Assembly (NCBI GenBank): GCA_965208575.1
Contig: CBDBOV010000005.1
Location: 544,001-608,000 of the forward strand
Origin: Spirochaetia bacterium
Lineage (GTDB): Bacteria; Spirochaetota; Spirochaetia; SZUA-6; Bin103
Length of the DNA: 64,000 nt
Reading direction: 5' to 3'
Below, in pieces: positions 1-64,000 of the stretch. Numbering within the stretch: the first letter of the stretch is position 1; each line of letters begins with the position of its first letter. The notes under the pieces were generated by a model that was given only the letters and a program-made list of their open reading frames with translations, was not told the origin of the DNA and ran no database searches. Both the position numbers and the translations under genes were made by a program.

Positions 1-68
1 CATGGTTTGGTGTTGTGGGCGCGTAGGCCTATACCTGCCTCAGAGTCAATGATTTGGTACGCTTTCGG

Positions 69-158
69 AGTTCGCACCAGTTCGCACCAGTTCGCACCAG
101 TTCGCACCAGTTCGCACCAGTTCGCACCAGTTCGTACCAGTTCGTACCAGTTCGTACC
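69..158. repeat. 10-bp tandem repeat, 9 copies (6x AGTTCGCACC then 3x AGTTCGTACC)
   Basis: Read directly from the sequence; no spacers between units. Confidence 0.97.
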
Positions 159-569
159 CGAAGACCCTTGACTCCGGCGGCGCCGCCGTGGGATCGTTAG
201 ACCGGATTTTGCTTGGTGGTATATAGCCGTCGACACGAAGCAGAACTAAGGCGATGAGGTGACTCACCGCCTAAACCAGGAGTTGAAGTTGCGCACAATA
301 TGTTCGTTGTATCTGATCACGCTATGCGTATGGTCGCTATCTTCAGGCACGAATCAACCTGAGTCTTTCGACGTCTTACCCAGCACCGAGAATCGATCAG
401 TCGCCCTGACTCTTTTCGATACAAATGGTTCCGTACCGATGACTATTCATCGTCCAGAAGACGCGTCGACAGTCGGTCGTGACGCAGGCACCACGAAGAT
501 AATTGGCGGATAGCTCGATCTCAGGGTGTCGACGTTGAGCAATCATTCACTCGCTTCCCGTCCGATATC

Positions 570-1718
570 GTGTCGCTTCAAGTGTATGACGCTTTCGGAA
601 AACGATTGAATCAGGCGCCAAGCAACGACGAAACCGACACGATCTATGACTTCTTTTTCGAATTAGAACAGAGTCAGGCTACACCGATCGCATTGTTTTT
701 CTATGTTGACGCCAACATCGAGACTCAGACATACGACGGCGAGCTCATTGTTGACACGTTTGTCCCGAGCGTTACATGGATCGCAGGATCACACGTCAAG
801 GATAGTACGACCATCTTGAATGTAGCTATACCAACCGTCGGACAACTATACGCTATCGGTGGACGAGAGATTATAAAAAAGCAGCTTGCTTTGATGGAAT
901 CCGTTTTGGCGAAGAACGAATATGCATCGGGATTGCTCAACGAAATCGCGGCCCGTATCGACCCGATCCTGATCGGATACGAGCGTCGCGACAAGAGAAA
1001 GTGGCCCACTTTTGTCGATTGCGAAGGATGTCCTCAGATGGTAGTAGTACCATCGGGATCATTTAGCGCTACAGACTCACTTATCGGCAGCGTCAGCGAG
1101 TCTCTCGATAGTTTTGCGATAGGATCGCATGAGGTATCACTTGCGGAATTTGCTGAGTTCGTTCGCGAAACGCAGCACAGTACCAATGCTGATTGTTTTG
1201 GATTTGATGACCAGACCGAAGAGTGGGCGTACGTTTCGACTGCGAATTGGCGGGATCCCGGGTACCGTACTGTGGCCAGCGAGCCTGTAACCTGCATTAG
1301 CTGGGACGATGCCGTCGCGTACGTGGAATGGCTTTCGAGAAAAGCGCGTTTGAAGTATCGGCTTGTCAGCTTCATTGAGTCGATGTACGTGGCGGAGCGC
1401 TATCTGCGGGACGCTCCCCCTGAGACTACGATTGAGGGGCTTGTGAACGACAAAAAGAGACAGAGTTATGAGTGGGTAGTCTGTTCTCATGTTACAGAAA
1501 TTATCGATGACGGCACTGGCCAACGCGTTGCATGCGATGGAGCCGTAGGAATCGAAGTGATCATTCCCGGCACAACCGCCACCTGGATCCCCGGGGATAG
1601 TAGCGGGGCTAATCACGCGCAAGGATTTCGCATTTCTCGCGACTTAGTTCAGGCCGTCGGGGGAAACTGGATGGTGGTCCTGCGGGGGAATGAGACAGTT
1701 GAGCGTATGCGACGGTGA
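570..1718 (+). CDS. FGE-sulfatase (SUMF1/formylglycine-generating-enzyme-like) domain protein
   Basis: Typical motifs FVDCEGCPQMVVVPSGSF, FAIGSHEVS, PVTCISWDDAVAYVEWLS, GFRISRD. The frame is open back to 483, so the upstream ORF 259..513 (signal-peptide-like) may be its frameshifted N-terminus. Confidence 0.75.
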   Translation: MSLQVYDAFGKRLNQAPSNDETDTIYDFFFELEQSQATPIALFFYVDANIETQTYDGELIVDTFVPSVTWIAGSHVKDSTTILNVAIPTVGQLYAIGGREIIKKQLALMESVLAKNEYASGLLNEIAARIDPILIGYERRDKRKWPTFVDCEGCPQMVVVPSGSFSATDSLIGSVSESLDSFAIGSHEVSLAEFAEFVRETQHSTNADCFGFDDQTEEWAYVSTANWRDPGYRTVASEPVTCISWDDAVAYVEWLSRKARLKYRLVSFIESMYVAERYLRDAPPETTIEGLVNDKKRQSYEWVVCSHVTEIIDDGTGQRVACDGAVGIEVIIPGTTATWIPGDSSGANHAQGFRISRDLVQAVGGNWMVVLRGNETVERMRR

Positions 1719-1733
1719 TCGCCGAGCTTTCTC

Positions 1734-2501
1734 GTGACTAGAGGGCCACATGCCCACGTGGGCACACCGGTGGCTATAGGGTCTCTCATCTTGATGGTCG
1801 TGATCGCTGTAGCAGTTGTTTTGGTTAAGGGAAGAACACCAGATAGAGACCTATTTGTTCTAATGGGCATTCCGACGATTCTATATGTAGTTTACTTCGC
1901 CTTTCCGCGGGTTCGAAGGTGGCATGGACGGGTTCACTACTTGGCGATTTGCGCGGCTTTGTTGTGCGGAATAGCCGTCCTGATTTTCGACTATGATGAA
2001 ATTCCGATAGTCGGGTGGATGGGATTCTCCACATTAACACTGATAAGCACAGTAGCGTTCTTCATCTATTTTATACCACTATCGTGGTTGCGCTCTGATA
2101 GCGACCGGTCAGCTGCGTCTGATTTGGCAGAACAACTGCAATCGAGAATCGTGTCAATAAGGGAGCAGTTTGATGGATTTTACAGTTCGATAGCCCAGGA
2201 TGGAAAACGGTTGGATAACATCTTGTTGAGAGTCAGGCAGGAGATGGAGGACCATACGAAGGAATTGCGAGAAGCAGAGAGTGAGTTGACGAGGAATCGG
2301 GCACTAAGCTCCGTGTACAGAAGGTTGGCTGAGATGGCTAGAGATGACGCAGAAGAGATCATATCGGCTATCCAAGGGACAAGCCACATTCGTCAGTATC
2401 TCGTGACATTTTCTATTGGCGTCGCGAGCGGGCTTGTGGTAAGATCGATTCCTAAGGTCGCGTTCATTAGCAATACTATAGCGCTTCTGTCAGGAGGCTA
2501 A
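1734..2501 (+). CDS. Hypothetical membrane protein (about 4 N-terminal TM helices, coiled coil, C-terminal hydrophobic segment)
   Basis: 255-aa ORF 15 bp downstream of the previous gene; hydrophobic stretches followed by a heptad-like charged helix. Confidence 0.65.
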   Translation: MTRGPHAHVGTPVAIGSLILMVVIAVAVVLVKGRTPDRDLFVLMGIPTILYVVYFAFPRVRRWHGRVHYLAICAALLCGIAVLIFDYDEIPIVGWMGFSTLTLISTVAFFIYFIPLSWLRSDSDRSAASDLAEQLQSRIVSIREQFDGFYSSIAQDGKRLDNILLRVRQEMEDHTKELREAESELTRNRALSSVYRRLAEMARDDAEEIISAIQGTSHIRQYLVTFSIGVASGLVVRSIPKVAFISNTIALLSGG

Positions 2502-2911
2502 GCAGATAAGATCAAAGCTCATTGCAGGTTCTATTCCGCGGTCAGCACAGACTGCCCCCGGGTAGGGAACTCGTGTGCATGGTCTACCCTACAGAGTTGC
2601 GCGGCCGACCGAGCGCGACTCCGAATCGCTGGTAATACTCGCCGGGTGGTGGCTTCAGCACGATCGTGTTCCTGCCGGTCTTCGCCACTATTCCGGCCTG
2701 AATTATCCACTCCTACAGGAAGCGTTTAGAGCGCATCGCCGCGCCATCCGTAACCCCAATAGGTTCAGCTTCAATGTCGTCAGGTTCCAGGCCAGACCGG
2801 CGATCACACAGTACGCCGGATTCGCCGCGAGGGAGCCGGTCGGTACATGCGCGTCTAACGTACCGTTCCGTATGTGTCCTGACCTGGCACACCGAACAGT
2901 CGATTGCCCTG

Positions 2912-3822
2912 GCTGCACCCCGGCCTCTTCCACGGCACTCCTTCGGCTCACAAGCCGCAGGCACAGGAACGGTTCGAGCAGAACCGCTTCACCGTCACCC
3001 GCCAGCTTCGCTACAGCGGGGACGTGGCGCAGCGGGCGCTGGACGTCGGGCTGTTGATCAATGGGCTGCCGGTGCTCACGTTCGAGATGAAGAACACCTC
3101 ACCAAGCAGACGGTGGACGACACTTGTCCTGCAGTACCAGCAGGATCGCAACCCGCGCGAGAAGCTCTATTCCAGTTCGGACGCTGCATCGCGCACTTGC
3201 TGTAGACGAAGCGGGAGGTGCAATTCTGCATTCGCCTCGCCGGCAAGGCGTCGTGGTTCCTGCCGTTCAACCGGGGCTGGAACGACGGTGCGGGCAACCC
3301 GTCCAACCCGGACGGACTGGCGATCGACTGCCGGTGGCGGGAGGTGCTGACCCGGCGGAGCCTCACCGACATCCTGGAGAACTACGCCAAGGTGGTGGAG
3401 GCAAAGGACGAGAAGAGCGGCAGGAGGCAGCCGAAGCAGATCTGGCCGCGCTATCACCAGTTCGACGTCGTGCGCCGGCTGCCGGCCGACGCCGGCGAGT
3501 ACGGCGTGGGCAAGTGCTACCTGATCCGGCACTCGGCGGGCTGCGACAAGAGCAACTCCATCGCCTGGCTGGGCCCATCAACTGATCGGGCTGACCAGGG
3601 ACGACGCGCCGGTCTCGACTCGATCATCGTGGTTAGCGACTGGGTGGACCGTCAGATCCGGGACATGATCAGGCAGTACGCGCAGGTGGGGGCGACCGTC
3701 GGGCATGCCGACCGCTCGGGCGATCTGCCCCGGTCCATCGAGAGCGCCAAGACGATCATCATCTCCACGGTCCAGAAGTTTCCGTTCATCCTGGACGAGA
3801 TCGGAAATGAGCAGCGCGGGCG
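2912..3822 (+). pseudogene. hsdR: Degenerate internal fragment of type I restriction subunit R (paralog of 7301..8215)
   Basis: Aligns by eye with 7301..8215; several frameshifts; Walker A GSGKS decayed to GCDKS; homology ends abruptly after GNEQRGR. Confidence 0.9.
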
Positions 3823-3988
3823 GGAGATTGACATCGATGCGAACACCTTTTATGTTGGAGCGCCAAATCCGCAATCGACTATCAGCGAGAATATCCTAAG
3901 AGTCGAAGGCCGGTCCGTGCTCAGGACGTAACACCAAGTCCTATGGGGGAAGCGAGGAACATGACTGCTAACACGTCGGGGGACGACG

Positions 3989-6004
3989 ATGAGACTCACG
4001 CATGTGCGAGTGCAGAACTATCGCTGTGTCCGTGACACAGGGTTGTTCGAGGTCGACCCGGCGAAGACGATTCTGGTAGGGCCGAACGAGGCCGGCAAGA
4101 CTGCGGTTCTTGAGGCTCTCCAGCAGATCAACCCACCCGCTGAAGTGAAGGGATTCGACCCTCTGCGCGACTACCCGCGCAAACTCTACAACGCCGACAT
4201 CCAATCGCAGAAGCGAGATCCCAGCGAGATTCCAATCGCGTCCGCTCAGTTCGCGCTTGAGCCCGACGATCTCGCCGTACTCCCGGACGGATTTGCTGCC
4301 ACGGGGTACCGATGTACCCGATTCCTCAACAACAAGCTAACGCACTGGCTCGAAGGCGGGCCGGAGGTTGTTGTGTTCAGCGAGGAGATTCGGAAGGATC
4401 TGATGCGTCTCGCCGCCCACGTCGACAGCCGTGGCGATGAAGACGGCGAGGCGGGGCTCGCCGTGGGCCTCGAAGAGATCATTACCGACTGGCACGTTGG
4501 GACGACCAAGATCGCCTGTGACCGCGCCGCTGAGCTGCGGCAGTGGCTCGACTCGATCTTGGAGTTCGTCGACGAGAACGATGCGACCCAGGATCAACGC
4601 CACACTCGCCTCCTTCAGTACACGCGGATAACGGAAGAGCGCGACGCCGCCCTCAAGAAGCTCAACAGTCGGATGCCGGTGTTCGTGTACTTCAGTAACT
4701 ATTTTCGCGTTCGTCCCAATCTCCACCTGCGCCGCTTCGCCGATCGCGTCGAGCAGGAGCTCCTTGACGATGACCGCTATGACTATGGCAACCTCTGCCT
4801 GCTCAAACTCCTCGGCTTCGACGCCCGGAGGCTGGCGGACCTCGGAAACGCTCCTGATCCGGGAGACGATGAAGAGGCATTCGACGGCTACCGCAGCCCG
4901 CTCGACGAGCGCGCCATCAAGCTCAACGCTGCCAGCGTTCGCCTAACCGGAGAAATCCGATCAATCTGGAACCCGGACCCTACTCGCGCTGAAGCCGATA
5001 CCGTGCTGATACAAGCCGACGGCCAGTACCTCAAGGTAGTGGTCCAGGACGAACTTGGCGTTCAGATCGAGGTAGACCAGCGCTCCGCAGGGTTTCAGTG
5101 GCTTGTGTCGTTCTTCGTTGTCTTCTTCGCCGAAGCCGAAGACGCTTACACCAATGCCATTCTGCTGCTCGACGAGCCGGGGCTGAGTCTCCATGGCCTC
5201 AAGCAGCGTGAATTCCGCCAGACCCTCTCACGCCTTGCCGAAGGCAACCAGACGATCTACACGACACACTCTCCCTTCTTGGTCGGACCCGAGGAATTGG
5301 ACTTGGTGCGCGTGGTGGAGATGACCGACCGCGACGACGGCACCAAGGTGCATACAAGCGTCACTGCAACCGATCCGGCCGCACTCCTGCCCCTACAGGA
5401 AGCGCTTGGGTACGATCTCGCTCAGAGTCTGTTCGCGCAGCAACGTAACTTGGTTCTGGAGGGCCTGACGGACTTCTGGTATTTCGAGGCGACCGCGCAA
5501 CTGCTACGCGACGCCGACCTAGCCAACCTCAACCAGAAGATCGCTCTGCTCCCTGCGAACACTGCCAGTAAAGTCGTGTACTTCGCCACCATCCTTCATG
5601 CGAACAATCTCAAGGTGGCCGCCCTGTTGGATTCCGACAACGCCGGGGATCAGGCTGCCAAACAGGAGACACTCATGCACACTCTCGGGAACAAGAACAT
5701 TCTCCGGACCCGTGATGTTTGCTCCGGCGCGATTACCAAGTCTGAAATCGAAGATCTGCTGCGCACCACTCTCGTTGGCATCGCTCAGTCGGAGCTTGGT
5801 TGGGACGCCATGGAAGTGTCCTCCAAGCAGCCACGCCGACCGATTGTCGACATCTTTACGGATGAGATAGACCATTTTTCCAAGTACCGACTCGCTAAGG
5901 CCTACCTGCGTTGGACCCGCGATCACAGCGCTGCTGATCTCACCGAAGACGAACGGAAATCATGGGTGGAACTCATCAAGCTAGTGAATCGAGCGCTTAA
6001 GTAG
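3989..6004 (+). CDS. OLD-family-like ATP-dependent nuclease (ABC/AAA ATPase + TOPRIM)
   Basis: Walker A GPNEAGKT, signature RSAGFQW, Walker B LLLDEP, H-loop TTHSP; TOPRIM LVLEGLTD and LLDSD. Confidence 0.85.
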   Translation: MRLTHVRVQNYRCVRDTGLFEVDPAKTILVGPNEAGKTAVLEALQQINPPAEVKGFDPLRDYPRKLYNADIQSQKRDPSEIPIASAQFALEPDDLAVLPDGFAATGYRCTRFLNNKLTHWLEGGPEVVVFSEEIRKDLMRLAAHVDSRGDEDGEAGLAVGLEEIITDWHVGTTKIACDRAAELRQWLDSILEFVDENDATQDQRHTRLLQYTRITEERDAALKKLNSRMPVFVYFSNYFRVRPNLHLRRFADRVEQELLDDDRYDYGNLCLLKLLGFDARRLADLGNAPDPGDDEEAFDGYRSPLDERAIKLNAASVRLTGEIRSIWNPDPTRAEADTVLIQADGQYLKVVVQDELGVQIEVDQRSAGFQWLVSFFVVFFAEAEDAYTNAILLLDEPGLSLHGLKQREFRQTLSRLAEGNQTIYTTHSPFLVGPEELDLVRVVEMTDRDDGTKVHTSVTATDPAALLPLQEALGYDLAQSLFAQQRNLVLEGLTDFWYFEATAQLLRDADLANLNQKIALLPANTASKVVYFATILHANNLKVAALLDSDNAGDQAAKQETLMHTLGNKNILRTRDVCSGAITKSEIEDLLRTTLVGIAQSELGWDAMEVSSKQPRRPIVDIFTDEIDHFSKYRLAKAYLRWTRDHSAADLTEDERKSWVELIKLVNRALK

Positions 6005-6283
6005 GTAGAGTCAGTGAGCAACACTCGACAGTACGGAGTATATAGAAGGAAAGGGCCTGCAATTGCGCTCCTGGCAAGGCGGACACTCGGCGCTGGGCGC
6101 TTTCTCAGGCGAGCACGCGCCGGGGGCGAAGAAGAAGAGGTGACCGAGGCGTCACTGAACAGCGTGCCCGCTAAGCAGATCCGCGCGAGGTTCCACGAGA
6201 TTCCTAACGGTTCTTGGCTTTACATGGGCTACGGCGCCCGTTTGCTGCAGGTCCAGGACATGGACGAGACGGACGGACAGACT

Positions 6284-6411
6284 CTCACCGATGTTGTCGC
6301 GGGCAAGCTCAATGTAGCGAAGGCGGCGCTAACTGTCACGAATACGACGTCGCCGTGGGCGCCGAGGAACCGACTGACGAGCGTGCAATCGAACAGGAGA
6401 TAACCGTATGA
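6284..6411 (+). pseudogene. Probable 3' remnant of type I specificity subunit S
   Basis: LTDVVAGKLNVAKAA resembles the HsdS C-terminal (L)IxDVVTGKLDV motif; an acidic tail in another frame ends overlapping the next ATG; lies upstream of hsdR. Confidence 0.5.
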
Positions 6412-6635
6412 TGGACTGGAGCAACTGCCCGGCGGTGGAACGTAAGCCGGGCAAGATCAGCGGGGCTTGGGCATTCACAGGAACACGGGTACCGGTGTAC
6501 GCGTTGTTCGAGAATCTCGCCGGCGGTGCCACGATCGACGAATTCGTGGAGTGGTTTCCAGGCGTCGAAAAGCAACAGGTGCGTGCAGTACTGGAACATG
6601 AAGCACGGGCGCTGAGAAAGGCGCTGGCCCCTTGA
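6408..6635 (+). CDS. DUF433-family antitoxin
   Basis: DWSNCPAVER..GKISGAWAFTGTRVPV..LFENL..GATIDEFVEWFPGV; AGGAGA SD upstream; overlaps the next gene. Confidence 0.9.
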   Translation: MMDWSNCPAVERKPGKISGAWAFTGTRVPVYALFENLAGGATIDEFVEWFPGVEKQQVRAVLEHEARALRKALAP

Positions 6636-6952
6636 AGCTATTGTTCGATCAGGGCACGCCGGCTCCATTGCGGGTGCACCTTCCGGGGCATTCGGCGGAG
6701 ACGTTGGCCGAAAGGGGCTGGTCGGACAAGGACAACGGCGAGTTGCTTGATCTGGCGGAGCGAGAGGGCTACAGGGTTCTCGTGACGACGGATCAGAGTC
6801 TTCGCTACCAGCAGAACATGGCCGGGAGGCGAATCGGCCTTGTCGTTCTTCTTTCCACGGATTGGCGCGAGGTTCGCCTTCGGACAAGGGAAATCGGCGA
6901 GGCGATTGCGGCCGCGGGGTCCGGTGGGGTCATCGAAGTGCCCATTCGGTGA
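6632..6952 (+). CDS. DUF5615 / PIN-like toxin
   Basis: KLLFDQGTP..GW..NGELLDLAE..VLVTTDQSLRYQQN; TTGA overlap with the DUF433 gene. Confidence 0.88.
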   Translation: MKLLFDQGTPAPLRVHLPGHSAETLAERGWSDKDNGELLDLAEREGYRVLVTTDQSLRYQQNMAGRRIGLVVLLSTDWREVRLRTREIGEAIAAAGSGGVIEVPIR

Positions 6953-9900
6953 AGTGATATGGCTACGGATACCACGGAACGGGCGCTGGAACGGCTGATC
7001 TGCACGGCGCTGGCGGGACATCCGTGCGATCCGCCGTCTGAGGGCGCCGTCGCGGATCCGCCAGCCGGGTACGGCGGGGTGGGGTGGACTGGCGGTAGTT
7101 TTCCACGACTACGACCGCGAGTACTGCGTCGACTTGGTGCAGCTCGCGGCATTCCTGCGTGACACCCAGCCCGAGGTCGCCGATGCGTTGGCGCTGTCCG
7201 AGGACGGTCCGACGCGGCGCGGGTTCCTGACTCGGCTGCAGGGGGAGATTGCCAAGCGCGGGACCATCGACGTGCTGCGCAACGGGATCAAACACGGACC
7301 GCTGCACCTGGATCTGTTCTATGGCACGCCGTCGGAGCACAACGCCGAGGCGCAGGAACGGTTCGCGCAGAACCGGTTCACGGTTACGCGGCAGCTTCGC
7401 TACAGCAGGGACGAGGCGCAGCGGGCGCTCGACATTGGGCTGTTCATCAACGGGCTGCCGGTGTTCACGTTCGAGTTGAAGAACAGCCTTACCAAACAGA
7501 CGGCGGACGACGCGGTGTTGCAGTACCAGCAGGATCGCAATCCGCGCGAGAGGCTGTTCGAGTTCGGGCGCTGCATCGCGCACTTCGCGGTGGACGAGCG
7601 CGAGGTGCAGTTCTGCACCCATCTCAAGGGCAAGGGGTCGTGGTTCCTGCCGTTCAACCGTGGTTGGAACGACGGCGCGGGCAACCCGCCGAACCCGCAC
7701 GGGCTGGCGATCGACTACCTGTGGCGCGAGGTGCTTCCGCGGGAGAGCCTGACCAACATCCTCGAGAACTATGCCCAGGTGGTGGAGGAGAAGGACGAGA
7801 AGACCGGCAGGAAGCGGCGGGCGCAGGTCTGGCCGCGCTACCATCAACTCGACGTGGTGCGCCGTCTGCTGGCCGACGCCGAAGCTCACAGGGTGGGGCG
7901 GCGTTACCTTATCCAGCACTCGGCGGGCAGCGGCAAGAGCAACTCCATCGCCTGGCTGGCGCACCAACTCATCGGACTGACCAGGGACGGCGCGCCGGTG
8001 TTCGACTCGATCATCGTGGTGACCGACCGGCGCATCCTCGATCGGCAGATCCGCGACACCATCCGACAGTATGCCCAGGTGTCGGCGACGGTCGGGCACG
8101 CCGACCGATCGGGCGATCTGCGGCGGTTCATTGAGAGTGGCAAGAAGATCATCATCTCCACGGTGCAGAAGTTCCCGTTCATCCTCGACGAGATCGGCAA
8201 CGAGCAGCGCGGGCGCAGCTTCGCGATCATCATCGACGAGGCGCACTCCAGCCAGGGCGGCCGTACCAGCGCGGCGATGGCGCAAGCGCTGTCGGTGGCC
8301 GGCGAGGTGGACGAGGAGGAGACCTACGAGGACCAGATCAACCGCCTGATGGAGTCGCGCAAGCTGCTGCCCAACGCAAGCTATTTCGCGTTTACCGCCA
8401 CGCCCAAGAACAAGACGCTGGAGATCTTCGGCACCCCGGACCCGCAGCCGGACGGCACAGTGCGGCACAACGCCTTCCACAGCTACACCATGAAGCAGGC
8501 GATCCAGGAGAAGTTCATCCTCGACGTGCTCGCCCGCTACACGCCGGTGGCCAGCTACTACCGGCTGGCCAAGACGGTGGAGGATGACCCGGAGTTCGAC
8601 GTCAAGAAGGCGCAGACGAACTGCGCCGGTTCGTGGAGAGCAGCGACCACGCGATCCGCCTCAAGGCCGAGATCATGGTCGACCACTTCCACGACCAGGT
8701 GCTCGCGCAGGGCAAGATCGGCGGCGCGGCGCGGGCGATGGTGGTGACCAACGGCATCGAGCGCGCCATCCAGTACTACCACGCCATCAGCGACTACCTG
8801 GCCGAGCGCAAGAGCCGCTACCAGGCTCTGGTCGCCTTCTCCGGCGAGCACGAGTACGGCGGCGTGAAGCTGAGCGAGGCGTCGTTGAATGGCCTGCGGT
8901 CGGCGCAGATCGCCGACCGCTTCCAGGATGCGTATTCCGGTGAAAAAAGCCACCCATTCCGGAAATAAAAAGCCACCGGGGAGTGGTCCGATCCTGAGAC
9001 GGCGAGTATAGCGGGGTGGCTTTTTTGAATCAATCTGACGGAGTGCGCGAAGGGAGTTCGGAGCGGTAACGAAGTTCCGGCCAGAGTGTCCGCGGGTGGC
9101 CTGTCGAGAGGAGGCCTGGCAGACCACGGTGGCGGAGGGAACCGCATCGACGGTGCCCCGGAACGGTGTGTGAGCGCCGCGTGATAGGGCGGAGAGTGCC
9201 CACGTCGCCGATGGAGCGCCGACGCGGCGGTGCGCCCGCCGCCGCTGCTGCCGCGACCTCGACCGGGTGGTCCGGCGGCCGGCAGCGGCAGTTGGCTGGG
9301 AACAGCAGTGCGACGGATTGCCCGTGGGTGCCTCGATGCGGCCATGCGCATGGCGGAGCGGTGGAACGCGCGGAGCCCGCGGCGCTGAGAAAGCGGTGAC
9401 TGCGGTCACGATACGGATTTTCCGGGGGATGCCTGAGGAACTCTCGCAGGTTGGAGGGCCGGCAGAGAGGCCGACTCTGACGCGAGCGGCCCCGCTGACA
9501 GCCAGGCGACTGGCCTGACACCCGTGGAGGGGCCGGAATGCCGGCGAGCACCGTCGCGACGGGTGCTCATGGTGCGCGCCGCGTGGTCGGGCTCGATGAC
9601 TGAGCGCGAACTCGCCGGCAAGTAACCCGGCGGTTGAAAGCGAACCGCACCCCGGCGCAGGGTGGGCGACCGAGCGGTGGGCCGTGCGCATGGAGTTCGG
9701 CACCCGCGGCGCGGACCGGCAGGACGAAGCCAACCGCAAGAGCCGCCGCAATCAGTAGGGCGCGCACCCGAGCAACCGTGGCGGGGGGCTGATAGACGGG
9801 CCGCCGGGCCGTGGTACATCGGCAGCAGGGGTGTCGTCTTCACCGTTTGCGTGTGTGCGGCGGTCGGAGTGGCCATCGGCATCATCGGCACCGTATCCAT

Positions 9901-10241
9901 GTGCATGGAGCGGCTGACCGTATCGACCGCGGGCGTCTCGACATACGCTCCGCGCCTTCGCCATCGCGACCTCCGAGAAGCTGACCACCGGCGCATCGTT
10001 ATTCACTCCGACCGTATATCCGTCCTGATTCCGGGGGTCTCCAAGTACCACCGTCCGCCCGGCGGCGCGTCCTGCGCCGCCGGGTGGCCGGTTTCCGGGC
10101 GGTATGCACCCGATATGCACCCAATATGCAGCGTGGTTGAGATGGCAGGGCAAAGAGCCCGCCCGGGTAGCGCACCGACCGCCGCTGACGCGCGGCGGCA
10201 GCAACGCTCCCGCCGCGGTCGTGGCGCCGGGGGTGGCGGCG

Positions 10242-11003
10242 CTATCCCAGCCGCTCGGCCGCGTCCCGCCGGGCACGCTCGGCATACAGCTTGCGCACCG
10301 AATCTCCCTCCAGGTTGATGCGGTGGGCGCCATGCACGATGCGGTCACAGATCGCATCGCCGATGGTGGGCTCGCCGATCACCTCATGCCAGGACGATAC
10401 CGGCAACTGCGAGACCATCAGGGTCGAGGCGCGACCGTGGCGGTCTTCGAGCATCTCCAGCAGGGCCAGCCGCGCCAGTCCGTCCAGTGGCTCCAGCGCG
10501 AAGTCGTCGATTATGACCAGCGCCTGCTTGCTGATCTTCTCCAGCTCCCGGACGTAGCTGCCGTCAGCCTTCGCCAGGCGCAGTTCCCCGAACAGCCGGG
10601 AGGACGCATGATAGCCGACCCGGAACCCGCGCAGACACGCTTGGTGGCCCAGCGCGGAGGCCAGGAAGCTCTTCCCGGAGCCGCACTTGCCGGTGATGAT
10701 CAGGTCCTGGTGGTGCTGCACCCAGCGGCAGTCGGCCAGCCGCAGCAGTTGGTTCTGATCCAGGTTGCGGCGCAGCGAGAAGTCTACCTCCTCGATGGCG
10801 GCCGGGTAGCGAAAGCGGGCCGCCTTCAGCAACCGCTGCAGACGCCGCTCATGGCGGTCGTCCCACTCGGCATCCACCAGGCGGGCCAGCAACTCGTCGG
10901 TCGTACACTGCGCCTGGCTGTCGAGGCTGGTGCGCAATGCCCGCGCCATGCCGTGCAGGCGCATCCGGTCGAGCTTGTCGAGGGTGGCTTGGTTATTGGT
11001 CAT
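10242..11003 (-). CDS. istB: IS21 helper AAA+ ATPase
   Basis: GKCGSGKS, LVIIDDF, SQLPVSSWH, DAICDRIVH, GDSVRK; GAGGAG SD before the ATG at 11003. Confidence 0.95.
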   Translation of the reverse strand: MTNNQATLDKLDRMRLHGMARALRTSLDSQAQCTTDELLARLVDAEWDDRHERRLQRLLKAARFRYPAAIEEVDFSLRRNLDQNQLLRLADCRWVQHHQDLIITGKCGSGKSFLASALGHQACLRGFRVGYHASSRLFGELRLAKADGSYVRELEKISKQALVIIDDFALEPLDGLARLALLEMLEDRHGRASTLMVSQLPVSSWHEVIGEPTIGDAICDRIVHGAHRINLEGDSVRKLYAERARRDAAERLG

Positions 11004-11016
11004 CGTCGGGGTCTCC

Positions 11017-12496
11017 TCAGTTGTAGTAGTCGCTGCCGCGGACGTTGTCATGACTGGGGAAGCTCAGCGACTGCTGCTGTTGCTCCTCCTCCAGGCCCAG
11101 CTTCAGCATGTTCTGAATGCGGCGGTAGGAGCACAGCCCGTAGCGCAGCGCGCGCCCACAGGCGCGATCAAGCCGCGCGGCGCCGTAGCTCTTCTCCAGG
11201 TTCAGGATGCCGAGGCAGGAACGGAACCCCTGCGGCGGGTACTTGGCGTCCTTCAGCACCTGCTCGATCACCGCCTCGACGTTGGCGCCGTGCGCCCGCC
11301 CCCAGCGCAAGAACCGTTCCGGGGTCCACTCGGCATACCATCGGTGCTGCGGCGGCATGTGGTCGGGCAGCGTGGTGTAGCGACCCGGACGGCGGTCACG
11401 CTGGTACTCGGCGATGCGCACGTTGTCGTAGTAGATCGACACGGTACGCTCGTCGCAGCTCGACGTGATAGTTGAACCCGACCGTCGCTTCCCGGATCTG
11501 CTGCAGCGGGAAGTGGTGGCGAGGCAACGGCGCCAGGACCGGCTGTTCGATCTGCTCGAACAGCTCGCGCCGACAGTAGGGCAGGCGCTGGAAGCGGCGC
11601 TCGTTGTGCTCCTCCAGGAGCGGTCTGATCGCCGCGTTCAATTCCTCCAGGGAGTGGAAGGTACGATCCCGCAACGGCGCGTAGATGCGTTGATACGCCA
11701 ACCGTACCGCGTTCTCGACCAGAGCCTTGTCGCGCGCCTGCCGGACGCGGGCGGGCATGATGACCACCCTGTAGTGTTCGGCGAACGCGTCGAACTGCGG
11801 GTTGATGCCCGGCTGGTAGGGGTCCGACCGACTGACCGCGCTGCGCAGGTTGTCCGGGATGATCGCCTGCGGGCAGCCGCCGCAGTAGCGTAAAGCCCGC
11901 TCGTTGGAGCGGATCCAGTCGGCGCTTTGCTGCGTGGCGCTGGCCTCCACGTAGGTCAGCTCGCTGGCCCCGAGGATCGCCACGAACGTTTCCACCGGCT
12001 GCTCCTTGCCGCCCTCCCGGTCCACGATCGCCAGCCGGTCGCCGGCATAGTCGACGAACAGCTTCTCGCCGGCCTTGTGGTCGATGTGCATGCCCACCTC
12101 GGCGCTCTGCCGCCAGCGGTGGAAGTGGTAGCAGAACTGGCTGTTCTGATAGCCGTCCGGGTGGTCGCGCAGGTACTCCTCCCAGAGCAACTGCAGCGTC
12201 ACTCCCTTGCGCCGCAACTCCTTGACCATCGTCGGAAAGCGCTCGGCCAGCCGCTCATAGCGCGCGTTCGTCCGCGGCTCTCGATGGCCCTCCAACACGC
12301 TCACCAACTTGCTGTCGGGCAGCTCCTGTGCCTGCTCCCAGGTCAGTCCGCTGCCGTGGAACCACTCCAGGTACTTGGCCACCGCGGTTCGCGACACCTG
12401 CAGCGCGCGGCCAATCGCCCTCGCGCTCAGATCCGTGGTCACCCCGTAGCGGATGACCTCTTTGATTTTCTCCACGCTGATCCTCCTGCGTGCCAT
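11017..12496 (-). pseudogene. istA: IS21 transposase with internal deletion/frameshift near 11455
   Basis: N-terminal HTH, VDYAG, PDNLRS, DKALVE. After FNYHVEL the usual YYSVP segment is missing and the C-terminus (DERTVSIYY..HMPPQH..RSCLGIL) continues in another frame. Confidence 0.88.
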
Positions 12497-13786
12497 GCCT
12501 CTCCCTCCTGTGCGGATCGGGAGAGCGTATTGCAGGATCGGACCAGATCCTGTCCGGGCGGCAGCCTCAGATTGGCTCTTTTCCCCCGGACGGGTGGCAT
12601 TTTATTTCCGGACGGGTGGCTTCCTTAAAACGGATCAGTGGCTCTTTTGCACCGGATTATGCACAGGAAGATCCCTACCGTTTCCTGGTGTGCGCGGACA
12701 AGTTCCAGACCGGCTACGACGAGCCGTTGCTGCACACCATGTATGTGGACAAGACGCTGTCAGGAATCAAGGCGGTGCAGACCCTGTCGCGCCTGAATCG
12801 GGCGCACCCCAAGAAGCACGACGTGTTCGTGCTCGACTTTCTGAACGACGCCGACACCATCCGCGAGGCGTTCGCGGACTTCTACCGGGCGACGATCCTG
12901 GCCGACGAGACCGATCCCAACAAGCTGCACGACTTGCAGGCCGACCTTGACCTGGCTCAGGTCTACTCCGAGGAGCAGGTAGAGGAACTGGTGCGGCGCT
13001 ACCTCGGCGGTGCCGAGCGCGACCAGCTCGATCCGATCCTGGATGCCTGCGTGGCGGTGTACCTGCGCGAGCTGGACGAGGACGGCCAGGTGGAGTTCAA
13101 GGGCAATGCCAAGGCGTTCATCCGCACCTACGGCTTTCTCTCCGCGGTGCTGCCGTACCGCAACGCCGGCTGGGAGAAGCGCTCGGTCTTCCTCAACCTC
13201 CTGGTGCCGAAGCTGCCGGCGCCGGTGGAGCCGGACCTCGCCAAGGGGATCCTGGACGCTATCGACCTGGACAGCTACCGGGTGGAGAAGCAGGCGATGC
13301 AGAAGATCCTGCTGCCGGACGAGGACGCCGAGATCGGCCCGGTGCCCACCTCGGCCGGCGGCTCCCGCCCGGAACCGGAGCTGGACCGGCTCTCCGTCAT
13401 CCTGCGCACCTTCAACGAGCACTTCGGCGACATCCAGTGGGAGGACGCCGACCGAGTGCGGCAACTCATCATCGAAACCATCCCGTCCCGCGTCGCCGCC
13501 GACACCGCGTTCCGCAACGCGCGCCGGAACTCCGACCGCCAGAACGCCCGTATCGAGCACGATCAGGCGCTGCTGCGAGTGATGACTTCCGTGATGCGCG
13601 ACGACACCGAGTTGTTCAAAGCAATTCATGGACAACGACAGCTTCAAGCGCTGGCTCACCGACACCGTGTTCTCCCTCGCCTACGACCCGGCAGGCCCGG
13701 CCTGAATCGCCGTAGCGGCGCGCCAGACGATGCCCAGCCGTTTCGGTGCGCGAATTCTCACGGCATCCATCGCGGAGATGGCTAAA

Positions 13787-15763
13787 CCGAAGTTCCAGAG
13801 CGGGAATCTTGTTAATTCGTTATTGATCTGAAAATTGCGCTCAACAGCCGATGTCCGTTACTGGCTACACTTGGGCGCTGACCTCCAGGAGATCGAAACA
13901 GCGCTGCTGCAGCGCGGTCGGTTCGCTGTGCATGGTGAACGTGGCGCCGCTATCCACTATCCGCACGCGGTTGGCCGTCAGCGTCCCCAACTCGCTCATC
14001 AGGCTGCGAAAGCTGTGCACCGGCAGACCGTCGTCGGTACGCTTGCTCGCCGCCTTCCGGTGTGCGGCCGGTGAGCGTTCCGCCGGTTGCACCACCGACT
14101 CGCGCAGCGCCTCGCCGGCGGCGCGGTCGTGGTCGTCGAACAGCACCGGCGCCAGCTTGCTGCGCATGTGCCACTCCACGTAGTAGGCCAGCATGCACAG
14201 GAACACGTGCGCCCGCACCCGGTCAGCACTGCGGTGATAGATCGGTCGCACCTTCAGATCCACCGTTTTCATGCTGCGGAAGGCGCGCTCCACCTTGGCC
14301 AGATCCTTGTACGCCGTCACCGTCTGCTCGGCGTCGAACAGCTCCGGCTCCACGTTGGAGCGCACGATGTAGAGCCCGTCCAGTTCTTCCTCGGCCGCGA
14401 TCTTGTCCAGGTCACGCACGAACGAGAACGAGTCGTCGGTGATGGTGGTGGTGAAATGCTTGCCCACCTTGTAGTGGTTGATCACCTTGCCCACCCGCAG
14501 GCCGATCGCGGCGGCGCCGCGCAGCGGCTTTTTGGCGCGCTGCGTGGCCGTCACGATCGGCGTCAGTTCCTCCTCCGTGGAGGCCAGCAACTTCTGCCTC
14601 TTGCGCTGCCGTTGCTCGGCCAGGATCGGGTTGCGGCACACGATCAGCCGCTCGCCGGGGAACTCGGGTGAGCTGATCTCCGCCAGGTCACGCTCGTCGA
14701 ACATGGTCTGCGCCACTTCGCCGGCCTCGATCAGCTTGCGGATGGTGGGCGCCCGCAGGGTCGTGATCCAGCGCAGGCCGTCGATCCCCTGCAGGTCCTC
14801 GCGGATGCGCGCGCCGGTGAGCATGCCGCGGTCGCCGACCAGCACGACGCGCTGCAAGCCGAAACGGTTGCGAATCTTGTCGACCTGAGCGGCGACCGTC
14901 TTGGGGTCACTGGTGGAGCCCTCGAATACCTCGACGGCGATGGGACAGCCGTCTGCGGTACACAGCAGGCCGAACACGATCTGCAAGGTGCCGCGTTTGC
15001 CGTCGCGGCTGTGACCACGGCGCGCCAACGGGCAGGTGTGGCCATGGAAGTAACTGGAAGTCAGGTCGTACAACATGAGCGTGTTGTCATGCAGATGGCG
15101 CTTGGCCAAGCGCTGCTCGATGCCGTGCTGGCGAGCGAGCAGCCAATCCATGGCGGCATACAGCTCATTCTCGTCGACGGCTCCCAACTGCAGCAGGTGG
15201 CCGAGGGAGGAGACGGCGCTTTCGGGGTTCAGGCCGCGAGCGGTGGCGAGTTTGGAGCGAGCGTCGACGACGCGAGCGACGATCATGGCGACGACCAGGT
15301 CGCGTTCACGGGAGGCGGGACGAGCGACGAGGGAATGGAGGGAGAGCTTGCGGAGGGAACCGAGGACGGCGGCGACGTGGCCGTGGGGATAGCTGCGCAA
15401 GATGGAGAGCAGTTCGTTGGGAGAGCGCAGAGCGATACCGCCGTTGAGGAGGACGCGCAAACCCTCGACGAGGTGATCGGGCCACTTGGAGAGGTTGGCG
15501 ATGGTGCGTTTTTTGACCTTGCCGTGCTGGCGGAAGGACTCGCGGAGGAGGACGGCTGGGGGAGAGTTGCGGTTGGGGACGGTGTCGATGTACATGGGCA
15601 CCCTACGGAGGGAATGGTAGATCATTTAATAATTACATGTCAACCAGATGAGAGAAAATTAACGCTGAACCACAGGACTATTTACATGGACACGATTTAC
15701 ACCCATGAACACGCTAATTCCTGTAATAGGAAACAGTTACAAGAACGGCCTCTCAAACCTCGG
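13787..15763 (-). mobile_element. IS1634-family element, 1977 bp, 6-bp target duplication GCTAAA
   Basis: Ends CCGAAGTT...AACCTCGG; GCTAAA at 13781-13786 and 15764-15769. Confidence 0.9.
13865..15595 (-). CDS. IS1634-family DDE transposase (intact)
   Basis: MYIDTVPNRNSPPAVLLRES start, YDLTSSYF, GHSRD, VGDRGM, YKDLAKVERAFRSMK, RPIYH. Confidence 0.93.
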   Translation of the reverse strand: MYIDTVPNRNSPPAVLLRESFRQHGKVKKRTIANLSKWPDHLVEGLRVLLNGGIALRSPNELLSILRSYPHGHVAAVLGSLRKLSLHSLVARPASRERDLVVAMIVARVVDARSKLATARGLNPESAVSSLGHLLQLGAVDENELYAAMDWLLARQHGIEQRLAKRHLHDNTLMLYDLTSSYFHGHTCPLARRGHSRDGKRGTLQIVFGLLCTADGCPIAVEVFEGSTSDPKTVAAQVDKIRNRFGLQRVVLVGDRGMLTGARIREDLQGIDGLRWITTLRAPTIRKLIEAGEVAQTMFDERDLAEISSPEFPGERLIVCRNPILAEQRQRKRQKLLASTEEELTPIVTATQRAKKPLRGAAAIGLRVGKVINHYKVGKHFTTTITDDSFSFVRDLDKIAAEEELDGLYIVRSNVEPELFDAEQTVTAYKDLAKVERAFRSMKTVDLKVRPIYHRSADRVRAHVFLCMLAYYVEWHMRSKLAPVLFDDHDRAAGEALRESVVQPAERSPAAHRKAASKRTDDGLPVHSFRSLMSELGTLTANRVRIVDSGATFTMHSEPTALQQRCFDLLEVSAQV

Positions 15764-15814
15764 GCTAAAAGGCGATAACATGGTGTTTGATCGAGCCACG
15801 CGGAGGACGACCGG

Positions 15815-16027
15815 ATGAGACCGACCGAGATCATCTTTGAGGTTACCGAGGCTCCTGAAGGCGGATACGATGCCAGGGCGCTTGGGTACAGCATCTTTAC
15901 GCAGGGCGAAGACTGGAACGACCTGAAGGCCATGGCGAGAGACGCGGTGCTCTGCCACTTCGACGAAGCCAGCGCGCCGCGGGTGATCAGGTTGCATCTC
16001 GTCCGGGAGGAAGCTATCGCGGTATGA
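15815..16027 (+). CDS. Short HicB-like antitoxin
   Basis: IIFEVTEAPEGGYDARALGYSIFTQGE..L..MARDAV.CHF; GGAGG SD; ATGA overlap with the hicA-like stub. Confidence 0.8.
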   Translation: MRPTEIIFEVTEAPEGGYDARALGYSIFTQGEDWNDLKAMARDAVLCHFDEASAPRVIRLHLVREEAIAV

Positions 16028-16089
16028 AGCTGCCCCGCGACCTCTCCGGCAATGAGGTCGCCAGGCTGCTTGGAACGACCTTGGGGTGA
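16024..16089 (+). pseudogene. Truncated HicA-like toxin (21 codons)
   Basis: MKLPRDLSGNEVARLL is a HicA-type N-terminus, but the ORF stops before the catalytic GSH motif. Confidence 0.7.
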
Positions 16090-16144
16090 ACCGTTGGCTG
16101 CTTGGCGGTGCCGGAAGGTTGCGGATCGGGCTGGGTGTTACGCC

Positions 16145-16463
16145 TCAGCGGTGCAAACTGGCGACAGGAGCGACCGGCACTTCCTGTTCGATCAACCGGC
16201 CTCGCTCGCTGACCACGACGGAGACATCGTGCCTGCTTTGAAGGGTCATCCAGAGTTCAGGTCCGGTGGCGAAGTATCGCCCCAGGCGCAGGGGCCGTAT
16301 CCGCGGAAACGGCGCGGTCTCCGCGCAGGATTGCCGTAACGCGGTTTGCCGGCACGCGGATGGCGAGGGCGAGCTGGTTGGCGCTCATGCCTCGCGTCCT
16401 CAGTTCCTCTCTGAGCACTCTACCGATGTGTTCGTACTCCACTATCTCATTGTCCGGAGCCAA
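16145..16463 (-). pseudogene. HigA-family (Xre HTH) antitoxin with +1 frameshift
   Basis: HIGRVLREEL..GMSANQLALAIRVPANRVTAILRG.RAVSADTA; removing one base of the run at 16291-16294 restores ALRLGRYFATGPELWMTLQ to a stop at 16145. Confidence 0.8.
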
Positions 16464-16971
16464 CAGAGCGGAGGATGTCCTTCATCAGCAGGGCCAAGTG
16501 CAGTTCGTCGGTCGGTGAGGGTTCGAACTCCGGGATCAGGTGGCGGTAGAAGTCTCGGGCCTGCGGGGTTTCGGCGTGGACGAGCAGCCCGCGGCAGCCG
16601 ATCTCCCGGCCCACGGCGGCGGTGCGGGCGATCACGTCCTGCAGCAGCGCGGCGCCCAGGCCCCGGCGTTCGTGGTGGATGCTGACTCCCAGGCGAGCCA
16701 GCAGCGCAACCGGCTGGGGGTAACGCCCCGCCCCCTTGCGCAGGCGCGACGGCGCTGCCTCCACGGCGATGGCGGCCATGCACCAAGCGTAGTATGCGAC
16801 CACCTCGCTACTGTCTGTGGGAGTGGCCACCAGGACCTTGGTTGCTCCGGTGGCCGCTGACTGTCGCCCGTGGCGGCGCAGCCATAGCGTCTGCTCTCGG
16901 GAGCGACACTCGAAACCGTCTACTCCATGGTTGCCGGACAGCAGAGCCGGTGGCAGGTACCTGGTAGTCAC
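16447..16971 (-). CDS. GNAT acetyltransferase toxin (AtaT/TacT type)
   Basis: FEC..WL, VVAYYA, PQPVALLARLGV, RRGLGAALL, LLVHA..ARDFY. Confidence 0.9.
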   Translation of the reverse strand: MTTRYLPPALLSGNHGVDGFECRSREQTLWLRRHGRQSAATGATKVLVATPTDSSEVVAYYAWCMAAIAVEAAPSRLRKGAGRYPQPVALLARLGVSIHHERRGLGAALLQDVIARTAAVGREIGCRGLLVHAETPQARDFYRHLIPEFEPSPTDELHLALLMKDILRSVGSGQ

Positions 16972-17255
16972 TCCGCGACGAAAGGCGACAGCCGCTGCAT
17001 GAGTTCGCGGAGCCCGGGCAGGTCTCGCGGCGGGCGCGCGTTGATCGCCTCCCAGGCGGCGGCAGCCTCGGGAGACAGGACGAACTCGGTACGGTCCGCG
17101 AGCACTTGGCGGGCGGCGCTGGTGACGCTGCTCAGGACGAACGCGGTCACGGTGGTACCGGCGGCGGCCACGGCGCGGTCGATCAGCGCACGATCCTCAG
17201 GGGTGGCCCTGACTTCGATCCGCTGACTGCGGCGACGGTTCTGATCAACGTGCAT
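16968..17255 (-). CDS. DUF1778 RHH antitoxin (AtaR/TacA type)
   Basis: RSQRIEVRATPEDRALIDRAVA..TVTAFVL..ARQVLADRTEFVLS; GTGA overlap with the toxin. Confidence 0.9.
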   Translation of the reverse strand: MHVDQNRRRSQRIEVRATPEDRALIDRAVAAAGTTVTAFVLSSVTSAARQVLADRTEFVLSPEAAAAWEAINARPPRDLPGLRELMQRLSPFVAE

Positions 17256-17444
17256 TGTACGTCCAATGTACGGCAGATCGCGATCCGCCGGCAACCGGTC
17301 CCGACGAGCTGGAGCGGGTCGACCACGCTGCCGCCGAATCGGTCGCGGTAAACCACTACACCATCGCGGTTTGACCACCTCCGGTTGTGACCGGAACGTG
17401 CCACTTCGGGCGCCGGTCTTCCGGCGCATGACGCAGGGCCCGGT

Positions 17445-18146
17445 TCAACTCCAGCCGGAGAGGTAGGGGCCGGCTTGCTCGGCGCCATCGCGGAGGTGGG
17501 TGACGGCGGGCGGGATGGCCGCCCGGTCGATGCGGTAGATCACGTCGTTCGGCTGGAAGAGTTCGTTCAGCCGTGCCTCCAGGCCGGCCAGCACCGCCAC
17601 CAGGACGCGGTTGATGCCGGCGTGGGCGACGATCAGCGTGGTGCGCTCATCCAGCCGGCCCGACACCGACCGCGCGCGCTCCCGGATCTCCGCCAGCGAC
17701 TCGCCGCCCGCGTACCGGTAGCTGACGCGGTCCTCATCGCGCATGCGCCGCGCGCGCTCGCCCGGGAAACGTTCGTCCACCTCCTCACGGGTCAGCCCTT
17801 CCCACCGTCCGATGGCGATCTCGGCCAGTGCGGCGTCGACCTCGACCGGGATGCCGACCGCCTCGGCCACTACGTCCGCCGTGTGCCGCGCTCGTCCGAG
17901 GGGGCTGCACAGCAGCCGCGCGACGCCGCGTCCACGCATGGTCTCGGCGGCCGCCCGCGCCTGCGCCCGGCCGAGCGCGGTCAGCGGCGAGTCGAGGCGG
18001 CCCTGGTAGCGGCCCTGCGCGTTCCACTCGGTCTGCCCGTGGCGGGCCAGGAACAGCGGCCCGATCGCCACCGCATCCCGGCGCGGCGTTTGGTGCGGCA
18101 CTTTGCGGTATCGAGGCGATTCTCCGGCAAATGATTGATCCTGCAC
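17445..18146 (-). CDS. Histidine phosphatase (phosphoglycerate mutase family); start uncertain
   Basis: LARHGQTEWN, SPLGRA..TA, GGES, IVAHAG. Confidence 0.9.
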   Translation of the reverse strand: MQDQSFAGESPRYRKVPHQTPRRDAVAIGPLFLARHGQTEWNAQGRYQGRLDSPLTALGRAQARAAAETMRGRGVARLLCSPLGRARHTADVVAEAVGIPVEVDAALAEIAIGRWEGLTREEVDERFPGERARRMRDEDRVSYRYAGGESLAEIRERARSVSGRLDERTTLIVAHAGINRVLVAVLAGLEARLNELFQPNDVIYRIDRAAIPPAVTHLRDGAEQAGPYLSGWS

Positions 18147-18279
18147 GGCACAACAGTATCACCAAGGGATACGGATCCACACGTGCTTGAGATCGACCTG
18201 TCATAGGATTGCGCCGTAGGAGATCGCTCAGACAGTCGCTCCCGCTGATTCCAGTTCGGTGACCTCGTTCCGCCCTTTC

Positions 18280-18308
18280 TTGACAGGCGCTGTGCGGTCC
18301 CGCAGTGT
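18280..18308 (+). promoter_or_regulatory. Putative sigma70 promoter for the ABC transporter operon
   Basis: TTGACA-17-CAGTGT upstream of an AGGAGG SD and the ATG at 18366; the -10 match is weak. Confidence 0.4.
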
Positions 18309-18365
18309 GTTTGGACTATGGCGGTTCGCGAGGCGCGGCCCGCCGGCCAATCAGGAGGGAGTGGT

Positions 18366-19706
18366 ATGAAGAAGGTCGTTGCCGTTCTGGCATTGGCGGT
18401 GCTCGCGGCGGGTGTGTTTGCGGCGGGCACCGAAGAGGGGGCCGCCGACGTGCAGAAGGTGGTGTGGTGGACGTCGAGCCTGCAGACCGAGTACCGGCCG
18501 GCGATCCAGGAGCTGTTTCTGGACCCGCTGGCCGAGGCGCACCCCGAAGTCGAGCTTGAGCTGGTGTACATGGAGGACTACTACCGCACCACGCAGACCG
18601 CGATTCAGGCCGGCGCCGGACCGGACATCATTCAGCTTGGCGGGCCCGGCTACGCCCTGGAGTACTGGAGCGCCGGCCAGCTCTCCGACATGAGCGACCT
18701 GGCCGGCCACTACGGGTGGGAGAGCCGGCTGCTCGGCTGGGCGTACGAGTCCGGCACCAGCGCGGACGGCTCGCTGATTACCCTGCCGATGCACTACGAG
18801 ACGCTGCTCCTGTTCTACAACGAGACCCTGTTCGAGCAGTACGGCCTGCAGCCGCCGGCGAACCGCGCCGACGTGGAGCAGGTCTGCGGCGTCGCGGTCG
18901 ACGAGGGGCTGATCTGCTTTTCCCACTACGTGGCGCGCAACCGCTGGCAGTTCCCGGCCATGTGGGGCGGCTACGCCGGCCATGACCGGTTCTACGCTGC
19001 CAGCATCCAGGAGATGCGCTGGGACCACCCGCTGCTGGTGGAGGCGATGGAGTACTGGAACTCCCAGGTGCAGGCCGGCTGGTGGGGCGGCGACCTGGAA
19101 ACCTACTACAGCATGGGCTACGCGGACGCCAACAGCGCGCTGATGGAAGGCGACGCGCTGATGATGATCAACGGCACTTGGGTCACCGAGTCGCTGATCT
19201 CGATGGAGGCGGAGTCGGGTAACCACTGGAACTTCGTGCAAACGCCGCCCCTGCGCGACGGCGTGGAGCCGGTGTACGAACTCAGCATCGGCGAGAGCAT
19301 CGCCCTGAGCGCGTCGGCGAAGCATCGCGATGCCGCCGGCACCGTGCTGAACTTCCTGTTCGAGGACACCACGCGGGCGGCCAAGATCGCCGAATCGACC
19401 CGCTTTTCGAGTTGGTTTCCGCCGCTCCACTACAAGGAAGCGGACTTCGGCTCCGACATCGACCCGCGCATCACGAGGTGGATCTCCGAGTTCAGCCTGG
19501 AGACCGGGCGCGGCAAGACCGGGTACCCGGTGTGGGGCTACTGGCCGCCGCAATCCAAGACCTGGGCCGAGCAGGAGATCGTCAAGGTGCACAACGGCGA
19601 CATGACGGCGGCCGACTTCATGGCTGCCTTCCAGGAGGTATACGCGGCCGATTACGCCGAGGCGGGCATGCCGATTCCGCCGGCGCCGAACACCCGCAGT
19701 CCGTGA
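18366..19706 (+). CDS. Carbohydrate ABC transporter substrate-binding protein (family 1)
   Basis: Signal peptide MKKVVAVLALAVLAAGVFA, AGAGPDI, LFYNETLFEQYGL.PP, MMINGTW. Confidence 0.9.
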   Translation: MKKVVAVLALAVLAAGVFAAGTEEGAADVQKVVWWTSSLQTEYRPAIQELFLDPLAEAHPEVELELVYMEDYYRTTQTAIQAGAGPDIIQLGGPGYALEYWSAGQLSDMSDLAGHYGWESRLLGWAYESGTSADGSLITLPMHYETLLLFYNETLFEQYGLQPPANRADVEQVCGVAVDEGLICFSHYVARNRWQFPAMWGGYAGHDRFYAASIQEMRWDHPLLVEAMEYWNSQVQAGWWGGDLETYYSMGYADANSALMEGDALMMINGTWVTESLISMEAESGNHWNFVQTPPLRDGVEPVYELSIGESIALSASAKHRDAAGTVLNFLFEDTTRAAKIAESTRFSSWFPPLHYKEADFGSDIDPRITRWISEFSLETGRGKTGYPVWGYWPPQSKTWAEQEIVKVHNGDMTAADFMAAFQEVYAADYAEAGMPIPPAPNTRSP

Positions 19707-19775
19707 CCGACGCGCCATGCGCGGAACGCCGCGCGATGTGCGACTTGCGCGACGGCGTGAGGTAGGAGTGCGGCG

Positions 19776-20696
19776 ATGGGCGATGCCGTCGTCGTAGGGA
19801 CCGCCCCGGGACTGGCCCGGCCCCGGGGCCGCAGGAGTTCGTTGGCCGGGTGGACGTTTCTGCTCCCGGTTATCGCGCTGAACCTGGTCGTCATCATCGG
19901 GCCCGCCGTGGCCAGTATCTACTACTCGCTGACCGAGTGGTCGGGCCTGGGAGCGCCGGAGTTCGTCGGCCTCGGCAACTACGGCCAGTTGGCCCAGGAT
20001 CCGAACTTCCACAAGGCGTTCGTCAACAACGTGCAGTGGACGGTGATGAACCTGACGCTGCCGGTAGGGTTCGGGCTCGTCGGCGCGGCGCTGCTGTCGC
20101 GGGTGCGCCGCTTCTCGATGGTCTACCGGGTGGTGTTCTTCGTGCCCTACGTGATCGCCAGCGTGGTCAACGTCAACATCTGGCGGCAGATCTACCACCC
20201 GCTGAAAGGCGTCGGGCCCTACCTGGCCGAACTCGTGGGGCTGGAGTGGCTCAACATCAAGCCGCTCGGCGACCCGGACCTGGTGCTGTACGCTGTCTAC
20301 TTCACCAACTTCTGGCACTGGTGGGGCTTCCTGCTGGTGCTGTACCTGGCGGCCATGCAGTCGATCGACGCCGATCTGTATGACGCCGCCGCCGTGGAGG
20401 GCGCCAGCGGCAGCCAGCAGTTCCGCTACGTCACCATCCCCGGCATCCTGCCGACCCTGATGTACTCGCTCCTGCAGACCATCATCTGGTCGTTCCTGTC
20501 GTTCGACTACGTGTTCCTGATGACCGAGGGCGGCCCCGGCAACGCCTCGCTCCTGCTCGCCGTGTACGCGTACCAGAACGCGTTCGCCGACTTCCGGGTC
20601 GGCTACGCCGCCGCCATCGGCATGTCGCTCAGCTTCGTGGCCGCCCTGGTGACGCTGCTGTTCGTCGTACTGCGGCGCCGGGGGTGGGAGGTATGA
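19776..20696 (+). CDS. Carbohydrate ABC permease (MalF/UgpA type)
   Basis: EFVGLGNY; EAA loop LYDAAAVEGASGSQQFRYVTIP; MTEGGP. Confidence 0.93.
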   Translation: MGDAVVVGTAPGLARPRGRRSSLAGWTFLLPVIALNLVVIIGPAVASIYYSLTEWSGLGAPEFVGLGNYGQLAQDPNFHKAFVNNVQWTVMNLTLPVGFGLVGAALLSRVRRFSMVYRVVFFVPYVIASVVNVNIWRQIYHPLKGVGPYLAELVGLEWLNIKPLGDPDLVLYAVYFTNFWHWWGFLLVLYLAAMQSIDADLYDAAAVEGASGSQQFRYVTIPGILPTLMYSLLQTIIWSFLSFDYVFLMTEGGPGNASLLLAVYAYQNAFADFRVGYAAAIGMSLSFVAALVTLLFVVLRRRGWEV

Positions 20697-21550
20697 GCTC
20701 CGCCGCGGTCGCGGGCTCCGGCCGCCGGCGGGTGCCGTCGCTGGCGCCGACCTACGTCGTGCTGACCCTGATGGCGATCTTCTCGCTCTATCCGATCGTC
20801 ATGCTGTCGTTCAACTCGCTCAAGACCAACCGCGAGATCGGCGCCAATCCGCTCGGGCCGCCGACGGGCGAGATCCAGGTGCTGAACTACAGCAAGGCAT
20901 GGGTGAACGGGCGCTACGCCGTCACCATGCGCAACAGCGCCGTCATCTCGACCGGTACCGCGGCCCTGGTGCTGGTCGTGGCCGGTCTGGCCGGTTACTC
21001 GCTGGCGCGCCTGCGGCCGCGCGGCGGCGACGTGCTGCTGGTGGTGTTCCTGGTGTCCTCGGCGATGCCGCTGCTGCTGTTCCTGTTCCCGCTGTTCTTC
21101 ATGTGGAAGCACCTGGGGCTGATCAACAACCTGGTCGGCGTCATGATCATCCATGCCGCCCGCTTCGCCACCTTCTCCACCTTCCTGCTGCGCGCTTACA
21201 TGGTCTCCATCCCGCGCGATTTCGAGGACGCGGCGCTGATCGACGGCGCCAACCGCCTGCAGGTGTTCACCCGCATCATCGTGCCGATCACCAAGCCCGG
21301 ATTCCTGACCGTGGCCCTGATCGTGATGCTGTGGGGGTGGAACGAGTTCCTGGTGTCGGTCACGTTCATTCACGATCCCAACCTGAAACCGGTCGCCACC
21401 AGCCTGTACGCGTTCGCCAGCCGTTTCGACCGCGACTGGGCGCTCACCAACGCCGCCTCGGTCCTGATGCTGGCCCCGGCCGTGATCCTGTTCCTGATCT
21501 TCCAGCGCCAGTTCATCCAGGGCATGACCCAGGGCGCGGTGAAGGGCTGA
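20693..21550 (+). CDS. Carbohydrate ABC permease (MalG/UgpE type)
   Basis: IPRDFEDAALIDGA, WNEF, FQRQFIQGMTQGAVKG; ATGA overlap. Confidence 0.93.
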   Translation: MSSAAVAGSGRRRVPSLAPTYVVLTLMAIFSLYPIVMLSFNSLKTNREIGANPLGPPTGEIQVLNYSKAWVNGRYAVTMRNSAVISTGTAALVLVVAGLAGYSLARLRPRGGDVLLVVFLVSSAMPLLLFLFPLFFMWKHLGLINNLVGVMIIHAARFATFSTFLLRAYMVSIPRDFEDAALIDGANRLQVFTRIIVPITKPGFLTVALIVMLWGWNEFLVSVTFIHDPNLKPVATSLYAFASRFDRDWALTNAASVLMLAPAVILFLIFQRQFIQGMTQGAVKG

Positions 21551-21616
21551 GGCCGTAAGCCGATTCCCCTCCTGGACCGCCGGGTGGCGGGGGGCTATCA
21601 TCGGCGGGCAACAGCG

Positions 21617-22603
21617 ATGGGCCGATACCTGGTACGCCGATTCCTGTACGTGATCGTCGTTCTCTGGATCGTGTCGGTGGTGTCGTTTCTGATTATCCAG
21701 TTGCCGCCCGGCGACTACCTGACCAGTTACATCATGCAGCTCCAGGAGTCGGGCAGCGAGGTGGGCGCCGCGGAGATCGCCGCGCTCAAGCGGCAGTACG
21801 GGCTCGACCTGCCGATCCCGCTGCGCTACGTGAACTGGGCGGCGGGCACGCTGCGCGGCGACTTCGGGTTCTCGTTCGAGTGGAACCGGCCCGTTGCGGA
21901 GCTGATCGGCCAGCGGCTTGCGCTCACCACCGTGATCTCCATCATCACCATGCTGTTCACCTTCCTGGTGGCGATTCCGGTGGGCGTGTACTCGGCCACC
22001 CACCAATACTCGGTGGGGGACTTCACCTTCACCACGCTCGGCTTCATGGGCCTGGCGATTCCCAACTTCTTCCTGGCGCTGATCCTGATGTACCTGTTCT
22101 CGCGCTTCCTGGACATCAGCGTCGCCGGGCTGTTCTCCACCGAGTACCTGCGCGCCGGCTGGAGCCTGGGCAAGGTGTTCGACCTGCTGCAGCACCTGCC
22201 GGTGCCGATCATCGTGGTCGGCACGGCGGGCACCGCGGAGCTGATCCGGGTGATGCGCGGGTCGCTGCTCGACGAGCTGCGCAAGCAGTACGTGATCACG
22301 GCGCGCGCCAAGGGGGTGAGCGAGCGCTCGCTGCTGTTCAAGTACCCGGTGCGCATCGCGATCAACCCGATCGTCAGCTCGGTGAGCTGGCTGCTGCCGC
22401 AGATCGTGTCGGGGGCCACCATCACCTCGGTGGTGCTGAATCTGCCCACCACCGGGCCGCTGCTGCTGGGCGCGCTGCTCAGCGAGGACATCTACCTGTC
22501 CTCCACCATCGTCATGCTGCTGGGCTTCATGACCGTGATCGGCACCTTCGTGTCGGACATGATGCTGGTGTCGATCGACCCGCGCATCCGGTTTGCGCGC
22601 TGA
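21617..22603 (+). CDS. Opp/Dpp-type ABC permease (B subunit)
   Basis: YLVRR, PPGD, YGLDLP, GDFGFS, YVITARAKG, DPRIR. Confidence 0.93.
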   Translation: MGRYLVRRFLYVIVVLWIVSVVSFLIIQLPPGDYLTSYIMQLQESGSEVGAAEIAALKRQYGLDLPIPLRYVNWAAGTLRGDFGFSFEWNRPVAELIGQRLALTTVISIITMLFTFLVAIPVGVYSATHQYSVGDFTFTTLGFMGLAIPNFFLALILMYLFSRFLDISVAGLFSTEYLRAGWSLGKVFDLLQHLPVPIIVVGTAGTAELIRVMRGSLLDELRKQYVITARAKGVSERSLLFKYPVRIAINPIVSSVSWLLPQIVSGATITSVVLNLPTTGPLLLGALLSEDIYLSSTIVMLLGFMTVIGTFVSDMMLVSIDPRIRFAR

Positions 22604-22610
22604 GCCGGCG

Positions 22611-23717
22611 ATGAGCAATTTGAGCAACGTCGACGAATCCTACTACCTGGCCTCGCAGTGGCAGCTCATGTGGCGCAAGTTCCGCAAGCACCGGCTGGCC
22701 GTCGGCGGCGGCACCGTGCTGGCGCTGTGCTACCTGGTCGCGCTGTTCTGCGTCTCCCTGGCGCCCTACGACGTGGGCCGCCGCTTCCCGGAACACATCT
22801 ACGCGCCGCCGGTGCGCGTCCACTTCGTCGACGCCGAGGGCCGCCTGCACCTGCGCCCGTTCGTGTACGGTCTGGTCAAGGATGTCCACCCCGAGACCTG
22901 GGTCAGCATCTACACCGAAGACACCTCGCGCCGCTTCCCGCTGCGCTTCTTCGTGCGCGGCGACCCGTACAAGTTCTGGGGCGTGCTGCGCACCGACCTC
23001 CGCCTGTTCGGGGTGGCCGAGCCGGGGGTGCTGTTCCTGTTCGGCACCGACGACCTGGGCCGCGACCTGTTCTCGCGGGTGCTGTACGCCACCCGCATCT
23101 CGCTGTCGATCAGCCTGGTCGGCGTGCTGCTGAGCTTCGTCATCGGCTGCGTGCTCGGCGGCATCTCCGGCTACTACGGCGGGTCGGTGGACATGGCGGT
23201 GCAGCGCGTGATCGAGTTCATCCTGTCGCTGCCGACGATTCCGCTGTGGCTGGCGCTGGCGGCGGCGCTGCCGGCGCAGTGGAAGCCGCTGCAGGTATAC
23301 TTCGGCATCAGCATCGTGCTGTCGGCGGTGGGCTGGACGCGGTTGGCGCGCGTGGTCCGCGGCAAGTTCCTGGAGCTTCGCGAGGAAGACTTCGTGCTCG
23401 CCGGCAAGGTGGCCGGCGCCACCGACCGGCGCATCATAGCCGGGCACCTGATCCCGTCGTTCCTGAGCTTCCTGATCGTCAGCCTGACCCTGGCGGTGCC
23501 CAACATGATCCTGGCCGAGACCGCGCTCAGCTTCCTGGGCGTCGGCCTGCGCTCGCCGGTGGTGAGCTGGGGCGTGCTGATGCAGGAGGCGCAGAACGTG
23601 CAGACCATCGCCCTGTATCCCTGGTTGATGATCCCGGGCGTGTTCGTGGTGATCACGGTGTTGGCGTTCAACTTCCTCGGCGACGGCCTGCGCGACGCCG
23701 CCGACCCCTACAAGTAG
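22611..23717 (+). CDS. Opp/Dpp-type ABC permease (C subunit)
   Basis: FGTDDLGRDLFSR, ETALSFLG.G, SWG, FNFLGDGLRDAADP. Confidence 0.93.
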   Translation: MSNLSNVDESYYLASQWQLMWRKFRKHRLAVGGGTVLALCYLVALFCVSLAPYDVGRRFPEHIYAPPVRVHFVDAEGRLHLRPFVYGLVKDVHPETWVSIYTEDTSRRFPLRFFVRGDPYKFWGVLRTDLRLFGVAEPGVLFLFGTDDLGRDLFSRVLYATRISLSISLVGVLLSFVIGCVLGGISGYYGGSVDMAVQRVIEFILSLPTIPLWLALAAALPAQWKPLQVYFGISIVLSAVGWTRLARVVRGKFLELREEDFVLAGKVAGATDRRIIAGHLIPSFLSFLIVSLTLAVPNMILAETALSFLGVGLRSPVVSWGVLMQEAQNVQTIALYPWLMIPGVFVVITVLAFNFLGDGLRDAADPYK

Positions 23718-23746
23718 GGCGCATTGTTGCGCCACGCCCGCGGCCG

Positions 23747-23768
23747 TGGTAGACAACTTTGTCAACCA
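23747..23768. promoter_or_regulatory. Near-perfect inverted repeat, candidate operator (TGGTAGACAA-CT-TTGTCAACCA)
   Basis: 9/10 matching arms; AT-rich island in GC-rich DNA, just upstream of the GGAGG SD of the binding-protein gene. Confidence 0.55.
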
Positions 23769-23785
23769 ATCGAGGGAGGTGCACA

Positions 23786-25801
23786 ATGAGGAGCACACTA
23801 TTGGCCTTGGCGGTCGCGTTGCTGGCGCTGCCGGGGCTGTTCGCGGCCAGCACCGCCGAGAGCGCGGCGGTCGAGGACACCGGGGCCCAGATGACCGGCG
23901 GGTTCGCGGTCCACGCCACGCTCGCCGACTACGAGCAGGCCACCGGCAACACGATCACCGCGTTCAACGAAGCGCCGATGCTGGCGGCCATGGTGGCGGC
24001 GGGCGAGTTGCCGCCGGTACAGGAACGCCTGCCGGAGGAACCGCTGGTGGTGCAGCCGCTGGCGAGCATCGGCAGCTACGGCGGCAACCTGATCGGCGCC
24101 GCCAACTATCCCACTTACGGCGCCGACGACGTGTGGAGCGCCCGCATCCAGGGGCTGCTGAAGCCGTCCATGGACCTGAGCACGGTGGTGGCCAACGCCG
24201 CCAGTGGGTGGCAGGCCTCCGACGACCTGCGCAGCCTGACGCTCCACCTGCGCCGCGGCATGAAGTGGTCCGACGGCCACCCGTTCACGGCCGACGACAT
24301 CATGTTCTGGTACGAGGACTATCTCGGCAACGACGAGATCAACCCGGTCAAGCCGAAGATGTGGTCGCCCGGCGGCGAGCTGATGAAGGTGGAGAAGCTG
24401 GACGACCTGACGGTGCGCTACCGCTTCGCGGCGCCGTTTCCCGGAGGTACGGTGCTGATGGCCGCGGTGCCGCGCGACGGCAACTGGACGACGTTCGCGC
24501 CGCGCCACTACCTGGAGCAGTTCCACATTTCCTACAACCCCGAGGCCGACGACCTGGCCAAGGCGTCGGGCCACGACAACTGGTACCAGTTGCTGCGTTC
24601 GCACTGGGGCCTGGAGATTCAGTCGCGCGAAGACGTCGACCTGCCGAGCATCGATACCTGGGTGCTGGAGGAAGTCGACGCGGCGGGCAACAAGTACTTC
24701 ACCCGCAACCCCTACTACTGGAAGATCGACACCGCCGGCAACCAGCTCCCCTACATCGACGAGCAGACGCGGCAGTTGTTCGACAGCATGGAGACGATCC
24801 ACCTGCAGGTGATCAACGGCGAGCTCAGCTACGCCGCGTTCCACTCGGTGCTGAACAACTACCCGCTGTACAAGTCCAACGAGGCGGAGGGCGGCTACCG
24901 CGTGTTGCTGTGGAAGTCGCTGCGCGGGGCGGAGCAGACCTTCTACTGGAACCAGACCAGCAAGGATCCGGTGCTGCGCGAGATCTTCAACGACATCCGC
25001 TTCCGCCAGGCCACCTCGCTGGCGATCAACCGCGCCGAGATCAACGACAGCCTGTTCTTCGGGCGCGCCGTGCCGCGCCAGGCCACGGTGAATCCCGATA
25101 ACGAGCTGTTCGAGCCGTGGATGGCGGACCACTACGCCGAGTACGATCCCGACCGCGCCAACGAGCTGCTCGACGAGATGGGCCTGGAGTGGGACGCCGA
25201 CGGCGAGTACCGGCTGCGCCCCGACGGCAAGCGCATCGCGGTGGTGTTTCCCTATCGCGAGTTGGAGGGCCCCAAGCAGCGCATCAACGAGCTGGCCCAG
25301 GAGTACTGGAAGGCGATCGGCATCGACGTGACCCTCAAGCAGGTGAGCAGCAAGCTGTTCTGGGAGATGGTCAACGCCAACGAGGTCGACCTGGGCGGCA
25401 AGCACCTGGACATGAACACCGTGACCGGGTTGTACAGTTGCACCTTCTGCCGCTTCCGGCCCTCCTGGGGCGTGTCCAACGGCCGGCCATGGCAAACCTG
25501 GTACAACACCGACGGCGCCCAAGGCGAAGAGCCGCCGCCCGACGTCAAGGAGCTGTTCGAGCTCTCCGACCAGTGGCTCACCATGCCGCCCAACACCGAC
25601 GAGTGGCGGGCGCTCGGCAAGGAGCTGATGAAGAGGAACGTGGAGGGCATGTACCAGGTCGGCACCGTGGGCATGGGCCCGCAGCCGGTGCTGGTGGCGA
25701 ACAACCTGCACAACATTCCCGACGAGGGCTCCTGGTGGTACGACTGGTTCGCGGTGTGGTTCGCCGGCTACCACGCCGACCAGTGGTACTTCAGCGAATA
25801 G
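23786..25801 (+). CDS. Family 5 ABC substrate-binding protein (likely oligosaccharide-binding subgroup)
   Basis: Signal peptide; EAPML..GELPPVQERLPEEP, KWSDGHPFTADD, RNPYYWKIDTAGNQLPYID. Confidence 0.92.
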   Translation: MRSTLLALAVALLALPGLFAASTAESAAVEDTGAQMTGGFAVHATLADYEQATGNTITAFNEAPMLAAMVAAGELPPVQERLPEEPLVVQPLASIGSYGGNLIGAANYPTYGADDVWSARIQGLLKPSMDLSTVVANAASGWQASDDLRSLTLHLRRGMKWSDGHPFTADDIMFWYEDYLGNDEINPVKPKMWSPGGELMKVEKLDDLTVRYRFAAPFPGGTVLMAAVPRDGNWTTFAPRHYLEQFHISYNPEADDLAKASGHDNWYQLLRSHWGLEIQSREDVDLPSIDTWVLEEVDAAGNKYFTRNPYYWKIDTAGNQLPYIDEQTRQLFDSMETIHLQVINGELSYAAFHSVLNNYPLYKSNEAEGGYRVLLWKSLRGAEQTFYWNQTSKDPVLREIFNDIRFRQATSLAINRAEINDSLFFGRAVPRQATVNPDNELFEPWMADHYAEYDPDRANELLDEMGLEWDADGEYRLRPDGKRIAVVFPYRELEGPKQRINELAQEYWKAIGIDVTLKQVSSKLFWEMVNANEVDLGGKHLDMNTVTGLYSCTFCRFRPSWGVSNGRPWQTWYNTDGAQGEEPPPDVKELFELSDQWLTMPPNTDEWRALGKELMKRNVEGMYQVGTVGMGPQPVLVANNLHNIPDEGSWWYDWFAVWFAGYHADQWYFSE

Positions 25802-25917
25802 GAGAGCAAGGGCACACTGCGCGATAGAGCAGGAGCGCCGGTGAGCCGCGCGCGCCTCGCCCGCACCGGGGCGGGGCGGCGCGCCCGCCGCCCGCGGCGG
25901 CGCCGCGGATCAGCGGG

Positions 25918-28479
25918 TCAGCGGGACAGCGTGACGGTCACCGAGTCTCCCGCCGCGATGGTTCGCCGCTGCGGGAGGCGCGCCGCTCCGAGCCCGCGCA
26001 GCACCAGCTCCCGCAACTCCAGCTCGCCGCCGCCGACCGTCACCGTCGCCTCGGTGGCGCCCGCGAACGGCGTCTGCCGGCAGGTGCCCCAGCCGGTGCC
26101 GTGGCTCCAGAACCAGGTCGCCTTGCGCTCGGCGGCGGCGAACGTGAGGGTTGCGCTCGGCCGCGAGTAGGCGAAGCCGGTCAGCGCGAGCAGCGCCGAC
26201 CAGGCGGCCATGGAGCGCACGTAGTGCTCGCCGCACTCGATCTCCGAGAACGGGTTGCGCTTGCGGCCATCGTAGCGGCTGCGGATCGCCTCGATTACCT
26301 GCAGGCCGGCTTCGACCTGGCCCGCGTACAGCATGCCGGCGGCGGCGGTGTACTCGGAGCCGTTCCAGATCTCCGACTTGCGCCGCAGCGACCAGGGCGG
26401 CTCGCCGCCGCGCGGGTAGGAGGCGTAGATCAGCGCCTGCTCGTCGCCGAGCGCGAAGGTGCGCAGGTGGTTGAAGTGGGTGTGGAACTCGGTGCGGTAG
26501 TTGTAGCGCAGGATGCTGTGCAGCGTGCGCCGCACCTGCTCCGGTTCCAGGACGTAGCCCAGGTCGCACACGTGCGCGGCGTACTGGCCGGCGAGCTGGT
26601 CGACCTGGCAGCCGGCGCCGAGCTGGTCAGGCATTTGCAGGCGGCGTTCGGCGTGCTCCATCACCAGGCCGCGCGGGGCGGCGGCGCCCGGCGGCGGCGG
26701 GCGGACCTGCTGTTCGTAGTACTCGCCGTTGAACAGGTGCTCGTCCACCCAGGCGCGGCCGCGGCCGGCCAGCTCCCGGCACCGGTCGGCAAAGGCCGCG
26801 TCGTCCATGGCGCGGGCCATCCGCTCGGCCGCATGCAGCGCGGCCAGGTACCAGGCCGCCATCAGCGGATTGGGGCCGAACAGCTCGTAGTCCAGCGTGT
26901 TGTGCTGCGGGCCCTCCATCACGCCGTCGCGGTCGCCGTCCCAGCCGCCCGGTATCCAGCAGAACTCCATGCACGCGCGCGCTCTGGGCCACAGCCGCGC
27001 CAGCCACGCCGGGTCGCCGCTGAGCTGCCAGTCGCGGTACAGCTTCAGGATGCTCGCCATCTGGCCGTCCGCCGCGGCGAACGAGTGATCGCGGGCGCGC
27101 GGCAGCGGCAGGTGCACCCGGAAGTGCATCAGGCCGTGGTCATCGGTGGCGTGCAGGAACTGCACCTCGCGCATCCGCTGCGACAGTTCCAGGAACAGCG
27201 ACGCCGTGGCGTGCTCGTAACCCCACACGTGGTTGCACGACCCCATGCAGCACCCCTCGTTCGAGAAGCCGCCCTCGAACCCGTGGAAGTGGCCGTCCTC
27301 GGTACGGAAGCAGACCTGCGTGCGCAGCGTGCTGACGTTGAACAGGGCGGCCTCCTTGACCGCCGCCGGCAGGTCGCTCTCGCACACCGCCTGCACGAAC
27401 GCCACCGTGTCGGCTTCCAGCCGCGGGAGCTGGTCGAAGGTGCGTTCCACCACCTCCCAGGCGTCGCGGTAGCAGGTGGCGTAGTGGTTGCCGACCCGGG
27501 GGCCGCCGGTGCCGGGGCCGTCGCCGCCGGCGGTGAAGGTGGGTTCGGTGAAGCCGCCGATCGGACTCCAGGCCATGCGATTGGGGAAGTGCCAGCCGAT
27601 CACGAAGCTCACCGACGCCGTGGCATGCGCGGGCAGCGCCAGCGACACTGCCAGAGAGGCGTGCGGCGTCGCTCCCGTCCCCGTCCCGGCCCCCGCGTCG
27701 CGCGGTTCCAGCCGGCCGTCCGCGCTGAAGTCGTGCCAGAAGTCGCGCAGCGGCCACGGGGCCGGCTCGTCCAGCCAGGCGGTGCGCCGGGTCACCTCAC
27801 CGGCGGCGTCGGTCGCCAGGGCGATGGTTCCGGCCTGCTCGGCCGCGGCGTCCACCCCCGCTGAGGAGAGCAGGATGCCGCGCACCGGCGCTGTCCCTCC
27901 ACGCTCCCGGTATTCGTTGCAGTTGCCGGCGGGAGCGCCGAGGGCGCCATCGTAGCCGACGACGTTGGCGATGGTGCCGCACACCGCAACGCGCAGCGGG
28001 GCCGCCGTGGTATTGGTCACGTTGAATCGCAGGATGGCGGCCGGGATGCTGCTCGCGGCGACGTCGCCCGGGATCAGCGGGTTGAACCCCTGCACCAGGG
28101 CGGTGACCGGCAGGTCTGGATCGGCAAGATCCACTTGGCCGAAAGGGTAGGCAGCCGCGAAGCTGCAGGAGCGAAAGCGCGGCAGCCCGTGGTTGGGCTC
28201 GCCGCAGCCCTTCTGGCCGGTGATATAGTCGGCCTCGTCGATCGGTCCCTCCAGGGCACGCGCATGGCGTTCGCCGCCGGGCTGCTCGGTGTACACCGCG
28301 AAGAACGAGTCCGGCGGCGCAAAGCCCTTGGCGGGTCGGTTCATGATCTCCCAGTCGCGCAGGTTGCCGCGTCCGCCGAGGGAGATGGTGCCGGTGCCGA
28401 TGCCACCGAGCGGCAGCGCGATCATGCGCAGGTGATCCTGGTCGTACCGTCGCAACACCGGCCATGTCGGTTGCGTCAT
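25918..28479 (-). CDS. GH116 glycoside hydrolase (GBA2-like)
   Basis: PLGGIGTGTI..GRG.LRDWEI.NRP, FHGFEG, AADGQM, QHNTLD, NPFSEIECGEHYVRSMA. Confidence 0.92.
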   Translation of the reverse strand: MTQPTWPVLRRYDQDHLRMIALPLGGIGTGTISLGGRGNLRDWEIMNRPAKGFAPPDSFFAVYTEQPGGERHARALEGPIDEADYITGQKGCGEPNHGLPRFRSCSFAAAYPFGQVDLADPDLPVTALVQGFNPLIPGDVAASSIPAAILRFNVTNTTAAPLRVAVCGTIANVVGYDGALGAPAGNCNEYRERGGTAPVRGILLSSAGVDAAAEQAGTIALATDAAGEVTRRTAWLDEPAPWPLRDFWHDFSADGRLEPRDAGAGTGTGATPHASLAVSLALPAHATASVSFVIGWHFPNRMAWSPIGGFTEPTFTAGGDGPGTGGPRVGNHYATCYRDAWEVVERTFDQLPRLEADTVAFVQAVCESDLPAAVKEAALFNVSTLRTQVCFRTEDGHFHGFEGGFSNEGCCMGSCNHVWGYEHATASLFLELSQRMREVQFLHATDDHGLMHFRVHLPLPRARDHSFAAADGQMASILKLYRDWQLSGDPAWLARLWPRARACMEFCWIPGGWDGDRDGVMEGPQHNTLDYELFGPNPLMAAWYLAALHAAERMARAMDDAAFADRCRELAGRGRAWVDEHLFNGEYYEQQVRPPPPGAAAPRGLVMEHAERRLQMPDQLGAGCQVDQLAGQYAAHVCDLGYVLEPEQVRRTLHSILRYNYRTEFHTHFNHLRTFALGDEQALIYASYPRGGEPPWSLRRKSEIWNGSEYTAAAGMLYAGQVEAGLQVIEAIRSRYDGRKRNPFSEIECGEHYVRSMAAWSALLALTGFAYSRPSATLTFAAAERKATWFWSHGTGWGTCRQTPFAGATEATVTVGGGELELRELVLRGLGAARLPQRRTIAAGDSVTVTLSR

Positions 28480-28594
28480 GTAATGCGTTCCCCGCCGGCG
28501 AGGGTAGGGCGCGACCGGTGGCCCGTCAAATCCGTCGCGCCGGTGTCGGCAGCGCTTTTGAGGCGGCGCCGGATGTGCCGTACAATCCGCCTTC

Positions 28595-29239
28595 ATGGCA
28601 CTGCAGATCTACACCCACGGCCGCCGCGACCAGCCCACGGTGGCGCTGACCTTCGACGACGGCCCCAATCCGCCGGTCACCGATCAGATCCTGGAGATTC
28701 TCGCGCAACGCGAGGTCCGGGCCACCTTCTTCCCCATCGGACGCTGGGTGGAGCGCTGGCCGCAGGCGTTCGCGCGCATGGTGGCCGCCGGCCACGTGAT
28801 CGGCAACCACAGCTACGAGCACGACCGCTACCTGGGCGACTTCGACCGCGCCGAGGCGGTGCTCGCCAACGTCACGGGCAAGCCGTCGCGCTTCCTGCGC
28901 GCCCACTTCTTCTACTTCCACCTGTGCCTGGGGTCGCCGCTGGCCACCTCGCCGGGTATCAGGATCGTCGATGCCGACGTCAATCCGGCCGATTTCTCGC
29001 GCACCGACCCCGACGAGATCGTCCGGCGGACCCTGGAGTCGGACCAGTTGCAGGGCGGTTCGATCATCGACCTGCACGACGGCGCGGAGATGGAAGACGA
29101 CGCCACCCGCCTGTCCCGCCCGCGGCCACTGATCGAGGCCTTGCCGCGGATCATCGACGGCCTGCGCGAACGCGGCCTGACCCCGGTCGGCCTGGACGAG
29201 ATGGAGCTGGTCGACCCAACCGAATGGTCCCCGCCCTGA
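28595..29239 (+). CDS. Polysaccharide deacetylase (CE4/NodB)
   Basis: LTFDDGP, ATFF, GNHSYEH, IIDLHD. Confidence 0.92.
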   Translation: MALQIYTHGRRDQPTVALTFDDGPNPPVTDQILEILAQREVRATFFPIGRWVERWPQAFARMVAAGHVIGNHSYEHDRYLGDFDRAEAVLANVTGKPSRFLRAHFFYFHLCLGSPLATSPGIRIVDADVNPADFSRTDPDEIVRRTLESDQLQGGSIIDLHDGAEMEDDATRLSRPRPLIEALPRIIDGLRERGLTPVGLDEMELVDPTEWSPP

Positions 29240-29257
29240 ATGGCGGCGCCTCGGAGC

Positions 29258-29854
29258 TCACCACCTCATGCGGGTGCGCAGGTTGGCGATGTGGGCGTGG
29301 TGGTGGCTGCCGTGCCAGGCGTAGCTCTGGATGATCCAGCTTACGGTGATCGTGCCTGCCTCCGGGTGGTGCAGCGCGCGCAGCAGCGCCGACTCGTCGA
29401 GCGAACGCAGCGTGGCGGTCCAGCGCGCGTGCAGCCCGTCCAGCAGCCGCAGCGACACCTCCGGCGGCTCCGTGCCGGCGTCGGGCAGCCGGGCCCACGC
29501 CTCCTGGTCGTATGGCTTGATGGTGGGCGCGTCCTCGGTGAGCGCCAGCTTGGTGCGCACGTAGGCGTTCACGTGGCTGTCGGGCAGGTGGTGGACCACC
29601 TGGCGCACCGTCCAGCCGCCGGGACGGTACGGCGTGTCGAGCTGGCGGTCGGAAAGATCCTGCACCAGGGTGCGCAGTTCGGCCGGCAGCGCGGCGATGC
29701 GATCGATCCAGCGTTGGTGCTTCTCCGGCGTCGGGTGCGGGTCCTCCCGGAACCGCCCGATCGGGTACCTGAGCCGCTCCACGGCGGCGTCTTCCGTGCC
29801 GGCGGCGCCTGTGTCGTCGCCGCCCGGTGCGTAGGCCTTCACGTCCGCCACCAT
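29258..29854 (-). CDS. YfiT/DinB-family metal-dependent thiol transferase/hydrolase
   Basis: LRYPIGRF, LDTPYRPGGWTVRQVVHHLPDSH, PTIKPYD, YAWHGSHH.AHI. Confidence 0.9.
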   Translation of the reverse strand: MVADVKAYAPGGDDTGAAGTEDAAVERLRYPIGRFREDPHPTPEKHQRWIDRIAALPAELRTLVQDLSDRQLDTPYRPGGWTVRQVVHHLPDSHVNAYVRTKLALTEDAPTIKPYDQEAWARLPDAGTEPPEVSLRLLDGLHARWTATLRSLDESALLRALHHPEAGTITVSWIIQSYAWHGSHHHAHIANLRTRMRW

Positions 29855-29903
29855 ATCGCCAACCCGGCCTGCGTTGACAGCGCCGGACCGCCGCGCCGCC
29901 GCT

Positions 29904-30851
29904 TCAGGGCGGATCGGCAAGCGCGTCGCGGATGCGGTCCAGGATGTTCCGGTCCAGGACCAGGGAGACGTGGTTGGCGCCCTCACCGGCGATCACCGTG
30001 CTCCCGCTCTGCTCCAGGAATGCGACCTCGGCATCGCTGAGGCGGCCGACCACGGTGTCGGCCGTGGCGTACACGTAGATCGCCTTGCGCAGGTCGGTGG
30101 CGGCGAGCCGGTGGGTATAGCGGTCGTGGAAGGTGGCGCCCGCGATGAGCAGCCTGATCCACTCCCGGTCGGTCGTGGGGCGCTGTCCGGACGGCTCCGG
30201 GTCGGTTGCGTCGGGGAAGTGGTAGAGCATCCCCGCCAGCGCCCCGTCGACGTACTCGCGCGGCATGTCCAGGCGCCCCGCCATCAGCAGGTAGCGGTCG
30301 GCGCCGCCGGGGCCGTGCTGAGCCAGGTAGCGCGCCACCAGGAACGACCCGTAGGAATAGCCCACCACTACCACGCGCTTGCCCCGTGCCTTGAAGTGGT
30401 CGATCACGCGGCGCAGCAGTGCCACGCTGACGTCGACCTCGGCCTGCAGGTCGGCGAGCGACAGCCGGGCATGGCGGGCCGCGAGACGGTGGTTGAGGGT
30501 GAGCGTCTGGTGTACCTGCACCAGGTGGATCTCCTCGTGATTGGGCAGGCTCAGGAACGGAAGCAGCACGTCGAAGCTGATGTCGTGCGAGGGGCCGCCC
30601 TGCTCGAAGATCCACACCGAGTCGGCCCCCGGGCTCGCCGCGGCGGGGTGGACCACGAACAGCTCCGTGACCTCGGCCGGCAGCCGCGTGGCCCGGTACT
30701 CGCCGCCGACGCCGCTACAACCCGCAAGCAGCAGCGCAAGCAGGGCCGGCACGAACCGGCGCGGATGCGCAGTCACTCTCGCGGCACCGCGGCGGGCGCC
30801 GTGGCAGATCCGGCGCTTACCACTGGCGAGAACGGACATCGTGTTCGGCAA
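29904..30851 (-). CDS. Alpha/beta hydrolase, probable lipoprotein; start uncertain
   Basis: LLLAGC lipobox, QGGP, GYSYG nucleophile elbow, late Asp (DTVVG) and His (ANH). Confidence 0.75.
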   Translation of the reverse strand: MPNTMSVLASGKRRICHGARRGAARVTAHPRRFVPALLALLLAGCSGVGGEYRATRLPAEVTELFVVHPAAASPGADSVWIFEQGGPSHDISFDVLLPFLSLPNHEEIHLVQVHQTLTLNHRLAARHARLSLADLQAEVDVSVALLRRVIDHFKARGKRVVVVGYSYGSFLVARYLAQHGPGGADRYLLMAGRLDMPREYVDGALAGMLYHFPDATDPEPSGQRPTTDREWIRLLIAGATFHDRYTHRLAATDLRKAIYVYATADTVVGRLSDAEVAFLEQSGSTVIAGEGANHVSLVLDRNILDRIRDALADPP

Positions 30852-30943
30852 GCCTCAGCTTAGCACGCTCACGGTGCCGGTGCCGCCCGGCAAGCGGTTG
30901 GCGTTGCCGAACGGGTCGCGATGCTGAATCATGGCGAGCAACC

Positions 30944-32131
30944 GTGGTGTCCACGAGATGGCGGATGCTGGCCCTGGGCTGGCTGGCGTACTGCGCGTTC
31001 GGCATGGCCGTCGGGTCCCTTGCGCCGCTGGTGTCGCCCATCATGGGCGACCTGGGCCTGTCGAGCGCGCGCATGGGGCTGGTACTGGGAGTCTGGCAAC
31101 TGGTCTACGTGTTCACCGCCATACCCCTCGGCGTAGCGGTTGACCGGCTGGGGGTGCGCCGCTCCATCGCGCTGGCGCTGGCGGTGATCATCCTGTCGCT
31201 GGTGCTGCGCGCCGCGGCGACCTCGTTCTGGACGCTCCTGGCCTCGGTGGCGCTGTTCGGGGTCGGCGGGCCGGTGGTGTCGATCGGCGTGCCCAAGATC
31301 GTGGCCGAGTGGTTCCCGCCGCGCGAGCGCGGGAGCGCCGCCGGGTTCTACACCACCGCTCCCACCATCGGCGCCGTCGTCGTGCTGGCCACCGCGGCCG
31401 GCGTCCTGCTGCGCCTGGTCGGGTCGTGGCGCCTGGTGATGCTGGTGTTTGCCGTGGCCGGAGTCGGCGCGCTGCTGCTGTGGACCCTCGGCTATCGCGA
31501 TCCGCCGGCGGGCGGCACTTCGGCCGCGCGCCCGGCGCCGGTGGCGCGGGTGCGCGGCAGGTGGCTGGTGCTGCTGCGCGAGCGCAACATGCGCCTGCTG
31601 CTGGTGCTGGCCGTGGGCACGTTCGCGGTGAACCACGGCCTGAACGCATGGCAGCCCACCTACCTCGAAGAGGCGGGCTTCACCTTGGCGGCCGCCGGGA
31701 GATGGACCGCGGTCGGCACCCTGTGCGGCCTGCTGACCGCGCTGATCGTACCCGGCCTGTCACGCCCCGGCGCGCGCCGCATCGCCCTGGCGGCGCTGCT
31801 GCTGGCCGGGGCAGCCGGCCTGGCCGGCATGACGGTTCTGGACGCCGGGCCGTTGCTCGCCGCGTCCTGGGTCACCGCCATGGCGCGCGCTCCGGTTCTT
31901 CCGCTGATGATGCTGCTGCTGATGGAGCAGCCCGGCGTCGGTGCCCGCCACCTCGGGCTGGGTGCCGGCCTGCTGTTCGCGGCGGCCGAGATCGGCGGCT
32001 TTGGAGGTCCGGCGCTGCTCGGCGCGGTACGCGACCTGGCCGGCGGCCTGGCACCGAGCATGCTCGGCATGGCGCTGGTGTCGTTGCTGATGGTGGCGAT
32101 CATCGTGCGCGTGCGCGAGTCCACCGAGTAG
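30944..32131 (+). CDS. MFS transporter (CynX/NimT-like)
   Basis: About 12 TM segments; GVAVDRLGVRR motif A; EWFPPRERG. Confidence 0.9.
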   Translation: MVSTRWRMLALGWLAYCAFGMAVGSLAPLVSPIMGDLGLSSARMGLVLGVWQLVYVFTAIPLGVAVDRLGVRRSIALALAVIILSLVLRAAATSFWTLLASVALFGVGGPVVSIGVPKIVAEWFPPRERGSAAGFYTTAPTIGAVVVLATAAGVLLRLVGSWRLVMLVFAVAGVGALLLWTLGYRDPPAGGTSAARPAPVARVRGRWLVLLRERNMRLLLVLAVGTFAVNHGLNAWQPTYLEEAGFTLAAAGRWTAVGTLCGLLTALIVPGLSRPGARRIALAALLLAGAAGLAGMTVLDAGPLLAASWVTAMARAPVLPLMMLLLMEQPGVGARHLGLGAGLLFAAAEIGGFGGPALLGAVRDLAGGLAPSMLGMALVSLLMVAIIVRVRESTE

Positions 32132-32178
32132 CAGCCCTCGGCGAGACCTCGGCTGCGGCCGCACGGCCCTGCGGAGGG

Positions 32179-33081
32179 TCAGGCCGACCGCTCCCGCGGA
32201 ACGCCGCGCCCCTTGTCGTCGGCAAGCTTGCGCACGGCTGCCAGAAAAGTTCGGCTGACCGGCACTTCCGTTCCACCGGTGACCTGCACCACGGTGCGCC
32301 CATCGCGTCGGAACACCTCGGCGACGTGGCGGCTGGCGACCCAGAACGACCGGTGTACCTGCAGCCCGAGGTCGCCAAGCTCCGCGACGGCGTCGGCGAG
32401 GCGCATGAGGACGGCGGCCGATCCGGCCGTGGTAATCACGTTTATGTAGTGGCCGTTCACCTTCAGATAGACGACATCGCGGCCTACTTCTTCCGGCAGG
32501 CGGTCCAGAAAACGACCCGACAGTGTCGGCTCGATCACGGCCGAGCCGGTCGTTTCGGAGCGCCCTTCGTGCAGCGCCCTGAGCTTCGCGAGCTGCACGG
32601 CGAGGTAGTGGATCAAGCCGAAGTGAACGACCGACGCGACGGCGGCGCGCACGTAGAACAGCGGCCACCCCGGCGGCGGCGGCCCGTGCGGCCTCATCAA
32701 CCCGTAGAGCGCGTACGCCACGGTCGCGATGTTTGCGGCGACGTACAGGCCCGCTGCCAACGACGCCAGGGCCAGGTGCACGGGACGACCGCGGCGCAGG
32801 CAGTAGAGCAATGCCATCGCCGTGCAGTGGCCGAGCGGCCAGGCGAGGGCGCCAATCAGTCCAAAGTACGCCGTCCGCTGCAGAGGGTCGGCAAGCAGGT
32901 CCGAGCCGGGGCCTGCCACCGTAAAGAACAGGACGAACGCACACGAGATAGCAAGCGAGACGAGCAGCAGGCGCGCTTCGCACAGCTCGCGGTAGGCGAA
33001 CTCCAGACCCGACCGCGGATGAGAAGAAGACGAGGAAGCGGCAGCGGTAGACGCCCCGCCCGACCTAGCGACGAATGCCAA
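32179..33081 (-). CDS. Membrane-anchored LytTR DNA-binding domain protein
   Basis: Four TM segments, then YLKVNGHYI, LMRLADAVAEL..GLQVHRSFWVA, VPVSR. Confidence 0.85.
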   Translation of the reverse strand: MAFVARSGGASTAAASSSSSHPRSGLEFAYRELCEARLLLVSLAISCAFVLFFTVAGPGSDLLADPLQRTAYFGLIGALAWPLGHCTAMALLYCLRRGRPVHLALASLAAGLYVAANIATVAYALYGLMRPHGPPPPGWPLFYVRAAVASVVHFGLIHYLAVQLAKLRALHEGRSETTGSAVIEPTLSGRFLDRLPEEVGRDVVYLKVNGHYINVITTAGSAAVLMRLADAVAELGDLGLQVHRSFWVASRHVAEVFRRDGRTVVQVTGGTEVPVSRTFLAAVRKLADDKGRGVPRERSA

Positions 33082-33422
33082 CCGCGGGTCCCCACGTTTC
33101 GGGAAGCATGAGTGCTTTGTTCCGGTCGTCCGGGAAAACCCCGCAGGAGAACGTTTTCGTGCCGTCCAACTTCTTCGGACGATTGTAAAAGCAGACTAGT
33201 GAACGATGCCGCATGAGCCTTCTTCCATCGCAAGTATATCACGTTGCGGGAAAGACGGCACGAAGTTGAAGCGGATGGGCGCGGCTGCGCAAGAATCCGG
33301 TACCGAACCGATACTGATAACGGTCCTTCAATATCATCTGCAGCGGCATCTTTCGGAATACGGAACGGGCGTCCGATATTCCGTTCGTGCGCGGTCGCGG
33401 TCGCGGACGGCGGGCAGCGCGG

Positions 33423-35093
33423 TCAGCGCGGTCGAGGCGGGTACTCCCCGATCGGGTGGAGTGCGTTCAGGTCGATGTCGAGGAGGACCGGGCCGTCCGC
33501 CTCCGCCGCCGCTCGAAAAGCAGCCCGGAATTGGTCGACGCCGGCAACCGCGCGCGCCTCCACGCCCATGCTGTGAGCGAGGGCGGGGAAGTCGGGAGTG
33601 GCCAGGTCGACACCGAACGTGCGCCCGCCGAAGCGCGCCTGCTCGATGCGGCGCAGCACCCCGTAACCGCCGTCGTTGAACAGGCAGATGGTGACCGGCA
33701 GCCGGTACTGAGCCGCCACTGCCAGTTCGCCCACGTGCAGCATGAAGCCGCCGTCGCCGGCGATCAGCACGGTGCGGCGGCCGGTGGCGACGGCGGCGCC
33801 GATGGCCAGCGGCAGCCCCGGCCCGATGGCGCCGGCGGTCGGATGCATCGAGGTACGCGGCTCCACGATCGGGAGCATCTGGTTGGCCCACAGGTAGGCG
33901 GGCACCGTGCTGTCGCGTACCAGGCGGGTGTCGGGCGCCGCCGCCGCGCGAATCTCCTCCATGATCGCGAAGTGGTCCGGGCCAACCAGGTCGCGCAACC
34001 GTCCCTGCACGGTCTCGCGCGCCGCCAGGGCGCGCGCCGCCCATGCCTGCCGTTCACGCGTGACGGCAGGGTCGGCACGGCCGGCGAGTGCGTCGGCGAG
34101 TGCGGCCAGACCGTCCGCGGCGTCCGCCACCAGCGCCAGTTCCGCCGGGTTGACGCGGTGTATCACGCCGGCGTCGGCATCGAGGTGGACCAGCTTGCCG
34201 CCGAGCGGTGCGTAATTGCGCGCCTCGGAACCCACCTGCAGGCGCGTGCCGACCGCCAGCACCACGTCCGCCTGCTCGCGCAGCGCGCGAATCTCCGGGT
34301 GGTAGACCACGTTGCCGAGGCACAGCGGGTGGTCGTCGGGCAGGCCGCCGCGGCCGTTGGCGCTCAGCAGCACCGGCGCACCGAGCAACTCGGCCAGCGC
34401 GCACAGCTCGGCGGAGGCCCCGGCCGGCCGCTGTGCACCGCCGCTGCGCAGCACGCCGCCGCCGGCGATGATGAGCGGCCGCGTCGCGCCGGCCAGCAGC
34501 TCGGCGGCCGCCTTCACCGCCGCGGCGTCCGGCCGCACCGGGTCGGGCACCGGCATCGCGGCCTGCTCCGCGGGGGTGGTTTCGCGGTCGGCGTATTGCA
34601 GGTCGATCGGGATCTCGACGCTGCCGGGCTGCGGGCGGCCGGTCAGAATATCCTCGACGGCACGCATCAGCGCGGGGGCAATCTGCTCGCGCAGGCGCAC
34701 GGTCTCGACCCGCCGGCACACCGCCGCGAGCATCGCCGCCTGGTTGTCCGCCTCGTGCACGAAGCCGCGCCCCTTGCCGAGGTTGGGCGTGTCGGCCTGG
34801 CCGGTGATCATCAGCACCGGCGACGAGGCGAACCCGGCCTCGTACAGCCCGGGCACGCAATTGGCGGCGCCGGGGCCGGTGCTGGCCACCGCAACGCCGA
34901 GCCGGCCGCTGGCGCGCGCATAGCCGTCGGCGGCATGGACGGCGGCCTGCTCGTGGCGCATCGCCACCGGCGTAATTCTGCCGCCCCGTTCGATGGCGTC
35001 GTAAATCGGCAGATTGTGGACGCTCACCACGCCGAACACGTGGCTGACTCCGGCCCGCACCAGGACCTCGTGAACTACCTCGCCTCCAGTCAT
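33423..35093 (-). CDS. Thiamine-pyrophosphate-dependent enzyme (acetolactate-synthase-like family)
   Basis: RHEQAA..AADGYAR, STGPGAAN, GDGGF..ELA..FNDGGYG. Confidence 0.92.
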   Translation of the reverse strand: MTGGEVVHEVLVRAGVSHVFGVVSVHNLPIYDAIERGGRITPVAMRHEQAAVHAADGYARASGRLGVAVASTGPGAANCVPGLYEAGFASSPVLMITGQADTPNLGKGRGFVHEADNQAAMLAAVCRRVETVRLREQIAPALMRAVEDILTGRPQPGSVEIPIDLQYADRETTPAEQAAMPVPDPVRPDAAAVKAAAELLAGATRPLIIAGGGVLRSGGAQRPAGASAELCALAELLGAPVLLSANGRGGLPDDHPLCLGNVVYHPEIRALREQADVVLAVGTRLQVGSEARNYAPLGGKLVHLDADAGVIHRVNPAELALVADAADGLAALADALAGRADPAVTRERQAWAARALAARETVQGRLRDLVGPDHFAIMEEIRAAAAPDTRLVRDSTVPAYLWANQMLPIVEPRTSMHPTAGAIGPGLPLAIGAAVATGRRTVLIAGDGGFMLHVGELAVAAQYRLPVTICLFNDGGYGVLRRIEQARFGGRTFGVDLATPDFPALAHSMGVEARAVAGVDQFRAAFRAAAEADGPVLLDIDLNALHPIGEYPPRPR

Positions 35094-35230
35094 CGGCTTA
35101 TCGTAACCCGAATCGCTGCCGATTCTCACTAGGTCGGACGCGGCCGGCGCGGCCGGCCCGCGGCCGGCTCCCGGGAGCGGACGGCGCGGGCGGCAACGGG
35201 CGGGCGACGGCGCCCAGCCTGTGCCCAACC

Positions 35231-35260
35231 TTGACATCCCATTGACCGCGCCGGTAGCGT
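35231..35260 (+). promoter_or_regulatory. Putative promoter of the ku operon
   Basis: TTGACA-18-TAGCGT, then a GGAGG SD and the GTG at 35281. Confidence 0.5.
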
Positions 35261-35280
35261 TCGATGCACGGAGGAAAGCG

Positions 35281-36171
35281 GTGGCGCCACGTTCCAACTG
35301 GAAGGGATTCGTTCAGCTCAGCCTGGTTTCGGTGCCGGTAAAGGCGTATACCGCCAACGACACCAGTGCCCAGATCCGGCTCAATCAGTTGCACCGCGAG
35401 TGCAACAGCCGCATCGCGTACAAGAAGGTGTGTCCGGAGCACGGCGAGGTGGGCAACGATCAGATCGTGCGCGGCTACGAGCACGCCAAGGGCAAGTACG
35501 TGGTGATTGACGATGACGAGCTCGACAAGCTGCGCACCAAGAGCGACCGGTGCGTCAACATCGAGGGGTTCGTGGCGCCGGAAGAGGTCGATCCGATCTA
35601 TCACGCCGGGCGCACCTACTACCTGCTGCCCGACGGGGCGGTGGGACAGAAGCCCTACCGCCTGCTGGTACGCGGCATGGAGGAGAACGGCGTGAACGCC
35701 GTTGCCCAGGTGGTGATCGCCCAGCGCGAGCAGCTCGTGCTGCTGCGCCCCTACGACGGCATTCTCGCCATGACCATCCTCAACCACCAGGCCAAGGTGA
35801 AGTCCTCCGGCGCCTACCGGGACGAGGTCGCCGACGACGAGTGCAGCGCCGAGGAGCTGCAACTCGCCGGTACGCTGATCAACGCATCCCGCATCCAGGA
35901 CTTCGACTACGGCAAGTACGCCGACCGTTACGTCGAGAAGCTGTCCGATCTGATTCGCCTCAAGGTGGAGGGCGCTGAGGTGGTGCAGACGCCCGATACC
36001 GAGGCGCCGCAGATCATCAACCTCATGGAAGCACTGAAGCAGAGCGTCGCCGCGGCGCAGGGAGCCGCCGCCGAGGCGGGCGGCAAGAAGCAGGCGCCGA
36101 GCGCCAAGACCCGGCGCCAGGACCAGGCCGACGACGAGTCCGAGGCCGGCGACAAGCGCAAGGCCGGTTGA
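35281..36171 (+). CDS. ku: NHEJ Ku protein
   Basis: RSNWKGFVQLSLVSVPVKAY, LNQLH, IVRGYE, YYLLP, D.Y.EKL.DLI..K, IINLMEALKQS. Confidence 0.96.
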   Translation: MAPRSNWKGFVQLSLVSVPVKAYTANDTSAQIRLNQLHRECNSRIAYKKVCPEHGEVGNDQIVRGYEHAKGKYVVIDDDELDKLRTKSDRCVNIEGFVAPEEVDPIYHAGRTYYLLPDGAVGQKPYRLLVRGMEENGVNAVAQVVIAQREQLVLLRPYDGILAMTILNHQAKVKSSGAYRDEVADDECSAEELQLAGTLINASRIQDFDYGKYADRYVEKLSDLIRLKVEGAEVVQTPDTEAPQIINLMEALKQSVAAAQGAAAEAGGKKQAPSAKTRRQDQADDESEAGDKRKAG

Positions 36172-37133
36172 GCCGCGGAGCCGGGACCATAACCGCTGCC
36201 AACCTGCCGGCCCGCTTCGCGCCGATGCTGGCCACGTCGGGCTCACCGTTCGACTCCGACCGCCACCTGTTCGAGGTGAAGTGGGACGGTATCCGCGCCG
36301 TCACGATGGTGGATCCGCACGGTGTGCGCATGCTGAGCCGCCGCGGCAGCGACCTCACCGGCAACTACCCTGAGCTGGCCGTGCTGGAGCGGCTGCCGCC
36401 GGGCACGGTGGTGGACGGGGAGATCGTGGTGCTCAACGAGGGCCGGCCCGACTTCGAGTTCGCCCTGCGCCGTGACCGCCGCGGCTCGGGGGCGCCGGAC
36501 GGCACCGGGCAACCCGCCGCCTACCTGGTGTTCGACCTCATGTATCTCGGCTTCGCACCCACCATGGATCGGCCCCTGCAGGAACGCCGCAAGCCGCTCG
36601 CGGAACTGGTCGGCGCCTGCCGGTCGGACCACGTCGTTCTTTCCGAGGGCATCGTCGGCGCCGGCGTCCGGTTCTACGGCGAGGTGTGCGAGCGCGCCAT
36701 GGAAGGGGTCATGGCGAAGCGGCTCGACAGCCGCTACCTGGCGGGGAGACGCTCCGACGCGTGGGTGAAGATCAAACGCCGTGTCAGTTATCATTGCCTG
36801 GTGCTGGGTTTCATCGCCAAGGAAGGGCGCGACTTCCAGAGCCTGGCGGTGGCCACCGAGCGAGAGCCGGGGGCCGGGCTGCGCTACGCCGGCCGCGTGG
36901 GCGGCGGGTTCGATGCGGCCGAACGGGCCGAGCTCAACGACCTGCTGCGCCGCCACCGTTGCGACGAGCCGCTGCTGCCGCTGCCCGGCGACCGCTCGGC
37001 GCGCGACCAGCTCGACCAGGTGTGCTGGGTCGAGCCGGTGTTGTTCTGCGTCGTATCCTGCCTGGAAATGACCGCCGGCGGCATGCTGCGCGCGCCGGTG
37101 TTCGAACGGCTGGTACGGGAGGGCGAGGCGTGA
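36168..37133 (+). CDS. Stand-alone ATP-dependent DNA ligase (LigC / LigD-ligase type), catalytically intact
   Basis: Motif I EVKWDGIR, III DGEIV, IIIa FDLMY, IV EGVMAKR, V WVKIK; OB domain ending LRAPVF. Confidence 0.93.
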   Translation: MSRGAGTITAANLPARFAPMLATSGSPFDSDRHLFEVKWDGIRAVTMVDPHGVRMLSRRGSDLTGNYPELAVLERLPPGTVVDGEIVVLNEGRPDFEFALRRDRRGSGAPDGTGQPAAYLVFDLMYLGFAPTMDRPLQERRKPLAELVGACRSDHVVLSEGIVGAGVRFYGEVCERAMEGVMAKRLDSRYLAGRRSDAWVKIKRRVSYHCLVLGFIAKEGRDFQSLAVATEREPGAGLRYAGRVGGGFDAAERAELNDLLRRHRCDEPLLPLPGDRSARDQLDQVCWVEPVLFCVVSCLEMTAGGMLRAPVFERLVREGEA

Positions 37134-38485
37134 GCGAGGCGATGGAGGTGACGTTTGCCGGCCGGCTGGCGTCGATGACGCAGCGCGAGGCCGCCGAACG
37201 GGTCGGTGCGGCCGGCGGCCGCGTGGTGCGCGAGCCGAGCGTGCGCACCGATTACCTGGTCGTGGGGCACGGTGCCTGGCCGCTCGGCAGCGACGGCCTC
37301 CCGGACCGGAGCGTGCTGCGCACCCGGCGCCTGCGGGAGCAGTACCCGGACCTGGAGATCGTCTCGGAGACCACCTTCCTGGAGATGCTCGGCCTGACCG
37401 AAAAGGTGGACGACCTGCAGCGCCTGTTCACGACGGCGCAGTTGAGCCGCATCCTGGGCATCCCGGTGCCGCACATCCGTTCCTGGATGCGGCGCAAGCT
37501 GATCCGTCCGGCCAAGGTGGCGCGCCGCCTGGCCTGGTTCGACTTCCGCGAAGTGGCAATGGCGCGCGCGCTGCACACCTTGACCAGTGCCGGTGTCAGC
37601 ACGGCGCGCATCGGGCGCAGCATTCGCGATCTCGCCCAATGGCTACCCGACGCCGAGCGCATGCTCACTCAGCTCGAGACCCTGTCGCCGGACCACAAGC
37701 TGAGCATCCGGCTCACCGACGGCAGCCTGGTGGAGCCCACCGGGCAGCGGCTGTTCGACTTCCACGGCGGCGTCGCCGATCCGAGCCGGCGCACGTCGGC
37801 CGGCAACGTGTTCTCCATGGCTGCCGCCGCGGCCCCGGAGGAAGGCGCCGCGCCGCCGATCGAGTTTCCGCTCCCGTCCGGCATGCAGCCGGGCGGCAGG
37901 CAGCCGGAGGGCGAGACCGGCACGGAGGGGGCGCGCCGCGGGTCGCGCGAAGCGGGACGCGTTGTGGACCTGCAGGCGCGGGCCGGCGGCGGGCGCGGCG
38001 GCGGTCTTGCCGGGGCGAGCGCAGAGCGACTGTTCGAGCGCGCCGTCGCGGCCGAGGATGCCGGGCAGTGGAAGCTGGCGCAGCAGCTCTACGAGGGCGC
38101 CCTCGCGGCCGGCGGTCCGGATCCCGAAACCTGCTTCAATCTTGGCAACGTGCTGTACGAACTCGACCAGAAGCGCGCCGCCGCCGAGCGCTACCGGGAG
38201 GCCGTGGCCTTGGACGGCGAGTACGTGGAGTCGCTCAACAACCTCGGCAATGCCCTCGCCGAGACCGGCTGGTTGAACGATGCCGTCCACGCCTACCGCA
38301 GTGCGCTGCAACTGGAGCCCTCCTATGCGGATGCGCACAGCAACCTGGCGGAGACGCTGGTCTACCTGGGTCGCTACGACGAGGCGCGCCTGCACTGGGC
38401 AGCCTACCTTGACCTCGATCCGCACAGCTCATGGGCCGCGGCGATACGCGAGCTGCTCGAAAACCTGCCGCCAGACCGGGACTGA
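37130..38485 (+). CDS. BRCT + MerR-like HTH + TPR protein (451 aa)
   Basis: VTFAGRLASMTQREA..GG.V..TDYLVVG..IVSE..FL (BRCT); FTTAQLSRILGI....IRSW....LIRP (HTH); four TPR units at the C-terminus; GTGA overlap with the ligase. Confidence 0.85.
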   Translation: MSEAMEVTFAGRLASMTQREAAERVGAAGGRVVREPSVRTDYLVVGHGAWPLGSDGLPDRSVLRTRRLREQYPDLEIVSETTFLEMLGLTEKVDDLQRLFTTAQLSRILGIPVPHIRSWMRRKLIRPAKVARRLAWFDFREVAMARALHTLTSAGVSTARIGRSIRDLAQWLPDAERMLTQLETLSPDHKLSIRLTDGSLVEPTGQRLFDFHGGVADPSRRTSAGNVFSMAAAAAPEEGAAPPIEFPLPSGMQPGGRQPEGETGTEGARRGSREAGRVVDLQARAGGGRGGGLAGASAERLFERAVAAEDAGQWKLAQQLYEGALAAGGPDPETCFNLGNVLYELDQKRAAAERYREAVALDGEYVESLNNLGNALAETGWLNDAVHAYRSALQLEPSYADAHSNLAETLVYLGRYDEARLHWAAYLDLDPHSSWAAAIRELLENLPPDRD

Positions 38486-38486
38486 A

Positions 38487-38593
38487 CGCCCCGAAACCGC
38501 CGCCTGCGGCGACGCTTCCGGCCCAACCGGCCTGCCTAGCGCCCCGAAATCCCCGCCTGCGGCGGCGCTTCCGGCCCAACCCGGCCTACCTAG
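38487..38593. repeat. Two imperfect tandem copies of a 53/54-bp unit, each ending in CTAG
   Basis: 38487-38539 and 38540-38593 both read CGCCCCGAAA..CGCCTGCGGCG.CGCTTCCGGCCCAACC..GGCCT.CCTAG. Confidence 0.9.
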
Positions 38594-38623
38594 GAGCCTG
38601 CCGGAATCCGACAGGCTCCTAGG
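38589..38623. repeat. 35-bp near-perfect palindrome between convergent genes (possible IS-end scar or terminator)
   Basis: CCTAGGAGCCTG-CCGGAATCCGA-CAGGCTCCTAGG. Confidence 0.85.
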
Positions 38624-39401
38624 CTCGCAAGCGCAGCAGGGGGCGCGCGAACGACACCGGCAGGTAGTCCCCGGTGCGCCGCGACCTGGTGCCGGGCGTC
38701 ATGAAGTGGATGGCGAAGGCGCGCCGTTCGCGCGCGGTTTCGTTTGCGCCGGTGTAATGGAAGGTCTGGCAGTGGTGCAGCATGGCGCCGCCGGCCGGCA
38801 GCTCGATCGCCACCGCCTTGGCAGGGTCCACGCGGCTCGCGTTGTCGAGCAGCGCGTCGGTGGTGGTCGACCGGTCGTGTTCCATTGCGCCCAGATGGGA
38901 ACCGGGAATCACCTGCATCGCGCCGTTGGCCACGGTCACGTCGTCGAGGGTCAGCCAGCAGCTCACCAGGTTGGCAGGCGCGCATTGCCAGTAGGCGTTG
39001 TCCTGGTGCCAGAACACCGGTCCGCCGTGGTGCGCCGGCTTGTACAGCGCCTGGTCGTGGAACAACTGCAGGTTGGGTCCGAGCAGGTCCTCCACGCAGT
39101 CGAGGATCTGGTCGTGAAACAGCAGGCGGCGGAAGTGCAGGTTGCGCTCGCACATCTGCATGATCTGCAGCATCTGCTCCGGCGCCTCGTTCTTCTTGCG
39201 CAGGTCGTCGGTGTTGTCGATCGACAGGTTGCGGAACGCCGCACCGCCGGCGCGGGCGCGCGCGAACTCCCGGTCGTACTCGCGCCGCAGCAAGTCGAGC
39301 AGGTCATCATCGAGCAGCCGCCCGAGCCTGACGTACCCGTCGCGCTGAAACCGGCCCACCTGCTCGGCGCTGAGCCCGCGGTGCCCGTTGGCATCGCCCA
39401 T
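38619..39401 (-). CDS. Phytanoyl-CoA dioxygenase (PhyH) family Fe/2-OG oxygenase
   Basis: FQRDGY, YKP, WHQD, WLTLDD..NGAM.VIPGSH, H....N.....RRA. Confidence 0.92.
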   Translation of the reverse strand: MGDANGHRGLSAEQVGRFQRDGYVRLGRLLDDDLLDLLRREYDREFARARAGGAAFRNLSIDNTDDLRKKNEAPEQMLQIMQMCERNLHFRRLLFHDQILDCVEDLLGPNLQLFHDQALYKPAHHGGPVFWHQDNAYWQCAPANLVSCWLTLDDVTVANGAMQVIPGSHLGAMEHDRSTTTDALLDNASRVDPAKAVAIELPAGGAMLHHCQTFHYTGANETARERRAFAIHFMTPGTRSRRTGDYLPVSFARPLLRLRA

Positions 39402-39452
39402 GTTCGTTGTTGCGCCTCCCGGCGCCATTCTACCGCGGCCCGCGGATCCGCG

Positions 39453-41558
39453 TCAGGAGGAGGGATCGGCGAGATAGACCTGCAGCCGGTCGATGGCCGG
39501 CGCGAAATCCTGCCGATCGGTCAGGGCAGCGCGGAACAGGTCGCCGCGGCGGGTCAGCATCTCCGGGACGTTGGCGATGGTGAACCGGCTCGGGTGCAGG
39601 TCGCCGTCCAGCTCGTCCCACTCCAGCGGCATCGACACCCGCGCGCCCGGCACCGGCCGCGCCGCGTACGGCGGCACCACCGTGGCGCTCCTGCGGTTCT
39701 GCAGGAAGTCGACGTACACCTTGCCGCCGCGCCCCCGCGGCAGGCGTTCCACGCTCGCGATGTCGGGCAACTCGCGCGCCACCACGCGCGCCACCGCCTC
39801 CATGAACAGCCGCACCTGCTCGTAGCTGAATCCGCCGGCCAGCGCGACGTACACGTGCAGCCCGGACGCGCCGGAGGTCTTGATGGCGGGGCGCAGGCCG
39901 ATGCCGCGCAGCACCTTGCCGGCCGTACGCGCCACGCGCACCGCGTTGGCGAAACTGGTCTCCTTGGCGTCCAGGTCCAGCACCGCGTAGTCGGGCACGG
40001 CCAGGCTGCCGCGCCGCGACAGCCAGGGGTGCAGCTCGATGCTGCCCAGGTTGACCAGGTAGAGCAGGGTGCGCAGGTCGTTGCAGATGAACTGCCGGGT
40101 GTGGCGGTCGTCCACCTCCACCAGCTCCACCCAGTCCGGAATCCCGGCCGGCGCCTGGCGCTGGAAGAACGACTTGCCGCCGATGCCGTCCGGGAACCGG
40201 TTCATGTGCACCGGCCGGTCGCGCAGGTAGGGCAGAAGGTGGTCGGCAACCTGCTCGTAGTACGCCAGCAGGTCGCCCTTGGTGTAGCCGTCGTCGGGCC
40301 AGTACACCTTATCCAGGTTGCTGAACTGGACGTCGGCCTGCTCACGTTGCCGGCCGGCGGCCGCCGACAGGGCGGCGCGCACCTCCACTTCGCGCGCCTC
40401 CGCCGACGCCTTGAGGGGCACGCGCCGCCAGTCGGACTGGGCTCCCGATCGATAGGTGCTGGCGGCGCGCTTGGCGATCAGGCCGTGGAAGCCGGCGCCG
40501 GCGGCCACCGCCGCGAGGCTCTCCCCGCCGGCGGTTACGTGGTCGGCATACAGCAGCGACGGCAGCGACGGCAGCAGCGAGCGCAGGAGCTGCTTGCGCT
40601 CCAGGAGCGGCAGGCCGCGCAGGTCCCACTCGTCGTAGTGCAGCAGGTCGAACGCGTAGAATGCCACCGTACCCGCCGGTGCCGCGCCCGGACCCTCCGC
40701 TGCGTGCCGCGCGGGTCTGCCGTGCCGGTCGAGGGCCACGATCACCCCGTCGAGCAGCGCCTGCGAGGCGCGCACGCGGGCGAGGTCGCCTTCCACGGCA
40801 GCGCGGATCGGCGCGGTGAGCGTGGCCGGGCTCCCGTCCGGCGTTGCGAACGCCACTTCGCCGCCGGTGACCGAGGCGAGCACGCGCAGGCCGTCGAACT
40901 CCAGCTCGAACAGCCAGTCCGGGTCGGAGAACTGCTCGTGGTCGGCGCCCGCCGCCATCGCGCGCGGGCGCGCCGGCATCGGTGCCGGGCGGGCGGGCGC
41001 CGGGTCGATCACCGGCGGCGCCGGCTCGCCGGGTTCGCGGGCGTAGCGGTCGCGCGCCTTGAACAGCAGCCACTCGTCGTTGCCGCTCTGCCCGGCGCGC
41101 GTGCGCACCAGGTGCCATTCGCCGCGCAGGCGGCGGCCGCGCAGCACCACCTTCACTTCACCGGCGGCGATGGCGGCGGCCAGGTGTTCCGCCTTCAGCA
41201 CTTCGTAGGAGCCGGTGTCCCAGATCAGCATGGTGCCGGCGCCGTACTCGCCCTTGGGAATGACCCCTTCGAAGGTGCGGTAGCGCAGCGGGTGGTCCTC
41301 GGTGTGCACGGCAAGGTGCTTGACCGCCGGGTCGTAAGAGAAGCCGCGCGGCACCGCCCAGCACACCAGCACGCTGTCGGTGGCCATGCGCAGGTCGTAG
41401 TGCAGGCCGCGCGCCTCGTGGCGGTGGATCACGAAGGTGCCGTCCGCCGCCGGGATTCCTGCCTCGTCCGCCGCTGCCGGCGACGGCCGCGGCTCCGGAG
41501 TACGGGCAAAGTCGCGCCTGGCGTCGTAGTCCGCGGTTGATCCTGGAGAGCCGGCCAT
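39453..41558 (-). CDS. ligD: LigD (phosphoesterase - degenerate ligase - primase/polymerase)
   Basis: PE: H.AR.LHYDLR, WAVP.G, TEDHP, YGAG. POL: NLDKVYWP, TKGDL..YY, RFPDG, DLD, KTSG..GLH, VDFLQN. The central ligase domain lacks catalytic residues. Confidence 0.93.
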   Translation of the reverse strand: MAGSPGSTADYDARRDFARTPEPRPSPAAADEAGIPAADGTFVIHRHEARGLHYDLRMATDSVLVCWAVPRGFSYDPAVKHLAVHTEDHPLRYRTFEGVIPKGEYGAGTMLIWDTGSYEVLKAEHLAAAIAAGEVKVVLRGRRLRGEWHLVRTRAGQSGNDEWLLFKARDRYAREPGEPAPPVIDPAPARPAPMPARPRAMAAGADHEQFSDPDWLFELEFDGLRVLASVTGGEVAFATPDGSPATLTAPIRAAVEGDLARVRASQALLDGVIVALDRHGRPARHAAEGPGAAPAGTVAFYAFDLLHYDEWDLRGLPLLERKQLLRSLLPSLPSLLYADHVTAGGESLAAVAAGAGFHGLIAKRAASTYRSGAQSDWRRVPLKASAEAREVEVRAALSAAAGRQREQADVQFSNLDKVYWPDDGYTKGDLLAYYEQVADHLLPYLRDRPVHMNRFPDGIGGKSFFQRQAPAGIPDWVELVEVDDRHTRQFICNDLRTLLYLVNLGSIELHPWLSRRGSLAVPDYAVLDLDAKETSFANAVRVARTAGKVLRGIGLRPAIKTSGASGLHVYVALAGGFSYEQVRLFMEAVARVVARELPDIASVERLPRGRGGKVYVDFLQNRRSATVVPPYAARPVPGARVSMPLEWDELDGDLHPSRFTIANVPEMLTRRGDLFRAALTDRQDFAPAIDRLQVYLADPSS

Positions 41559-41665
41559 CGCTACCGCGAGCACCGTAGCCACGCCGGTGAACCGTGGCAA
41601 GCGGCGTCGCGGCGTTGCTTCGGAGGGCCCCGCCGTGCGACCTTGCGAAGGCTGGCGGGCGACCC

Positions 41666-42067
41666 GTGAACGAACCACTACCGCAGCCGTACCTGGAGTG
41701 CATCCGGCGCTACAACGCCGGCAGCCATTGGCATGCGCACGAGGTTCTGGAGGATCTGTGGCGGGCGACGGAAGACCCCGAGCGGCGCCGGTTCTACCAG
41801 GGCGTGATCCAGTTGGCGGCCGCCTTTGTGCATGCCGAGCGTGGCAACATGCGCGGCGTGCGGCGGCTGTTGGCGAAGGCAGGCGCCAAGCTCGCGGAGG
41901 TACCCTCCCCCTATCTCGCGCTCGATGTCGGTGCGTTGCTGAAGGCGATGACGGAGGTCGATCGCGAAGCGCGTGCGGTGGGCGGCAGCCCGGGGCGTAC
42001 CTTCGACTGGTGCTGCAAGCCGCTGCTGGAACTGATGCCGGAAAGCCGCCCGCTGACGGAGGAGTGA
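41666..42067 (+). CDS. DUF309 domain protein
   Basis: YNAG..WHAHEVLEDLW..FYQGVIQLAAA..H..RGN. Confidence 0.88.
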   Translation: MNEPLPQPYLECIRRYNAGSHWHAHEVLEDLWRATEDPERRRFYQGVIQLAAAFVHAERGNMRGVRRLLAKAGAKLAEVPSPYLALDVGALLKAMTEVDREARAVGGSPGRTFDWCCKPLLELMPESRPLTEE

Positions 42068-43065
42068 TGCCACGGCGACAGAACGCACCGCGGAACGGGA
42101 CCGGCGCCGCTGTCCGCCTGCCCGCCGTAGCCGACCTGCATGCGGCCGCCGAACGCATCGGCCCGTACGTACACCGCACGCCGGTGTTCACCAACTCGTT
42201 CCTGGATGCGGAGAGCGGGGCGCGGCTGTTCTTCAAGGCCGAGAACCTGCAGAAGGTGGGGGCGTTCAAGATGCGCGGCGCCGCCAACTTCGTGCTGCAG
42301 CTCACCGCCGCCGAGGCGCGGCGCGGCGTGGTGACCCACTCGTCGGGCAACCACGGCCAGGCGGTGGCGGCGGCGGCGGGGGCCCGCGGCGTGCAGGCCA
42401 CGGTGGTGATGCCGCGCAGCTCGTCGCCGGTCAAGCGGGCAGCGGTGGCCGGCTACGGGGCGCGTGTGCAGTTGTGCGCCGACGGTGATACGGCGCGCGC
42501 CGCCGCCGCCGAGCGGATCGTGGCCGAGGAGGGCGCGACGCTGATCCACCCCTACGGCCACCCTCGCATCGTCGCCGGCCAGGGTACCCTGGCGCTGGAG
42601 CTGTTCGAACAGGTTGCGGCGCTGGACGCTGTGGTGGCCCCGGTGGGCGGCGGCGGCTGCCTGAGCGGCATCAGCGTGGCGGCGCGCGGCCTGCACCCGG
42701 AGATAGCCGTATTCGGCGCCGAGCCCGCAGCGGCCGACGACGCGGCGCGCTCCCTCGCCGCCGGGCGCATCATCCCCGTCGAGCAGCCGGCCACGGTGGC
42801 CGACGGCTTGCGCACCTCCCTGGCCCCGCTCACCTTTGCCCTGCTGCGCACGGGCCGGGTGGCGATCCTGACCGTATCGGAATCCAACATCATCGCCGCC
42901 ATGCGGCTCATCTGGACGCGCATGAAGCTGATCGTCGAACCCTCCGCCGCAGTCTCCCTGGCCGCCGTGCTCGCCCATCCGGAGCCGTTCCGCGGCCGGC
43001 GCGTCGGCATAGTCCTGACCGGGGGCAACGTCGACCTCGACCGCCTGCCGTGGGCGCCCGACTGA
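42067..43065 (+). CDS. PLP-dependent serine/threonine dehydratase / serine-racemase-like enzyme (no ACT domain)
   Basis: KAENLQKVGAFKMRGA, SSGNHGQA, GQGT, PVGGGG, VEPS, LTGGNVD. Confidence 0.92.
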   Translation: MPRRQNAPRNGTGAAVRLPAVADLHAAAERIGPYVHRTPVFTNSFLDAESGARLFFKAENLQKVGAFKMRGAANFVLQLTAAEARRGVVTHSSGNHGQAVAAAAGARGVQATVVMPRSSSPVKRAAVAGYGARVQLCADGDTARAAAAERIVAEEGATLIHPYGHPRIVAGQGTLALELFEQVAALDAVVAPVGGGGCLSGISVAARGLHPEIAVFGAEPAAADDAARSLAAGRIIPVEQPATVADGLRTSLAPLTFALLRTGRVAILTVSESNIIAAMRLIWTRMKLIVEPSAAVSLAAVLAHPEPFRGRRVGIVLTGGNVDLDRLPWAPD

Positions 43066-43146
43066 CGGCGCCCGCCTGCGCGCTCCGCCCGGCTCGATTA
43101 TGCGTTGCGTCAGGCGGCGCAAGGCGTTAGCTTACAGGGCGACGCC

Positions 43147-46100
43147 GTGAGTACTACAACACATCATATTCCCGAGCGGCCCTCGGCGGCTGCTCGCCAG
43201 TCTCGTGAGGCGGTGCAGAACGTCGCCGACTTCCTTGCCGACCTCGGACCGCGAGTGACCGGCGAGCTGCGTACCGACCTCTACAGCCGCATGCTGTACA
43301 GCACCGATGCCAGCATCTACCAGGTGATGCCGCATGCCGTCCTGATCCCGCGCAACGCGGACGACGTGCAGGCTGCCGTCACCCTGGCGCACGAGCGGAA
43401 CATCCCGATCGTGCCGCGCACCGCCGGCTCCAGCCTGGCCGGGCAGGCGATCGGCGAAGCGCTGATCATCGACTTCTCGCGTCATCTCGATGCCGTCGTC
43501 GAGCTCAACAAGGAAGAGAGTTGGGTACGGGTGCAGCCGGGCATCGTGCTCGACGAGCTCAACCTGTACCTGAAGCCGCACGGCCTGCAGTTCGGCCCCG
43601 ACCCGGCGAGCAGCAACCGCGCCGCCATGGGCGGCATCGTGGCCAACAACTCCACCGGCTCGCACTCCATCCTGTACGGCATGACCGCCGATCACGTGCT
43701 GGAGCTGGACACGTTCCTGAGCGACGGCACCGCCGCCCACCTGGCGCCGGTCGAAGACGGCGCGCTGGCGCAGTTCCAGCGGCGCCCCGGCCTCGAAGGC
43801 CGTCTGTATCGCGGCATCGCCGAGCTGGCGCGCGACAACGTGGACGCCATCCTGGCCGGCACCCCCAAGCACTGGCGCAGGTGCGGCGGCTACAACCTGG
43901 ACCGCTTCGTCGACGGCGCCTCGTTCCGCTACCCGCGCGATCCGCGCTTCAACCTGGCCAAGATGATCTCCGGCTCGGAAGGCACCCTGGCGGTGATGAC
44001 CGAACTGAAGCTGGGCGTGGTCGACCTGCCGACCCGCACCGGGCTGGCGGTGGTGCACTTCGACAGCCTGTACGAGGCGCTGTCGTCGGTGCCGGCGATG
44101 CTGGAGACGCGCCCGAGCGCCATCGAGCTGCTCGACAACCTCGGCCTCACCCTGTGCCGCGGCGTGCCGCAGTACGCGCGCCTGCTGTCCACCTTCGTGG
44201 AAGGCAACCCCGACTGCGTGCTGATCACCGAGTTTCGCGGCGAAACCGAAACGGAGCTGCGCGAGTCGGTGGACAATCTGCAGCGCCACCTGACCCGCCA
44301 GGGCGTCAGGACGCACACCGTGGCGGCGATAGATCCGCAGTTGCAGACCAACGTGTGGACGGTGCGCAAGGTGGGCCTGGGCCTGATGATGAGCATCAAG
44401 GGCGACTACAAGCCGATCCCGTTCATCGAGGATGCCGCCGTGCCGCCGCAGCACCTGGCCAACTACGTGACCGAGATCCAGCGCTTCTGCAAGGAGGTGG
44501 GCACCGAGCGGGTGGCGATGTACGCGCACGCCAGCGCCGGCTGCCTGCACATCAGGCCGCTGATCAACGCCAAGCTGGCGGCCGACGTGGAGCGGCTGCC
44601 GAAGATCGCCTCGTTCGCGGCGGAACTGCTCGGCCGTTATGGCGGCTCGCTGTCCAGCGAGCATGGCGACGGGCGCGTGCGAAGCTGGCTCAACGAGCAG
44701 TTTTTCGGGCGCGAACTGTACGGCCTGTACCGCCAGGTGAAGGGCATCTTCGACCCCGCCGGCATCCTCAACCCGGGGCAGGTGGTGGATGCGCCGCCGA
44801 TGACCCGGGATCTGCGCTACGGCGCCGAATACCAGGCGCTGCAGCAGCCCGAGCATCTCGACTTCAGCAGCGACCAGGGCTTCGACCGCGCGGTCGAAAT
44901 GTGCAATGGCGCCGGCATCTGCCGCAAGAAGACCGAGGGCACCATGTGCCCCTCGTTCATGGTCACCCGCGAGGAGGAACACAGTACCCGCGGGCGCGCC
45001 AACCTGCTGCGCGCCGCCATGAGCGGTCGCCTGCCGGCCGAGGAGCTGACCGGAGAGCGCATCTACGCCGCCATGGACCTGTGCATCGAGTGCAAGGCGT
45101 GCAAGGCGGAGTGCCCGTCGTCGGTGGACATGGCCAAGGTGAAGTTCGAGTACCTGGCGCGCTACTACGAGGCCAATCCGGTGCCGCCCCGGGTGCGCTT
45201 CTTCGCCGACATCGCCAGTGCCAGCCGGGCCGGAAGCGGCTGGCGCGCCCCGATCGTGAACGCCCTGCTCGGTGCCGCCCCGGTGCGCCGGCTGCTGGAG
45301 AAGACGCTCGGAATCAGCAGCAAGCGTACGCTGCCGCGCTTCGCCGAGCGGCCGTTCACGCGCTGGTTCGCCGAACGCGCCGCCTCCGGTCACGGCGTCG
45401 GGCCGGGCACGCCTTCCCAAACGCCCGCAACGGCGCCCCCCGCGCAACTCAACGGCGGCGCGTATGCGCCGGCGGCGAACGGCGCTCCGGCGCACGGGTC
45501 AGCCGCGCCGCCGCGCAGCGTGGTGCTGTTCAACGACACGTTCAACACCTACAACGAGCCGGAGGTGGCGATCGCCGCCGTCGAGGTGCTGGAGGCCGCC
45601 GGCTACCGCGTGGTGCTGCCGGGCCACTGGTGCTGCGGGCGCCCCATGGTGTCCAAGGGCCTGGTGGAGCAGGCGCGCGCGGCCGCCCGCGCCACGGTCG
45701 ACAAGCTGCACCCGCTGGTCGCGCAGGGCATGCCGGTGGTCGGCCTGGAGCCGAGCTGCATCCTCACCCTCAAGGACGAGTACCTGTCGCTGCTGCCCGG
45801 CGACGCCAAGGCGCAGGCGGTGGCGGAGGCGGTATCCACCTTCGAGGAGTTCGTCGCCGCCGAAACCGAGGCGGGCCGCTTTGCGCTGCAGTTCGCGCCC
45901 GACGCGGGGCGCGTGCTGCTGCACGGCCACTGCCACCAGAAGGCGCTGGTCGGCACCGGGCCCAGCCACCAGGTGCTGAACCAGGCCGGCTACAGCGTGG
46001 AAGAGGTGGACTCGGGCTGCTGCGGCATGGCCGGCTCCTTCGGCTACGAGGCGGAACACCTCGAGGTGTCGCTGGCCATGGCCGAACGCCGCCTGCTGCC

Positions 46101-46242
46101 CGCCGTCCGTGCCGCCGGCGACGACACCCTGATCGCCGCCGCGGGAACAAGCTGCCGGCACCAGATCGCCCACGGGTGCACCCGCAAGGCGCTGCACCCG
46201 GCCCAGATCCTCCGCAACGCCCTGTCCGCCGATCAGCGTTGA
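43147..46242 (+). CDS. FAD-binding / Fe-S oxidoreductase (GlcD-GlcF fusion type, YdiJ-like)
   Basis: YSTDASIY, GSSLAGQ, GSEGTL, EHGDG, CxxCxxCxxxCP, CCG domains, HGHCHQ. Confidence 0.92.
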   Translation: MSTTTHHIPERPSAAARQSREAVQNVADFLADLGPRVTGELRTDLYSRMLYSTDASIYQVMPHAVLIPRNADDVQAAVTLAHERNIPIVPRTAGSSLAGQAIGEALIIDFSRHLDAVVELNKEESWVRVQPGIVLDELNLYLKPHGLQFGPDPASSNRAAMGGIVANNSTGSHSILYGMTADHVLELDTFLSDGTAAHLAPVEDGALAQFQRRPGLEGRLYRGIAELARDNVDAILAGTPKHWRRCGGYNLDRFVDGASFRYPRDPRFNLAKMISGSEGTLAVMTELKLGVVDLPTRTGLAVVHFDSLYEALSSVPAMLETRPSAIELLDNLGLTLCRGVPQYARLLSTFVEGNPDCVLITEFRGETETELRESVDNLQRHLTRQGVRTHTVAAIDPQLQTNVWTVRKVGLGLMMSIKGDYKPIPFIEDAAVPPQHLANYVTEIQRFCKEVGTERVAMYAHASAGCLHIRPLINAKLAADVERLPKIASFAAELLGRYGGSLSSEHGDGRVRSWLNEQFFGRELYGLYRQVKGIFDPAGILNPGQVVDAPPMTRDLRYGAEYQALQQPEHLDFSSDQGFDRAVEMCNGAGICRKKTEGTMCPSFMVTREEEHSTRGRANLLRAAMSGRLPAEELTGERIYAAMDLCIECKACKAECPSSVDMAKVKFEYLARYYEANPVPPRVRFFADIASASRAGSGWRAPIVNALLGAAPVRRLLEKTLGISSKRTLPRFAERPFTRWFAERAASGHGVGPGTPSQTPATAPPAQLNGGAYAPAANGAPAHGSAAPPRSVVLFNDTFNTYNEPEVAIAAVEVLEAAGYRVVLPGHWCCGRPMVSKGLVEQARAAARATVDKLHPLVAQGMPVVGLEPSCILTLKDEYLSLLPGDAKAQAVAEAVSTFEEFVAAETEAGRFALQFAPDAGRVLLHGHCHQKALVGTGPSHQVLNQAGYSVEEVDSGCCGMAGSFGYEAEHLEVSLAMAERRLLPAVRAAGDDTLIAAAGTSCRHQIAHGCTRKALHPAQILRNALSADQR

Positions 46243-46254
46243 CGGTCGCTCAAT

Positions 46255-48024
46255 TCAGTCCGGCCCGTGCACGGCTTCGCATGACACCATTTCCCAACCG
46301 CGAAACACCACCGCCAAGCCGACGAACCGCACCGACGGGTAGCGACGCGCCAGGGATTCGTCGGCCAGATACCGCCGCAGTTGGGCGGCCGCCTCGCGCA
46401 CCGCGGCGCCGCCGCCGGGCTCGCCGGACTCGCCGCGCTGCAAGCGCTCGGAGCGCTTCAGGTAGTTGAGCTCGATCACGTAGCCGAAGCGCAGGCCGGG
46501 GTAGCGCACCAGGAACGGCTCCAGGCAGATATCCGCGTAGCCACCGCCGAGTTCGCGCTCCGAATGGAACAGGAAGTAGTCGGTCACGTTCAGATAGGCG
46601 GCCAGGAACCCCTGCACCACCTTCTCGCCGTCGATGTAGTCGCGGATGCCGGTCTGCCGGGAGATCGCCTCGCCCAGGAACTCCATGACCGGCCGCCAGG
46701 CGCCGCGGAACCCCATCTCGTGGGTCAGGCGACTGAAGCCGTACAGGTCGATGGAGAAGGCGCCGACGTCGCGGTATGCGTCGCGCAAGTAGCCATACAT
46801 CAGCCGCTTGACGGTCTGGTTCGGGATGCCGAGCCGCGGCACTCCGTCGGCCGCGCCGCGGATGCTCAGCAGACCGAAATAGTACAGCAGGGAGACGAAG
46901 TTCTCGCGCTGGTCCAGCCGGTCCAGCGGGAACCCGGTCTGCACCGGACCGTCCGCCGTCTCCTCGCCGATGATCTGCCGCAGCAGGTCGAAGTTGCCGT
47001 TCAGTTGCCGGTTGACCACCAGCAGATGGCGCAGCTTGCCGTAGTCGATGCGGACGTTGGTGTCGATCATCTCGTCAGGCGCCGGCTCGTTCGGCAGGGA
47101 CTCCTTGAGGTAGTACAGGACCATGTCGGTGTTGTAGACGCTGGGCTCGGCGCCGGTGGCGAACCGGTAGCCGTCATACCACTCGCGCATCAGGTCCAGG
47201 GCAGTGTCCACGTCCTGACCGAACGCTCCGTGCGCCCGATACATCTCCAGCAGGTTGCGCACCTCCGGCTCCGTGAAGCCCAGCATCTCGTTGAATCTCG
47301 ACTTCAGGCTGATGTTGGAGCCGATGTTGAAGCCGCTGGTGACGTCGTCCATGGTGATCGGCGAGACGCCGGTGATGAACAGGCGCTCCAGGCCGCCGCC
47401 GCTGCGTCCCGTCGCGACCTTCAGGACGGCGAAGAAGTTGCGGTAGAAGCCGCCGCCGTGGGTGAACGACTGGTACGCCTCGGCGCCGCGATGCGCAAGC
47501 ACGGTGTTGGCGAAGTTGTCGTACTCGTCGATGAGCACGTACAGCGGAATGCTCCACCTCCTGGCGTGCCGGAACAGTTCGTTGAGCTTGGCGTCGATCG
47601 ACGGCGGGTCAAGGATGCGCTGCGCCGCGTCGGCCGGGAACACGTCCGGATTGCGCTCGAGCGTGTCCCGTAGCTCCATGGCGCAATAGATCTCGAACTC
47701 CCGCTCCAGGGTTTCGAGCGTGTCGTTGACCGCGGAGAAGTCGAACCGCAGGATGACGTAGCGGGAGCGGTTCGGCGTGGGGTTGCGCCCGATGTCGGTG
47801 CCGGCGAACAGAGTCTCGAACCGGTCGGCCCGGTTGCGGTCGTAGTAGTGCTCCAGGAGGGACACCCAGCACGACTTGCCGAAGCGGCGCGGACGGATCA
47901 GGAACGCGTAGCGCTCCTCCTCCAGGTGGTGGAGGAAGCGGGTCTTGTCCACGTAGAGCCGGCGCTCCAGCCGGATCGCCTCGAAGTCGGCCCAGCCGTA
48001 AGGAATCCGCGGGTAGGTAGGCAT
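46255..48024 (-). CDS. AAA-ATPase-like protein with C-terminal PD-(D/E)XK domain
   Basis: RIPYG..DF, YVDKT, RPRRFGKS, LIDEYD, FITGVSP, WYDGY.F, IPN, GYADI..IELNY. Confidence 0.9.
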   Translation of the reverse strand: MPTYPRIPYGWADFEAIRLERRLYVDKTRFLHHLEEERYAFLIRPRRFGKSCWVSLLEHYYDRNRADRFETLFAGTDIGRNPTPNRSRYVILRFDFSAVNDTLETLEREFEIYCAMELRDTLERNPDVFPADAAQRILDPPSIDAKLNELFRHARRWSIPLYVLIDEYDNFANTVLAHRGAEAYQSFTHGGGFYRNFFAVLKVATGRSGGGLERLFITGVSPITMDDVTSGFNIGSNISLKSRFNEMLGFTEPEVRNLLEMYRAHGAFGQDVDTALDLMREWYDGYRFATGAEPSVYNTDMVLYYLKESLPNEPAPDEMIDTNVRIDYGKLRHLLVVNRQLNGNFDLLRQIIGEETADGPVQTGFPLDRLDQRENFVSLLYYFGLLSIRGAADGVPRLGIPNQTVKRLMYGYLRDAYRDVGAFSIDLYGFSRLTHEMGFRGAWRPVMEFLGEAISRQTGIRDYIDGEKVVQGFLAAYLNVTDYFLFHSERELGGGYADICLEPFLVRYPGLRFGYVIELNYLKRSERLQRGESGEPGGGAAVREAAAQLRRYLADESLARRYPSVRFVGLAVVFRGWEMVSCEAVHGPD

Positions 48025-48083
48025 GGCGGCTTACCGGAGCGGCTCCATGAGCGTTGTACGATTCCGGGCAGAGATCGTTGACT

Positions 48084-48605
48084 TCAACTCGTGCCGGACG
48101 CTCGGGGCGCTCGTCCGTTAGCGGTGAGGAAGGCGCCGGCGGCGTCTTCCACCGACTCCTGGATTGCCTGCAGTATGGACGTTCGGTCGCCGAGACCGAT
48201 GCGGCCGAAGCGGCGGGCGATCAGCATGCGCTGGCCGCCGAGCGGGGAGTGGACGGCGAAGTAGGCGTCGACCGCGTACACGAAGCTGTCGTCCCCCCGG
48301 TCGAGGCAGGAAACCGAGAGATCGAGGTAGAGCTGATCGAACAGCGAACTCGACAGGTTGAGGTGATGCGGCCCGATCCGGACGCCGGTCAGGACGGCAT
48401 CGACTATGCCCTCGGCATGCGCGTTGCCGATGGGGCAGTCGCTGTGCACGCCGTGCAAGTAGTACAGCTCACCCGCGTCACGGGTAGCGGCCTCGATTGC
48501 CTCCAGCACCCAGTCCGGAGAGTCGGCGAACAGGTCCGCGCCGGCGGACAGCAGGAACGCAACACCGCAAACAGCGGCGGCCAGGGCTCGGCTCATACGC
48601 GACAT
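48084..48605 (-). CDS. Hypothetical exported protein
   Basis: Signal-peptide-like N-terminus; protein-like composition; fills the gap between same-strand genes. Confidence 0.6.
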   Translation of the reverse strand: MSRMSRALAAAVCGVAFLLSAGADLFADSPDWVLEAIEAATRDAGELYYLHGVHSDCPIGNAHAEGIVDAVLTGVRIGPHHLNLSSSLFDQLYLDLSVSCLDRGDDSFVYAVDAYFAVHSPLGGQRMLIARRFGRIGLGDRTSILQAIQESVEDAAGAFLTANGRAPRASGTS

Positions 48606-48636
48606 GCGTCCATGGTGCGCGGCTCCGCCGCCGCGG

Positions 48637-49272
48637 TCAAGGCGGCAGCAGGTGCGCGCGGCCGAAGCCGCGTACCAGGTGGCTCGCCAGCCGGCGCCCG
48701 CTGCCGTCGCGCGGCGATCCGCGCAGGCGCATGGGCGCGTTCAGTCCGGGCTCTTCGGGGCGGCGCAGGTTCATCTGGTCGATGATGACCCCGCGGCGGA
48801 CGTGGTTGTGCAGGTAGCTGATGGTGCCTGCGCGGTCCACCGCCACCACCAGCCCCATGTGGGTCAGCTCGTCATCCCAGCGGCGGTTGCCGTTGCGGTC
48901 CCAGGTGTTGTCGAAGAACACGATGTCGCCGGGCTCGGGCCGGGCATCGGGCGCGGCCCGGAAGTAGAGACGGTGATCGAGCGTCATCCGATGGAGACGC
49001 GCCACGCCGTTGCCCTCGTAGCGGTGGAATTGGGCGCCCAGGTTGATACCGGCGGCGGCGTAGACAGCCAGCACGGCGCCGGTGCAGTCGTCGCGGTACT
49101 CGGTGCCGCCGACGTACAGCCGGTCCACCCCGATCAGGTCGTGCGCCGACCGCACCAGTGCCCGCTGGCGCTCGCTGAGCGAGTGCCGCGCAAGGGACGC
49201 CGGCGCGTAGCGCACGTCCCCGGTCGTACAGGCATTCAGCACCGCCACCGCCAGAGCCGCGCCTGCTGCCAT
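48637..49272 (-). CDS. NlpC/P60 (CHAP-like) lipoprotein
   Basis: LNAC lipobox, DCTG catalytic Cys, PGDIVFFD, THMGLV; only the 3' part of the long shadow ORF 48637..51843. Confidence 0.8.
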   Translation of the reverse strand: MAAGAALAVAVLNACTTGDVRYAPASLARHSLSERQRALVRSAHDLIGVDRLYVGGTEYRDDCTGAVLAVYAAAGINLGAQFHRYEGNGVARLHRMTLDHRLYFRAAPDARPEPGDIVFFDNTWDRNGNRRWDDELTHMGLVVAVDRAGTISYLHNHVRRGVIIDQMNLRRPEEPGLNAPMRLRGSPRDGSGRRLASHLVRGFGRAHLLPP

Positions 49273-49398
49273 CGCCGCCGCCTTCACGAGTTCTAGTATC
49301 GGCGCGAGGCGTGCGATCCGACGCCCGCCGGGAGGCGGATCGCTGGACGCGGACCGCGCGCGCGCATACTTTGTGGACCGGAGGTACCGCCGCCGATC

Positions 49399-52131
<2,733 letters not shown>

Positions 52132-52136
52132 TCAGC

Positions 52137-52892
52137 GTGACCTTCGTTCGCTTTGCCCGTGAAGATGAGAGTGTTTCCTACGGCCTGCTCGCCGGGGACG
52201 AGATTCAGCCGATCGACGGCTCGCCGTTCGGCGCCTGGTCGGAGGAAGGGGCGCCGGTCGCTCCCGGCGCGGTTCGCCTGCTGGCGCCGGTAGACCCCGG
52301 CAAGGGGCTGGCGCTGGCCGGCAACTTCCGCGACCACCTCGGCAGCGCCCCCGTGCCCACTCAGCCGGAACCGTTCTGGAAGACCCCGAACGCCTTCATC
52401 GGCCCCGGCGACACCATCCTGCTGCCGCCCAACCTGGCGCGCGTCGACGCCGAGGGCGAGGCGGTGGCGGTAATCGGCCAGTGGTGCAGCCGCGTGACCG
52501 AGCGCGAGGCGCTGAACTACGTGCTCGGCTACACCTGCGGCAACGACGTCAGCGGGCGCCCCTGGCAGGGCGGCGACAACCAGTGGTGGCGCGCCAAGAG
52601 CGCCGACACCTTCGGCCCCATCGGCCCCGGCATCGCCACCGGCCTCGACCCCGACGACCTGTCGGTGGTCACGCGCATCAACGGCACCGAGGTGCAGCGC
52701 TGCGGGCTCGCCGACATGATCCACAACTTCGCGGTGACCATCTCGTTCATCAGCCAGGCGGTCACCCTGCAGCCGGGCGACGTGATCTTCTCCGGCACCT
52801 CCGGCACGCCCGCCCAGCTCAACGACTGCGACACCTGCGAAGTGGAGATCCCCGGCATCGGCACCCTCACCAACCCCGTCAAGCTGCGCTGA
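52137..52892 (+). CDS. Fumarylacetoacetate hydrolase family protein
   Basis: EGE.VAVIG, GYTCGNDVS, AKSADTF.PIGP, LQPGDVI.SGT. Confidence 0.93.
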   Translation: MTFVRFAREDESVSYGLLAGDEIQPIDGSPFGAWSEEGAPVAPGAVRLLAPVDPGKGLALAGNFRDHLGSAPVPTQPEPFWKTPNAFIGPGDTILLPPNLARVDAEGEAVAVIGQWCSRVTEREALNYVLGYTCGNDVSGRPWQGGDNQWWRAKSADTFGPIGPGIATGLDPDDLSVVTRINGTEVQRCGLADMIHNFAVTISFISQAVTLQPGDVIFSGTSGTPAQLNDCDTCEVEIPGIGTLTNPVKLR

Positions 52893-52898
52893 GCCCGA

Positions 52899-54432
52899 GG
52901 GTGCATTCCGTCAGTGTGGTAGCGGTCAGGCAGCCTCAAGCTGGATCTGGTTGGATTCTGGGGTGGGCGATGAGGGCAACAGGCTCTCGAAATCGTCCCA
53001 GAAGCGACGGCTCTTCGCCGAAGCGCGGAGCTGAAGCATCTCCTTGGCTCCGTCCAGCGACCAAGTCATCCCACTCTGCTTCATGCGCTTGGCGACGACG
53101 TTCTTGCAGGCTCCCTCGACTACACCGCTGCCGATCGGCAGACCGCACGATCGATACAGCGGGTAGTCCATGCGGTGCTGGTTGGCCGTGAAGTAGTTGA
53201 TCTCGCCCTGGAGGTCGTAGCACTGCTTCTCGCTGTAGCGGCCACTGACGTGCAGTTCCTGCAGTTCCTTGATTACGGCGGCGACGCAGCCCTTGCGCAG
53301 CAGGCTGCGCCAGCGCTTGAAGGATCTCTTGAACTGCTCGCTGCCCTCGCCGTACAACACCTTGCCGATCTTCCCCAAGTGGTCGCAGGCATGCCAGAAA
53401 TCGAGGATGTGCCAGACCTTCTGCCCGGGTTCGGACAGCTGGGAGACCCGGTCCCATATCCAATGCGCTCCATCGCCCAGAATCACCAGCACCAGCGCTG
53501 CCAGGTGAGCGCTGCGCCGGCTCATTTCCACCTCGATCCGGGGAAAGAACTCATCAGCATGCTCGATCCCGGTGACACAGGAGGTCTTGGTGCAGTGCGC
53601 TGCACCCTCCCGGTCCACCTTCACCGCTGATACCGTCGCTACCTTGGAGTCCCGAAACACGCGATCGTAACTCTTTTTCCCATCTTCAGTTACCCGCTCG
53701 TTCGCGCGTGTCGCCACCTTCCCCGCGTCGATGCCCACGACCATCGTCCCGGTGATCTCTTCGCGCACCGCCACCGGCTCGTCGGCACGCTCGACAATCT
53801 CCCGCTGGCGTTGCTCCGCCAACCCGTCAGTAACCGCCCGCACCATCTCGAACGCCTTGTTCATCGACACCAGCTCCCGCCCGTCAGGCCGCAACACCTC
53901 GTGGAATTGCGCCAGACCCTGCTCGTAGGACTGCTCGGCGCACCACCGCGCCATGAAGTACTGGCACCCAGGCGTGTACCCGCCCGCGATACCCAGTTGC
54001 TCTGTCAGCGGCACCCACCCCTTGCCACCGCCACCGAGCGGCGCGTAGTAGGCGCGCACCAAGGTGATCACGCCGAACAGCCCATGCAGCGTCTTCCGCC
54101 GTCTCCCGACAAAGCGGTACCGAACCTCGCCGCGGGTTGCGCGCGCACCGACATACCCATCACCGACTTGCTCACACCAGCGTTGCATCGCTGCACGTCC
54201 CGCAGCCACCAGGCACTTCAGCATACCGAGCTCCGCGGCGAGCAGATCCCGTGGTCCGCTGCACGGGTTCAGGTCAATCCCGCACCGGGTCTTGCAAAAC
54301 CGGAGCAACTCCGTTACCAAGGTCTCACTCATTTTGGTCCCCTCCCAGAGACAGGTCGATGTTTACCACATCACCGAATCTCTGGTCTCTGGGAGGGTTC
54401 CTATTCCGCTACCACAGAGAAAGAATGCACCC
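52899..54432 (-). mobile_element. ISKra4/ISLre2-type (Mutator-like) IS, 1534 bp, 9-bp target duplication TGAGCCCGA
   Basis: 27-bp IRs GGGTGCATTC-N6-TGTGGTAGCGG (23/27 identical); duplication at 52890-52898 and 54433-54441. Confidence 0.93.
52926..54332 (-). CDS. ISKra4/ISLre2-type DDE transposase (intact)
   Basis: GDGAHWIW, LDFWHA..HL, RMDY....G.PIGSGVVEGACK, RMKQSGMTW. Confidence 0.92.
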   Translation of the reverse strand: MSETLVTELLRFCKTRCGIDLNPCSGPRDLLAAELGMLKCLVAAGRAAMQRWCEQVGDGYVGARATRGEVRYRFVGRRRKTLHGLFGVITLVRAYYAPLGGGGKGWVPLTEQLGIAGGYTPGCQYFMARWCAEQSYEQGLAQFHEVLRPDGRELVSMNKAFEMVRAVTDGLAEQRQREIVERADEPVAVREEITGTMVVGIDAGKVATRANERVTEDGKKSYDRVFRDSKVATVSAVKVDREGAAHCTKTSCVTGIEHADEFFPRIEVEMSRRSAHLAALVLVILGDGAHWIWDRVSQLSEPGQKVWHILDFWHACDHLGKIGKVLYGEGSEQFKRSFKRWRSLLRKGCVAAVIKELQELHVSGRYSEKQCYDLQGEINYFTANQHRMDYPLYRSCGLPIGSGVVEGACKNVVAKRMKQSGMTWSLDGAKEMLQLRASAKSRRFWDDFESLLPSSPTPESNQIQLEAA

Positions 54433-54444
54433 TGAGCCCGACGT

Positions 54445-54952
54445 TCAGGACAGGTATGGCGGGGCGAGTTGGCGGAGGGCTTCGTAGACTACCACCGCGA
54501 CCGAGTTGGCGAGGTTGAGGGAGCGCAGGCCGGGGCGCATCGGGATGCGGGCGGTGGCGGAGCGGTGGCGGGCGCGCAGGTCGGCGGGCAGGCCGGCGGT
54601 TTCGTTGCCGAACAGCAGGTAGCAACCGTGCCGGTAGCGGAACCCCGTGTAGGGTCGGGTACCGTGGGTGGAGAGCAGCACGAGCTGGCCGCCCGCGGCG
54701 CTGGCGGCGGCCAGCACCGGCTCCAGGCGGCCATGCCGGTGCACGTTCACCTCAGACCAGTAGTCGAGGCCGGCGCGGCGCACGGCGCTGTCGGTCACGG
54801 CGAAGCCGAGCGGCTCCACCAGGTGCAGCGCGGCGCCCACGGCGGCGCAGGTGCGGGCGATGTTGCCGGTGTTCTGCGGAATCTGCGGCTGGTAGAGCAC
54901 GACGTTCAGGATCGCGCCGTCCCGACCGCCGACCGCGACACCCGCGCGCGGG

Positions 54953-54969
<17 letters not shown>
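54445..54969 (-). CDS. trmL: tRNA (cytidine/uridine-34 2'-O)-methyltransferase; start uncertain
   Basis: [49 protein letters not shown]. Confidence 0.93.
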
Positions 54970-55915
<946 letters not shown>

Positions 55916-55953
55916 GCCTGCCTGTAGCCTGCCTGTGATGTTCAGTTGAACGT

Positions 55954-57564
55954 GTGCCGGGGAGTACGATACCCTACGGGCCACCCTTGAGCCATTCCAC
56001 TTCAACCCACATTCTACCGGACGCCCCGCGTCCCGAACTGCTGCCGCGTACCCTGGCCGCGTTGCGCATCCTCGGCTACCCCGAGGAACGAACCGTCAAG
56101 GAGGAGATGCGCGACAACCTGCTGCGCATGCTGCGCGACGGCGTCGAGGTCGGCGACCTGTTTCCCGGCATCCTCGGTTACGAAAAGACCGTCCTGCCCG
56201 GGCTGGTGAACGCCCTCCTGTCGCGCCACGACTTCATCCTGCTCGGGTTGCGCGGGCAGGCCAAGACGCGCATCCTGCGCTCCCTGGTGCGGTTTCTGGA
56301 CCAGCGCATTCCCGCCATCGAAGGTTCCGACCTGAACGAGAATCCGTTTCGGCCGATTACCGCCCAGGGCCGCCAGATCATCGCCGAGTTCGGCGACGAC
56401 ACGCCAATCCGCTGGATCGAGCCGGAGGAGCGCTACCAGGAAAAGCTCGCCACCCCGGACGTGACCATTGCCGACCTGATCGGCGACGTCGATCCGATCA
56501 AGGCGGCCACGCAGCGCCTGTCCTACGCCGACCAGGGCGTGATCCACTACGGCATCGTGCCGCGCACCAACCGCGGCATATTCGCCATCAACGAGGTGCC
56601 CGACTTGCCGCCGCGGATCCAGGTGGGTCTGCTCAACATCCTCGAAGAAAAGGATTTCCAGATCCGCGGCTTCCCGCTGCGCATTCCGCTCGACATCTGC
56701 ATGGTGTTCTCCGCCAACCCCGAGGACTACACCAACCGCGGCAACATCATCTCGCCGCTCAAGGACCGCATCGATTCGCAGATCATCACCCACTATCCGG
56801 CCGACATGGAGCACGCCCTGGCGATTACCCGGCAGGAGGCGTGGGAGAGCCGCAACGGCGGCGCCCGCATCGAGATTCCGGGGTACTTTCGGGAGCTGAT
56901 CGAGGACGTGGCGTTCGAGGCGCGCGGCAGCGAGTTTGTCGACCAGAAGTCGGGCGTGTCGGCGCGCATGACCATCGCCCTGCTGGAGAACGTCATCTCC
57001 AACGTGGAACGGCGCTGCCTGCGGCACGGCGACGGGGTGGCCTATCCGCGGCTGTCGGACCTGCACATGGCGCTGCCCGCGATCACCGGCAAGCTGGAGC
57101 TGGTCTACGAGGGCGAGCAGGAGGGGCCGGCGCTGGTGGCGCGCAAGATCATCGGGCAGGCGGTGCGGCGCACCTTTCGGCGCTACTTCCCCAAGCCGGA
57201 CGTCAAGGTGCGCGACGGCAAGGAGGGCAAGGCGGGCGAGGAGGGCGAGGAGGGGCAGGACGGTTCCTCGCCGTACGCGCCGATCGTGCGGTGGTTTTCC
57301 AACGGCAACACCGTGGAGACCGCCGACGAGCAGGCGTACGCCGATTACGCACAGCGCCTGGCACAGGTGGACGGTCTGCGCGACGTGGCCGTCGCAGGGC
57401 TGAAGATCGGCGCCGCCGAGGAAGCCGGACTGGCGATGGAACTGGTCCTGGAGGGACTGCACCAGCACTCGATGATTTCCAAGCGCGACCTGGACAGCAC
57501 CACCTCCTACCGCGACATGCTGAAGGCGATGTTCGACCAGATGAGCGACGAGGACCGCGACTGA
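55954..57564 (+). CDS. Mg-chelatase-like AAA+ ATPase (start possibly TTG 55987)
   Basis: [16 protein letters not shown]...[32 protein letters not shown]. Confidence 0.9.
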
Positions 57565-57589
57565 CCACCGGGTCTGACGGAGGAGAGAG

Positions 57590-58678
57590 ATGAAGTTCGA
57601 GTACCTGAAGTGGGACGAATCGCTGGCCGCGGCGCTGCAGAACTTCTCCAACCTCATGAACCTGTTCAACTTCCTGCTGCTGCAGGCGAGCGGCGACGTC
57701 GACAAGGTGCTGGAGTGGATGAAGTACCTGCAGCGGCGCGGCTTCATCGACGAGCGCTTCGACCTGGACGATTTCCGCGAGCAGCTCGAGCACCAGGCGA
57801 TCATCGCCCGCGATGGCGACGGCTATTCGCTCACCGCGCGCGGCGAGCAGCAGATTCGCAAGGAGTCGCTGAAGCTGGTCTTCAACAACCTGCAGAAGGG
57901 CGGCTTCGGACAGCACCGCACCCCGCACACCGGCGACGGCGGCGAACGCCTGCCGGAGACGCGCCCCTACCGGTTCGGCGACCCGATCACCCAGATCGAC
58001 GCCTTCGCCACCATCAACAACGCCGTCAAGCGCGGCGGCGTGGACGACATCTCACTCGGCGAGCAGGACTTCGAGGTGTTCGACACCGAGCACAACTCCT
58101 CCTGCGCCACGGTGCTGCTGATCGACCTGAGCCACAGCATGATCCTGTACGGGGAGGATCGCATCACGCCCGCCAAGCAGGTGGCGCTCGCCCTCTACGA
58201 GCTGATCACCTCGCAGTTCCCGAAGGACAGCCTGCACGTGGCCTACTTCGGCGACGACGCGCGCATGATCGAGGTGCGCGACATTCCCTACCTGAAGGTG
58301 GGGCCGTTCCACACCAACACCAAGGCGGGCCTGCAACTCGCCCAGCAGGTGCTGCGCAACCAGAAGCACCCCAACAAGCAGGTATTCATGATCACCGACG
58401 GCAAGCCGTCCGCCATCTTCGAGAACGGCCGCCTGTACAAGAACTCGTTCGGCCTCGACCCCAAGATCGTCAACCAGACCCTGGAGGAGGCGGCCGCCTG
58501 CAAGCGCCAGGGCATCGTGATCACCACCTTCATGGTCACCGAAGACCCCTACCTGGTGCAGTTCGTCGAGGAGCTGTCGCGCGTCAACAGCGGGCGCGCC
58601 TACTACTCGTCGCTCGACAACCTCGGCAACTACATCTTCGCCGACTACGCCAAGAACCGCCGCCGCAACGTCCGCTGA
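57590..58678 (+). CDS. VWA-domain protein, partner of the AAA+ ATPase
   Basis: MIDAS motif DLSHS, TN, ITDGKP. Confidence 0.92.
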   Translation: MKFEYLKWDESLAAALQNFSNLMNLFNFLLLQASGDVDKVLEWMKYLQRRGFIDERFDLDDFREQLEHQAIIARDGDGYSLTARGEQQIRKESLKLVFNNLQKGGFGQHRTPHTGDGGERLPETRPYRFGDPITQIDAFATINNAVKRGGVDDISLGEQDFEVFDTEHNSSCATVLLIDLSHSMILYGEDRITPAKQVALALYELITSQFPKDSLHVAYFGDDARMIEVRDIPYLKVGPFHTNTKAGLQLAQQVLRNQKHPNKQVFMITDGKPSAIFENGRLYKNSFGLDPKIVNQTLEEAAACKRQGIVITTFMVTEDPYLVQFVEELSRVNSGRAYYSSLDNLGNYIFADYAKNRRRNVR

Positions 58679-58720
58679 TACGAGGCCGGCGCCGGCGTTG
58701 GCCGAGTTGGCGGAGCGGGA

Positions 58721-60526
58721 TCAGCCGCCGGCGGGTTGGCGGATCCGTAGCGCCAGTTCGGCGAGCTGGTCGTCGGACAGGGGGGCGGGGGAGTCGTCCA
58801 TCGGGGAGGCGGCCCAGGTGTTCTTGGGGAACGCGATCACGTCGCGGATGGTGGCTTCGCCGGCCATCAGCCTCACGGTGCGGTCGAAGCCGATGGCGGC
58901 GCCGCCGTGCGGGGGCGCGCCGTAGCGGAACGCGTCGAGCATGAAGCCGAAACGTTGGGCGGCTTCCTCCTCGGAGACGCCGAGGATCGCGAACACGCGC
59001 CGTTGCAGCACCGGATCGTGGATCCGGATCGAGCCCGAGGCCAGCTCGACGCCGTTTATCACCGCGTCGTACAACTCGCCGCGCACCGCCGCCGGGTCCT
59101 GCTCCAGGCGGTCGAGGTACTGCGCCTGCGGGTTCGAGAACATGTGGTGCTCGGCATCCCAGCGCTGCTCCTCGTCGTTCCAGGCGAACAGCGGGAAGTC
59201 TGTCACGAAGCAGGGCCGGAAGGCGCCTTGCTCGGCCAGGCCCTCGCGCCGCGCCAACTCGGTGCGCACCGCGCCGAGTGCCGTGCAGGCGGTGCGCCAG
59301 GGGGCGGCCACCAGCAACAGCAGGTCTCCCTCCCGCGCCCCGAGCGTGCGCCCGATCTCGGCTTGCTGCGCCTGGTAGAAGCGCGATACGCCGCTCTCCA
59401 GGCCGTCGGTGCCGCACTTCATCCACGCCAGGCCGGCGGCGCCGTAGGTCTTGGCGTGCTCTTCCAGTTCTTCGATCTGGCGGCGCGAGTAGCCGGCCAG
59501 ACCGGGGGCGCGCAGAGCCTTTACGGTGTCGCCGCGCTCCGCGGCCTTCTTGAAAATGCCGAACTCGCCGGCGCGCGCCAGTTCGGTGAAGTCGCACAAC
59601 GCCAACTCGTAGCGCAGGTCGGGGCGGTCGGAGCCGTAGCGGTTCATCGCGTCGTGAAAGGTGATGCGCGGGAACGGCAGCGGCAGTTCGTAGCCGATGC
59701 CGTCGCGGAAGGCGGCCGCGAACGCCGCCTCCAGCACCGCCAGCACGTCGTCCTGGTCCACGAAGCTCATCTCGAAGTCGAGCTGGGTGAACTCCGGCTG
59801 GCGGTCGCCGCGCGCGTCCTCGTCGCGGTAGCAGCGCGCCAACTGGTAGTAGCGGTCGCAGCCGGACAGCATCAGGAGCTGCTTGAGGATCTGCGGCGAC
59901 TGCGGCAGGGCGTAGAAGCTGCCCGGCTTGAGGCGGGAAGGCACCACGAAGTCGCGCGCGCCCTCCGGCGTGGAGCGCATCAGGGTGGGGGTCTCGATCT
60001 CCAGGAAGCGGCGTGAATTGAGGGCGGCGCGCATCGCCTGGGCGGCGCGGTGGCGCAGCATGAGGTTGCGCTGCATGGTGGCCGAGCGCAGGTCGAGGTA
60101 GCGGTGCTTGAGGCGCAACTCCTCGCGCGCCTCGGTATGGGCGCCGGGTTGGTCGTTGACCATGAACGGCAGGGTGGCGCAGGTGCTCAACACCGCGAGC
60201 TGCTCGCCGGCCACCTCGATCTCGCCGGTGGCCAGTTCGCTATTCACCATGTCCGGCGGCCGCCGGCGCACGGTGCCGCGCACCGCCACGCAGTACTCCA
60301 GCTTGAGGTCCCCGACCGTGGCCGCGAGGGCGCCCGGCGCGGCGGCGCCCTCATCGGCGCTGACGTCGAACACCACCTGCGTCACTCCGTAGCGGTCGCG
60401 CAGGTCCAGGAAGGTGATGCCGCCGTGGTCGCGGATCCGCGCCACCCAGCCGTTGAGGGTTACCTGCCCGCCCGCCGCCGCGGCATCCAGTTCGCCGCAG
60501 GTCACGGTGCGCTTCATCTCGTGCAT
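58721..60526 (-). CDS. aspS: Aspartate--tRNA ligase
   Basis: RDHGG..F.DLRD, LRLKHRYLDLR, TPEGARDF, YALPQSPQ, DRQPEFTQLD, GAPPHGG, VIAFPK. Confidence 0.97.
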   Translation of the reverse strand: MHEMKRTVTCGELDAAAAGGQVTLNGWVARIRDHGGITFLDLRDRYGVTQVVFDVSADEGAAAPGALAATVGDLKLEYCVAVRGTVRRRPPDMVNSELATGEIEVAGEQLAVLSTCATLPFMVNDQPGAHTEAREELRLKHRYLDLRSATMQRNLMLRHRAAQAMRAALNSRRFLEIETPTLMRSTPEGARDFVVPSRLKPGSFYALPQSPQILKQLLMLSGCDRYYQLARCYRDEDARGDRQPEFTQLDFEMSFVDQDDVLAVLEAAFAAAFRDGIGYELPLPFPRITFHDAMNRYGSDRPDLRYELALCDFTELARAGEFGIFKKAAERGDTVKALRAPGLAGYSRRQIEELEEHAKTYGAAGLAWMKCGTDGLESGVSRFYQAQQAEIGRTLGAREGDLLLLVAAPWRTACTALGAVRTELARREGLAEQGAFRPCFVTDFPLFAWNDEEQRWDAEHHMFSNPQAQYLDRLEQDPAAVRGELYDAVINGVELASGSIRIHDPVLQRRVFAILGVSEEEAAQRFGFMLDAFRYGAPPHGGAAIGFDRTVRLMAGEATIRDVIAFPKNTWAASPMDDSPAPLSDDQLAELALRIRQPAGG

Positions 60527-60540
60527 GCGGCAATATACCC

Positions 60541-60864
60541 TCAGTCGCCGAGGTAGAGGGCAAGTGCGCGATCGAATCGTTCCATCAGCGGCGTCGACGC
60601 GGTACCGATGTAGTCGGCGAGCCGCGCCTTCGCAACCTGGCGAATCCCCGGGAGCACCACGAACGACGACTTCCCGCGCACGGCGTCGGCCTGGACGCGC
60701 AGCGGCCAGATCTCGCCCGGCGTGGTGGAGAGCGGAGCCACCACCACGCTGTCGAGGATCTCGTTGTGTACGGTGTTGGATACGACCAGCCCCGGTCTCG
60801 TCTTGCCGAACTCCGGGGGCGAGCTTGCACCCAGGTTGATCCAGTACAACGACCCTCGCGTCAC
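60541..60864 (-). CDS. PemK/MazF-family toxin
   Basis: RGSLYWINL....EFGKTRPGLVVSN, VVAPLST, IRQV...RL...IG. Confidence 0.92.
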   Translation of the reverse strand: MTRGSLYWINLGASSPPEFGKTRPGLVVSNTVHNEILDSVVVAPLSTTPGEIWPLRVQADAVRGKSSFVVLPGIRQVAKARLADYIGTASTPLMERFDRALALYLGD

Positions 60865-61112
60865 TCAGCACTCCGGGCACCGGCGGGTGCCGAAGCAAGG
60901 TCCGCGCCATCCCACTCATCCATCCACCGCTTCTCTTCCGGGTGCCTCGCGACGAATTCCTTGAATGCGGCCGCGGCGTCGCGTGACAGCCGTCGTTCGA
61001 TCTCGCTCTGCAACGCCCGCCGGACATACGCGGCGACGCTCTGACCGGGCTCCCTGGCGGCTTCGATACCCTCGAGCAGCTTACCCTCTATCTTTACAGT
61101 AGTAGCTCTCAT
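60861..61112 (-). CDS. RHH-type antitoxin of the MazF-like toxin
   Basis: ATTVKIE..LL..S...YVRRAL; acidic tail EWDGADL; GTGA overlap with the toxin. Confidence 0.8.
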   Translation of the reverse strand: MRATTVKIEGKLLEGIEAAREPGQSVAAYVRRALQSEIERRLSRDAAAAFKEFVARHPEEKRWMDEWDGADLASAPAGARSAE

Positions 61113-61114
61113 GC

Positions 61115-61130
61115 ACACATTATACTGTGT
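61115..61130 (-). promoter_or_regulatory. Perfect -10 box (TATAAT) 6 nt before the ATG, inside an ACACA..TGTGT inverted repeat
   Basis: Minus strand reads ACACAGTATAATGTGTGC-ATG; no SD. Confidence 0.6.
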
Positions 61131-61211
61131 TGCCACGAGTCAGCGTGCAAGGATCGCCGCGCCGTTCGCCGCAGTAACCGACGCTTGGTCGACGCGGCGG
61201 CGGCCGTTCGG

Positions 61212-64000
61212 TTACCAGCTCGCGGTCATCGTGAGCCCGAGGCCGTGCTCGGGGTCGTTGTCGGCGGATTCCTTGCGCGTCGCCTCGATCCCGAACTCGA
61301 ACGACATGGGGGCGTGCTGCGCGAGGTCCAGCCGCCAACCGAGCGTGTATTCGCGGGCCGTGTCGGACAGCCCGATTCCGAGCTCCGGCGTCAGCGTGAG
61401 ACGGTCGCCCGCCGCCGCGAAGCCATAGCCGGCGCGCAGGTCCACGCGGCGGCGGTCCAGGCGGAAGTCCGTGGCGGCAAGGCCGGCCAGGGTTGGCTGC
61501 CCGAGCAGCGTGTGGCTGCCACCGGTGGCCGCGGCGCCCACGGACTGGGTAACGGTCAGCGAGGGCCCGCGGTCGGAGGCCGGGTCGGGGTCCCAGGCGA
61601 GCGACCCGGACAGGCCAAGGTCGCGGAAGCCGTCGAACGCGCCGGTCAGCAACCCGCGCGCCGCCACCTGCGCCGACAGCCCGAGCGCCGGGGCCGACCA
61701 GGCGAGCCCGCCGCCCACGTCCATCCCGTAGCCGGTCTCGGCATGGCCGCCGTCGTTCCGCACGCCGATCTCGACCGTGGGAGCAAGCATGCCGCCGCCC
61801 GCCAGCGCGAGGCGGTAGCCGCCGTCGAGCCCGAGCCGGATCCGCGTCGCGTCCGCCTGCGTCTCTGCCAGCCCGGATGCCGCCGCGGCGCTGGTGCGCA
61901 CCCAGTAGGCGTCGCTTTCGATGGCCAGCGAGAAGCCGCTCCCGGCCGCCGGCTCCACCAGCCGCCCGCGTGCGCCGAGCGCTGCCAGGGCCAGCGACAG
62001 GTCGGTCTCCAGCGCCTCCGCTCCCTCGGGCGTGAGCGTGAGCCCGCCCAGGCCCAGCCCGCCCGCCGCCCATGCGGTCACCCGCTCGCTCAGGTGCACG
62101 CCCACGTAGGGGTGCACGGCGGTCAGCGCGCTCGCCACCGTCCCGGTGTCGGCGTCGCTCCGGTAGCTGCCGTCGCCGCGTGCGTGCGCCAGCATCACCC
62201 CGCCGAGCCAGGCGTCGGAGGCCATCTCTGCGCCGAACAGCGCCGAGATCACCTCGCCGTCCACGCTCAGGCTCCCCTCGCTCCCGTCGAACCGCGACCA
62301 CCCGCCGCGGCCCCACAGCGCGGCCGACGGTCCGCCCGCCGCCGAAGCGGAGGACACCGCGAAGGCGCTGCCGGCCAGCAACTCGCCACCGGTCATCGTG
62401 CGCGGCTGCTCCGGCGTGCCCGCCAGCCACCGCGTCAGTGCGTTGTCGGCGTCCAGGCCGCCGCCGCCGGCGAGCTCCCGCCCGGCGATCCGCGCGGAGG
62501 CGCCGCCGGAGCGCGGCGCCTCCAACCGCGCCTGCACCCCGGCCACCACCTGATCCGCCACCGTGCGCCCGAACCGCGCCAGCCACGCCCGCGGCATCGG
62601 GTCCGCGTTCGCGATCGTGCCGGTGGCCTCGCCGTCGCCGATGCGCGCGCCCGTGACGTTGGACAGCGTCAGCGTGAAGGTCTCCTCGCTCTCGTCATGG
62701 CTGTCGTCCAGAACGGGCACGTTCACCGTCTTCGAGGTCTCGCCCGCGGCGAAGATCAGCGTGCCGCTCGTCGCCGTGTAGTCCGCGCCCGCCGTCGCCG
62801 TGCCGTCGGCGGTCGCATAGTGCACCGTCACGCGGTGCTCGGCGCCGGTGAAGGCGCGGCTCAGGCTCACCTCGAACGCGACCGATACGCCCGTGCCCTC
62901 GATCGCGCGCGCGTCGGCCACCGAGATGTCCGGGCGCCAGTCCACCTTGTGGCCGGAGTCGTGCCCAAGGCCGCCGTGGCCGAGGACCGCGTTCGCCCCG
63001 CCCGCCGAGCGGATCGTGCCACCGTCGAGCGCCAGCGAGTTCGCGAGCACCGCGATCCCCCGCGTCGAGTAGTTCGGTTCCACCACCGTGTGCGCGAACG
63101 TCAGGCTGCTCGTGCCGCTGCCGCTCTCGTAGGCCGCCCGCTTCTCGCCCCAGTGCGCCGGGTCCATGTCGATCTTCAGTCCCGGACTGCCGGTGACGGT
63201 CACCGCCTCGCTGAAGGTCGCCCGGATGAGAATCGTGTCGCCGAGCAGGTACGTCGTGTTTGCGCCCGGTTCCGAGACCACCGAAATCGCGGTCACGGAC
63301 GGAGGCCCGCCGTCCCCGCTCAGGCCGCCGGGGCCGTTCGTGCCGTCCGCGCCGCTCGCCGGCTCGGTGCGCCAGTCCACCCGGTGGTTGGCGTCGTGGG
63401 CGAGGCCGTCATGCCCGAGGTCGGCGTCCGCGCCGCCCGAGCGGATCGTGCCGCCGTCGAGCTCCAGCGTGTTGCCGAGCACGGCGATGCCCTGCGTCGA
63501 GAGGTTGGGTTCGACCACCGTGTGCGCGAAGATCAGGCTGCTCGTGCCGCTGCCGCTGTCGTAGACCGCCCACTTCTCGCCCCAATGCGCCGGGTCCATG
63601 TCGATCTTGAGCCGTGGCGAGCCGGTGACCTCCACCGCCTCGTCGAAGGCCACCTGCACGTGGATGATGTCGCCTCTGCCGTAGGTCCGGTCGGCGCCCG
63701 CGCTCGAGGCTACCGACACCCCGGCCACCGACGCGGGATCCGCCGGGGGGTTGCTCACCCGCAGGTTCGAGAAGCTCTCCGCCTCGTCGCCTCGGCGGCT
63801 CCGGATTTCGCTCCAGAAGCTCGTCGTGAAGCTCAGCGTCACCGCGCTGCCGCCGGCCACCGGCGCGGCCAGGGTCAGGACGACCGTCGAGCCGCTCACC
63901 GCTACCGGGTCCTTCGCCGCGAGTGCCGCCGTGCTCCCGTCCACCCTCACGTCAAAGGAACTCGCCTTCGGCACGTAGCGCGGGTGCAACTCCTTGTCGT
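61212..64000 (-). CDS. Large autotransporter-like surface protein (SwmB-like domain, two Ig-like repeats, Calx-beta, C-terminal beta-barrel); 5' end outside the window
   Basis: Calx-beta VHYATADGTATAGADY..GTLIFAAGETSKTV.V..DD..E.EETF; AWLARFGRTVA linker; alternating beta-strand C-terminus ending in W. Confidence 0.85.
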   Translation of the reverse strand, partial: DKELHPRYVPKASSFDVRVDGSTAALAAKDPVAVSGSTVVLTLAAPVAGGSAVTLSFTTSFWSEIRSRRGDEAESFSNLRVSNPPADPASVAGVSVASSAGADRTYGRGDIIHVQVAFDEAVEVTGSPRLKIDMDPAHWGEKWAVYDSGSGTSSLIFAHTVVEPNLSTQGIAVLGNTLELDGGTIRSGGADADLGHDGLAHDANHRVDWRTEPASGADGTNGPGGLSGDGGPPSVTAISVVSEPGANTTYLLGDTILIRATFSEAVTVTGSPGLKIDMDPAHWGEKRAAYESGSGTSSLTFAHTVVEPNYSTRGIAVLANSLALDGGTIRSAGGANAVLGHGGLGHDSGHKVDWRPDISVADARAIEGTGVSVAFEVSLSRAFTGAEHRVTVHYATADGTATAGADYTATSGTLIFAAGETSKTVNVPVLDDSHDESEETFTLTLSNVTGARIGDGEATGTIANADPMPRAWLARFGRTVADQVVAGVQARLEAPRSGGASARIAGRELAGGGGLDADNALTRWLAGTPEQPRTMTGGELLAGSAFAVSSASAAGGPSAALWGRGGWSRFDGSEGSLSVDGEVISALFGAEMASDAWLGGVMLAHARGDGSYRSDADTGTVASALTAVHPYVGVHLSERVTAWAAGGLGLGGLTLTPEGAEALETDLSLALAALGARGRLVEPAAGSGFSLAIESDAYWVRTSAAAASGLAETQADATRIRLGLDGGYRLALAGGGMLAPTVEIGVRNDGGHAETGYGMDVGGGLAWSAPALGLSAQVAARGLLTGAFDGFRDLGLSGSLAWDPDPASDRGPSLTVTQSVGAAATGGSHTLLGQPTLAGLAATDFRLDRRRVDLRAGYGFAAAGDRLTLTPELGIGLSDTAREYTLGWRLDLAQHAPMSFEFGIEATRKESADNDPEHGLGLTMTASW

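Follow-up and report, generated by a model that had tools for sequence, protein, structure and literature searches.

A BRCT, MerR-type winged-helix and TPR protein encoded behind ku and a ligase gene, probably an undescribed helper in bacterial end joining

Introduction

Bacterial end joining is treated as a two-protein pathway, in which a Ku homodimer works together with the multidomain LigD. Excerpts of two accounts name only Ku and LigD, and those excerpts hold no mention of a BRCT or TPR end-joining partner (PMC6379672, PMC11936186). The literature that we searched likewise yielded no description of the protein reported here or of its link to end joining.

In the 64,000-nucleotide stretch of Spirochaetia DNA analyzed here (the window), Ku and LigD are encoded together, as in the two-component systems. 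However, the locus departs from these in that the ligase activity resides on a separate 321-residue protein in the ku operon, in that the ligase domain of LigD has neither the catalytic lysine nor the OB fold, and in that a third gene, for a predicted non-enzymatic protein, is joined to ku and the ligase gene (lig). This third gene, which we call g3, probably encodes an undescribed helper in bacterial end joining.

The ku-lig-g3 operon

The promoter and genes of the operon are as follows:

35231..35260, + strand: likely ku promoter, read from the sequence (TTGACA at 35231-35236, an 18-nt spacer and TAGCGT at 35255-35260)
35281..36171, + strand: ku (296 aa; TIGR02772 at 252.2 bits versus a cut-off of 150; PF02735)
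36168..37133, + strand: stand-alone ATP-dependent DNA ligase (321 aa; nucleotidyltransferase and OB domains; PF01068, PF04679)
37130..38485, + strand: g3, a BRCT / MerR-type wHTH / hairpin / linker / TPR protein (451 aa)

The original prediction had ku, an intact ligase gene and a 451-residue gene joined by 4-nt start/stop overlaps, and every element was found in its place. The ku gene begins with a GTG (35281) preceded by GGAGGA (35270-35275), and its stop, ending at 36171, is overlapped as TTGA by the TTG start of lig (36168); lig ends at 37133, where the GTG start of g3 (37130) overlaps its stop as GTGA, and g3 ends at 38485, such that the three genes are linked in series. The third-position GC of g3 is 0.89, equal to that of ku and lig, as against only 0.52-0.77 in the overlapping frames. 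A longer ORF of 599 aa (36686-38485) is a high-GC artefact with the real start further in.

The pattern TTGAC[AT]-N17/18-TAG[CT][GT]T precedes ku in five of the six loci from the same genus (L090-L094, with L099 as the exception), as well as in L082, L084 and L004; a simple consensus scan made no call for the ku promoter. Four terminator-like matches from a consensus scan are no more than shuffles give: one lies on the minus strand inside ku and the other three, which overlap, are inside a PhyH gene (38719-38738). Metatranscriptome contigs of two libraries (X20 and X21) match parts of ku, lig and g3 at 90-99% likeness. None of them bridges the ku/lig/g3 junctions and DNA carry-over is possible; these contigs give no evidence of a single ku-lig-g3 transcript.

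The stand-alone ligase and the neighboring LigD

LigD is encoded a short distance downstream in the opposite orientation:

39453..41558, - strand: LigD (701 aa from ATG 41558; PF13298, PF21686 and a weak PF01068 match)

The stand-alone ligase has an intact motif I (KWDG, 36279-36290); it scores 218.3 bits with TIGR02779, just below the cut-off of 227.75, and 55 bits with PF04679. LigD comprises a phosphoesterase domain (TIGR02777, 182.4 versus a cut-off of 144), a degenerate ligase domain and a primase-polymerase domain (TIGR02778, 239.3 versus a cut-off of 214.7). Its motif I reads ELEFDG (40884-40907), without the catalytic lysine, and the OB domain is missing: TIGR02779 (103.6 versus a cut-off of 227.75) covers only positions 6-183 of 302. 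Here too, a longer ORF of 993 aa (39453-42434) is a high-GC artefact whose real start is further in.

The motif I lysine is missing in 13 of the 14 other loci with a readable LigD motif I, and the one locus without a stand-alone ligase (L003) has a LigD that keeps it. We attribute the separate ligase in the operon to the loss of the catalytic lysine and the OB domain from the neighboring LigD.

Domain architecture of the g3 protein

The original prediction had combined in this protein a BRCT domain, a MerR-like HTH, a QRLFDF motif, a disordered linker and four TPRs, and all of these could be recovered:

37130..37405, + strand: BRCT domain (residues 1-92; profile and fold matches; predicted model with pLDDT mostly >90)
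37418..37645, + strand: MerR-type winged helix-turn-helix (residues 97-172; PF13411, fold and profile matches)
37652..37765, + strand: short helix (residues 175-185) and beta-hairpin (about 193-211) ending in GQRLFDF (37742-37762; pLDDT ~70)
37766..37999, + strand: disordered linker of variable length (residues 213-290; pLDDT <50 at 213-280)
38003..38464, + strand: TPR domain (residues 292-445; four repeats and a cap; TPR families and predicted model)

The N-terminal half was folded separately, as Foldseek with the whole model gave only TPR proteins. The model of residues 1-92 has the alternating beta-strands and alpha-helices, over ~90 residues, of the BRCT fold. Its top Foldseek match is the RFC1 BRCT (2ebu), and VIA gives Z 8.2 (rmsd 3.2 over 81 residues) for the Rad4 BRCT (4bmd) and Z 7.5 (rmsd 3.4 over 77 residues) for RFC p140 (2k7f). 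A family profile of 21 members recovers the BRCT of RFC1 with E 8e-7 and that of LigA with E 1.2e-5, and the weak NCBIfam matches are to the BRCT ends of the Pol III epsilon family and LigA. Pfam does not call PF00533 in the window protein at E<=0.01, and it is precomputed in many homologs. Thus, the single BRCT domains of LigA and RFC1 (p140) are the best profile and fold matches; however, the g3 BRCT sits at the N-terminus of a protein with a wHTH and TPRs, whereas theirs are part of a ligase or a clamp loader. G11 is present in 99 of 100 homologs, with position 10 being T in 51 and A in 42 of them. The window protein has A at this position, reading A-G and Q where RFC1 has T-G and R. The family consensus keeps the T-G and R aligned with those of RFC1, which we take to be 5' phosphate contacts. 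The S/T-G of the beta1-alpha1 loop of BRCT domains binds phosphate, according to an excerpt of PMC10386641. The BRCT domain appears to be dispensable, because it is missing in the sister genus g2 (11 of 20 relatives' loci) and in 10 of 40 genomes of a Planctomycetota sample (see below).

The second domain is recognized by PF13411 (MerR_1) over residues 100-165 (35.1 bits versus a cut-off of 21.6). In VIA it is closest to minimal MerR folds (Z 8.5-9.3, rmsd 1.5-2.6 over 69-77 residues), namely the TipAL N-domain (Z 9.3, rmsd 1.5 over 69 residues), TnrA (8.8) and GlnR (8.5), and the family profile retrieves GlnR with E 3.8e-6; CbpM shares the same winged-helix fold. PADLOC returned only a weak HTH match, to mad1. 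The family conserves R107, R117, W119 and R121 in this domain. In the MerR family the wHTH is followed by a long antiparallel coiled-coil dimerization helix. This helix is absent from the g3 model, as from GlnR and TnrA: an 11-residue helix (175-185) is followed by the hairpin and the disordered linker. Hence, the protein is probably monomeric. It also differs from the minimal MerR proteins in having no effector domain and in the placement of its wHTH between a BRCT domain and TPRs.

The hairpin holds invariant or nearly invariant residues, with R194, G205 and Q206 identical in 100 of 100 homologs and F211 in 99; L207 is found in 74, and L or F at position 209 in 99. QRLFDF corresponds to residues 206-211. 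Beta-clamp-binding motifs of the hexapeptide type read QL[SD]LF or QLxLxL, and GQ-x-x-[LF]-x-F bears a resemblance to these. It fits the clamp pattern beside a flexible region, given that the disordered linker comes next; the clamp (DnaN) binding that the original prediction had proposed for QRLFDF is speculation. Across the alignment of homologs the linker differs in both length and sequence. Residues 296-445 match TPR_2 (65.3 bits) and several other TPR families, and the model places nine helices at 292-445 (pLDDT >90), i.e. four TPRs and a capping helix, with consensus TPR proteins as Foldseek matches (E 8e-9). Conserved asparagines are found at N337/N340, N370/N371/N374 and N405.

Distribution and synteny of the g3 family

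The g3 family comprises 429 representative clusters at E<=1e-30. A search for related loci also matched TPR patterns; about 55 of its 80 loci were TPR-only, mostly from Acidobacteriota, and were left out. Among 41 genomes there is a clean split by family: most genomes of f1, f2 and f5 carry the two genes (Ku in 26 and g3 in 24 of 28 genomes, G000 excluded), and f3, f4, f6, f7 and f8 have neither. In all 25 relatives having g3 it follows ku on the same strand, some 1.8 kb past the start of ku, and the order ku-lig-g3 is preserved in the 20 of 20 relatives' loci retrieved. The genes are tightly packed in most of the ku-lig-g3 loci examined, overlapping by 4 or 8 nt or lying a few bases apart; at the lig-g3 junction, six loci have a 4-nt overlap. 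A fused ligase-g3 protein (P0104, 620 aa) turned out to be a frameshifted assembly: after the nucleotidyltransferase domain of the ligase it reads an out-of-frame stretch that precedes g3 in the window too.

Ku is directly upstream of g3 in 14 of 22 distant loci. Four of these (L002, L003, L012 and L014) have no ligase between the two genes, which suggests that the link of g3 is to Ku itself. A sample of 301 genomes of the phylum Planctomycetota yielded 40 with a g3-like gene and 40 with Ku. Among the 40 that bear g3, two have Ku elsewhere and 17 have no Ku found, whereas in 21 it is encoded immediately upstream in the same orientation. Of the 18 non-duplicate loci retrieved for these, 15 have LigD no more than about 4 kb from the g3 match. 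Judging by the relatives, the distant loci and the sample genomes, the homologs are not mostly located away from ku and lig, and the link of g3 to end joining is well supported. LigD is usually encoded next to the ku-linked homologs as well.

This link is not universal: in one clade of the family and in 17 of the 40 sample genomes, ku is missing from the neighborhood of g3 or was not found at all. Three of five further genomes also have no Ku, and 15 full-length members come from genomes without detectable Ku. The existence of such genomes suggests that part of the family works without Ku. No neighboring gene is common to the Ku-less loci. Mapped onto a tree built from 73 g3 sequences, linkage to ku requires 5 changes, against a mean of 18.5 for shuffled states, and one clade of 15 has moved away from ku. 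Eleven positions separate the ku-linked proteins from this clade, of which six are in the TPR domain; four of these are the asparagines N340, N370, N371 and N405, which are replaced in the unlinked clade. One genome (G652) carries both forms. Since the G-Q and the final F of the hairpin are also kept in most of the ku-less clade, a Ku-specific contact is excluded for the hairpin motif.

Records with a ku-adjacent g3 are labeled Planctomycetota, Brocadiaceae, Spirochaetia and Terriglobia. A survey of 401 genomes of the window's phylum returned only G000 and six weak, BRCT-only matches; from this sampling, the family seems to be limited within the phylum to the order of the window.

The tail of g3-linked Ku and a homolog in Sinorhizobium

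The flexible C-terminal tail of the window Ku carries a short motif:

36085..36102, + strand: KKQAPS motif of Ku (residues 269-274)

Of 54 g3-linked Ku proteins, 38 have the form K[MLQ]APS in the tail, and of 24 unlinked ones none has it, a comparison confounded by clade: the median identity to the window Ku is 32% for the unlinked and 58% for the g3-linked Ku proteins.

A 361-residue protein with TPRs is encoded directly after ligD-ku on pSMED01 of Sinorhizobium medicae (L156). It was found through Ku, followed by profile comparison: hhalign aligns the N-terminal profile of g3 to it with a probability of 96.2% (E 2.2e-9) over the BRCT, wHTH and hairpin, and tblastn with the g3 N-terminus against plasmids gave nothing at E<=1e-5. 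The protein differs from g3 in its degenerate wHTH, and Pfam calls neither MerR nor BRCT in it. The cluster differs from that of the window in having an intact LigD and two additional genes, Abhydrolase_11 and Exo_endo_phos, and its Ku tail, unlike that of the window, is without K[MLQ]APS.

Proposed function and alternative explanations

Taking domains and synteny together, we lean toward g3 being a dedicated accessory protein of Ku-dependent joining, i.e. a DNA-end-binding adaptor rather than an enzyme. In its N-terminal half, the LigA/RFC1-type single BRCT and the MerR-type wHTH would hold DNA at or near the break, while the asparagine-lined groove of the four TPRs would grip a short peptide of an end-joining partner, for which K[MLQ]APS in the flexible tail of g3-linked Ku is a candidate. 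The long disordered linker might allow the two halves to span the Ku ring. Such bridging could be needed here because joining is divided between a stand-alone ligase, devoid of a Ku-binding polymerase domain, and a LigD that would contribute its phosphoesterase and polymerase with a dead ligase domain. The invariant hairpin, GQ-x-x-[LF]-x-F, may dock inside g3 itself or recruit a further, Ku-independent partner. By analogy, g3 may work like the partners in XRCC1-ligase III and ligase IV-XRCC4, as a non-enzymatic, BRCT-bearing and linker-rich ligase partner. The BRCTs of XRCC1 and ligase IV are among its fold matches; however, the homology is restricted to the BRCT fold and the other domains differ, which makes this an analogy rather than membership.

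The original prediction had offered a scaffold or a damage-responsive regulator; synteny bears out the link to end joining, and the choice between the two is not settled. The main rival to an adaptor, which we judge unlikely, is a transcription factor acting on the ku operon or on a broader damage regulon, with the MerR-type domain on an operator and the BRCT and TPRs as sensor or partner-binding modules. A MerR-type domain mostly signals a transcription factor: PF13411 exceeds its cut-off, the nearest fold matches are MerR regulators bound to DNA (TipAL, TnrA, GlnR and BmrR), database sources label relatives of g3 as MerR regulators, and the members in Ku-less genomes would fit a regulator with other targets. 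The post-wHTH helix of only 11 residues argues against a classical regulator, but GlnR and TnrA are likewise without the long coiled coil and yet are true regulators. MerR activation typically uses an operator palindrome in a promoter with a 19-20 nt spacer; the spacers of the ku promoter, to which this point is restricted, are 17-18 nt. Further, an operator search of 42 ku upstream regions found no inverted repeat common to more than three, and shuffles reach four. In contrast to the minimal MerR proteins, g3 accompanies a ku gene with neither a MerR-type promoter nor a shared operator. Promoter types vary by lineage (TTGACA-N17-TAGCTT versus TGCTACAAT), yet R107, R117, W119 and R121 of the wHTH are conserved. 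Translational coupling would also yield Ku-like amounts of the protein, which is unusual for a regulator, and the MerR fold is known to bind proteins as well, as in CbpM (Z 7.8 in VIA).

We consider it distinctly unlikely that g3 is a general damage or replication factor, for example one tethered to the clamp via GQLxLDF, that merely shares its expression timing with ku and has no direct role in end joining. The RFC1/LigA type of the BRCT, the 15 full-length members in genomes without detectable Ku, and a hairpin motif that fits the hexapeptide clamp pattern, lies directly ahead of a disordered linker and persists in the ku-less clade are all compatible with such a factor. However, g3 is right behind ku in 21 of 21 linked sample genomes and 25 of 25 relatives, and the start/stop overlaps or short gaps are tighter than co-regulation requires. 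Moreover, the remodeled TPR groove suggests that the unlinked clade is a derived, re-purposed form, and the presence of both forms in G652 also speaks against a general factor. That the adjacency is a passenger effect without functional meaning is very unlikely: kin do share gene order and many of the counted genomes are related, but the arrangement persists across deep branches of the g3 tree, is found in Planctomycetota, Brocadiaceae, Spirochaetia and Terriglobia records and in an alphaproteobacterium, and survives the gain or loss of the intervening ligase.

The accessory-adaptor reading can be taken further, to make g3 an obligate third component of a divided end-joining machinery, although we doubt that all parts of this version would hold jointly. 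The BRCT and wHTH would keep a 5'-phosphate end beside the Ku ring, the TPR groove would take K[MLQ]APS of the Ku tail and thereby place the ligase and the ligase-dead LigD, and the GQLxLDF peptide would bring in the beta sliding clamp. If true, bacterial end joining would be coupled to clamp-dependent synthesis, and g3 would be a bacterial counterpart, of independent origin, of the eukaryotic XRCC1/XRCC4-type scaffolds.

Implications

As a non-enzymatic protein that remains attached to ku in several phyla, g3 would give bacterial end joining its first candidate for a scaffold or accessory subunit. It would also account for the cohesion of systems in which the ligase is separate and LigD is ligase-dead. 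The question is directly testable, given that the module is small and that a distant homolog lies behind ligD-ku on a megaplasmid of Sinorhizobium, where end-joining genetics is established (PMC6379672). The finding would also bear on genome-editing tools built on imported pairs of a bacterial Ku and ligase.

The ku-lig-g3 operon and its surroundings

The genes for Ku, a stand-alone ATP-dependent ligase (lig) and the BRCT/wHTH/TPR protein that we term g3 lie co-directionally in a region with a GC content of 0.65-0.76. The original prediction that they are chained by 4-nt overlaps holds, the stop/start overlaps being TTGA between ku and lig and GTGA between lig and g3.

Features of the operon and its neighbourhood (window coordinates)
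35281-36171, + strand: ku; GTG start; GGAGGA at 35270-35275; TIGR02772 at 252 bits against a cut-off of 150
36085-36102: K[MLQ]APS motif in the C-terminal tail of Ku
36168-37133, + strand: ATP-dependent ligase with nucleotidyltransferase and OB domains
37130-38485, + strand: g3, 451 aa
38487-38527 and 38540-38580: short dispersed repeat in two tandem copies, between g3 and the PhyH gene
38619-39428, - strand: PhyH-family dioxygenase, convergent, between g3 and LigD
39453-41558, - strand: LigD, convergent; phosphoesterase, ligase-like and primase-polymerase domains
46255-48030, - strand: protein with predicted AAA-ATPase (PF09820) and PD-(D/E)XK nuclease (PF08011) domains

At third codon positions g3 has a GC content of 0.89, as do ku and lig, whereas the overlapping frames reach only 0.52-0.77; g3 is therefore a real gene. 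RNA-library contigs from two studies cover portions of all three genes, with DNA carry-over possible, and bridge none of the junctions between them. Near-identical DNA is present in several runs labelled sponge metagenome. The GC-rich repeat following g3 (38487-38580; 41 of about 53 nt of the unit matched) looks like a REP-like dispersed repeat; the genome contains 18 occurrences of its 28-nt core and none of the reversed control, and metagenome contig depth rises about ten-fold across the bin containing it. The PhyH gene is inserted between g3 and LigD; a gap matching its size separates the two in same-genus loci, and in other lineages LigD directly abuts g3.

Domain architecture of g3

g3 had been described from its sequence as combining a BRCT domain, a MerR-like HTH, a disordered linker and four TPRs, and all four are recovered in an AlphaFold2 model built with 100 homologues as input (mean pLDDT 82, pTM 0.74).

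Domains of g3 in the AlphaFold2 model (residues)
1-92: BRCT-like alpha/beta domain
97-172: winged helix-turn-helix (wHTH)
175-185: 11-residue helix
about 193-211: beta-hairpin (pLDDT about 70)
213-280: disordered stretch
292-445: nine helices, forming four TPRs and a cap

Pfam matched MerR_1 and many TPR families in the window's g3 and did not call a BRCT. The presence of this domain is nevertheless supported by several lines of evidence: a 21-member family profile hits the BRCT of RFC1 (E 8e-7) and LigA (1.2e-5); the RFC1 BRCT is the top Foldseek match for a model of the N-terminal part; an independent fold search recovered the BRCTs of Rad4 (Z 8.2) and RFC p140 (Z 7.5), followed by those of XRCC1, ligase IV and Pol mu (Z 6.2-7.4); and PF00533 is precomputed for many homologues. 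The best fold matches of the wHTH are DNA-bound MerR N-domains, namely TipAL (Z 9.3), TnrA (8.8) and GlnR (8.5). A long dimerisation helix is typical of the MerR family, but the model of g3 is devoid of it. The hairpin bears a G-Q-[L/R]-x-[L/F]-D-F motif immediately ahead of the variable linker, with R194, G205 and Q206 invariant across the 100 homologues and F211 found in 99 of them. A short form of about 300 aa, which begins at the wHTH and lacks the BRCT, still directly follows ku-lig; such BRCT-less versions occur in the sister genus g2 (loci L083, L085-L089, L095-L098 and L100) and likewise in 10 sampled genomes.

Phyletic patterns and linkage to ku

The association with ku, which the original prediction had proposed for g3, stands, as its homologues are not mostly found elsewhere: ku is adjacent in 25/25 relatives that carry g3 and in 14 of the 22 distant loci. 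The window's order was represented by 41 genomes; 25 of them encode a match to the g3 N-terminus and 27 encode Ku, with entire families possessing both genes or neither. The two relatives with Ku and no g3 match are G004 (an assembly of 76% completeness whose ku lies on a short contig) and G014. Each of the 25 has both genes on one strand, with ku first and the two starts about 1.8 kb apart, and the order ku-lig-g3 is retained in 20/20 fetched loci. Between lig and g3, six loci (L004, L007, L013, L092, L093 and L099) show a 4-nt overlap and two an 8-nt overlap, with several others gapped by a few bases; the ku-lig junction is a 4-nt overlap in three fetched loci. The 22 distant loci, with matches to the g3 N-terminus, come from other phyla; in the 14 with Ku directly upstream, ku and g3 occur without an intervening ligase in four.

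We also examined 301 genomes drawn evenly from the phylum that contains locus L010 (Pirellulales, Planctomycetota, by its record title). Matches at E<=1e-10 were obtained in 48 genomes and sorted by the part of the profile that they span: 30 comprise the BRCT, wHTH and hairpin, 10 the wHTH and hairpin only and six the BRCT only, while one is partial and one has internal stops. Ku is present in 40 of the 301 genomes, 17 of which are without g3. Among the 40 g3-bearing genomes, 21 have Ku as an immediate, same-strand upstream neighbour (within 3.5 kb) and two have it elsewhere; in 17 it was not found. Of the 18 non-duplicate linked loci (20 fetched, minus two repeating L002 and L003), 15 also have LigD no more than about 4 kb from the g3 match.

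Clustered at 50% identity, the family has 429 representatives at E<=1e-30, and nearly all of the 150 representatives listed are 370-470 aa long. In a quick IQ-TREE search with 73 core sequences (L120 and L121, duplicates of L003 and L002, were dropped), the ku-linked label changes five times against a shuffled mean of 18.5, and a single clade with SH-aLRT support of 98 holds 15/21 unlinked sequences. One genome (G652) carries two copies, one linked and one belonging to the unlinked clade, indicating that these are paralogous subfamilies. That g3 is simply a passenger beside ku is hardly credible.

Certain members deviate from the usual organization. In L081 (G034) the N-terminal and TPR matches fall in different reading frames (about 3865-4960), which could reflect a frameshift, a pseudogene or an assembly error. 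L117 (G519) has a tandem pair of homologues (5010-7568) in a genome in which Ku was not found. In L101 (G687), likewise from a genome without Ku, a 55-residue ligase-like remnant (4729-4896) within an 883-aa open frame sits just upstream of a g3 homologue; it is possibly what survives of an earlier ku-lig-g3 operon.

A split ligase arrangement and a distant homologue

Motif I of the window's LigD (40884-40907, - strand) reads ELEFDG in place of the KxDG of ATP-dependent ligases, and the protein covers just the first 183/302 positions of the NHEJ ligase-domain model; hence, both the catalytic lysine and the OB domain have been lost. The stand-alone ligase scores 218.3 on the same model, slightly under the cut-off of 227.75. 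The LigD lysine is also missing in 13/14 other loci with a readable motif I in a nearby LigD, and in every such case the ku operon includes a stand-alone ligase; KWDG is kept in 29/29 stand-alone ligases read. The sole locus among those read with g3 and no stand-alone ligase, L003, retains the lysine in LigD. From these motifs, the stand-alone ligase appears to substitute for the dead ligase domain of LigD, with g3 accompanying Ku in both arrangements.

On the Sinorhizobium medicae plasmid pSMED01, the gene order is LigD, Ku, a 361-aa TPR protein, an Abhydrolase_11 protein and an exonuclease III-like protein. The 361-aa protein matches the g3 N-terminal profile (probability 96.2%, E 2.2e-9) in an alignment that includes the hairpin end G-Q-M-L-L-D-V. 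The five genes are tightly packed (L156, 2460-8409), and the cluster suggests further end-processing helpers in Alphaproteobacteria.

The pathway and the individual domains are already known. Our full-text literature search found no BRCT/MerR/TPR protein tied to LigD/NHEJ or to Planctomycetes, and database labels of g3 proteins are just "tetratricopeptide repeat protein" or "MerR regulator". The portion consulted of a BRCT review names only LigA and Pol III epsilon as bacterial proteins (PMC10386641), that of the Sinorhizobium end-joining paper uses none of the terms BRCT, TPR and tetratricopeptide (PMC6379672), and a 2025 paper on Ku evolution has none of BRCT, TPR, MerR, neighbourhood or operon terms (PMC11936186). 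By these searches, neither the conserved third component nor the split ligase arrangement has been described.

Candidate partners and function of g3

Comparison of 28 ku-linked full-length proteins with 15 of the unlinked clade revealed eleven positions that are conserved inside each group and differ between them. Six of these lie in the TPRs, four being conserved asparagines (linked to unlinked: N340 to E, N370 to T, N371 to Q and N405 to H). In O-GlcNAc transferase and other TPR proteins, the groove that binds peptides is lined by asparagines of this kind; the TPRs of O-GlcNAc transferase also rank among the best fold matches of g3. The substitutions would fit a switch of TPR ligand on the departure of g3 from ku. 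A candidate ligand is offered by the otherwise variable basic tail of Ku, where K[MLQ]APS, 10-25 residues from the C-terminus, is found in 38/54 g3-adjacent Ku proteins (46/54 with a relaxed pattern) against 0/24 of those not adjoining g3 (1/24), a comparison seriously confounded by Ku clade (median identity 32% for unlinked against 58% for linked Ku). The motif, absent from the Sinorhizobium Ku tail, may be a docking peptide.

The hairpin G-Q is retained in 13/15 members of the ku-less clade, which indicates that its partner is not Ku, and judging by its residues the motif would fit the hexapeptide clamp-binding pattern; that g3 as a whole is a general damage or clamp-associated factor is nonetheless quite improbable. 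A role as a regulator draws on the wHTH, which shares its fold with DNA-bound regulators, GlnR and TnrA among them, and on the part of the family that exists without Ku. The missing dimerisation helix in the model speaks against it, though GlnR and TnrA too lack the coiled coil. Further points against regulation are the 17-18 nt spacers of the ku promoters, promoter types that vary among lineages despite a conserved wHTH, and the translational coupling of g3, which implies amounts like those of Ku. Moreover, in 42 ku upstream regions no inverted repeat is common to more than three, when shuffles reach four. We consider a regulator unlikely and lean, if only somewhat, towards g3 being an adaptor or accessory factor.
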